A DNA stretch of 37,490 nucleotides from Armatimonadota bacterium (GTDB lineage: Bacteria > Armatimonadota > Chthonomonadetes > Chthonomonadales > Chthonomonadaceae): contig JAPLCR010000601.1 of NCBI GenBank assembly GCA_026392135.1, positions 1 to 37,490 on the forward strand. The letters are read 5' to 3'. Positions 1 to 37,490 of the stretch are shown here, one piece after another. The notes below the pieces were generated by a model, which saw nothing but the letters and a program-made list of their open reading frames with translations, was not told the DNA's origin and did no database searches. The first letter of the stretch is position 1, and each line of letters opens with the position of its first letter. The translations under genes were made by a program, and so were the position numbers.

Positions 1-148
1 AGGAGAGTCGACGAAGTCGGTTCTCGCCCACGTCTCTGGAAAGATGCGACAGAACTACATTCGTATTCTTCCTGGCGATAAGGTTCTAGTGGAGTTATCC
101 CCTTACGACCTAGAGCGTGGACGTATCCGCTACCGCTATAAGTCCTGA
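1..148 (+). CDS. infA: translation initiation factor IF-1, C-terminal part (5' end lies outside the window)
   Basis: Frame 2 reads ...[42 protein letters not shown] and stops at TGA 146-148. This is the conserved C-terminus of the IF-1 S1 fold. It sits in the canonical position upstream of rpmJ-rpsM-rpsK. Confidence 0.9.
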
Positions 149-345
149 CGGCAACTATTTTGTGTCCCATTTTCGGGAGGCGCAGGAGGCAGTTATTTCT
201 GCGCTAGCCCGTTTTGCGTGTCTGGTAACGTAATACCATACCAGATAGCGCGGTGTGTGCAACGTTTGCGCCATTCGCGCTATTCCGAAATAGCAAGATT
301 TTCTGTTCCGCATAAGCGAGAATAGGAGAGAGAGGAGAAAGGCAC

Positions 346-459
346 ATGAAAGTACGCGCATCCGTAAAGAAGATGTGTGATAAGTGCAAAGTCATCAAAC
401 GTGAAGGGGTAGTTCGCGTAATCTGTTCAAACCCCAAGCACAAACAACGACAGGGCTAG
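346..459 (+). CDS. rpmJ: 50S ribosomal protein L36
   Basis: ATG 346 to TAG 457-459 gives 37 aa: [37 protein letters not shown]. This is the L36 Cys/His zinc-ribbon signature. A purine-rich GGAG tract at 321-340 can serve as RBS. The gene is too short to appear in the supplied ORF track. Confidence 0.95.
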
Positions 460-519
460 TGCTCTGTGGAGGCGGTACTCAAACGGAGTATCGGCTCTGT
501 TCGACAAAGGAGGCTAGGT

Positions 520-897
520 TTGGCACGTGTTGCAGGCGTGGATTTGCCACGCGATAAACGAATTGAATACGCGCTCACCTACATCTACGGTATTGGTCTG
601 ACCAGTGCTCGTAGAATTCTTACACAAGCAGGAATTAACCTCTCGACGCGTGTACGTGAATTGACGGAAGCGGAAGTAGGTCGCATCCGTGAAATCATCG
701 AGCGTGATTTTCGTGTTGAGGGAGACCTACGTCGTGAGTTCCAACTGAGCATTCGCCGTCTCATTGAGATTGGATGCTTTCGTGGAACACGTCACCGCCG
801 TGGGTTGCCTTGTCGTGGACAACGTACCAAGACAAATGGCCGCTTCCGCAAGGGCCCGCGTCGTCCTGTGGCAGGCAAAAAGAAAGTGAAGAAGTAG
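520..897 (+). CDS. rpsM: 30S ribosomal protein S13
   Basis: The track ORF is 466-897. The conserved S13 N-terminus (L/M)[25 protein letters not shown] starts at TTG 520, just downstream of AAAGGAGG (507-514). The 18 upstream codons do not look like S13. Confidence 0.9.
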
Positions 898-910
898 AGG
901 AGCGTAAAGC

Positions 911-1318
911 ATGGCTAACAAGCAGACAACCAAGGCGGGTACAAACCGCGGTAAAGCAAAAGAGCGCAAGAATATCGCTCAAGGTATTGTTCACATACGA
1001 TCTTCGTTCAACAATACCCTCATCACCATTACGGATACGCAGGGCAATGCTATTTCGTGGGCGAGTTCTGGCGGTTCTGGATTTAAAGGAACCCGAAAGG
1101 GAACTCCGTTCGCGGCTCAAGTTGCTTCCGAGCGTGCCGCTCGCGCCGCGCAAGAGCATGGTCTCAAGCGTGTGGATGTCTATGTAAAGGGACCTGGTTC
1201 CGGACGCGAAACCGCTATCCGCGCACTACAGGGTGTAGGGTTGGATGTCATGATGATTAAAGATGTGACCCCCATTCCCCACAACGGTTGCCGACCGCCC
1301 AAACGACGGCGCGTTTAA
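911..1318 (+). CDS. rpsK: 30S ribosomal protein S11
   Basis: 135 aa with [40 protein letters not shown] and a C-terminal [11 protein letters not shown]. All are typical S11 motifs. Confidence 0.95.
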
Positions 1319-1476
1319 CTCTCAGGAATTGTACTTCGTAATTTCGGGGTGCAAGGGTGGACGAAGCGCATTAACGGCTTTTGCCTGCGTGTAAACACCC
1401 GTTCGGAGGAGTCTCTCTTCCGATACGTGACTTAGTGGCTAACTGAACTTCAGCCCACAAGGAGCATCGTTACTGT

Positions 1477-2148
1477 ATGGCTAATAATCATGACCCTAGG
1501 TGTCGTCAGTGTCGTCGAGAGGGGATGAAACTCTACCTCAAAGGCGATAAGTGCTATGGCCCTAAATGTACGCTGGATAGAACCGGCAAAGACAACAAAA
1601 CAAGATTCCGCGACAAGCCTCCGGGCTGGGGTAGCGGTGCTGGTCAGACTGGTATGTACCAGAAGAAGCTGACCGAATACGGTGTGCAGTTGCGCGAAAA
1701 GCAGAAATTGCGCCGCGTCTACCGCGTGCTGGAAAACCAGTTTCACAACTACTATAAGGAAGCCGTTCACCGACCTGGTGTTACAGGCGAAAACCTCTTT
1801 CAGTTGTTGGAACTACGCCTTGACAACGTAGTATTCCGTTTGGGAATCGGCTCTTCTCGTGCCCATGCCCGCCAACTGGTATCGCATCGCCACTTTGACG
1901 TGAATGGCAAGCGTGTGAACATCGCTTCCTACCGCCTGAAGCCTGGTGATGTTATCTCCATTCATGATAGCAAGCAGACGAACGACTGTATTAAAGAGGC
2001 TCGTGAGCGCGTGGCAAAACACACCACTCCCGTCTGGATGGAGCTAAACAGGCATACTCTCGAAGGTCGTGTTCTATCCATTCCTCACCGTTCTGAGATA
2101 GATACCGATATCCGTGAACAGCTCATCGTCGAATTCTACTCGCGATAA
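1477..2148 (+). CDS. rpsD: 30S ribosomal protein S4
   Basis: 223 aa. It has an N-terminal Cys cluster (CRQCRREG...CYGPKC) and the S4 RNA-binding domain (RLDNVVFRLGIGSSRAHARQLVSHRHFDVNGKRVNIASYRLKPGD). An AAGGAG RBS lies at about 1460. Confidence 0.95.
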   Translation: MANNHDPRCRQCRREGMKLYLKGDKCYGPKCTLDRTGKDNKTRFRDKPPGWGSGAGQTGMYQKKLTEYGVQLREKQKLRRVYRVLENQFHNYYKEAVHRPGVTGENLFQLLELRLDNVVFRLGIGSSRAHARQLVSHRHFDVNGKRVNIASYRLKPGDVISIHDSKQTNDCIKEARERVAKHTTPVWMELNRHTLEGRVLSIPHRSEIDTDIREQLIVEFYSR

Positions 2149-2277
2149 TCTCTCCTTTCTTTAAGAAGGTTGCCCTTACATAGGGCAAGAGTTTTGACTC
2201 TTATGACGATATCGTCGTGTAACAGAGGAGCGAAGGGCAATACTACCCTATCGCCCTAGAAGGAGAACGAGATACTA

Positions 2278-3260
2278 ATGGATTTGACACCCAGTACCAT
2301 CACTCTGGAATCGAGTATTAGTTACGGCAAGTTTGTGGTTGAACCCCTTGAGCGCGGCTACGGCATTACTCTGGGGAACTCACTGCGCCGTGTACTACTC
2401 TCCTCTATTCCGGGTACGGCTATTACGTTCATCAAGATTGACAAAGTGCTTCAAGAGTTCTCCACAATACCGGGAGTAAAGGAAGATACCACCGAGTTTA
2501 TTTTGAATTTGAAACAACTTCATATTAAGGTGTATCGAACTGGGTCTTCATGGAAGCATGAGCCTAAGACGGTACGCATTCAGGTGAAGGGCAGTAAAGA
2601 GGGTAGCCGCGTGACAGGCGCTGATGTACAGTGCCCTGAAGATGTGGAGATTGTCAACCCAGAGGTCTACCTAGCAACGGTTGCCAGTGAGGATTCTACC
2701 TTCACTGTCGAGATGACTATTGAGACCAGTAAGGGGTATGTTCCGCCTGAGAAGTTGGAACGCCGCAAAGAGCAGAGCATCGGAGTGATTCCTGTGGGAG
2801 CCGTGTTTACTCCTGTATTCAATCAAATACTAATGTCGAGCGCCTTATATTGGAAGTCTGGACGAACGGAAGTATCACGCCTGAAAACGCGATAAGCGAA
2901 GGGGCGTTGATTCTTATTCAGCAGTTCAGTATGTTTGCGAAGTTCCAGCCAGGTGCTGAGATTATGATTGGCGAGCTTCCTGTTCTGATAACGGGAGAGG
3001 CAGACCCTGCTATTCCGGTCATTCGTATTGAGGAGTTGGACTTCTCGGTGCGTACCTATAACTGCTTGAAGAAGGCGAATATTCTGAATATCGCCGAACT
3101 TGTGCAGTATAGTGCAACAGACCTTATGCAGATTCGGAATTTCGGTAAGAAATCTCTAACCGAAGTACAGGAGAAACTGCGAAATCTGGTACTCACCCTC
3201 AAGGGTGGTTCTCTGGATGACCCCATTGACACCGACGACTCCGACGAGTCTGATGAATAA
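2278..3260 (+). pseudogene. rpoA: DNA-directed RNA polymerase subunit alpha; the reading frame is interrupted as sequenced (two ORFs, 2278-2895 and 2850-3260)
   Basis: The N-terminal domain (LERGYGITLGNSLRRVLLSSIPG ... GVIPVGAVFTPV) is in frame 1. The rest (NVERLILEVWTNGSITPENAISEGA ... a CTD with EELDFSVRTYNCLKKANI and IRNFGKKSLTEV) is in another frame that is open from 2751. The frame switch lies between 2818 and 2838. About 11 residues of the near-universal block between VE and LxLEVWT are absent. See the findings. Confidence 0.85.
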
Positions 3261-3319
3261 TATGCGGTGCGTGGCAAGCGTTATCCGACGTATTGCCCGC
3301 CGCGAGAGGAGAGATTGTC

Positions 3320-3895
3320 ATGCGTCACCGTAAGGCGTACCGCAAGTTCGGACTGCCGAGCGATCAACGTAAGGCTCTTTTGAAAAGTCTTACGCGCAGT
3401 CTACTGCTTAACGATAAAATCATCACCACCTTAGTGCGTGCCAAAGAGGTACGTCCGATTGTGGAGAAGTTAGTTACCCTTGCTCGCAAGGGCGGTGCAG
3501 AGGCTTCTATTACCAATAAGGTTCACTTCCGCCGTCTTGTACGTCGTTTTGTGGATAGCAACATTGATGAGTTTGTAAAGGTCACTAACCCGGATGGCAA
3601 GGGACATAAAGTTGCCCGTAACCCCTATTATGTGGTTCCTCGCCTCTTTGAGGAGATTGCCCCGCGTTATATGAACCGCCCCGGCGGCTTTACCCGTATA
3701 ACCAAATTGGGTAGGCGACGTGGTGATGGCGCACCGATGGCTCTCATCTCCTTCGTTGAGGGCGATGAAGTGACCCTTCCTGTGAACGTGCTCGTACCCA
3801 CTCTTGAAGGACGTAAGAGGCTTCCGGGTCTTGCACGTAGCGTCGAGGGACGGTCACACTTGGCGAAAATGGCGCGTGCGCGTAATAACAATTAG
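3320..3895 (+). CDS. rplQ: 50S ribosomal protein L17 (unusually long, 191 aa)
   Basis: The conserved L17 start MRHRKAYRKFG is at ATG 3320 (track ORF starts at 3293), behind a GAGAGGAGAG RBS. The protein has a GGFTRITKLGRRRGDGAPMALISFV core, plus an internal insert and a basic C-terminal tail. Confidence 0.9.
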   Translation: MRHRKAYRKFGLPSDQRKALLKSLTRSLLLNDKIITTLVRAKEVRPIVEKLVTLARKGGAEASITNKVHFRRLVRRFVDSNIDEFVKVTNPDGKGHKVARNPYYVVPRLFEEIAPRYMNRPGGFTRITKLGRRRGDGAPMALISFVEGDEVTLPVNVLVPTLEGRKRLPGLARSVEGRSHLAKMARARNNN

Positions 3896-4033
3896 CGTTC
3901 GCTTATGGTGAGGACATTCGTCCTACATCCTTCCGCTCCTCTCCCCATTAGGAGAGAGGAGTACGGATAGATACGATAGGGGCAGGCTTTTCGCGTATCT
4001 GTTGCGTGATGTGCCTACCAAAAGAGTGAGGTT

Positions 4034-4825
4034 TTGGGGAAAGTGCGTTACTTTAAAGCAACTATCGAATATGACGGCACCGATTTCTGCGGTTACCAGT
4101 GGCAACACGGGCTACGCACGGTGCAAGGGGTATTGGAAAAGGCAATCGAGGTACGCACGGAGCAGGTAGTTCGTATTGAAGGAGCAGGACGTACCGATTC
4201 GGGCGTTCACAGTTTAGGTCAAGTAATTGGTTTTAACTGTGAAACTCGCATTCCGGGTGAGAGTATGGTTCTCGCACTGAATAGTGTGCTTCCTGGTGAT
4301 GTGGTTGTGAAAAAGGTGGAAGAGGTCTCTCCGACGTTTCGTGCGCGGTTTTCCGCGTCGTCGCGATCCTATGCCTACCTGATATTCAACCGCCAGACCC
4401 CTTCCGCTCTTTGGAGCCGCTATAGCGCGTTTTGTCCGGTTCCTTTGGACGTTGCTGCAATGCAGAAGGCTGCCAACTTTTTGCTAGGTGAGCAGGATTT
4501 TGCGGCGTTTGCCAATGACCTTGATAGGGAAAAGGTAACAATGCGGGATGTGATGTCTTGCCGTGTTCGCCGTCAACACGATTTTGTGATTGTGCGCGTA
4601 GAGGCAAACGCTTTTTTGCGCGGTATGGTACGCAATATCGTTGGAACTCTTATGGAGGTTGGCGTGGGAAAGCGAACTCTCGATTCGATTCCCAAAGTCC
4701 TCGCTAGTTGTGACAGAAGATTGGCGGGGCCCACCGCTCCTCCTCAGGGGCTGTGTCTACTGAAAGTGGGTTATGGAGAGCGCAAAAACTACGCTCACTG
4801 GAAGGAAAGAGATACGGAGAGATGA
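4034..4825 (+). CDS. truA: tRNA pseudouridine(38-40) synthase TruA
   Basis: 263 aa with YFKATIEYDGTDFCGYQWQ and the catalytic GAGRTDSGVHSLGQV motif. The start is uncertain (TTG 4034 or GTG 4043). The stop overlaps the rplM ATG (ATGA at 4822-4825). Confidence 0.85.
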   Translation: MGKVRYFKATIEYDGTDFCGYQWQHGLRTVQGVLEKAIEVRTEQVVRIEGAGRTDSGVHSLGQVIGFNCETRIPGESMVLALNSVLPGDVVVKKVEEVSPTFRARFSASSRSYAYLIFNRQTPSALWSRYSAFCPVPLDVAAMQKAANFLLGEQDFAAFANDLDREKVTMRDVMSCRVRRQHDFVIVRVEANAFLRGMVRNIVGTLMEVGVGKRTLDSIPKVLASCDRRLAGPTAPPQGLCLLKVGYGERKNYAHWKERDTER

Positions 4826-5289
4826 AAAAGAGTACAGTTTCGGTACGGGCGCAAGATGCCGCCGAAAACCGTGTCTGGTACGTAATGGACGCGGCGGGCA
4901 AACCTTTAGGGCGCCTCGCAGTGGACGCGGCGACGGTTCTACGCGGTAAAAATAAACCTACCTTCACTCCTCACGTTGATACGGGTGATCATGTCATCAT
5001 CATCAATGCCGAGAAAGTCGTTTTGACGGGTGGAACGAAAGGTCTGGAAGAGGTTCGCCACCACACCGGTTGGCCCGGTGGGTTGAAAGCCGTAAAGCGT
5101 GAAAAAGAGCTGGCAAACAATCCTGAAGAGGCGATTCGGCGCGTGGTGCGCGGCATGATTCCACACAATCGTCTGGGTGACCAGATTATCAATAAGTTGA
5201 AAGTCTATCGGGGCGCGGATCATCCGCACGTTGCACAGACCCCCGTTATTTTCGAGGGCGGCGTTCAGAGCCGACATAGAGGAGAGTAA
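4822..5289 (+). CDS. rplM: 50S ribosomal protein L13
   Basis: The L13-like sequence begins at ATG 4822 ([33 protein letters not shown]...) and contains [16 protein letters not shown] and [11 protein letters not shown]. The upstream part of track ORF 4753 overlaps truA and does not look like L13. Confidence 0.92.
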
Positions 5290-5291
5290 GC

Positions 5292-5690
5292 GTGGCAGAT
5301 ACTCGCATTCGCTACTATGGAACCGGTCATCGCAAAAACGCGGTGGCGCGAGTGTGGCTCACGCCCGGTACGGGACAAGTGACCATCAATGATCGACCTT
5401 CAACCCGCTATCTGGGACGTTTGGTGCTTGAAAAACTGATAGCGCAACCTTTTTCACAGACCAGTACCGAAGGTCGCTTCGATGTGGTGGCTAAGTGTAA
5501 GGGCGGCGGTATTTCGGGGCAAGCCGGCGCAATCCGACACGGTATCTCGAAAGCCCTTCTGGAAGTTGACCCGGACAACCGTCCTGCTCTTCGCCGAAGT
5601 GGTTTGCTTACCCGTGACCCTCGCGTTAAAGAGCGTAAGAAGTACGGACGCAAACGTGCCCGTCGTGGATTCCAGTTCAGCAAGCGTTAA
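5292..5690 (+). CDS. rpsI: 30S ribosomal protein S9
   Basis: GTG start. 132 aa with [35 protein letters not shown] and a C-terminal [17 protein letters not shown]. Confidence 0.95.
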
Positions 5691-5736
5691 AATTGGAGGC
5701 TTTTGCCTTCTAATAGATATGCTTCGCCAAGATACA

Positions 5737-5782
5737 AGGGCGGGAGATAGTTTCGGCTATCCCCCGCCCTGTTTCGCTTTTT
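5737..5782 (+). terminator. intrinsic terminator closing the ribosomal protein operon
   Basis: Stem 5737-5750 (AGGGCGGGAGATAG) pairs with 5757-5770 (CTATCCCCCGCCCT): 13 bp with one mismatch around a 6-nt loop. It is followed by GTTTCGCTTTTT. Confidence 0.8.
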
Positions 5783-5811
5783 GAGCCTCTTCCCTAAAAT
5801 GGAGCCGTGTT

Positions 5812-7056
5812 ATGTTTACGCGCCTTTCGCTTAAAAACATCAAAAGCTTTGATTCTGCCGAAATTCCTCTAGCGAATTTCACGGTTCTATTGGGTACGAA
5901 CGCCGCTGGCAAATCGAATATACGAGACACGTTTCGCTTTCTGCATGGCTTGAGTCGCGGCTATAAATTGATTGAGGTGTTTGCGGGGAAATATGAGGGC
6001 GGTGACCAGATATGGCAGGGGGTGCGTGGTGGTCCCTATGAGTTTATTACCAAAGAAGAACCTTTCGGAGTTATTGGCGTAGAGTTTAGCGAAACTAAAT
6101 CTATCTACGTTTTAAGAGTTGAAAGTATGGATAGCAAGCCCCCGCGTATTAACGCAGAAGTGCTTAGTATGGAGGGAAATATACTGTACCAAATCCAAGA
6201 CGCGGCTCCGACCTTCACAAATATAGGAATTATGGCTGAGGGCAACTTAGAAGACGAGCAAATTGTGACGGTACTACCCGATGAAGCCGTACTCCCTCAA
6301 CTTGCCGATACCCAACCTTATGAAGGTAGAGAAGACCAAAACATAAACCTCGTAAAATCGGGAGTTCGCATTACAACAGACCATTTGCGAAATATGCGTT
6401 TCCTCGACCTCTCTCCCGACGCTATGCGCGAATCCTCCTACCCGGGTCAGAATACGCTAGGCGATAGGGGGGAGAACCTCTCCACTGTCTTGCAGGATTT
6501 GGTGGAGAACAGAGGGAAGGGCGACGCGATAATCGAGTGGCTTCGCGCCCTAACCCCGATGGATGTCGCGGGGCTACGCTTTGACAGGGATAGTCGTGGG
6601 CGCGTCTCACTGACCCTCATGGAACACAATAAACGCGCCACATCCGCAGAGTCCGCCTCCGATGGCACGCTCCGCTTCCTCGCCTACCTCGCTCTCGCCT
6701 TTTCGGTAGATACACCCACAACCTGCTTCATTGAGGAGATAGATAACGGGATTCACCCCTCAAGGCTCCAACTGCTGGTCGAACTCATGGAGACGCAGTC
6801 TAAACAGGGCAAACTGCAAGTCATAGCGACTTCGCACTCGCCCGCGCTTCTCAACCTCCTCAGCCCGGAGAGTCTAGGCAACGCGGTTCTCGTCTATCGA
6901 ACGGAGGGTAGCTGCTACTCAAAGGTGAAGCCCCTGAAGGATATTCCTAATTTTAGCGAAATAGCGGAGAGGCGGCATCCCGGTACACTGATGGAATCGG
7001 GGTGGTTTGAGAACACTCTTGAGGCGTTGGAGTATGTGGAGGAGGGGGCTAAGTGA
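5812..7056 (+). CDS. ABC/SMC-type AAA ATPase (AAA_21/AAA_15-like), putative defence-system ATPase
   Basis: 414 aa with four ATPase motifs: Walker A GTNAAGKS (K34), an ABC-signature-like SDGTLRFLAYLALAF, Walker B/D-loop CFIEEIDNGIHP, and an H-loop VIATSHSPALLN. There is no nuclease or transmembrane region in this polypeptide. GGAG lies 7 nt upstream of the ATG. Confidence 0.8.
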   Translation: MFTRLSLKNIKSFDSAEIPLANFTVLLGTNAAGKSNIRDTFRFLHGLSRGYKLIEVFAGKYEGGDQIWQGVRGGPYEFITKEEPFGVIGVEFSETKSIYVLRVESMDSKPPRINAEVLSMEGNILYQIQDAAPTFTNIGIMAEGNLEDEQIVTVLPDEAVLPQLADTQPYEGREDQNINLVKSGVRITTDHLRNMRFLDLSPDAMRESSYPGQNTLGDRGENLSTVLQDLVENRGKGDAIIEWLRALTPMDVAGLRFDRDSRGRVSLTLMEHNKRATSAESASDGTLRFLAYLALAFSVDTPTTCFIEEIDNGIHPSRLQLLVELMETQSKQGKLQVIATSHSPALLNLLSPESLGNAVLVYRTEGSCYSKVKPLKDIPNFSEIAERRHPGTLMESGWFENTLEALEYVEEGAK

Positions 7057-7610
7057 AAGTTCTCATCATTCCTGAAGACCCGCGCCTTGACCAGTATATG
7101 CTAAAGCCTCTCGTAGAGGCGGCACTGAAATACGCGGGAAAGCCGAACGCGATGGTGCAGGTCTGTCAGGGTGCCTCTCTCGCTTGGGGATATGAGGCAG
7201 TCACTAACTTTGAGAATCTTAAAGGAATTATCGCAGACTACAAATATTACGACGTTTTCCTCCTGTGTGTTGACCGTGATGGTGAGAAGACGAGAGAACA
7301 GGCATTGACAAATTTGGAAATCAAAATTAGAGAGGAATTTCCAGACAAGCTCTTTATCGCTGTTTGCGGAGTCGAGGAACTAGAGGTGTGGGTGTTAGCA
7401 GGTATGACGGATTTGCCCGCCGCTTGGAGTTGGAGTGCAGTGCGCTCTGAGCGCGACCCAAAAGAGATGTACTTTGATAAGTATGTCGTAAAACGAGGTC
7501 TACTAGACTATCCCGGAAGAGGGCGTAAGGTTTTGGGCAAGGAAGCCGCAAAACTCTATACTGACCGCGTTAGGAAACTCTGTGCGGAAATTCAGGCGTG
7601 CGAAATATGA
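7053..7610 (+). CDS. small TOPRIM-like protein (DUF4276/RloB/AriB-like motif pattern), putative effector partner of the upstream ATPase
   Basis: 185 aa. GTG 7053 overlaps the ATPase stop (GTGA), with a GGAGGAGGGGG RBS at 7038-7048. The motif order is: strand-1 acidic VLIIPED (E8/D9), then LLCVDRDGE (D74-x-D76), then GVEELEVWVLAG (E108/E109/E111, W113). This is the order seen in TOPRIM/OLD-type nuclease domains. Confidence 0.6.
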   Translation: MKVLIIPEDPRLDQYMLKPLVEAALKYAGKPNAMVQVCQGASLAWGYEAVTNFENLKGIIADYKYYDVFLLCVDRDGEKTREQALTNLEIKIREEFPDKLFIAVCGVEELEVWVLAGMTDLPAAWSWSAVRSERDPKEMYFDKYVVKRGLLDYPGRGRKVLGKEAAKLYTDRVRKLCAEIQACEI

Positions 7611-7648
7611 ATAGGGTGCTACTGTGATGTGTAGGGAGGGGATTAGCG

Positions 7649-8818
7649 ATGATGAAATTTGAGCGTATCCTCCTTGTGGTGCTGGATGGGGTAGGGGCGG
7701 GAGAGCTACCCGATGCGGATCTGTATGGTGACACAGGAAGCAATACGCTCTCTCACACGGCGGAGGCGGTGGGCGGTCTGTATTTGCCGACGATGGGGGC
7801 ATTGGGGCTAGGGAATATCACCTCTATACAGGGTGTGCCTCCGACTGATACGCCGAAAGCCTCTTGGGGCAAGATGCGTGAAGCTTCTCCGGGAAAGGAC
7901 ACCATTACTGGGCACTGGGAGATGGCGGGTGTCGTTTTACCTCGCCCCTTTCCGACCTACCCGCAGGGCTTTCCGCAAGAGGTACTCTCCGCCTTCGAGG
8001 AGGCGATTGGGACGAAGACGCTTGGAAACGTCGCCGCCTCCGGTACGGTTATACTCCAAGAGCTGGGTAACGAACACTGTAGAACGGGGTTTCCTATCGT
8101 CTACACCTCGGCAGACAGCGTGTTTCAGATTGCCATGCACGAGAGGATACTCCCCATTGACCGCCAGTATGAGATTTGCGCGATTGCACGGGAGATACTG
8201 CGAGGTACACACGAAGTTGGGCGCGTGATTTGCCGTCCGTTTATCGGTGAGCAGGGACACTTTAAGCGCACTGAGGCGCGGCGCGACTTTCCTGTTACTC
8301 CGCCGCCGACAGTTCTGACTGCGTTAATGGAATCGGGGCGGCACGTCCACGCCATTGGTAAGATATTTGAAATATTTCAGGGGCAGGGGGTATCTAGTTG
8401 GGCGCATACCACTAACAATAAAGCCCATATCAGTGCGCTAATGGAGGCAGTTCAGCACTCGCAGGGTTCTCTCCTTTTTGCCAACCTAGAGGATTTCGAT
8501 ATGCTGTATGGGCATCGGAACGACCCGCAAGGCATGGCGCAAGCGTTGGAGTATTGGGATTCGCAGCTTCCGCCGATTCTGGAGGCACTGCGCCCCACTG
8601 ATCTGCTACTCCTCACTGCCGACCACGGTAACGACCCGACCACTCCTTCTACTGACCATTCTCGTGAATATCCTTTCTTGCTCGCCTACTCCCCCTGTAT
8701 CGCACAAGGAATCTGCCTTGGTGAGAGAGAAACATATGCCGACATCTCTCAGACACTCCGCGCTAACTTCTCTCTGCCTAACGGTGCGTTCGGGAGAGAG
8801 TTCTTGAGCGAACTGTAG
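7649..8818 (+). CDS. deoB: phosphopentomutase
   Basis: 389 aa with an N-terminal LLVVLDGVGAGELPDADLYGDTGSNTL, then ITGHWEMAG, and a C-terminal metal site LLLTADHGNDPT. The length is typical for DeoB. Confidence 0.9.
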   Translation: MMKFERILLVVLDGVGAGELPDADLYGDTGSNTLSHTAEAVGGLYLPTMGALGLGNITSIQGVPPTDTPKASWGKMREASPGKDTITGHWEMAGVVLPRPFPTYPQGFPQEVLSAFEEAIGTKTLGNVAASGTVILQELGNEHCRTGFPIVYTSADSVFQIAMHERILPIDRQYEICAIAREILRGTHEVGRVICRPFIGEQGHFKRTEARRDFPVTPPPTVLTALMESGRHVHAIGKIFEIFQGQGVSSWAHTTNNKAHISALMEAVQHSQGSLLFANLEDFDMLYGHRNDPQGMAQALEYWDSQLPPILEALRPTDLLLLTADHGNDPTTPSTDHSREYPFLLAYSPCIAQGICLGERETYADISQTLRANFSLPNGAFGREFLSEL

Positions 8819-8824
8819 GTTTCT

Positions 8825-10177
8825 ATGCCCAATTCACCTAAAATATCACGACGCGACTTTACTACGAAGGCGACTGCCCTCGTAGCTACTACTGCCTTAC
8901 CTCAACTGAGCATTCGGGAGCGGGTTCGGGCGGTCACATTTGCTACCACTCCCGGTGCGTTAGACAACCCGTATAAGGGCTGGTGTCCCTATACCAACGC
9001 GGGCAAAATCCTGCAACCCTACTCTATGGTCTTTCGCTATGTGACGTGGCGAGAGCTGGAACCCCGCGAGGGCGACTACCGATTCACCGAGTGGGAGCGA
9101 AGAGATTGGGAGGAGCCTCTGGCAAAGGGGAAGCATATCGTCTTTCGCGTCCATGCGGACTATCCCGGACAGCCTGTCGCGATACCAGAGTGGCTTATCA
9201 AGCGCGGAGTGAAGATGACCCGCTATAAGGAGTATGGGGGTGGGCTTTGTCCCGACTACAATAACCCAATTTTTATGGATGCCATGGAGCGTTTGATAAC
9301 TGCTTTGGGGCGACGCTACGACGGACACCCTCGTGTTGCGTTCGTTCAGTTCGGTTTTTTAGGATTTTGGGGAGAGTGGCATACCTACCCTGTCAACAAT
9401 CTCTTCGCTTCTCCTGTCAATCAAGAGAGAGTGCTTGAAGCCGGACGACGTGCTTTTCCGAATACGATACTAATGAATCGTGACCCAGCGGGAGTAGCAG
9501 GCAAAAAGCGATGGCTTGGTTACTTCGACGATATGTTTCCGGAGGATACGGATGGTGCAGAGGAGTGGAAATTCCTGCCGAAAATGCGCGTTTCAGGACG
9601 CTCTGAGAACTGGAAGAGTCAGGCAATTGGGGGGGAGATGGTTCCTGACGCGGCGAAGAAGTGGTTGGGGGATGGATTCAACATTACGATGGAGCGCCTG
9701 GAGAACGCGCACTTCAGTTGGGTGGGACCCTACTGCCCTGCGATAGAGACAGATCCCTCTGAAACGTTTATCGCACGGAGCCAACAGATGGTGCGGCGCA
9801 TGGGGTACGACTTCGCGTGGAGCCAATTAGAGATACCGCCTATCTTAACAAGCGGTGTCCTGTTCCGCTTCACGTTGCGTGGTGAAAATAGAGGTGTCGC
9901 CCCCTTTTATCATCGTTGGAAGTTGGAGTTTGCGCTACTGGATAGAAACGGGAAGCCTGTAGTACGAATCCCACTTCGTACCGATATTCGCCAGTTCATG
10001 CCGGGTGCGATACGGATTGAAGAGGAGATACTCTGTTCGGCACCCATCGGTGACTATTCGTTAGCGATAGGTCTATGCGACCCCGCAACCAATCAGCCTG
10101 GGGTCAAGTTTGGGAATGACCTTCCTGTTGTGAAAAAGTGGACGGTTTTGACCGATGTTGAGGTGAAGACGGAGTAG
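8825..10177 (+). CDS. Tat-secreted glycoside-hydrolase-like protein (DUF4832-like)
   Basis: 450 aa. It has a twin-arginine signal (SRRDFTTKATALVATTAL), then LDNPYKGWCPY and FGFLGFWGEWH motifs. These are reminiscent of TIM-barrel glycosidase-like DUF4832 proteins. The family assignment is from memory only. Confidence 0.45.
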   Translation: MPNSPKISRRDFTTKATALVATTALPQLSIRERVRAVTFATTPGALDNPYKGWCPYTNAGKILQPYSMVFRYVTWRELEPREGDYRFTEWERRDWEEPLAKGKHIVFRVHADYPGQPVAIPEWLIKRGVKMTRYKEYGGGLCPDYNNPIFMDAMERLITALGRRYDGHPRVAFVQFGFLGFWGEWHTYPVNNLFASPVNQERVLEAGRRAFPNTILMNRDPAGVAGKKRWLGYFDDMFPEDTDGAEEWKFLPKMRVSGRSENWKSQAIGGEMVPDAAKKWLGDGFNITMERLENAHFSWVGPYCPAIETDPSETFIARSQQMVRRMGYDFAWSQLEIPPILTSGVLFRFTLRGENRGVAPFYHRWKLEFALLDRNGKPVVRIPLRTDIRQFMPGAIRIEEEILCSAPIGDYSLAIGLCDPATNQPGVKFGNDLPVVKKWTVLTDVEVKTE

Positions 10178-10197
10178 CGTCTGCCTATTAGGGTATA

Positions 10198-11760
10198 ATG
10201 CGTGAACTTCAAGATTTGCTTGACGAGAGAGGGTACAAGAGCGTGAGTAGTGCGGCAGTGACACCGAACCGTGAAGAGTTTCTCCAACGTGCTCAAGAGG
10301 GCAATCTTATTCCGGTCTATCGTGAGATACTGGCAGATAGGTTAACTCCTGTCTCCGCATTTGAGCGTCTGGTTGGGCACAGTCCGAATGGCGAGAATGG
10401 CTATGCCTTTCTGTTGGAGAGCGTGGAGGGAGGAGAGCGTATTGGGCGGTACTCATTTTTGGGTATTGACCCTGCGCTAGTATTTCGGACGAAAGGCAGA
10501 GAGGTAACGACTGTTGAGAATGGCGTAACGACATACAGCCAACTGGCAGAGGGAGAAGACCCTCTTACCCTTCTGCAATCTCTGATGAGCCGCTATCAGT
10601 ATGTGGAGACTCCGGGTCTACCCAAGTTTTCTGGTGGGGCAGTAGGCTTTTTTAGCTATGATGTGGTGCGCTTCTTTGAGGAGCTACCCGATACTAAGCC
10701 CGACGAACTCGAAACAGATGACTGTTGCTTTCTTTTTACGGACTCCCTTCTTATTTTTGACCACGTTCGCCACCGCCTGAAAGTTCTTTGTAACGCGCAT
10801 ATTACCGATGATGCTGATGCTGCCTACACCTCCGCGCTTCGCAAAATTGAAGCTCTCCTCACTGTTTTGAAAACACCTGTACCGCCTGCTCCTGCTTTTC
10901 ATCGCGACCCCGCACTCAATACACCGAAGTTTGAAGCCTGCTTTCCGCGTGAGGAGTATGAGAGAGCCGTTGAGAGGTGTAAAGAGTATATTCATGCGGG
11001 GGATGCGTTTCAAATTGTGCTATCGCAACGGTTCAAGGTGGAGTTTCAAGCCCCTGTTTTTGACCTGTACCGTGCCCTTCACTCGGTTAACCCTTCACCC
11101 TATATGTACTATCTCTCGTTGGGCGGACGCAAAATCGTGGGCAGCTCGCCTGAGATACTGGTGACGGTGGAGGACGAGGTGGTGCGGGTACGCCCCATTG
11201 CTGGGACGCGCTGGCGCGGCAAAACGCCGGAAGAAGACATCGCACTTGAAGCAGAGCTTCTCACCGACGAAAAAGAGCGTGCCGAGCATATCATGCTAGT
11301 AGACTTGGGGCGCAACGACATCGGCAGGGTATGCGAATTCGGTACGGTCTCTCTGGACGAACTAATGGTGATTGAACGCTACTCCCACGTTATGCACATC
11401 GTCTCGAACGTGACGGGAAGACTCGCAAAAGACAAGACCGCATACGACGTGCTACGTGCTAGTTTTCCGGCGGGAACCGTATCGGGTGCGCCGAAAGTCC
11501 GTGCTATGCAGATTATTGATGAGTTGGAGCGGGTGCGGCGCGGCTTCTATTCGGGAGCCGTAGGGTATTTCAGCTATACGGGTAATATGGATATGGCACT
11601 TGCAATACGCACAATGCTGGTGGAGGGAAGCACCGCCTACCTACAGGCGGGGGGCGGCATTGTAGCCGACTCTGTTCCTGCTTTGGAGTATCAGGAGTGC
11701 CTGAACAAAGCGGGGGCACTACGACAGGCGATTCAGGTGGCGGAAGAGGGTTTGGATTAA
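10198..11760 (+). CDS. trpE: anthranilate synthase component I
   Basis: 520 aa with LLESVEGGERIGRYSFLG (the Trp feedback site), GDAFQIVLSQRF, GTVSGAPKVRAMQIIDELE and RGFYSGAVGYF. Confidence 0.9.
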   Translation: MRELQDLLDERGYKSVSSAAVTPNREEFLQRAQEGNLIPVYREILADRLTPVSAFERLVGHSPNGENGYAFLLESVEGGERIGRYSFLGIDPALVFRTKGREVTTVENGVTTYSQLAEGEDPLTLLQSLMSRYQYVETPGLPKFSGGAVGFFSYDVVRFFEELPDTKPDELETDDCCFLFTDSLLIFDHVRHRLKVLCNAHITDDADAAYTSALRKIEALLTVLKTPVPPAPAFHRDPALNTPKFEACFPREEYERAVERCKEYIHAGDAFQIVLSQRFKVEFQAPVFDLYRALHSVNPSPYMYYLSLGGRKIVGSSPEILVTVEDEVVRVRPIAGTRWRGKTPEEDIALEAELLTDEKERAEHIMLVDLGRNDIGRVCEFGTVSLDELMVIERYSHVMHIVSNVTGRLAKDKTAYDVLRASFPAGTVSGAPKVRAMQIIDELERVRRGFYSGAVGYFSYTGNMDMALAIRTMLVEGSTAYLQAGGGIVADSVPALEYQECLNKAGALRQAIQVAEEGLD

Positions 11761-11793
11761 CGGAAACTTTAGTTTTTTGGAGCAAGAACCGAC

Positions 11794-12672
11794 ATGATTG
11801 CAGAACGAACACAACTCTCCCCTGAGACCGCGACGAAGTACGCTCTTGTTCAAGAGCTACTGCGCGAGATGGGGCAGGTAGTTATCGGATATTCGGGCGG
11901 AGTGGACAGCACGCTCGTCCTCAAAATCGCCCACGACGTTTTGGGTGATAACGCTATCGCCGTAACGGGCGACTCGGAGGCGTTTCCGCAGGGCGAAGTG
12001 GACGCGGCACTAACTGTCGCGGAGGAGATGGGCGTATCCGTAGTGCGTGTGCGAACGCACGAACTTGCCAACCCAAACTTCGCCATCAACACCCCTAATC
12101 GGTGCTACCACTGCAAAACGGAACTCTTTTCGGAGCTTCAGCAGGTCGCAGAAGAGCGCAACATCCGCTGGATAGCCGACGGCTCTCATGCGGAGGATGG
12201 TCGCCCCGGAGACCACCGCCCCGGCTTGAAGGCGGCGGAGGAGAGGGGAGTGCGTAGCCCCCTGCGCGAAGCTGGAATGACCAAAAGCGAAGTTCGCGAA
12301 CTCGCCCTCCACCTCGGAATCTCGAACTGGGATAAGCCCTCCTTCGCCTGCCTCTCCTCCCGCTTCCCCTATGGAACCCATATTACGGCAGAGTTGCTGG
12401 CGCAACTGGACGGGTGTGAGAAGTACCTGAAAGAGTTGGGCTTTCGGCAGTTTCGAGTGCGCCACCACGACACGGTAGCGCGTATTGAGGTGGAGCTACA
12501 CGACTTCCCGCGTGTGCTGGAACACCACGATATGATTTTTACCCGCTTCAAAGAGTTGGGCTATACCTATGTGACCCTCGATTTAGAGGGGTATCGCTCC
12601 GGTAAGATGAACGACACCCTGCAAAAGCCAGACGTGATTCGTCTCGCGGGTATCGCCGTACTACAGAGATAG
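11794..12672 (+). CDS. larE: PP-loop ATP-utilising sulfur transferase, LarE family
   Basis: 292 aa with the PP-loop GYSGGVDSTLV and the conserved Cys context FACLSSRFPYGTHIT. It is adjacent to larB. Confidence 0.75.
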   Translation: MIAERTQLSPETATKYALVQELLREMGQVVIGYSGGVDSTLVLKIAHDVLGDNAIAVTGDSEAFPQGEVDAALTVAEEMGVSVVRVRTHELANPNFAINTPNRCYHCKTELFSELQQVAEERNIRWIADGSHAEDGRPGDHRPGLKAAEERGVRSPLREAGMTKSEVRELALHLGISNWDKPSFACLSSRFPYGTHITAELLAQLDGCEKYLKELGFRQFRVRHHDTVARIEVELHDFPRVLEHHDMIFTRFKELGYTYVTLDLEGYRSGKMNDTLQKPDVIRLAGIAVLQR

Positions 12673-12679
12673 GGAACTG

Positions 12680-13438
12680 ATGGAAGTCGAAAAACTACGC
12701 GCCTTACTGGAACACGTTCAGAGCGGTGATACCTCCATTGACGAGGCACTCAACTCTCTGCGCTCCCTTCCGTTTGAAGACCTAGGCTTTGCAAAACTAG
12801 ACCACCACCGCGCCCTCCGCAACGGCTTCCCCGAAGTCATCTACTGCCCCGGTAAACGTATTGAGCATATCATCGCTATCGCACAGAGACTACTAGAACG
12901 AGCGCATAAGGTACTCGCAACTCGCGCTACACCTGACGTGGCGTTGGCGGTTCAAGAGGCGATACCCGGAACGCTCTACCACGAGGCGGCGCGTATTCTG
13001 GTAGTTCCGGGTACGCAATCAGCCAATAGGGAGCCACCTAAAACACGGGGAACGGTTCTTGTGGTTGCAGCGGGGACTGCCGATTTTTCAGTAGCAGAGG
13101 AGGCGGCGATAACCGCACAGGAGATGGGGAGTCCGGTAGAGCGTCTGTACGATGTGGGAGTAGCAGGTTTGCACCGCCTTCTTAGCCATCAGGCTCTGCT
13201 ATATGAGGCGAACGTGCTGATTGTTGTGGCGGGCATGGAGGGGGCATTGCCATCGGTTGTGGGAGGTTTGGTATCGCGTCCTATTATTGCAGTTCCTACT
13301 AGTGTGGGGTATGGCGCGAACTTTCATGGGTTAGCGGCACTTCTTACCATGCTGAATTCGTGTGCGACGGGGCTTGGCGTGGTGAATATAGACAACGGCT
13401 TTGGTGCGGGCTACCTTGCCCACCTGATAAATCAGTAG
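12680..13438 (+). CDS. larB: nickel-pincer cofactor biosynthesis protein LarB (PurE-like carboxylase/hydrolase)
   Basis: 252 aa with an N-terminal LDHHRALRNGFPEVIYCPGK and the PurE-like core VVAAGTADFSVAEEA...VVAGMEGALPSVVGG. Confidence 0.8.
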   Translation: MEVEKLRALLEHVQSGDTSIDEALNSLRSLPFEDLGFAKLDHHRALRNGFPEVIYCPGKRIEHIIAIAQRLLERAHKVLATRATPDVALAVQEAIPGTLYHEAARILVVPGTQSANREPPKTRGTVLVVAAGTADFSVAEEAAITAQEMGSPVERLYDVGVAGLHRLLSHQALLYEANVLIVVAGMEGALPSVVGGLVSRPIIAVPTSVGYGANFHGLAALLTMLNSCATGLGVVNIDNGFGAGYLAHLINQ

Positions 13439-13480
13439 CGTGCCTTCAGGTTCTGAAGCCAGAAGCAGTGAGGGGCTAGC

Positions 13481-14314
13481 ATGGCAACGAGCGAGGGATC
13501 TCTAACAAGAGAGCAGGTTAGTGAGTACCGTCAGAGTGGCTTTCTCATTCTAAGGGGCTTTTTCACCCCCGAAGAGGTTTTGGAGATTCGAGATGTGTTT
13601 ATGGCGCAAGCCGCAGAGGGAGTTGTGCCCAGCCTCTCCGATGTGATCCCCAACCTCCCGCCGGACGACCCTCTGTCTCGTTATCCTCGTATGTTGCACC
13701 CTCATCGTCACCTCAACCTGCCTGTCGGGGCGGTCTCCCTTCGTTATCTTCTGGATCCACGTATAGAGGGGGTTCTCTGTACTCTGCTTGAAGATGAGCC
13801 TATTGCCGCGCAGACCATGTTCTATTTTAAGCCTCCGGGCGCACGAGGGCAAGCCCTGCATCAGGATAACTTCTATCTGCGTGTGAAGCCGGGAGTCTGT
13901 CTAGGGGCATGGCTTGCGCTTGACGACGCAACCCCAGAGAACGGGGGTATCGTGGTGGTTCCAGAGTCGCACCGCTTAGACATTATCTGCCCGACCTCTG
14001 CCGACCTGACTCGCTCGTTTGTGACGGATAGAGTGATTGTTCCGAAAGAGTATGTTGAACTTCCTCTCCACCTTCACTCAGGCGATATGCTCTTTTTTCA
14101 TGGCAATCTGATTCACGGCTCCTATCCCAATGAGAGCCGAACACTGTTTCGCCGCGCCTTTATTTGCCACTACATTCCACGCCGTAGCCTTGAGGTTTCT
14201 CACTGGTTCAACCCCTTCTACACCTTTCAAGGGACGCAGGTTTCTGTGCAAGAGGCGGAGGGCGGAGGACCGTGCGGTGTAGTGCAGACGCGGACTGAGG
14301 CTTGGAACGGTTAG
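13481..14314 (+). CDS. phytanoyl-CoA dioxygenase (PhyH) family Fe(II)/2-oxoglutarate oxygenase
   Basis: 277 aa with an N-terminal GFLILRGFF, the HxD iron site in ALHQDNFY, and the distal His in FFHGNLIHGSYPN. Confidence 0.75.
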   Translation: MATSEGSLTREQVSEYRQSGFLILRGFFTPEEVLEIRDVFMAQAAEGVVPSLSDVIPNLPPDDPLSRYPRMLHPHRHLNLPVGAVSLRYLLDPRIEGVLCTLLEDEPIAAQTMFYFKPPGARGQALHQDNFYLRVKPGVCLGAWLALDDATPENGGIVVVPESHRLDIICPTSADLTRSFVTDRVIVPKEYVELPLHLHSGDMLFFHGNLIHGSYPNESRTLFRRAFICHYIPRRSLEVSHWFNPFYTFQGTQVSVQEAEGGGPCGVVQTRTEAWNG

Positions 14315-14344
14315 GCGGCTTTTGAAGTAGCGGGAAAAGTGAAC

Positions 14345-14374
14345 AGAGCCGCCCCTTGAAAAAGGGGAGGCTCT
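14345..14374. terminator. hairpin between convergent genes (PhyH and TlpA-like); probable terminator
   Basis: AGAGCCGCCCCTT-GAAA-AAGGGGAGGCTCT forms 12 bp with one mismatch. On the minus strand it is followed by a T-rich stretch (GTTCACTTTTCCC). Confidence 0.6.
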
Positions 14375-14395
14375 CACTACTCAAGGCACGAGTTG

Positions 14396-15520
14396 TTAGT
14401 TCTTTTTCTTTGTGTACTCGTCTAGCCGTTCGGTGAGTTCCTTCTTCAGCATCTCCTTGTCGGGATACTCGGAACCAGCAATAGCGGCAATCGCTTTCTG
14501 CTCTGTCTCGACGGCTTTGTCGTAGTCGCCCTTCTTGGCGTAGGCGGCGGCGAGCGTATCCATAATCGCGGGGTCTTTGCCTTTCGAGACTTCGACAGCG
14601 CGGGAAGCGATGTCAATCGCGAGGTCAATATCGCCGTGCGTGTATTTGCCTTTGGGGTCTACCATCGCCCATGCGAGCATATTCAAGCCCTGCGGAACGT
14701 CTTTGAATGCTTTGTCCGCTAGCTCCTTCGCAACAGCATTTGCCTTCTCGGAATCGCCCGATACCAGCAGTTGGAACTTTGTGGGGAGTAGGCGGTCTGC
14801 GAAATCGGGGAACTTCGCGATGACGGTGTCGACCATGTCTGCCGCTTCAAGGAACTTCTTCGCTTTTGCAAGAGCGGATACCTTGCCCATCGCCTCCTGA
14901 AGCGGGCGCATCTTTTTGGCTTGCTCTTCCTCTTTGGCTTGTTGTTCCGCCATCTGCTTTCGGTAGGCGGCAAAATCCCATGTCTTCGCGAGAACCTTTT
15001 CGATTACCGAGTCCATACCCACCATAGGATGACCAATCCAAGCGACTTTGCTGTTTTGGTCTATCACGAAAGCTGTAGGAATACCGTTCTGCCCTGCCGC
15101 CTTCATCCAGTCCGTTGCAACCGTGCCGTCGAGGTCATCGGTAGCGACGTTGTACGCCATTTTGTCGCCCATCTTCTCAACAAACTTGCTCACTTTGTCG
15201 AGGAAGGGGGACTTATCGCCGCCAGAGTTCTCCCAGACATCTACGCCGGTAAAGGTGACTTTGCCTGCATACTTTTTCGCGAGTTCTGTGAGGTGAGGGA
15301 TGCTCACTTTACAGGGGGCACACCATGTCGCCCAGAACTCTACAACGTATACTTTGCCTTTTGCAAACTTTGAGAAGGACTTGCCCTTCACCCAGTTGGC
15401 AACTTTTAGCGCGGGGGCGGGGTCGCCGACATTGAGCTTGCCTGCTTGAGCCGGATGAGCCAACAGGAGAGCGAGACTGGCTAACGCCAGCATTGAAAAC
15501 GGTTTTTTCACTGTCTTCAC
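14396..15520 (-). CDS. secreted TlpA/ResA-like thiol-disulfide oxidoreductase with a long helical (TPR-like) C-terminal domain
   Basis: 374 aa. It has a signal peptide (LALASLALLLAHPAQA) and a thioredoxin fold with FWATWCAPCK. The C-terminal ~180 aa are helical repeats (AAAYAKKGDYDKAVETEQKAI). Confidence 0.8.
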   Translation of the reverse strand: MKTVKKPFSMLALASLALLLAHPAQAGKLNVGDPAPALKVANWVKGKSFSKFAKGKVYVVEFWATWCAPCKVSIPHLTELAKKYAGKVTFTGVDVWENSGGDKSPFLDKVSKFVEKMGDKMAYNVATDDLDGTVATDWMKAAGQNGIPTAFVIDQNSKVAWIGHPMVGMDSVIEKVLAKTWDFAAYRKQMAEQQAKEEEQAKKMRPLQEAMGKVSALAKAKKFLEAADMVDTVIAKFPDFADRLLPTKFQLLVSGDSEKANAVAKELADKAFKDVPQGLNMLAWAMVDPKGKYTHGDIDLAIDIASRAVEVSKGKDPAIMDTLAAAYAKKGDYDKAVETEQKAIAAIAGSEYPDKEMLKKELTERLDEYTKKKN

Positions 15521-15652
15521 CTTTCTGATTTCTGCTTATAACCGATGTGTCAAATGGTCTATTGTGTCCCCCGTTTGCGATAGAGCCGGAATGGGCTTGC
15601 ATTAGGGGGTGTGTCATTATAGAGAAGTGTATTTTCTATAGTGAAGTATCAA

Positions 15653-15681
15653 ATCATACCACAAATGGGATACAATCGCAA
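15653..15681 (-). promoter_or_regulatory. candidate sigma70-type promoter for the TlpA-like gene
   Basis: On the minus strand: TTGCGA (15681-15676), a 17-nt spacer, then TATGAT (15658-15653). It lies in the 161-nt gap upstream of the gene. Confidence 0.3.
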
Positions 15682-16929
15682 CTATTCCGGCAGAGGAGTA
15701 CTCTCTAGCGGGTTGGTGGAGTGAGGGCGCGTTACGCTGTCGCCATAGCGCACACCGTTCTCTACAAAGCCTCCGTTTGATAAGTAGAAGCGTCCCTGCT
15801 TTGTTCCCGTAGCGTAGTCTTTACGCTCCGTCTTTCCGTGCGAGTCGTGGCTGAACTTGGCTTGTGTTAACTCTACCCATGTGCCTTCTTTTGTGCGTAC
15901 CCACTGTCTTCCAAACTCCGCCACGCGAAGCAACTGCCCGTTTGCCCCCCCAAAGTTCTCATTGAATGAGTAGAGACCTTTCAGGTAGTTACCGTCTTTG
16001 GGGGCGCGGAACCGCGCTATCAGTCCCCATTTTTGCGTCTCTGGAAAGTAGAAGTAGCCCGAATAGGTTGTGAAGCTACCTTCCGGTTGCGAATGGACAA
16101 GGAATCGGTACGTCTCACCTTGCTTCCATGAGTATACGAGATGGCTATGCCCTCCTGTTCCCTCGCCGCCAAAACTATCTGCGACGACGCTATCGCCCTT
16201 CGCAAGAAGCTTTACGCGATTCTCGTCCGGCACAAGGTCTCGCTTGTCTGGCTCCTTACCCGAATCCCATATTGAAAAGATAACGCGCCTCTCAGTGGGG
16301 CTATTTACCTGTATACCAAAGTAACCTCGCTGAAACCCGCACGCCATGTAGTACGACCAGAGCGGCACAGTGCGAACCGTCACCTCATTATAGAACCACT
16401 CCACCTGCGCCTCTTTGGGAATAGGGTAGGAGAGGTGAACAGAGGCGGCATTGCGTCGTTCTACAAGGCTGAAGTGGGCATTTTGTGTGGCGGTTCCGTT
16501 CATGTGCAGGGCTTTTAGGTTCGGAAACGCACCTCCACTCTTCTTAATCCCTTGCAACTCGATACGCTGGTAGCCCTTCTTTGAGATGGCAAACGCGCCG
16601 AAATCGACGCTCTGTTCTTCACCGCCGCCCTCAATGGTGCGCTCTTGCTTCTGCTTGCCTACTGTGAGGCGTAGAGTGGCGCGTTCTGCTTTGGGGAGAG
16701 TTGTGACGAGCGATAGGTGTAACTCTCCTACTGAGAGTTTGCCATACCAGACAATCTTCTGATGAACGTCTTTCCACTCCGTTACGCCGCTCTGCTCAGA
16801 GACGTTCACCGCCTCCGCATCTGGCTCGACATACGCGGTGAAGGCGGGAACCCGCAACTCCTGCGCCCTAGCAGTGAGCGTAGCTCCTGCGAATAAGAGC
16901 GTCCAGATTAACTTAACTCCCTGAATCAT
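15682..16929 (-). CDS. secreted DUF3472/DUF5077-like protein
   Basis: 415 aa. It has a signal peptide (LLFAGATLTARAQ) and a C-terminal half with FSIWDSG and GGEGTGGHS motifs. I associate these with DUF3472. The family call is from memory. Confidence 0.45.
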   Translation of the reverse strand: MIQGVKLIWTLLFAGATLTARAQELRVPAFTAYVEPDAEAVNVSEQSGVTEWKDVHQKIVWYGKLSVGELHLSLVTTLPKAERATLRLTVGKQKQERTIEGGGEEQSVDFGAFAISKKGYQRIELQGIKKSGGAFPNLKALHMNGTATQNAHFSLVERRNAASVHLSYPIPKEAQVEWFYNEVTVRTVPLWSYYMACGFQRGYFGIQVNSPTERRVIFSIWDSGKEPDKRDLVPDENRVKLLAKGDSVVADSFGGEGTGGHSHLVYSWKQGETYRFLVHSQPEGSFTTYSGYFYFPETQKWGLIARFRAPKDGNYLKGLYSFNENFGGANGQLLRVAEFGRQWVRTKEGTWVELTQAKFSHDSHGKTERKDYATGTKQGRFYLSNGGFVENGVRYGDSVTRPHSTNPLESTPLPE

Positions 16930-16980
16930 GTTTTTGTTTTCCTCACTATGACAGACGGGGTATTGGCGTTCAGGTTATCT

Positions 16981-18102
16981 TTATTCTTCCTGTACTTCTC
17001 TCAAAACCTGTTGATATACCGATACAATCTGCTCTACCATTTTTAAGGCGGAGTACCTGTTTACGACTCGTGCCCTGCCCGCTTCGCCCATTGAGCGGCG
17101 TAAGGGAGGCGATTTTAGGAGGAGGGCAAGAGATTGTGCGAACTCTAGCACGTCTGAAGGGTTCAACAGGTAGCCCGTGATACCGTCCTCTATCGTCTCT
17201 GGTAAGCCTCCTACCCGATACGCGACGATGGGTTTTCTTGCGGACATCGCCTCTAGTGCGACAATTCCTTGCCCCTCTGAACGGGAGGGTATCGCCACAA
17301 CATCAGCAAGCTGAAAGTACGGAGTGGGGTCAGCAGTGTGACCTGCAAGGTGGATTTGCCCATCGCTACTCGCCATATCGTTAAGGTTCTCGTCTTCGCT
17401 TCCCGCTCCGACAATAACCAGATGCGCGTGTGGCACTTCGGAGCGCAGAAATCCGAAGGAGAGAATGAGTTGGTCGAAGCCTTTCTCTTTTTCAAGTCTT
17501 CCTACTCCTAGAACGGTCGGAGCCATTTCAGGTATCTGGAGCTGTTTGCGGAGGTCTGCGGGGGTTGTGGAGCTGTTATTATGGGAGAGGCTGACTCCAT
17601 TGGGTATCACCTTTATAGGCGGGAGGTCTGAGTCGTCCTTTTGAAACGACTGCATTACGGCTTCCGAAACGGTGATGAGCCGCCTTGTATGACGGAGTGC
17701 TATTGATAGACCTAATTTTTGTACAAAAGAGGTTTTGGGGAGAAGGTTATGTGCAGTCGCGACAAACGGTATTTGTGCCTTTTCTGCGGCGAAGGAGCCT
17801 ATCCATAGCCCACGTATTCCGTGACCATGCACGATGTCGAAGTTGCCCGCTAGCAGTTTGGTAAGTTGGCGGATGGCTTGTATGTCGGCTTGAAGGGAGG
17901 TCTTGCTGGTTATTTCGAGAACAGTGTACGGAGTGTTCAGGCGTTGCGCGAGGGGGGCAAACTCCGCACTACCTATCAGTGTGGGGGCGACTTGTTCTCG
18001 GTTGAGGAGTGAGAGAAACGTTTCGAGGTGGGTACGCATTCCCCCCATGGCGGGGCGCATAACGATAGCAAGGCGTATGGGAGGGGGCAACACACTTGCC
18101 AT
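16981..18102 (-). CDS. glycosyltransferase family 4 (GT-B fold)
   Basis: 373 aa with the C-terminal GT4 signature IPSRSEGQGIVALEAMSARKPIVAYRVGGLPETIEDGITGYL. The ATG shares one nucleotide with the MoxR stop (TGATG). Confidence 0.85.
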   Translation of the reverse strand: MASVLPPPIRLAIVMRPAMGGMRTHLETFLSLLNREQVAPTLIGSAEFAPLAQRLNTPYTVLEITSKTSLQADIQAIRQLTKLLAGNFDIVHGHGIRGLWIGSFAAEKAQIPFVATAHNLLPKTSFVQKLGLSIALRHTRRLITVSEAVMQSFQKDDSDLPPIKVIPNGVSLSHNNSSTTPADLRKQLQIPEMAPTVLGVGRLEKEKGFDQLILSFGFLRSEVPHAHLVIVGAGSEDENLNDMASSDGQIHLAGHTADPTPYFQLADVVAIPSRSEGQGIVALEAMSARKPIVAYRVGGLPETIEDGITGYLLNPSDVLEFAQSLALLLKSPPLRRSMGEAGRARVVNRYSALKMVEQIVSVYQQVLREVQEE

Positions 18103-19154
18103 CAGCGTGGCACTTCAAGAGACCCCAGTATCCCCTCAATGACTCGGTCGGGCGTGTAGCCTTCAATCTCCGACTCAGGACGAATGAGAAGGCGGTGTCT
18201 GAGAATGGGGTAGGCGAGGCGTTTTACCTCATCTGGGGTGACAAAAGTGCGCCCCTGAATAGCGGCGTATGCTTTGGAGGTGAGCAGAAGGTTGATCGAG
18301 GCACGAGGGCTTGCGCCTAGTGCGAGGTGCTTATGGCTACGGGTTGCACGGACTATCTGCACAATATACCGCTGGATTTCGGGCGTAACCTGTACTTTTT
18401 CTATCTCTGCATGGTACTCCGCAAGGTTGCCTCGATTCAAAATCGACTGGATATTTGCAGTTGTAAGGTTGCGTGAACGGAATCCGCTCTGTACCCGCGA
18501 AACAATTGCCTGCTCTTCCTCTATCTGTGGGTAGGAGATGACTACTTTCAGCATGAAACGGTCTAGTTGCGCCTCTGGTAGAGGGTAGGTTCCTTCGTAT
18601 TCAATAGGGTTTTGGGTCGCACATACTAGGAATGGAGAGGGAAGCGGGTGGCTAATACCGTCAATCGTGACCTGTTGCTCTTCCATCGCTTCGAGGAGGG
18701 CGGATTGTGTCTTTGGGGGAGTTCGGTTTATCTCATCAGCAAGGATAAGCCCCGCAAAGAGGGGACCGCGCTTGAGGTTGAACTCGCTGGTGCGCGGGTC
18801 GAACACGTTCGTTCCGATAATGTCTGAAGGCATGAGGTCGGGCGTGAATTGAATACGCGCAAACGCGACATCGAAAATGGTGGCAAGCGTGCGAATGGCG
18901 AGAGTTTTTGCCGTACCAGGAACGCCTTCAAGTAGAATATGCCCTTCCGATAGTACCGCGACAAGCAACATATCTATCAACTCATCTTGCCCAACGAGTG
19001 TCTTGTGCATCTCTATACGCACCTGATGTGCGAAGGCTTCTACCAAGGTAGGCGTGTGGGTGACTATGGGCAGAGAGGGTACGCTTGGAGCGACAGGTAC
19101 GGTGGGTTCAAGTATGGTTGGTGTATTCGATTCCGACAGTAGGCTATCCGACAA
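18102..19154 (-). CDS. MoxR-family AAA+ ATPase
   Basis: 350 aa with Walker A LLEGVPGTAKT, Walker B LILADEINR, and the MoxR-typical TQNPIEYEGTYPLPEAQLDRF. Confidence 0.9.
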   Translation of the reverse strand: MSDSLLSESNTPTILEPTVPVAPSVPSLPIVTHTPTLVEAFAHQVRIEMHKTLVGQDELIDMLLVAVLSEGHILLEGVPGTAKTLAIRTLATIFDVAFARIQFTPDLMPSDIIGTNVFDPRTSEFNLKRGPLFAGLILADEINRTPPKTQSALLEAMEEQQVTIDGISHPLPSPFLVCATQNPIEYEGTYPLPEAQLDRFMLKVVISYPQIEEEQAIVSRVQSGFRSRNLTTANIQSILNRGNLAEYHAEIEKVQVTPEIQRYIVQIVRATRSHKHLALGASPRASINLLLTSKAYAAIQGRTFVTPDEVKRLAYPILRHRLLIRPESEIEGYTPDRVIEGILGSLEVPR

Positions 19155-20355
19155 GGGGTATCGCTCTCCTTACATTCTCTAGGCGTTGTATTAACGTCAA
19201 CAGTTCGCGCTCACTGATTCGTTTTCCTGCACGAATCCTCTCTCCCTCTGCAAATAGTGCCACTAACTCTGCTTGAAGGGGCTGCGCTTCCGTCTGCGTG
19301 TAGGCAAGCAGGTTTTCAGGGCGAGAGTCGGGCGTAAAGTAGTGATGAGCTATCTCCCCCAAAAGCTTATCGTAGAGTATCAGGAACGCGATGTCACTCG
19401 CTTTCGATTTTTTCCAGAAGCCGGCGACGGCAGTTGCATAGTCTGTAGAGGGACGCCGTTTTGGGCTGGGAACAGAGATGGGTTGACCAAATCTGCGGCT
19501 ACTGCTATAGACAAGCAGTAGCCCCACTAAGGCGGAGTGTAGAAGGAGTAGGCGTAGTGGGAGGGGAGTGATGCTCCATACCCCCGCCTGCCCACCTGCA
19601 CTCTCTTCAAACCCTATTCCATGATGGTACTCATCAAAGGCGATACTGCTATGCTGGTCATGAGTTGCTAACTTTGCGATGTTGAGAAGGAGCGGAAGGT
19701 TATCGTACTTCTCTTGTGCAAGAAGAGAGTTGGAGGCTAGGTCAGCTACTGTTGAAACGTACAGATGCCCTCGCCCTACCTTTTTTTCGAGGAGTAGAGT
19801 GCCATCCCTGTCTTCTAGGAGAGTTGTGTAGTGGGATTCAGGCTTGGTTTTGAGGCGAACGGGGGTTGTATAGGCTATGGTTGTGACGTTTTCAAGCGTG
19901 GGAGAGGCTGGGCTTACCGTCTCTACTGTGTATGGGTTGGGGTCTCCTGTAACGACAGAGATGTCTCCCATAAGCGGATCTTTGGGGTCATAGCCCCGTG
20001 TGGGGGCGGTGGCGATATAGACGAATGTGCCTCCTGCCTCTACCCAAAGCTTGAGTGCCTCCATCTCATCTTGAGATACGGGGCGTGTCTTATCGAAAGG
20101 TTCTACAGCGAATAGGAGAGAGGTATCTGCATTGAGCCTCCGCCAACTAGAACGAAACTGAACAACGGAGTGCCCTTGTGTCTCATAGAGGAGATAGAGG
20201 GCTTTTAGTCCGTTGGGGCGTGCATTGAAGGTACTCGGCTCCAAGGTGGGGCGCATCTCTTCGCTCTTTTCGCGGGAGAGGGTTGCTGTGATGAGCAGGA
20301 GGAGCATCAGTCCAACTAATAGTGCGTATTCGCGACGTAAGGAGAAGCCTTTCAT
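19144..20355 (-). CDS. DUF4350-like membrane-anchored protein (MoxR-operon accessory)
   Basis: 403 aa. It has an N-terminal TM helix, NARPNGLKALYLLYETQGHSV...LKLWVEAGGTFVY, and a second TM helix near residue 270. Its 3' end overlaps the MoxR start by 11 nt. Confidence 0.6.
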   Translation of the reverse strand: MKGFSLRREYALLVGLMLLLLITATLSREKSEEMRPTLEPSTFNARPNGLKALYLLYETQGHSVVQFRSSWRRLNADTSLLFAVEPFDKTRPVSQDEMEALKLWVEAGGTFVYIATAPTRGYDPKDPLMGDISVVTGDPNPYTVETVSPASPTLENVTTIAYTTPVRLKTKPESHYTTLLEDRDGTLLLEKKVGRGHLYVSTVADLASNSLLAQEKYDNLPLLLNIAKLATHDQHSSIAFDEYHHGIGFEESAGGQAGVWSITPLPLRLLLLHSALVGLLLVYSSSRRFGQPISVPSPKRRPSTDYATAVAGFWKKSKASDIAFLILYDKLLGEIAHHYFTPDSRPENLLAYTQTEAQPLQAELVALFAEGERIRAGKRISERELLTLIQRLENVRRAIPLVG

Positions 20356-20359
20356 CGTG

Positions 20360-21190
20360 TTAGCCTACCTCCTCTACTACCTTCCCCACTGCTGTCTGCT
20401 TAACGAGCGTTAGAAGCTTCTCGTAGAGGGCAAGGGTTTGGGCATAGTCGGCGGGCAGGGCAGGACGGCATCCGTAACAGTGCGTGTCGAACTGCCAGAA
20501 AGCGGGTTTTAGTACTCGAAAGAGGGTAGGCGATTTCGCAATATGCTGTAGGTATTCACCATTTGTGCGGTGCTTTTCAAAGGGAAGAACGCCTTCCGAA
20601 TCGAGGCACAAGAGGAGAGCAACAAAGGCGGCGCGGTAGGCTTTTGTGTAGTCGTTGGCTTGTGCATACTCTTTTGCGCGTTCAAGCCAAACCTCTTGAG
20701 ACGGAAACTCCTCACTCTCTTCGGTGAAGGCGAGAGGGGAGTTACTCAGTTTGGGAGTGCGGTAGCGGCTCTTCAAAATACGAATAAGAAGCCGCACGCC
20801 AAGCACGAAAAAGATGCCAATAAATACCCACACAAAGAGCGAACTAGATACGATTTTCGGTGTGAGTGAGAGGAGTTTTTGAAACCACTTTGTGAAGTCA
20901 TCCCACCTTTGGCGTATCCAGTCCGCGGTCTGTTGGAGCGGGTTTTTCTGTACACCTTTCGTCATTTTGAATTCGGGGCGGGATACGATTTCGCGTAGTT
21001 GTGTCCTCGCTTTGGAGTGCGTCTCTGTAGTAGACGTAGAGGGCTGTGCGAAGGCGGATGGCGTGAAGAGTAGAAGGGTAAGTAGAAGTAGCGCGAGGAG
21101 TATCCCCCCTCTCCAACCTGCGCTTACCCTCTCTAAATCTCCCCAAGGCTTCCGTGCGTTCTGTAACGTGGTTGGAAAATGGACTCTCAT
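20360..21190 (-). CDS. DUF4129-like protein (MoxR-operon accessory)
   Basis: 276 aa with a signal/TM region and a central TM helix. The C-terminal domain (AKEYAQANDYTKAYRAAFVALLLCLDSEGVLPFEKHRTNGEYL) is typical of DUF4129. Confidence 0.55.
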   Translation of the reverse strand: MRVHFPTTLQNARKPWGDLERVSAGWRGGILLALLLLTLLLFTPSAFAQPSTSTTETHSKARTQLREIVSRPEFKMTKGVQKNPLQQTADWIRQRWDDFTKWFQKLLSLTPKIVSSSLFVWVFIGIFFVLGVRLLIRILKSRYRTPKLSNSPLAFTEESEEFPSQEVWLERAKEYAQANDYTKAYRAAFVALLLCLDSEGVLPFEKHRTNGEYLQHIAKSPTLFRVLKPAFWQFDTHCYGCRPALPADYAQTLALYEKLLTLVKQTAVGKVVEEVG

Positions 21191-22296
21191 CGCTTGCGTC
21201 TCCTTGATACAGGAGGTGAGGAGAGAGCGGTTGAGAGCAACGGAGAAGCGGTGTTTGGAAGACTCGGCGCAGGAATATGAGCGGCTTCAGCAAGAAGGCG
21301 AATGTCTAGCCCATCGCGCCGGAACGCCATGTCGTAGTAGAGCAACGTAAAGAATATCATCGCGTAGGGTTGGAAGAAGAGTGAGAGTAGGGCAGTGAAG
21401 GCGGTCTGTATCCAGAAGTTTAGTAAGGGCTGGATATGCAGGCTTGTGGTGACTGATGCGAGTGAGGTTATTAGGAGCATCTGTAAGCCTAAGAGTGCAA
21501 CGGGAAGGCACGCTGTTGCTAGCCAAACTTTTCGGAAACTCTGTTTAGGAATCAATTGGGTGTTGCGCTCTACTATCCGCGTAGGGCGTTTGCCTTCGAG
21601 AACAGTGAGCGGGGTGGCAAGAATAAAGGCACGCGCAATAGCAAAACAGGCGAGAAAGTAGGGGACAATAAAGAGTAGAACGACGAGTACGCCCGCAACT
21701 GCCGAGCTTGATCCTGGTATGGCGGCGGCTCCCATTAGCAGGAGGCTGATGACGATGGAGAAACCCAGAAACCAGAGGCTATAGCCTCCGATGAACGCCA
21801 AGCCTGCGAACAACCAAACCGTTCCCTGTCGAAGGAGGAGGCGAAACGACTGCCGAAAAGCGCGTCGAATAGAGATGGGTTTCCCTAACAGAATATGGGA
21901 GGTAATCAACGTGACGGGGGTACTCGCGATGAAGAAGGCGATGGCGGTGAGTATTCCGGGAATACCCATGTCTGGTACACCAACCAGTAGTACTGCACCT
22001 ATCAACTGAAAGGTTTGAGCTAAAATTTCAGGGTCGCTAGCATCTTGCACACTTTGAGAGAGCGGAGCCAACCAGAAGTTGTTTACCATCTGTAGAAGAG
22101 CGTGCATTGGTAAAAGAATAATGGCGACAGTAACGATATAGGTGAGGGCGCGGCTTTTATAGAGGTCGAAGGCGCGGTCAAATATACCCATGATGGGCTG
22201 AGGCTCATAGTGTACCGCGGACTCTTCCCGCGTGATAACCTCTGAGGCGACTGGGCGCGTGGTAACTGTTTGGGCTACTCTCTGCTCGATGGTCAT
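21187..22296 (-). CDS. polytopic membrane protein of unknown function
   Basis: 369 aa with at least 6 predicted hydrophobic helices and a Pro/Ser-rich basic tail. It overlaps both neighbours by 4 nt. Confidence 0.6.
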   Translation of the reverse strand: MTIEQRVAQTVTTRPVASEVITREESAVHYEPQPIMGIFDRAFDLYKSRALTYIVTVAIILLPMHALLQMVNNFWLAPLSQSVQDASDPEILAQTFQLIGAVLLVGVPDMGIPGILTAIAFFIASTPVTLITSHILLGKPISIRRAFRQSFRLLLRQGTVWLFAGLAFIGGYSLWFLGFSIVISLLLMGAAAIPGSSSAVAGVLVVLLFIVPYFLACFAIARAFILATPLTVLEGKRPTRIVERNTQLIPKQSFRKVWLATACLPVALLGLQMLLITSLASVTTSLHIQPLLNFWIQTAFTALLSLFFQPYAMIFFTLLYYDMAFRRDGLDIRLLAEAAHIPAPSLPNTASPLLSTALSSPPVSRRRKR

Positions 22297-23408
22297 GGCG
22301 TACCTAGTGGTCGGTTTGGCGGTGCGGCTTTGGGTGATATACCTGCCTCTGGCGTGGGCTTTATGGGGTGGGGCTCTTCACTAGTAGCCATTTTTTTGAT
22401 GATGAATGTCACTTTGACACTGGTTATTGGCTTGTCTTGGTCATCGCGTAGACCAATGTCAGGGGGAGTGTTTAGGCGTATTGTGACCGTTTGGTTTTGG
22501 GTGAACGCTTTTGCGGAGATAGGTTCAGTACTTATAGTGGAGAGATTTGTGAGCCGCTCTGGTCGTCCTAGCAGTTTGAGTTGAGAAGGCTCCACTCGAA
22601 TTTCAGAAATAGTGTAAGGATAGGCGGTAGGCTCGGAGATATCCGCGCTCACGAGTACAATCTTGGAGGGTGGCTCTTCCTGTAGCGGGACAATAACGCG
22701 CACGGCATTGGGTTCCAGCTGTACCCCCTCTACGGGGCGGTCTTCGCTGTCTCGTGCTTGCACTATAAATTCGCCATCTACCTTTGCACCCGTACCGGAG
22801 GGTTGTGCGTTGACCACAATGTGTGTGACGCGCTTCATTTTCTCAGCCCTTCCCATCAACCGTACCCTGCTGGGCTGTATCTCTGGATTACCGTAGCGAA
22901 ATCCGACGGGCGGCTCTTTCGGATAGAGGGCAGTTACAGAGAGTGTTTTTACCGCAGGTTGGTAGATTTGTACGTGGGTAGAGGGCATGGGGGGGTCGAA
23001 AACTAGCCCCTTGAGGGTTGGCGCGGGGAGATTTGGGAGTTGAATTTGAAGGAGGAGAACCTGAGGAGTGTAGACCTCCGGGTTCAGCTTGTGTATGTCG
23101 GCAAGTGCGTGGATATCGCTGTCCTTCAGACCTTCCAGTACGCTCTTTTGTCCTGATAAGGTGACGGCAATCGTGGGGCTTTCAAGGTCGTAGTCTATTC
23201 CCTCAGTGTTGTTTACAGGGGTGATAGTGATATTGAAGCTACGCTGGATGGTTGGATTGCGCTCTGTCTGGACGTAGACGTAGAGCGTAACTGCGGTAAG
23301 AAGTGCGATAACTTTGAACACCCAATCCGTTCGTAGGCTCATCGTGATGTCGGATTTGCGTTGTTCAAGTCGCTCTTTATTAGGAATATAGGGTTCAAGA
23401 AAAGACAT
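22293..23408 (-). CDS. cdaR: YbbR-domain protein, CdaR-like regulator of diadenylate cyclase
   Basis: 371 aa. It has one N-terminal TM helix, then repeated beta-rich YbbR-like modules (VTLSGQKSVLEGL..., VRLMGRAEKMKRV..., LKLLGRPERLTNL...). It lies directly downstream of cdaA. Confidence 0.7.
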   Translation of the reverse strand: MSFLEPYIPNKERLEQRKSDITMSLRTDWVFKVIALLTAVTLYVYVQTERNPTIQRSFNITITPVNNTEGIDYDLESPTIAVTLSGQKSVLEGLKDSDIHALADIHKLNPEVYTPQVLLLQIQLPNLPAPTLKGLVFDPPMPSTHVQIYQPAVKTLSVTALYPKEPPVGFRYGNPEIQPSRVRLMGRAEKMKRVTHIVVNAQPSGTGAKVDGEFIVQARDSEDRPVEGVQLEPNAVRVIVPLQEEPPSKIVLVSADISEPTAYPYTISEIRVEPSQLKLLGRPERLTNLSTISTEPISAKAFTQNQTVTIRLNTPPDIGLRDDQDKPITSVKVTFIIKKMATSEEPHPIKPTPEAGISPKAAPPNRPLGTP

Positions 23409-23424
23409 AGCGTTCTGTGGTTTC

Positions 23425-24267
23425 TCAGGCGCGTTGGTCGGAAGTCTCTCCGCCTGTGTTCACGTTTTCAAGGTCGGAATGGGTGACATGAAGTAGTTGG
23501 TTTAGGCGTTCACGTAGGTTCTCGGAGCGAAAGCCACGTAGGAGCTTGCCATTGACTGCGAGTGAGATAGTCCCAGTCTCTTCTGATACTACGAGGACGA
23601 CTGCATCCGAGTTTTCCGACATACCGAGTGCGGCTTTGTGGCGTGTATGCACCTCTGCATCCACCTTAGGGCGGTCTGTGAGTGGGAGGAGGCAACCTGC
23701 CGCTGCGATGGTGCCTTTACGAATAATGACTGCGCCGTCGTGTAGGCTCGTCCCTTTGTGGAAGAGGGTAAGAAGGAGGGAAGAGGTTACTTGTGCATTG
23801 AGGAGGGTTCCACTCTCAATAGTCTGGTCGAGGCGGAACTGCCGTTCAAAGACAACAAGTGCGCCCACCTTGTCACGGGAGAGCTTTTCAATAGCACGTA
23901 CCACCTCTGTGACCATCTCGGTCGTGTCAACTTTGCTTACGATATTGAGGCTACGCGTCCAGAAGCGCGGACCAAACTCCTCTAAGGCGTGACGTAGCTC
24001 GGGATAGAGGAGTATGACGATAGCGACGGGACCTAGCGGAAGTATCTGTTGTAGGAGCCAGTGCAGGGTATCGAGGTGGAGGCGGCGGCTTACGATAAGT
24101 GCAAGGAACAGGGTTGCAAGCCCACCCAAAATCTGGACGGCGCGAGTCCCTCTCGCCAAAAGCAGGAGGCGATGAATTAGGAATGCCACGAGGAAAATAT
24201 CGAGGCTTCCCATCCATAGATTACCGTTACGGATTCCCGAAAGTATTTGTGGTAACTCCATAGCCAT
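23425..24267 (-). CDS. cdaA: diadenylate cyclase CdaA (c-di-AMP synthase)
   Basis: 280 aa with three N-terminal TM helices. The DAC domain carries VGALVVFERQ, HDGAVIIRKGTIAAAGCLLPLT, TRHKAALGMSENSDAVVLVVSEETG. Confidence 0.9.
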   Translation of the reverse strand: MAMELPQILSGIRNGNLWMGSLDIFLVAFLIHRLLLLARGTRAVQILGGLATLFLALIVSRRLHLDTLHWLLQQILPLGPVAIVILLYPELRHALEEFGPRFWTRSLNIVSKVDTTEMVTEVVRAIEKLSRDKVGALVVFERQFRLDQTIESGTLLNAQVTSSLLLTLFHKGTSLHDGAVIIRKGTIAAAGCLLPLTDRPKVDAEVHTRHKAALGMSENSDAVVLVVSEETGTISLAVNGKLLRGFRSENLRERLNQLLHVTHSDLENVNTGGETSDQRA

Positions 24268-24378
24268 CCCGTCTTAGGAGTGTTGAAACTGATGTTTAAG
24301 TATATCACACCGTGCGAGAGGTAGGAGGCACACTTGAGAAATAGGCCGATATTTTTCCGAATTATGTGTTTAGAAAGG

Positions 24379-24408
24379 TTGACATAGGCGGTAAGGATTC
24401 GCTATAGT
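24379..24408 (+). promoter_or_regulatory. candidate sigma70-type promoter for the LysM/NlpC-P60 gene
   Basis: TTGACA (24379-24384), an 18-nt spacer, then TATAGT (24403-24408). It lies about 105 nt upstream of GTG 24514, in the divergent cdaA/LysM intergenic region. Confidence 0.35.
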
Positions 24409-24513
24409 AGAGGTGGCGGAGATTGTAACAAAGTTCACAAAGAGGGTGTGGCATTGGTCACACACTGGAACATTTGATATTTCCGACCCGACTCCCCACG
24501 AGAAAGGAGACCC

Positions 24514-25550
24514 GTGTTGACGAGAATAGATTTTCGCTGGATACGTTCTTGCGTTGCCATAGTAGCAGTGCTGGTCGTACAGGCAAGCCTCCCCGCGGAG
24601 GCTACACAGACACATACCTTGAAACCGGGTGAGACACTAACTTCCATTGCACGTAAGTATGGACTATTGGCTCAAGACATTGTTGCGGCGAACCACATTA
24701 CCGATCCTCTAAATGTGCGTGATGGGAAAGTCCTCACCATTCCTGCCGCCCCCAAGCCCGTAAAAGTTGCACATACGTTAAAACAGGCGCGTACCATTGG
24801 AGGCGATAGAGTTAAAGTACGTATCGCTCCTGGTGGTGAGAGCCGCCTTGTGGATATGTTTGATAAAGGCATCCCCGTTACGATGACGGCACACAAAGAG
24901 GGATGGGCACAGATTACCCTTCCTGACGGCAAGTCTGGCTGGGTTCGTGAAGATTTATTAGCAACCCCGAAGGCAAAAGCAACCACTGTGCAGGTAGCAC
25001 ATCAGACTCCCAAGCCTACCGAGCATAAATCTCCTAAGCCTATTGCTGTAGCGCATAGAACTGAAGAGTCGCGTGAAAAGGTTCGCAAGGCGGCACGTGG
25101 ACGACAGATGGAGTCTAATCGACGCACAGCGCAGAAGCATCGTAAGCATGAGGTAGAGGTTGCACGGCGGCATCAGAAAGAGTGGAGTAAGCGTGGAAAA
25201 CAGTACGCTTCTGGACATCGCTCGTATGGTGGAAGGAACATTCCAGAGGCGCACGTTGGCGATAAGGTAAATAACGAAGTGATTCGTGAAGCCCTCTCCT
25301 ATCGCGGTACGCCCTACCGTTCCGGCGGCGGGTCACGCGGTGGGTTCGACTGTTCTGGGTTCACAAGTTATCGGCGGGTGATTTGGTTTTCTTTGAGACC
25401 GTTCGTAAAGGTATCTCTCACGTCGGTGTCTATGTGGGCGATGGTAAGTTCGTTCACTCTTCCAGCCGCCGTTCTGGCGGTGTGCGTGTGGATAGCCTTG
25501 ATAGCGGCTACTACAAAGGGGCATTTAGAGGGGCGCGTCGCGTTCGCTAA
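24514..25550 (+). pseudogene. LysM-SH3-NlpC/P60 cell-wall peptidase; the catalytic domain is interrupted as sequenced
   Basis: The protein has a signal peptide, a LysM domain (HTLKPGETLTSIARKYGLLAQDIVAANHI), an SH3b domain (VRIAPGGESRLV...GWAQITLPDGKSGWV), a basic linker, then NlpC/P60 GTPYRSGGGSRGGFDCSGFTSY in frame 1. The rest of the domain (GDLVFFETVRKGISHVGVYVGDGKFVHSSS...RRVR*) is in another frame and ends at TAA 25548-25550. The junction is about 25369-25377. Confidence 0.8.
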
Positions 25551-25568
25551 CACCCTACGTTAACCTGA

Positions 25569-25608
25569 AAAGACGACAGCCTGTAAGTAAGGCTGTCGTC
25601 TTTTTTTG
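25569..25608 (+). terminator. intrinsic terminator
   Basis: GACGACAGCC (25572-25581) pairs perfectly with GGCTGTCGTC (25591-25600) around a 9-nt loop. A T7 run follows. Confidence 0.85.
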
Positions 25609-25678
25609 CTTTGTTTCTCTGTGAAATAGGATCACGCGTCTTGTACAGAAAATAGGTAGCGTGGGGTAGAATAGCATC

Positions 25679-26131
25679 ATGTCTCTTCAGCCTATTATAA
25701 ACTATCTTGCCTACTCTGAGCGTATCGGCTCGGCTGGACAGCCCACTGTAGAACAGTTCGCCTCCATTCAGGAGGCGGGGTATGAGGCGGTACTCTCCTT
25801 ACTACCCGATAGACCGCCCTACTTTCAGGAAGAAGAGGCGCAAGTACGGGCTTTAAGGATGGATTTTGCGCGAATTCCTGTAGAGTGGGACACACCTCAA
25901 CTGACTCAGCTGGAGGCATTTTTTGACAGAATGGATGAGTGGAACGGGCGACGTGTTTTTGTGCATTGCGCCATGAATATGCGGGTTTCTGCATTTCTTT
26001 ATCTCTACCACACTCTCCGCGTGGGTATCAGCGAAGCGGAAGCACACGCAAAACTGACGCTGATATGGGAACCCGAAGGCGTATGGGAGGAGTTTGTCGC
26101 CGATGCAAAAGCCTATTTCCAGAAGGTATAG
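25679..26131 (+). CDS. PTP-fold / DUF442-like phosphatase-family protein
   Basis: 150 aa with an N-terminal IGSAGQPTVEQFASIQEAGYEAVLSLLPD and a Cys-loop VFVHCAMNMRVSAF. This resembles the DUF442/dual-specificity phosphatase fold. The loop is not a canonical C-x5-R. Confidence 0.45.
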   Translation: MSLQPIINYLAYSERIGSAGQPTVEQFASIQEAGYEAVLSLLPDRPPYFQEEEAQVRALRMDFARIPVEWDTPQLTQLEAFFDRMDEWNGRRVFVHCAMNMRVSAFLYLYHTLRVGISEAEAHAKLTLIWEPEGVWEEFVADAKAYFQKV

Positions 26132-27905
26132 CCCTTCTTTTGTGTTTCTTCTTAGCCTAACCCTTCTCTTAACCTCACGAGAATTGCGTGCCCAGTCCAC
26201 TGTTCTCGGCGACCCGCTCACGGGTAACGGCAGTGTCGCCCGCACACTACTTATTTACAAAGACCTCATGCAAGGTGTCGGTACTGCCCCTGTTGACGAC
26301 TCTGCCTTTGCCCTTCCGCAAAACTCTGCGCCCTCCCCTCACGATTTCGCGGGGAGGCTGACACTCAAGGGAGTCGCTACTTCAGGAGGTTTCCGAGCCG
26401 TCACCGACCTGTATGGCTACTCTGCCATAGAGCAACGTAAGCACCTACCTCCTTTCGATTTTGCCTTTGTGCAGAGTGGCAGCCACCTCATTCCTGTACA
26501 GCAGGGACTCTTCTACACTGGGCACCCTTACTGGAACTACCTATTAGGCGCGGGGCGTGTTTGGAAGGAGAAGAGTGATAGCGGCTGGTCGCGTTGTGCA
26601 ATCCCCTTCGCGCTCGTGCAGAGGAATCAGAACGCTGTGCACCGTGGCTCGTTGACCTTCCTTTTTAATGGCAAGAGCGTTTCCAATGTGCGGTATCAGA
26701 TAACGCAGGAGACCTGTACGTGGTTCAAATTTGATATGTGGGGGCAGGTCTCTGCGAAGTACACCGCGGCGTTGCCTGCCAATGCTGTTACTCTCAAAGA
26801 GAGTTACGCGCAAGAGGTTAAGAGCCGTATTCCCACGAAGCCTCTCACAGACCTTCCTAAAGACTACCCTGATTCTAAGGTAGACATTACCGTTTTTGGG
26901 AGAGGGATCAGCCCTGCACACCGTACTGCTTACGGCTTTTTTATTAATGGAACTCACTACGTCGGCACTCAGCCCACCCGCTATGGAGTCTATCCCTTTC
27001 CTGCGGAGTTGCGCCTTCCCTCCTTCTCGATTGCCAAGTCTGCCTTGGCGAGTGTGGCACTTATGCGTCTTGCTCAGAGGTACGGCGACGCAGTAGCCGA
27101 CCTGAATATTAAGGACTACTTACCAGAGGCGGCTACTAGCAGAGGCGACTGGAAGCAGGTCACATTTAACCATGCCCTCGATATGGCTACAGGCAACTAC
27201 GATAGCGCGAGCTACCTTGCAGATGAAAACAGCCTCAGTATGAGCCAGAGCTTCTTCCTTAAAGAGACCTATCAAGACAAAATGAAAGGTGCTTTGGACG
27301 CGCCAAACCGTACCGCTCCGGGCAAACAGTGGGTCTATCGCACGGCTGACACCTTTATAGCGACAACGGCAATGAACAGCCTCTTACGGAAGAGGGTTGG
27401 GGCGAACTCCGACCTATTTCAGATGCTTTGTGCAGATGTCTATACGCCGTTGGATTTGAGCGCAGGGGCTATGAGTACTCTCCGTACTGATAACAGTCCT
27501 ACCGGAAAGGCACTCGGCGGATACGGGCTTTTCGTGACTCCTGATGACGTTCTCAAAATCGCGAAGCTACTCAATAATGACGGCGGCAAGATTGGCGGAG
27601 TACAGGTGCTTTCCCCTCGTATACTCGCCGCCGCCCTTCAAAAAGACCCCAATGACAGAGGCATGAATATACCGGCTTATACCCTCAAATATAACAACGG
27701 TTTTTGGGCATACCAGATGACCCCACAACTGTACCCTGCCCTCAAAAGCCCTATCTGGGCGGTCTGGATGTCGGGTTTTGGCGGTATTGCCGTTCTGCTT
27801 ATGCCAAACGGTACGACCTATTACCATTTCAGCGACTTCAATGAGTTTCCCTCTATCGTTCCCTACGTTCTTGAGAGCCACAAACTGATTTCTCAGACCC
27901 CGTGA
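26094..27905 (+). CDS. secreted beta-lactamase-fold serine hydrolase with a ~300-aa N-terminal extension
   Basis: 603 aa. The start is TTG 26094 or ATG 26103. It has a signal peptide (FVFLLSLTLLLTSRELRAQ), an S-x-x-K nucleophile motif (PSFSIAKSALASVALMRL), and GGYGLFVTPDDVLKIAKLLNNDG, which is typical of the family. Confidence 0.6.
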   Translation: MSPMQKPISRRYSPSFVFLLSLTLLLTSRELRAQSTVLGDPLTGNGSVARTLLIYKDLMQGVGTAPVDDSAFALPQNSAPSPHDFAGRLTLKGVATSGGFRAVTDLYGYSAIEQRKHLPPFDFAFVQSGSHLIPVQQGLFYTGHPYWNYLLGAGRVWKEKSDSGWSRCAIPFALVQRNQNAVHRGSLTFLFNGKSVSNVRYQITQETCTWFKFDMWGQVSAKYTAALPANAVTLKESYAQEVKSRIPTKPLTDLPKDYPDSKVDITVFGRGISPAHRTAYGFFINGTHYVGTQPTRYGVYPFPAELRLPSFSIAKSALASVALMRLAQRYGDAVADLNIKDYLPEAATSRGDWKQVTFNHALDMATGNYDSASYLADENSLSMSQSFFLKETYQDKMKGALDAPNRTAPGKQWVYRTADTFIATTAMNSLLRKRVGANSDLFQMLCADVYTPLDLSAGAMSTLRTDNSPTGKALGGYGLFVTPDDVLKIAKLLNNDGGKIGGVQVLSPRILAAALQKDPNDRGMNIPAYTLKYNNGFWAYQMTPQLYPALKSPIWAVWMSGFGGIAVLLMPNGTTYYHFSDFNEFPSIVPYVLESHKLISQTP

Positions 27906-27923
27906 TATGTGCCACAATAGAAT

Positions 27924-28939
27924 ATGGACTACATTACGCAAATTAACGAAACTCTCATGCCAAAACCAAAGCAAGCCCCGCTTGTACTAGATTTGTTCGC
28001 GGGTTGCGGAGGGCTTGCGCTGGGATTCGAGGCGGAAGGCTTCGCAACGGTTGGTTTTGAAATGAACGCGGATGCTTGCGCTACCTATCGCCGTAACCTT
28101 CACGGAGAGTGTCACCAAGTCCGTTTAGCCCCGGAAACAGTCATTCCTGCGTCTACGGTTATTATTGGGGGCCTCCGTGTCAGCCGTTTAGCGTCGTTGG
28201 AAATCAAAAAGGAGTGGCGGACGACAGAGATGGCTTTCCCGTCTTTATCTCCGCAGTTCGCGCATTGCAACCCGATATATGGCTTTTTGAAAATGTGCGG
28301 GGGCTACTTTACCGTAGCAAATGGTACTTGGAGCAAGTCCTTTCCGAACTTCGAGAGTTGGGCTATGTAGTAGAGGTACGGCTCCTGAATGCCGCTCAGT
28401 ACGGCGTTCCGCAAAACCGTGAGCGTGTTGTAGTCGTGGGGCATCGCGGCGTTTTTCACTTTCCAAAGCCTATTTATAAAGTAGTAACAGCAGGAGAAGC
28501 ACTCATTGATTTAGCGCACATCGCCCCCCCTGAATCAAAATTTCTTACGGAGAGTATGGATAAATATATCGCAACCTATGAGCGCAAATCCCAATGCGTG
28601 AGACCGCGAGACCTTCACTTGAACACGCCTGCCCGCACCCTAACCTGTAGAAATCTTGCGGGCGCAACATCGGATATGCACCGTATTCGCCTTAGTGATG
28701 GTAGACGACGGAGGCTCCTTATTCGAGAGGCGGCAAGGCTCCAGAGCTTCCCTGACTGGTTTACTTTTGAGGGAAGCGAGGCTTCCATATTCAATCAGAT
28801 AGGAAACGCTGTACCACCCCTCATGGCGTTCCAACTCGCGAAGAGTGTCCGTGAGTACCTCGCCTCTTCCGAGCGCTTAGACGCAAAAAGCGTTCGCCGC
28901 TACGCCTCGCCTGTCCAGCCAAGCCTATTTACTTTATGA
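27924..28939 (+). pseudogene. DNA (cytosine-5)-methyltransferase of a type II R-M system; frameshifted at a G5 run as sequenced
   Basis: Motif I (DLFAGCGGLALGFE) is in the 27924 frame. Motifs IV (PPCQPFS), VI (ENVRGLL), VIII (QNRERVVVVG), IX (REAARLQSFPD) and X (GNAVPP) are in the 28109 frame. The frames meet at GGGGG 28167-28171. One extra G would read VIIGGPPCQPFS. The start is ATG 27924 or 27957. Confidence 0.85.
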
Positions 28940-29934
28940 ACTCTTTCAGAACTATCAAATTCAAAGGCGATAAGACCGAAAGCACGAGGAGGGTTATTCG
29001 TGAAGCCCTTGTCTTTTTACAACGGATAGGTGTTCCGTGCAACGGTTCTGACAGGGCTTTGGAAAAGATGGCGATGGCGTTTCTTGCCGTTGGCGATGTA
29101 AAAACATCTACCGACTGGTCGAACCTAAAAAGCGAGAGTTCAGGCAGGTCTCTAAAAACTCGCGAGATTATCAAATTCGAGAACGAAAACTTCCAAGAGG
29201 ATATTTCATCGGGGTCTTATGACGACATTCGCCGGAAAGACTTGCTCTATCTGATTGATGTAGGGGTAGTTGTCTCAACAATGCCCGATTCTGCTCGAAA
29301 CAACCCCAGTAGAGGCTATGCGATAGCGAATAATTTTGCAGAAGCCGCACGCTTTTTACCTGAAGGCGATTGGGAGACGATTGTGGCAAATTTTGTCAGT
29401 CCGAATGACACGCCAACCAATGCCTCATCTCTGCGCTATGAAGCGGTAACAGTTGTGATAACGCTACCCACAGGAGAGAGGTTAGAACTCTCTCCCGGCG
29501 AACACAACCAATTGCAAAAGGCTATAGTGGAACAGCTTCTGCCACGTTTTGCACAGGGCGCGGAAGTTCTATATTGGGGTGATGCCGCCCAAAAACGCCT
29601 TCATGTTATGCAAGAGCGACTAGAATCCCTCCGTTTTTTCGACCTCAAACATGGGGAGTTACCGGATGTCGTCGCCTATCTCTCCAATAAGAGTTGGCTG
29701 TTCCTGATTGAAGCGGTGTGCAGTAGCGGCCCTATGTCCGCCATAAGAGTTGGGAAACTGAGAACGCTAACCACCGACTGCACCGCAGGTATTGTCTACA
29801 TAACCGCGTTTTTCAGTCGTAAAGATTTCAGGAAATGGGTCGCGGAGATTGCATGGGAGACTGAGGTCTGGATTGCGGAAGAACCTGACCACCTAATACA
29901 TTTCAACGGAGACCGTTTCTTAGGTCCACGCTAA
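28936..29934 (+). CDS. type II restriction endonuclease, BsuBI/PstI family
   Basis: 332 aa. The C-terminal half carries the blocks I recall as the BsuBI/PstI family signature: GEHNQLQKAIVEQLLPRF, EVLYWGDAAQK, PDVVAYLSNKSWLFLIEAV, SSGPMS, VYITAFFSRKDFRKW, IAWETEVWIAEEPDHLIHFNGDRFLGP. The ATG overlaps the methyltransferase stop (ATGA). Confidence 0.75.
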   Translation: MNSFRTIKFKGDKTESTRRVIREALVFLQRIGVPCNGSDRALEKMAMAFLAVGDVKTSTDWSNLKSESSGRSLKTREIIKFENENFQEDISSGSYDDIRRKDLLYLIDVGVVVSTMPDSARNNPSRGYAIANNFAEAARFLPEGDWETIVANFVSPNDTPTNASSLRYEAVTVVITLPTGERLELSPGEHNQLQKAIVEQLLPRFAQGAEVLYWGDAAQKRLHVMQERLESLRFFDLKHGELPDVVAYLSNKSWLFLIEAVCSSGPMSAIRVGKLRTLTTDCTAGIVYITAFFSRKDFRKWVAEIAWETEVWIAEEPDHLIHFNGDRFLGPR

Positions 29935-30140
29935 AACACAAAGCAAAAACAAAGTGCCATTAAGTGTGCAGAACGCCTTTCTGATAGGGGAAGCGTGCTT
30001 TTGTTGTGAAAATTGCGAGATGTTCGCCACAATTTGATAGAATGTGCAGGTGAGAACGGGTAAGTGTGGAATTTTGCATAACGCCTCAACTTTACGAAAC
30101 GTAATGGGGAGACCTATTCGTAATGCTATCTACCAAAGAG

Positions 30141-30170
30141 TTGACAACTGTTAAAGAAAAATGTGATAAT
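30141..30170 (+). promoter_or_regulatory. candidate sigma70-type promoter upstream of pspA
   Basis: TTGACA (30141-30146), an 18-nt spacer, then GATAAT (30165-30170). It lies in an AT-rich 467-nt spacer and would give a leader of about 225 nt. Confidence 0.35.
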
Positions 30171-30401
30171 GCTGTTTCGTAGAGTCTGTATAGAGAGTTA
30201 CTGTGCCTGATTTCAAGAAGAGTAGCCTATAGCGGCGAGATGATTCGCGAACAGCCTTTTTAGCGAGTGTCAACTTACACTTAATGGAACAAAAATAGAA
30301 CACGCCATTCCGAAATACAAGATGAGAACTCTCGAAACTACTGAGTTTTAGGAACAGTTGTTTTCGGAATCTATGGATGTGGTAAAGGAGAAGGAGATAG
30401 A

Positions 30402-31238
30402 ATGAGTACAAGTTCTAATCCGTTTGTGCGGGCTTGGCGATACCTCAAGTCGCTTCTACATGGTAAGTTAGACCAGTGGGAAGACCCTGAGATAATCATT
30501 AACGATGCCGTTCGCGAAATGAAAGAGAGTCAGATAAAGAACCGTGAGATGGCGGTTCAGGCTATCACTCAGCGTAACAACCTGCAAAAAGAGGTAGACA
30601 ATCAAGAGCGTACCGTTGCTGATCTCGAAAAGAAGGCGATGATGGCTCTGCAAGGCGGTAACCGCGAACTTGCGAAGCAGTTCCTCAAAGAGAAGGCAAC
30701 CTACGAGCAGACCCTCGGTTCTATGAGGGAAAACCTTATACGTGCCAACGATTCGGTAGACAAGGTTAAAGTCGCTATTCGTTCTGAGGAAGAGCGCATT
30801 CGCCAACGGACTTCTGAAGCCCTTGCGCTGAAAGCCAACCTCAAACAGGCTCAAATTCAGAACAGGCTTGCTAAGGCTTTGGATAGTTTCCAGTTTAGCG
30901 ATACTGAAAGCAACTGGTCGGCGGCAAAAGAGCGTATCGCCTCCCTGCAATCCGAGGCAGATGCCCGCTCTGAGATTACTGGAACCAGTATTGACAGTAA
31001 GATGCGCGAAATGGAACTCACTCAGATGGATGTGGTCGTCGACCAAGAGCTTGCTGAACTGGAGATGAAGATGAGCAATAACCCCGCTCTCCGCTACAAC
31101 ACCTCCAATACACAGCAGATTCAGACCGTTGGAGGCGGCACAACCCCCAACAACGGAAACGGTACTGGGGCGAGTGTTCCTGAAAGCGATCTTGACCGTC
31201 AACTGAAAGAGTTAGAAGAACGTCTCGGCAAAAAGTAG
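30402..31238 (+). CDS. pspA: PspA/IM30 (phage-shock protein A / Vipp1) family protein
   Basis: 278 aa. The N-terminal amphipathic helix plus WEDPEIIINDAVREMKESQIKNREMAVQAITQRNNLQKEV is followed by a long coiled coil. AAGGAGAAGGAG RBS lies just upstream. Confidence 0.85.
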   Translation: MSTSSNPFVRAWRYLKSLLHGKLDQWEDPEIIINDAVREMKESQIKNREMAVQAITQRNNLQKEVDNQERTVADLEKKAMMALQGGNRELAKQFLKEKATYEQTLGSMRENLIRANDSVDKVKVAIRSEEERIRQRTSEALALKANLKQAQIQNRLAKALDSFQFSDTESNWSAAKERIASLQSEADARSEITGTSIDSKMREMELTQMDVVVDQELAELEMKMSNNPALRYNTSNTQQIQTVGGGTTPNNGNGTGASVPESDLDRQLKELEERLGKK

Positions 31239-31253
31239 CAGGGAGCGTAGACT

Positions 31254-31835
31254 ATGAGTATTCCTGAACGCTTCTATCGAATTGCTCGCGGCAAATTTAA
31301 CGAACTGCGCGATCGTATGGACGATTTGGACGCGGAGACACAGGAGCGTGAGGCGCAACGCGAACAGACTATCGCTACTAGGCGACAGTCTCGGCAAGAC
31401 GCAGCACGCGAACTGGGTGAGTCTCCGGGAGACTCGCAACTAAAGGCGGCTAAGGTACACGCGCCCGAATTGGGAGGTATTCAGCCGCGTATGCGTACCC
31501 CCGAAGAGATTCGGAAGGGAACTCCTGCGAGTACCAGCTCTCCTATGTCACAGACAAATACGGAGTACGACCCGCTGACACCTCACTATAACCTTTTAGG
31601 GATAGAGGTCGGCTCCGACTTTCAGACCGCACAAGCCGCGTATCAACGCCTATTAACGCGCTGTGATGTGAGCCGTTTCCCAGTAGGCTCTCCCGAAGCG
31701 CAGGACGCTCAGAGAATCCGTGAACGCCTTGAAGAGACGTTTCATATCTTGAAGGACGCACTTGACCCCGTTTCACGCCGCTTTGACATACTTGAGCTGG
31801 ACGAGTCGCCCGTCCAGCCTGAATCGGCGAAGTAG
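31254..31835 (+). CDS. J-domain-like protein lacking the HPD motif, with a PspA-like N-terminal helix
   Basis: 193 aa. The N-terminus is MSIPERFYRIARGKFNELRDRMDDLD. A charged, disordered middle follows. The C-terminus (HYNLLGIEVGSDFQTAQAAYQRLLTRCDVSRFPVGSPEAQDAQRIRERLEETFHILKDALDP) aligns by eye with J-domain helices I-III, but CDV stands where HPD is expected. Confidence 0.6.
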   Translation: MSIPERFYRIARGKFNELRDRMDDLDAETQEREAQREQTIATRRQSRQDAARELGESPGDSQLKAAKVHAPELGGIQPRMRTPEEIRKGTPASTSSPMSQTNTEYDPLTPHYNLLGIEVGSDFQTAQAAYQRLLTRCDVSRFPVGSPEAQDAQRIRERLEETFHILKDALDPVSRRFDILELDESPVQPESAK

Positions 31836-31844
31836 GAGAATTAG

Positions 31845-31880
31845 GAGGTTCCACCGTAACTTTCGGTGGAACCTCTGTTT
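31845..31880 (+). terminator. probable intrinsic terminator after the pspA operon
   Basis: A perfect 12-bp stem, GAGGTTCCACCG (31845-31856) with CGGTGGAACCTC (31864-31875), around a 7-nt loop. It is followed by a weak T tract (TGTTTC). Confidence 0.6.
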
Positions 31881-31940
31881 CACACCTGACCTCCCATAGG
31901 TTTACTCATTTGATGAAAAAGAACGCTGTTTCTCCACTAA

Positions 31941-32129
31941 AACCCTCTAGAAACAACCTTGACAGAGCCTGTCGTATCAGGGGATACGGGCATGGTGAGA
32001 TTTCTTATCAATTACAAAGCTGAGGTCAACATAGGTATTAGTGCAGAGTACACCCCCTTGGCTTATGCACGGAGATTCAAGCATTTCGATATTGCCGGTC
32101 TACTTCTCAATGCTGGTGCGAAGGAGTAG
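31941..32129 (+). pseudogene. ankyrin-repeat remnant or mini-ORF
   Basis: The open frame from 31941 (possible starts TTG 31959 or ATG 31992) to TAG 32127-32129 reads ...SGDTGMVRFLINYKAEVNIGISAEYTPLAYARRFKHFDIAGLLLNAGAKE. This is about 1.3 ankyrin repeats, with no N-terminal cap and no convincing RBS. Confidence 0.35.
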
Positions 32130-32359
32130 TGGACTGCTTGCAGAGGCTACTTCTATTAGTAGCGACAGGTTTCGCGATTTTTGCACACGAAAGCGTACCT
32201 AGATGCTACAAAACAGATAGGACGGAGCGATTCATGGTGTACAATGTATAAGTAGGTTTTCTTGGGTAGGTGCTTTTTAGCGTTTGCCCTAAGAGAGTCG
32301 TAACTTAGGCTAATTAGTACGGCGCAAAGTCGCCGATATCCGTGACAAGGAATCATACC

Positions 32360-34813
32360 ATGTCCTTTTTGGCGCGTCCTTTTTTGATTGGACTACTCGT
32401 TTTGGGAACAGGTTTTACGGCTCTTGCCCAGAAGCCCCTGCCCAAAGTTCTCTCTATTGTGGTGGAGCCTACCACACTGACTTTTTACGACGGGCGTGAC
32501 ACACGCTCCGTACTCGTGACAGGGCAGACCGCGAACGGCTACTCACTCGATCTCTCACCCGTTGCAAAATTTCAGGTGCAGGGCAACAGTATCGTGAAGG
32601 TAGACGAAGAGGGCAAAATTACGCCGCTCAAGGCGGGTAAAACGCTCGTAACCGTCACCGCCGGAGGCAAAACGACTACGCTCTCGGTGAATGTAAAGAG
32701 TGCTGTGCAACCTCCGATGAGTTTCGTGCGTGAAGTGATGCCCGTTATGAGTAAGGTGGGGTGTAATGCAGGCACTTGTCATGGCTCTGCTAAGGGCAAA
32801 AACGGATTCAAGCTCTCCTTACGCGGTTATGACCCTGCCTTCGACTATCATGCTCTTGTGGACGATGTTCTGGGAAGACGCTGTAACCGTGTAGACCCCG
32901 CTCAGAGCCTGATGCTCCTCAAGTCCACTGCAAAAATCTCCCACAAAGGAGGCGCAGTACTCTTCCCCGGCACAGCAAACTACGCTGTATTAGAAGGTTG
33001 GATTCGTGAAGGAGTGAAGGACGACTCGGCAACTGCGGCGAAAATCACGCGGTTGGAAGTGCTTCCGAAAACTCCAAACCTCACGCTTCCCGGTATGACC
33101 CAAAAGACCCTCGTTATCGCGCACTACACGGATGGAACCACCCGCGATGTTTCGCGCCTCGCAGTCTCTACAAGCAGTATGCCCGAAGTTGCGACCACCT
33201 CTCCTCTTGGTACGCTGACCGCTGTTCGACGCGGTGAAGCGGCACTGCTAGTGCGCTATGAGGGAAACTACGCCTCTACTGCCCTAACCGTTATTGGAGA
33301 CCGCACCGGCTATCAGTGGACGCAGCTACCACTGTTCAACTATGTAGACAAGCACGTTGACACGAAACTCCAAAAAATCAAGACGATACCCTCCCCTCTT
33401 TGTGATGACAGCACGTTTTTGCGCCGCGTCTCTATAGACCTTGTGGGACTTCCTCCCACTCCTGAGGTAGTACGCGCCTTTGTCGCCGATAAGTCCCCAG
33501 TGCAGATTAAACGGGCGAAGCTCGTAGACAACTTGTTGGCTTCCGCGGAGTATAACGAGCGTTGGACAAACAAGTGGTCTGACCTTCTCAGTGCCAACAG
33601 CAAGTTTCTGGGCGAGCGCGGGGTACGTAAGTTCCGCAACTGGATACAGACCTCCATTGCCTCAAATAAGCCCTACAATCAGTTTGTACGTGAGTTGGTG
33701 TTGGCTTCGGGGGATTCCTACGAAAATGCGCCCGCAAACTTCTACCGTGTAAACAACGACACTTCAAAGGCGACAGAGAACGTCACTCAGCTCTTTCTAG
33801 GAATACGCTTCTCTTGTAACAAGTGCCATGACCACCCCTTCGAGCGTTGGACTCAGAATCAATACTATCAGTTTGGCGCGTTCTTTGCGCGTGTAGCGCA
33901 TAAGTCGAGCCAGATGGCGGGTTCGGAGGTCGTCTTTGCGGCAGACAGCGGTGAAGTTACGCACCCTAAAACCAATGCTGTAGTCCCTCCGAAAGTTCCG
34001 ATAGGGCGTAGCCCCAAGTTGGCAAGTTTTGGGGACAGGCGCACAGGCTTCGCAGAGTGGCTGACCGCAACTGAAAACCCTTACTTCTCACGTGCTATTG
34101 TGAATCGTCTCTGGAGCTACTTCTTTGGCAAGGGAATTATTGACCCGGTAGACGACATTCGCGGAGGCAACCCACCCAGCAACCCAGAGCTACTCGAAGC
34201 ACTCAATGCAGACTTTGTGAAGAGCGGATATGATATGCGCCACATTATGCGCGTTATGGCTCTCTCCCGCACCTATCAGTCGTCGCTAGGCACAAACAAG
34301 TGGAATGTAGACGACATTATCAACTTCTCTCATGCAATGCCGCGCCGCCTAGAGGCAGAGCAGCTCCTCGACGCGATTCATGAGGCGACGGCGACAGTTC
34401 CTAAGTTTGAGGGACTGCCTATTGGCACAAAGGCGAAACAGCTACCCGATGCTGCTATTGCTGGCGGAGACCTCTTCTTGAGCCTGTTTGGTCGTCCGGC
34501 ACGCGAGTCTCCCTGCGAATGTGAACGTGTCAGCAACGTGAGTTTGGGGCAAGCCCTCAATCTTATCAACGGTCCCACCATCTCAGATGCGATTGCAAAC
34601 CCCGCAGGTCGTCTGGCGCGTTTTATGCAGATAAACCCTTCGGATGAGCAGGTCATCGAAGAGATTTTCCTCTCAACACTCTGTAGATACCCTACCGCCA
34701 AAGAGCGCAAGGACACGCTGAACTATATCAAGCAGTCGCCTTCGCGAATGGAAGGGGCGCAAGACCTCTCTTGGGCGCTTATCAATAGCCCCGCTTTTCT
34801 CTTTAACCGTTAG
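32360..34813 (+). CDS. PSCyt2 (DUF1549) / PSD1 (DUF1553) domain protein with N-terminal Ig-like (Big_2-like) domains
   Basis: About 817 aa from ATG 32360 (the track ORF starts at GTG 32342). It has a signal peptide ([13 protein letters not shown]) and Ig-like repeats. Conserved motifs are [41 protein letters not shown] and [21 protein letters not shown]. The C-terminus is [15 protein letters not shown]. Confidence 0.8.
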
Positions 34814-34824
34814 AAGGAGTTACT

Positions 34825-36291
34825 ATGCTATACATTCCTGGTCAACAAGGTAAGATGTGCGATAGTCTCACGCGACGCGAGATTTTAGAGGTAGGCGGCG
34901 CGTCCATGCTAGGTCTGGCTCTCCCTGCTCTTCTGGAGCAACAAGCCCGTGCCGACTCGAAGCCGGCTTCGGCGGGTGCAAAACCCGGTTGGAAAAAGGC
35001 GAAATCGGTCATTCTTATCTACCTACAAGGCGGACCCAGCCACATAGACATCTGGGATCCAAAGCCGGATGCGCCCGAAAACGTGCGTGGGCTTTTCAAG
35101 CCTATTCGCACTAATGTACCGGGCATATGGCTCTCGGAGACCATGCCGCTACTGGCACAGCAGATGGACAAAGCGACTCTTATTCGCTCTGTCTCCTACA
35201 CCCCGAACGGGCTGTTCAATCACACTGCTGCCATGTATCAGATGCTGACGGGTGAACAGGCGGACAGAGTCTCTCCTTCCGGGCAGTTAGAGCCGCCCAC
35301 ACCCTCCGACTATCCTAACGTCGGCTCTCACGTCTCGAAGTTCCTGCCGCCGGATGTACCGATGCTCCCGTTTGTAATGCTTCCGCGCCCTTTGCAGGAG
35401 AGCAATATTATCGGGAAAGCGGGAACCGCAGGGTTTCTTGGCAAAGCCTACGACCCCTACTACCTCTATCCTTCCGGTGAAGATACCGACCAGAAGAAGA
35501 TGGACAAAATAACGCTGGACGACCTGACGCTGAGGGCAGATGTCTCTCGGACGCGCCTCGAGCGCCGCGCAAAACTTCGCACAGTGATAGATTCGGGGAT
35601 GCCTGCTCTTGAAAAGGCTGTCAGCACGTTCGCACTCGACTCGTACTACGAGAAGGCACTGGGGCTAATACTTTCGGGGCACGCGAGAGAGGCGTTCGAC
35701 CTTACCAAAGAGTCGGACAAAGTGCGCGACCGCTACGGGCGGCACACCTTCGGACAGTCGACGCTGATAGCGCGTCGGCTAATTCAGGCGGGAACCCGCT
35801 TCGTTCAGGTGAACTGGCCCTCTGTGGCGAACGGCGACCCGAATACCACCGCATGGGACACGCACGCCGCGAACTTTGGTCCCCTCAAAAACCTACACTG
35901 CCCTAAGTTAGACAGTGCCCTCTCTGCACTTCTGGAAGACCTTAGCCAGAAGGGGATGCTACAAGATACGCTCGTACTAGCAGTCGGAGAGTTCGGACGC
36001 TCACCGCGCATGGGGGTCAGCACCTCCGGCAACGGCAATGCTCCCGACGGGCGCGACCACTGGCCCTACTGCTATACTGCGCTTATCGCGGGCGGCGGCG
36101 TGCCGGGCGGGCGCGTCTTCGGAAAGTCGGACGCGACAGGCTCCACCCCCGTAGAGAACGCCGTACACCCCACCGACCTTCTCGCGACGGTCTACCACAC
36201 GCTCGGCATTGCGCCGGAGACGATTATCTACAACCACCTGAACCAGCCCCGCGAACTGGTGAAGGGGAAGGTCGTAACCGGGCTGTTCTAG
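34825..36291 (+). CDS. DUF1501 (sulfatase-fold) protein, Tat-secreted
   Basis: 488 aa with a Tat-like [22 protein letters not shown]. It also has [29 protein letters not shown] and [17 protein letters not shown]. It is the canonical partner downstream of DUF1549/DUF1553 genes. Confidence 0.8.
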
Positions 36292-36328
36292 GAAAATAAG
36301 ACGACCCCTGCAAAGGAGGGCGAACGCG

Positions 36329-37490
36329 ATGCGAAGACCCGTTATCTGCCTATGCGCTTTTATGATGACGTGGACGTTTGCGTCCCGCACGCCCTCCTTT
36401 GGCATGATTATGTCTACTTTAACGACAGAAGAGACTCCCCCTAAAAAGCTTATCGACAACCTGCAAGCCTATATTAAAAAGCACCCCAAAGACGCCGCAA
36501 CTCACTACGAGTTGGGGCGGGTTTATAGCGTCTTATACGCCTCGAATAAAAAAAGCCTCCAAGCCGCTTTTCGGTCTATTGACGGCAAATCGCTGAAACG
36601 GGGCGTTATGCAGATGGGATATGAGGACTTTGGAAATCCTCTCTATCCTGACAAGGGAGCCGCCGTCTCCCTCCCAAAACAGGAGCAGGAGAAGTTCCTG
36701 CGGCTCTCGCTAGAGTGTTACATGAAGTCCCTTAATTTTGGAACCCCTCACCCTAAGCAAGAACGCTTTTTTGAGGCAAAGTATTCGTATTCTCTGTTAG
36801 GATATGGCTGGATGCTGGAACAAGGCATGAAATTCGCAAAGACGCTTCCCGCGATATTCAAGGATCCTCCGGCGATTGCGACGGAGGAGGAGTGGCGAAA
36901 CGAGGCGCTGAAGGCGTTGCGCCGAGTCTACAAGGAGTATGCGCCTTCTCGAAAAAGGCCGTTGCACATTCTAGGGGGTTTCCAGATACCCGCTCGAGAG
37001 GCGGCGGCGAGCATCGTGCGTCTTCAAGAAAAACGCACCGACACGCAATCTAAACAAGAGACGGCGGCGCTTAAAACGTGGTTGCGAGAGGCGGAAGGAG
37101 TCAGTCGTTCCATCAGCCCCATCATCTTCCCTATGAACGGGTGCCATACGCTCTCCCAACTCGTCGCGCCGCACAGAGCGGTTCGCTTCGACCTGATGGG
37201 CGACAGAATGGGAACGCGCTGGAGTTGGGTGAACGCACGAGCGGGGATTCTGGTGTGGGATCCTCTGCATAACGGGCTCGTTCGCTCCGGCTATCAACTC
37301 TTCGGGAATGTGACATGGTGTATGATATGGAAGTACGGGTACGCGCCGTTAGCCCGACTGGACGCGAATGGGGACGGCTGGCTGACAGGCAAGGAGTTGG
37401 AGGGTATCGCGGTCTGGCAAGATAAGAACGGGAATGGCGTTTCGGACAGGGGAGAGGTTATGCCATTGAGCAGGTTGGGAGTTGCCCGTA
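36329..37490 (+). CDS. secreted hypothetical protein with two EF-hand-type Ca-binding loops (3' end outside the window)
   Basis: ATG 36329 sits behind AAAGGAGGG (36312-36320), and the frame stays open to the window end, so it is absent from the stop-delimited ORF track. It has a signal-like N-terminus (MRRPVICLCAFMMTWTFA). The canonical 12-residue loops are DANGDGWLTGKE (37361-37396) and DKNGNGVSDRGE (37421-37456). Confidence 0.6.
   Translation, partial: MRRPVICLCAFMMTWTFASRTPSFGMIMSTLTTEETPPKKLIDNLQAYIKKHPKDAATHYELGRVYSVLYASNKKSLQAAFRSIDGKSLKRGVMQMGYEDFGNPLYPDKGAAVSLPKQEQEKFLRLSLECYMKSLNFGTPHPKQERFFEAKYSYSLLGYGWMLEQGMKFAKTLPAIFKDPPAIATEEEWRNEALKALRRVYKEYAPSRKRPLHILGGFQIPAREAAASIVRLQEKRTDTQSKQETAALKTWLREAEGVSRSISPIIFPMNGCHTLSQLVAPHRAVRFDLMGDRMGTRWSWVNARAGILVWDPLHNGLVRSGYQLFGNVTWCMIWKYGYAPLARLDANGDGWLTGKELEGIAVWQDKNGNGVSDRGEVMPLSRLGVAR

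Follow-up and report, generated by a model that had tools for sequence, protein, structure and literature searches.

Two overlapping genes, one for an ABC-type ATPase and the other for its small nuclease-like partner, lie between rpsI and a phosphopentomutase-like gene in the window, by which we mean the whole stretch of 37,490 nucleotides that was analysed. The pair directly adjoins, on its upstream side, a ribosomal-protein/rpoA/truA/rplM/rpsI cluster, and a type II RM pair is found about 21 kb away; neither mobile-element genes nor Hma genes were found around the pair in the window. Both open reading frames proposed by the initial annotation, 5812-7056 (414 aa) and 7053-7610 (185 aa), are present on the plus strand and contain the motifs that had been quoted for them. 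The locus has the following features:

5737..5770, no strand assigned: hairpin lying past the rpsI stop (5690) and ahead of gene 1; stem of 14 bp, 9 of them G-C
Directly after the hairpin at 5737..5770, plus strand: TGTTTCGCTTTTT
5801..5804, plus strand: GGAG Shine-Dalgarno-like element, 7 nt 5' of the gene 1 ATG, read from the sequence
5812..7056, plus strand: gene 1, ABC/SMC-type ATPase of 414 aa, PDC-M07A clade, without a fused effector domain
5893..5916, plus strand: Walker A / P-loop GTNAAGKS, residues 28-35; N30, G33, K34 and S35 invariant in 50 homologues
6199..6606, plus strand: variable middle insert, about residues 130-265; secondary structure of the AF2 model with β-rich and helical portions
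6658..6681, plus strand: ABC signature-like SDGTLRFL, residues 283-290; S283 and G285-L290 invariant in the 50-sequence alignment
6727..6759, plus strand: Walker B / D-loop FIEEIDNGIHP, residues 306-316; E308, E309, G313 and P316 invariant in the 50-sequence alignment
6829..6843, plus strand: H-loop TSHSP, residues 340-344; H342 and S343 invariant in the 50-sequence alignment
7040..7045, plus strand: AGGAGG ribosome-binding site of gene 2, within the 3' end of gene 1, 7 nt before the GTG
7053..7056, plus strand: GTGA start/stop overlap, with the GTG start at 7053 and the TGA stop of gene 1 at 7054-7056
7053..7610, plus strand: gene 2, TOPRIM-like, 185 aa, DUF4276/MAD4/RloB clan
7059..7079, plus strand: VLIIPED, comprising strand β1 (residues 2-7), then invariant E8 and conserved D9; TOPRIM glutamate position
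7272..7280, plus strand: D74-R75-D76, DxD motif within CVDRDG, directly after strand β3 (residues 68-73)
7377..7391, plus strand: E109-L-E111-V-W113 within EELEVWVLAG, after strand β4 (residues 100-105)
7431..7607, plus strand: helical C-terminal domain of gene 2; W127, R131, K137, E138, G155, G157, R158 and C177 conserved

The hairpin, whose conservation in the sister strain L087 is 100%, probably serves as terminator for the ribosomal-protein operon and marks the upstream boundary of the cassette. At the junction of the two genes the initial annotation was accurate in describing both an overlap and a separate ribosome-binding site for gene 2, and the GTGA overlap couples the translation of the two genes. 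The start of gene 2 at GTG 7053 is supported by its homologues, all of which begin with an identical MKVLIIPED.

Gene 1 is a genuine ABC/SMC-type ATPase by motif and by fold class. It matches the Pfam families AAA_21 (2.7e-27, 97.1 bits against a cut-off of 27) and AAA_15 (2.6e-14, 54.1 bits against a cut-off of 32.1), and it is most likely catalytically competent. With its AF2 model (pLDDT 91.7) as query, Foldseek places PtuA of the Septu and retron systems on top (E about 1e-15), followed by Rad50 and SMC heads (E 1e-13 to 1e-15). Pfam, the invariant residues and Foldseek together uphold the earlier description of a full ABC/SMC motif set without an effector domain. The best PADLOC model is the candidate family PDC-M07A (1e-76, full length); HEC-01A (6e-40), AriA (5e-27), AbiLi (3e-24) and mad3 (3.8e-18) also match, and the N-terminal P-loop region matches the Old model at 1e-12. 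In NCBIfam, the MAD3 model gives 1.9e-25 and 89.9 bits (cut-off 420), and RecF scores 19.5 bits, far under its cut-off of 172. The middle insert may be a sensor or partner-binding region.

The TOPRIM fold is a three-layer α/β/α arrangement whose sheet has four parallel strands ordered β2-β1-β3-β4. Its sequence signature has a glutamate behind β1, a DxD motif behind β3 and two acidic residues behind β4 (PMC12065111). The AF2 model of gene 2, which has a pLDDT of 95.6, comprises an α/β core (residues 1-125) and a helical domain (residues 127-185); its secondary-structure order, β-α-β-α-β-α-β-α, is compatible with TOPRIM, and E8, D13, D74 and D76 are placed where β1 and β3 end C-terminally. Across 49 diverse homologues E8, D13, P19, D74 and D76 are invariant, while D9, R75, E109, E111 and W113 are at least 90% conserved, and the E109-L-E111-V-W113 motif recurs in the MAD4-like family as PELEAWVW. 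The sequence and the model give indirect support to a TOPRIM fold, which may carry a metal site.

By profile comparison, gene 2 resembles DUF4276 no more closely than at clan level. It stays below every Pfam, NCBIfam and PADLOC threshold: DUF4276 (PF14103) gives 15.6 bits (E = 0.02), under the gathering threshold of 30.2 bits, and PADLOC HEC-01B gives E = 0.038, with no match of gene 2 itself to PADLOC mad4 or to Pfam RloB (PF13707). Among the 49 family members, DUF4276 matches 16 at E ≤ 0.1 (best 1.5e-4), HEC-01B 12 (best 7e-4) and Pfam RloB two (best 1.2e-3). When the gene 2 family is aligned with the MAD4-like family, hhalign gives 63%, rising to 73% with larger profiles in a collinear, full-length alignment, against 0.5% for reversed controls; the alignment sets D13 of gene 2, and not E8, against D16, an invariant residue in the MAD4-like family. 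The best fold match in BFVD (viral) is an RloB-like protein (E = 1.7e-3, TM 0.44). DUF4276 and RloB are both members of the TOPRIM superfamily (PMC12065111), and HEC-01B has been reported to have the metal-binding site of BpOLD in common (bioRxiv 10.1101/2024.01.29.577857).

The gene 2 family comprises at least 801 clusters at 50% identity, and its distribution, over more than 12 phyla, is patchy. At every one of 80 genome loci the gene 2 homologue is directly preceded, on the same strand, by a homologue of gene 1, and 60 of 79 loci preserve the 4-bp overlap; motif conservation and pairing are far above chance, and the expectation that the genes would be strictly co-conserved as a pair was borne out. 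Genomic context varies even between the closest relatives. Most loci, the window included, have a solo pair among housekeeping or metabolic genes, and at about 86% of sampled loci no Hma or RM genes adjoin it. Eleven of the 80 pairs sit within methylation-based defence systems of the Hma type, flanked by HmaA/HmaB on one side and HmaC on the other, and at some Hma loci such a pair stands in tandem with a canonical MAD3/MAD4 pair. Some members (11/80) thus lie within known defence systems, but a general enrichment in defence islands was not supported, most pairs being solo. Family members are also found on plasmids, one copy being beside relaxase/MobC genes; in viral collections the gene 2 family was found on a single viral contig, and in none of the phage records of GenBank.

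ATPase-plus-TOPRIM modules are recurrent in bacterial immunity, where they include OLD, Gabija, PARIS, AbiL and MAD3/MAD4. The present pair is an unnamed relative of these anti-phage modules; it is a solid candidate, though hence no new kind of system. Among the families to which the initial annotation had compared it, the DUF4276-type pairs (MAD3/MAD4, HEC-01) emerged as the closest, both from PADLOC and Pfam matches and from the hhalign values of 63-73%. MAD3/MAD4 of MADS (equivalent to HEC-01) likewise has a gene for an ABC ATPase of AAA_21 type and, behind it, one whose product is about 190-210 aa long; gene 2 and MAD4-like proteins have the collinear motifs VLxxxD / FD..G / ELE.WV / PK / C in common, and both types of pair are found within Hma systems, at some loci next to each other. 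However, HEC-01A is a weaker match to gene 1 than PDC-M07A (6e-40 versus 1e-76); gene 2 has DRD where MAD4-like proteins have FD..GCG, and PED where they have AD; and Hma/MADS embedding is a trait of MAD3/MAD4, whereas the gene 1/gene 2 family is mostly solo. We know of no demonstrated activity, trigger or substrate for the small DUF4276-like partner branch. HEC-01, the nearest ATPase-plus-TOPRIM pair to have been tested, gave no protection against any phage tried in one assay (bioRxiv 10.1101/2024.01.29.577857).

Membership of PARIS, AbiL or OLD, which had also been considered, found no support, there being no DUF4435/AriB, RloB or fused Toprim_Old match. The pair resembles PARIS in its split arrangement of an ABC ATPase (AriA) and a TOPRIM-type effector (AriB), but the AriA model in PADLOC matches gene 1 only in part, mainly at residues 263-348, and no AriA structure is among the top 50 fold matches of gene 1. 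AriB is a DUF4435 protein of about 35 kDa, and gene 2 has no match to DUF4435 or AriB in Pfam and PADLOC; moreover PARIS is common on phage satellites, unlike the gene 1/gene 2 family, which is nearly absent from viral collections. The likeness to AbiL (AbiLi plus AbiLii/RloB) is at superfamily level only, all matches being under family thresholds. The closest solved structures to gene 1 are the Septu PtuA/PtuB and retron Ec78/Ec83/Eco7 complexes (TM about 0.47), with which the pair would have in common the principle of an ABC ATPase oligomer controlling a small nuclease partner; the sequence match between PtuA and gene 1 is marginal (phmmer 1e-3), and PtuB is an HNH nuclease whereas gene 2 is TOPRIM-like. 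In OLD proteins (P2 Old, BpOLD, GajA) the ABC ATPase and TOPRIM are fused in one polypeptide, while here they occupy two open reading frames.

The ATPase of PDC-M07, a PADLOC phage defence candidate with the cassette FAM_00005>>FAM_01367, belongs to the same clade as gene 1, and for the ATPases of further family members the PDC-M07A model gives values of 1e-62 to 5e-67. A genuine PDC-M07 on plasmid pAQU1 lies in a type I RM operon, with a PDC-M07A score of 685 bits and a 161-aa PDC-M07B. The latter looks PIN-like from its sequence and is unrelated to gene 2 (hhalign 0.8%), and no PDC-M07B match was found for gene 2 or for 49 relatives. It follows that the effector has been swapped on a PDC-M07A-type ATPase, and that the PADLOC 2.0 models, while matching the ATPase, do not assign the pair to any complete system. 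One sensor-ATPase clade is accordingly found with two unrelated effectors, PDC-M07B in type I RM and the TOPRIM-like protein solo or in Hma, providing a clean natural case of effector exchange on a fixed chassis. Because the gene 2 family is missed by the Pfam, NCBIfam and PADLOC 2.0 models, censuses of defence systems undercount the pair.

Comparison with strain L087 shows the cassette to be far more divergent than its flanks, as a divergent mosaic between near-identical strains; the L087 ATPase is frameshifted. The most divergent part of gene 1 between the sister strains is the middle insert at 6199..6606, with 84-86% nucleotide identity and dS 0.60, compared with 95-100% in the flanks. The fastest-diverging patch is the C-terminal helical domain of gene 2 (70% nucleotide identity, dS 1.08), residues 1-116 having a dS of 0.26. 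In the solo context ω is 0.12-0.19 for both genes, indicating purifying selection and hence that the solo pair is maintained on its own.

The explanation that we favour, with moderate confidence, is a self-contained module of an ATPase and a small, putatively metal-dependent nuclease-like protein of the DUF4276/MAD4/RloB TOPRIM branch that most likely serves in defence against phages or mobile elements. The link with defence is supported by the Hma embedding, the sister ATPase clade in type I RM, the plasmid copies, the patchy spread and the mosaic divergence, and from these we infer a defence function. In the PARIS template, an ATPase scaffold frees a nuclease upon a phage trigger (PMC11464382). 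By analogy with PARIS AriA/AriB, Septu PtuA/PtuB and MAD3/MAD4-HEC-01, the products of gene 1 and gene 2 would form a physical complex, in which an ATPase oligomer keeps the effector inactive. A phage-derived trigger would be sensed by gene 1, probably through its variable insert, and ATP binding or hydrolysis would then release or activate the gene 2 protein, which may act as a nuclease on RNA/tRNA or DNA, cutting with an acidic site composed of E8, D13, D74, D76, E109 and E111. The outcome would be growth arrest or abortive infection. A more specific version of this explanation, which we put forward only tentatively and think on balance unlikely, is that the pair is an autonomous, widespread and unnamed defence system in which a PDC-M07A-type chassis has exchanged a PIN-like effector for a minimal, TOPRIM-like one of 185 aa, with the rapidly recombining ATPase insert and effector C-terminal helical domain setting trigger or target specificity; the trigger or substrate would be unlike that of PARIS, for example if inhibitors of methylation-based immunity were sensed or a different RNA/DNA target cut.

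Alternatively, the pair could be an accessory or guard module of Hma/MADS or type I RM that fires when a phage inhibits restriction, the solo copies being orphaned or guarding an unlinked system. Precedents for such guards are PrrC with EcoprrI, and PARIS, which senses Ocr. Stp activates both PARIS and PrrC (discussed in bioRxiv 10.1101/2024.01.29.577857). The position of 11/80 pairs between HmaA/HmaB and HmaC, the tandem arrangement with MAD3/MAD4 at some Hma loci, the sister clade in a type I RM operon and the type II RM pair about 21 kb off in the window are all consistent with this role, but the roughly 86% of sampled loci without adjoining Hma or RM genes, and the purifying selection on a solo pair, argue against it, so that we regard it as possible but doubtful.

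A different objection concerns gene 2 alone, which might be an α/β protein of a generic Rossmann- or flavodoxin-like kind, with conserved acidic residues that serve to bind a metal, a nucleotide or some small molecule in a non-nucleolytic role, such as signal hydrolysis or sensing, or substrate modification. The proposal of the initial annotation that gene 2 is a TOPRIM protein is supported only indirectly, by the order of elements and the invariant acidic residues: in a Foldseek search of the PDB no solved TOPRIM appeared in the top 50, the best match being lumazine synthase (E = 7e-3), followed by folds such as pyridoxal kinase, small GTPases and low-molecular-weight phosphatases at 7e-3 or worse. 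A profile search of PDB sequences with gene 2 found nothing, comparison of its family with the OLD-type TOPRIM region by hhalign gave 0.4% (a single-sequence comparison), and the first motif, PED, is unlike the usual context of the TOPRIM glutamate. Nevertheless, none of the weak PDB matches is significant or has these conserved residues, whose placement relative to β1, β3 and β4 follows the TOPRIM signature (PMC12065111). The only recurrent matches are to DUF4276, HEC-01B, MAD4 and RloB, all published as TOPRIM-like, and we consider a non-TOPRIM gene 2 unlikely.

A role outside defence, in DNA repair, replication restart or RNA processing, with gene 2 binding or processing housekeeping substrates, appears very unlikely. 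It could be proposed by analogy with RecF, an ABC ATPase, and RecR, a TOPRIM protein, or with RNase M5, which acts in RNA processing, and the position of the pair after a ribosomal-protein cluster and before a phosphopentomutase-like gene, the absence of mobile-element genes nearby, and the many solo loci among metabolic genes would all suit it, as would the lack of anti-phage activity of HEC-01 (bioRxiv 10.1101/2024.01.29.577857). Against this, the pair is sporadic rather than lineage-wide, its context varies among the closest homologues, copies occur on plasmids and within Hma systems, in L087 the cassette has diverged much further than the DNA around it and its ATPase is frameshifted, and gene 1 falls far short of the NCBIfam RecF cut-off (19.5 against 172 bits). 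Finally, a selfish addiction or TA-like module, with gene 2 as nuclease toxin and gene 1 as its neutraliser, kept through post-segregational killing, or through a part in plasmid stability or exclusion, with no benefit to the host, might be suggested by the tight overlap, strict pairing and horizontal mobility, by the plasmid copy beside relaxase/MobC genes and by the Pfam name of AAA_21, which ties the family to an Abi/TA system, but is highly improbable, given that ATPases of >400 aa with complete catalytic motifs are atypical as antitoxins and that embedding within defence operons better matches host defence; this overlaps with our main explanation, since abortive-infection defence and addiction are not mutually exclusive.

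If the pair were to prove inactive, as HEC-01 was in its one assay, the defence label of the whole branch would come into question. Gene 2, which is short (185 aa) and whose structure is predicted with very high confidence, is well suited to biochemistry on the cleavage targets of the DUF4276 clan. The paralogous ATPase/TOPRIM pairs that stand in tandem at Hma loci suggest, moreover, that these pairs are not redundant.

The cassette is best refined as a PDC-M07A-clade ABC ATPase accompanied by a DUF4276/MAD4-clan mini-TOPRIM-like partner, with a putative function. The observation of the gene pair is real and robust, and its initial annotation as a candidate defence cassette was right in outline. 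Both open reading frames are present exactly as annotated, on the forward strand, and gene 2 begins, as had been claimed, at a GTG within a GTGA overlap (the last two bases of the GTG lying within the TGA stop of gene 1) with its own strong ribosome-binding site:

5690: stop codon of rpsI
5737-5770: strong hairpin with a 14-bp stem, directly after rpsI
5812-7056, + strand: gene 1, 414 aa; ATG start, GGAG 7 nt upstream
7053-7610, + strand: gene 2, 185 aa; GTG start, AGGAGG 7 nt upstream
7649-8818: phosphopentomutase-like gene (Metalloenzyme family), downstream of the pair

Upstream lies a ribosomal-protein cluster with rpoA, rplQ, truA, rplM and rpsI, and only 41 nt separate the hairpin from the ATG of gene 1. 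No σ70-like promoter was detected upstream of gene 1 by a scan that may not cover Armatimonadota promoter types; given the hairpin so close to the start codon, transcription of gene 1 may therefore rely on read-through or on a promoter of unrecognised type. Base composition does not clearly mark the pair as foreign: its GC content is 46-55%, compared to 47-58% for the window. A type II restriction-modification pair (28109-29934, + strand) lies about 21 kb further along, downstream of the cassette. PCQ and ENV motifs are present in its C5 cytosine methylase (28109-28939); since the open reading frame is only 276 aa long and PCQ falls ~23 residues from its start, the N-terminal motif I region is seemingly missing, or the start has been mis-called. 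A BsuBI/PstI-type endonuclease (28936-29934; Pfam PF06616, 3.6e-58; PADLOC REase_II, 7.5e-73) overlaps the methylase.

Gene 1 is a genuine ABC/SMC-type ATPase. It exceeds the Pfam cut-offs for AAA_21 (2.7e-27) and AAA_15 (2.6e-14), and the complete motif set first read from its sequence was located as follows:

residues 28-35: Walker A, GTNAAGKS
residues 283-290: signature-like motif, SDGTLRFL
residues 306-316: Walker B/D-loop, FIEEIDNGIHP
residues 340-344: H-loop, TSHSP

A 50-sequence alignment of the gene 1 family shows no variation at the residues of Walker A, the signature, Walker B and the H-loop, which argues that the family is very probably catalytically active. For its confident AlphaFold model (pLDDT 91.7, pTM 0.90) the best solved-structure match is PtuA (E about 1e-15, TM about 0.47), which serves as the ATPase in Septu and in the effector complexes of retrons Ec78, Ec83 and Eco7, followed by Rad50 and SMC head domains; by sequence, only PtuA (1e-3) and Smc were detectable in the PDB. 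The best PADLOC scores are to PDC-M07A (1e-76, full length) and then HEC-01A (6e-40), with AriA (5e-27, partial) and AbiLi (3e-24) lower. NCBIfam MAD3 is matched at 1.9e-25, yet with 89.9 bits against a cut-off of 420.

Gene 2 belongs to a family whose 120 homologues, found by word-indexed search, are all named "hypothetical", none having a Pfam domain. Its profile recovered at least 801 clusters at E ≤ 1e-3 (566 at E ≤ 1e-10) from 1.84 billion representative proteins, almost all members being standalone proteins of 185-200 aa. As anticipated for a co-conserved cassette, each of the 80 genome loci recovered with this profile has a gene 1 homologue (28-67% identical) directly upstream, in the same orientation. 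These loci are drawn from Cyanobacteria, Chloroflexota, Planctomycetota, Acidobacteriota, several proteobacterial classes, Myxococcota, Verrucomicrobiota, Nitrospirota, Armatimonadota and a candidate-phyla-radiation bacterium, among others. The 4-bp start/stop overlap is kept in 60 of 79 loci and a 1-bp overlap occurs in five more. The two genes form a unit, and their products are co-translated. Both are also carried by two plasmids (Brasilonema, Rathayibacter) and a single viral contig; since the family occurs on one IMG/VR contig and in zero GenBank phage records, a phage or virus origin of the pair is unlikely. At locus L053 (7528-10489) ~1.2 kb separates the ATPase from the gene 2 homologue, whose first 14 residues are unaligned, an insertion or disruption being possible; at locus L059 (8750-10534) the best ATPase match ends ~400 bp short of gene 2. 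The pair on the 50-kb Rathayibacter plasmid (L086, NZ_CP047178.1, 6001-7895) is divergent (ATPase 28%, partner 35% identical) and adjoins MobC/relaxase and conjugation-related genes.

Our reading places gene 2 in the DUF4276/MAD4/RloB clan, as a divergent member whose motifs and topology are TOPRIM-like. Models in Pfam, NCBIfam and PADLOC gave it no significant match (HEC-01B, E = 0.038). The affinity to DUF4276 first suggested is below threshold for gene 2 itself, at 15.6 bits where the cut-off is 30.2, and emerges weakly among its relatives: 16 of 49 family members match Pfam DUF4276 (best 1.5e-4), while 12 match HEC-01B (best 7e-4) and two match RloB. DUF4276 and RloB are assigned to the TOPRIM superfamily (PMC12065111), and HEC-01B is reported to have the same metal-binding site as BpOLD (bioRxiv 10.1101/2024.01.29.577857). 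A MAD4-type comparison profile (A4) was seeded on the second ATPase-linked small protein of locus L063 (PADLOC mad4, 9.7e-10). Against the gene 2 profile it gave an hhalign value of 63% (E = 7e-5), or 73% (E = 3e-5) with larger local profiles (251 vs 116 sequences), compared to 0.5-0.6% for reversed-sequence controls. A permissive alignment of gene 2 with this profile is collinear over the full length, pairing VLIIPED..D13 with LIVLAAD, VDRDG with FD..GC, ELEVWVL with PELEAWVW, PKE with DPK, and the C-terminal Cys with Cys. A4 had been expected to be clean Pfam DUF4276, an assignment that was dropped when only 2 of its 36 members matched, even marginally; hence, we describe the link between gene 2 and DUF4276 as clan-level.

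Among 49 diverse members of the gene 2 family, E8, D13, P19, D74 and D76 are invariant, and conservation is at least 90% at D9, R75, E89, E109, E111 and W113 in the core, and at W127, R131, K137, E138, G155, G157, R158 and C177 in the C-terminal part. The very confident AlphaFold model (pLDDT 95.6, pTM 0.91) comprises an α/β core and a helical domain:

residues 2-7: β1
residues 10-27: α-helix
residues 34-37: β2, followed by an α-helix
residues 68-73: β3
residues 81-95: α-helix
residues 100-105: β4, followed by an α-helix
residues 127-185: helical domain

These modelled strand positions place E8 after β1, D74-x-D76 after β3 and E109/E111 after β4. The TOPRIM signature is described as a Glu following β1 and a DxD following β3 (PMC12065111), and it is on this placement, together with the clan similarity, that the initial TOPRIM claim indirectly rests; searches of solved structures did not add to it. 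Foldseek returned no TOPRIM protein and no significant match among the best 50 PDB matches to the gene 2 model, the best fold match being lumazine synthase (E = 7e-3), and the family profile had zero matches among all PDB sequences at E ≤ 10. Comparison by hhalign with the TOPRIM region of an OLD-like protein (locus L058) gave 0.4%, a weak negative from a single-sequence comparison. Among viral predicted structures (BFVD), the best match, and the only suggestive one, is a "RloB-like protein" (E = 1.7e-3, probability 1.0, TM 0.44). We considered that gene 2 might be a non-nuclease α/β protein; a TOPRIM nuclease fold is the probable prediction.

By PADLOC's models, the pair is not an already named system: it is incomplete under every PADLOC 2.0 model, and no Pfam, NCBIfam or PADLOC 2.0 model covers it. 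Membership of split-OLD, PARIS or AbiL, as first suggested, was not borne out, these families being excluded on grounds of partner or fusion. PARIS, AbiL and OLD still serve as mechanistic analogues (PMC11464382), and the pair is related to MAD3/MAD4 and HEC-01. PADLOC's PDC-M07, a candidate only, consists of the cassette FAM_00005>>FAM_01367 and counts 406 instances (supplementary file 8, bioRxiv 10.1101/2024.01.29.577857). A genuine example (L085) lies inside a type I restriction-modification operon on the Photobacterium plasmid pAQU1 (NC_016983.1, 4202-12073), in the order HsdM, HsdS, ATPase (PDC-M07A, 685 bits), 161-aa PDC-M07B (9e-75; 248 bits against its own models) and HsdR. By hhalign (0.8%) this PDC-M07B and gene 2 are unrelated, and the idea that they are the same protein was rejected; PDC-M07B begins MSAICIIDTSVFLNIL and looks PIN-like. 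For the ATPases accompanying the gene 2 family, PDC-M07A is consistently the top-scoring model (1e-62 to 1e-76); their small partners match no PADLOC model. One ATPase clade is therefore combined with two unrelated effectors.

Both in the window and in several distant members, the pair is solo amid housekeeping or metabolic genes; that it is a RecF/RecR-like housekeeping pair was considered. General defence-island enrichment was not found among 115 neighbour proteins at 29 loci (the two nearest genes on each side where available), in which recurrent defence hits were limited to Hma components and further ABC ATPase or OLD-like genes. BLAST and PADLOC place the pair inside an Hma system in 11 of the 80 loci, for example:

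L002: HmaA (E = 0), pair, HmaB-like methylase, HmaC (E = 0)
L058: OLD-like fusion, HmaB, pair, HmaC
L061, L063 and L069: canonical HEC-01A/mad3 + mad4 pair in the same operon as the studied pair

Such "guilt-by-embedding" is the argument that nominated the HEC and PDC candidates; candidates of this sort reportedly often lack enrichment in the vicinity of other defence genes, and HEC-01 (ABC ATPase with TOPRIM) conferred no protection against any tested phage (bioRxiv 10.1101/2024.01.29.577857). A role for the pair as guard module for methylation-based immunity was also considered. The tandem pairs lie at 8703-10570 and 13518-15430 (L063), 12605-14487 (L061) and 1830-3781 (L069), the canonical pair being immediately upstream of HmaC in these operons. 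The L058 fusion (3791-5566) is a 592-aa OLD-like ATPase-TOPRIM protein (PADLOC Old, 5.8e-24) directly upstream of HmaB, and this Hma locus thus has both fused and split ATPase/TOPRIM-type modules.

In the best-supported model, which takes AriA/AriB and PtuA/PtuB (the closest folds on the ATPase side) as analogues, the ATPase and small protein would form a complex in which the former restrains the effector. The ATPase would sense a phage-derived cue, probably via its variable insert, and ATP binding or hydrolysis would release or activate the TOPRIM-like protein, whose acidic site would cleave RNA or DNA and so arrest the infected cell. TOPRIM effectors cut tRNA (PARIS), DNA (OLD, Gabija) or rRNA (RNase M5), and the substrate here, RNA or DNA, cannot be called from sequence. 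An addiction module was considered besides this defensive role. The architecture would not surprise a specialist and is not a new kind of system; its merits are a large unmodelled family, an ATPase chassis that stays fixed while the effector is swapped, and the occurrence of tandem pairs within Hma systems, which make the pair worth pursuing as a tractable target.

After a sister strain, the closest homologues (61-67% identical) occupy unrelated genomic contexts; hence, the cassette is mobile. The sister strain itself (L087/L088, an Armatimonadota MAG) shares the synteny of the window, with flanks 95-100% identical (rpsI 100%) and a flank dS of 0.10-0.14 for three downstream genes; mis-registered rows for rplM and an rpoA-like gene were discarded. 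Within the cassette, dS between the window and L087 is mosaic:

window 6200-6600, ATPase residues 130-265: dS 0.60
gene 2 residues 1-116: dS 0.26
window 7400-7607, gene 2 residues 117-185: dS 1.08 (70% nucleotide identity)

With ω at 0.11-0.19 throughout the cassette, this single strain pair suggests patchwise recombination with a more distant allele while purifying selection continues. The L087 ATPase (5810-7053, equivalent to window 5812-7056) has a 1-nt deletion at codon 45 (CTGCATGGC to CTG-ATGGC) that leaves 46-aa and 362-aa open reading frames; either recent pseudogene formation or an assembly error could account for it. In L087, gene 2 is intact and under purifying selection.
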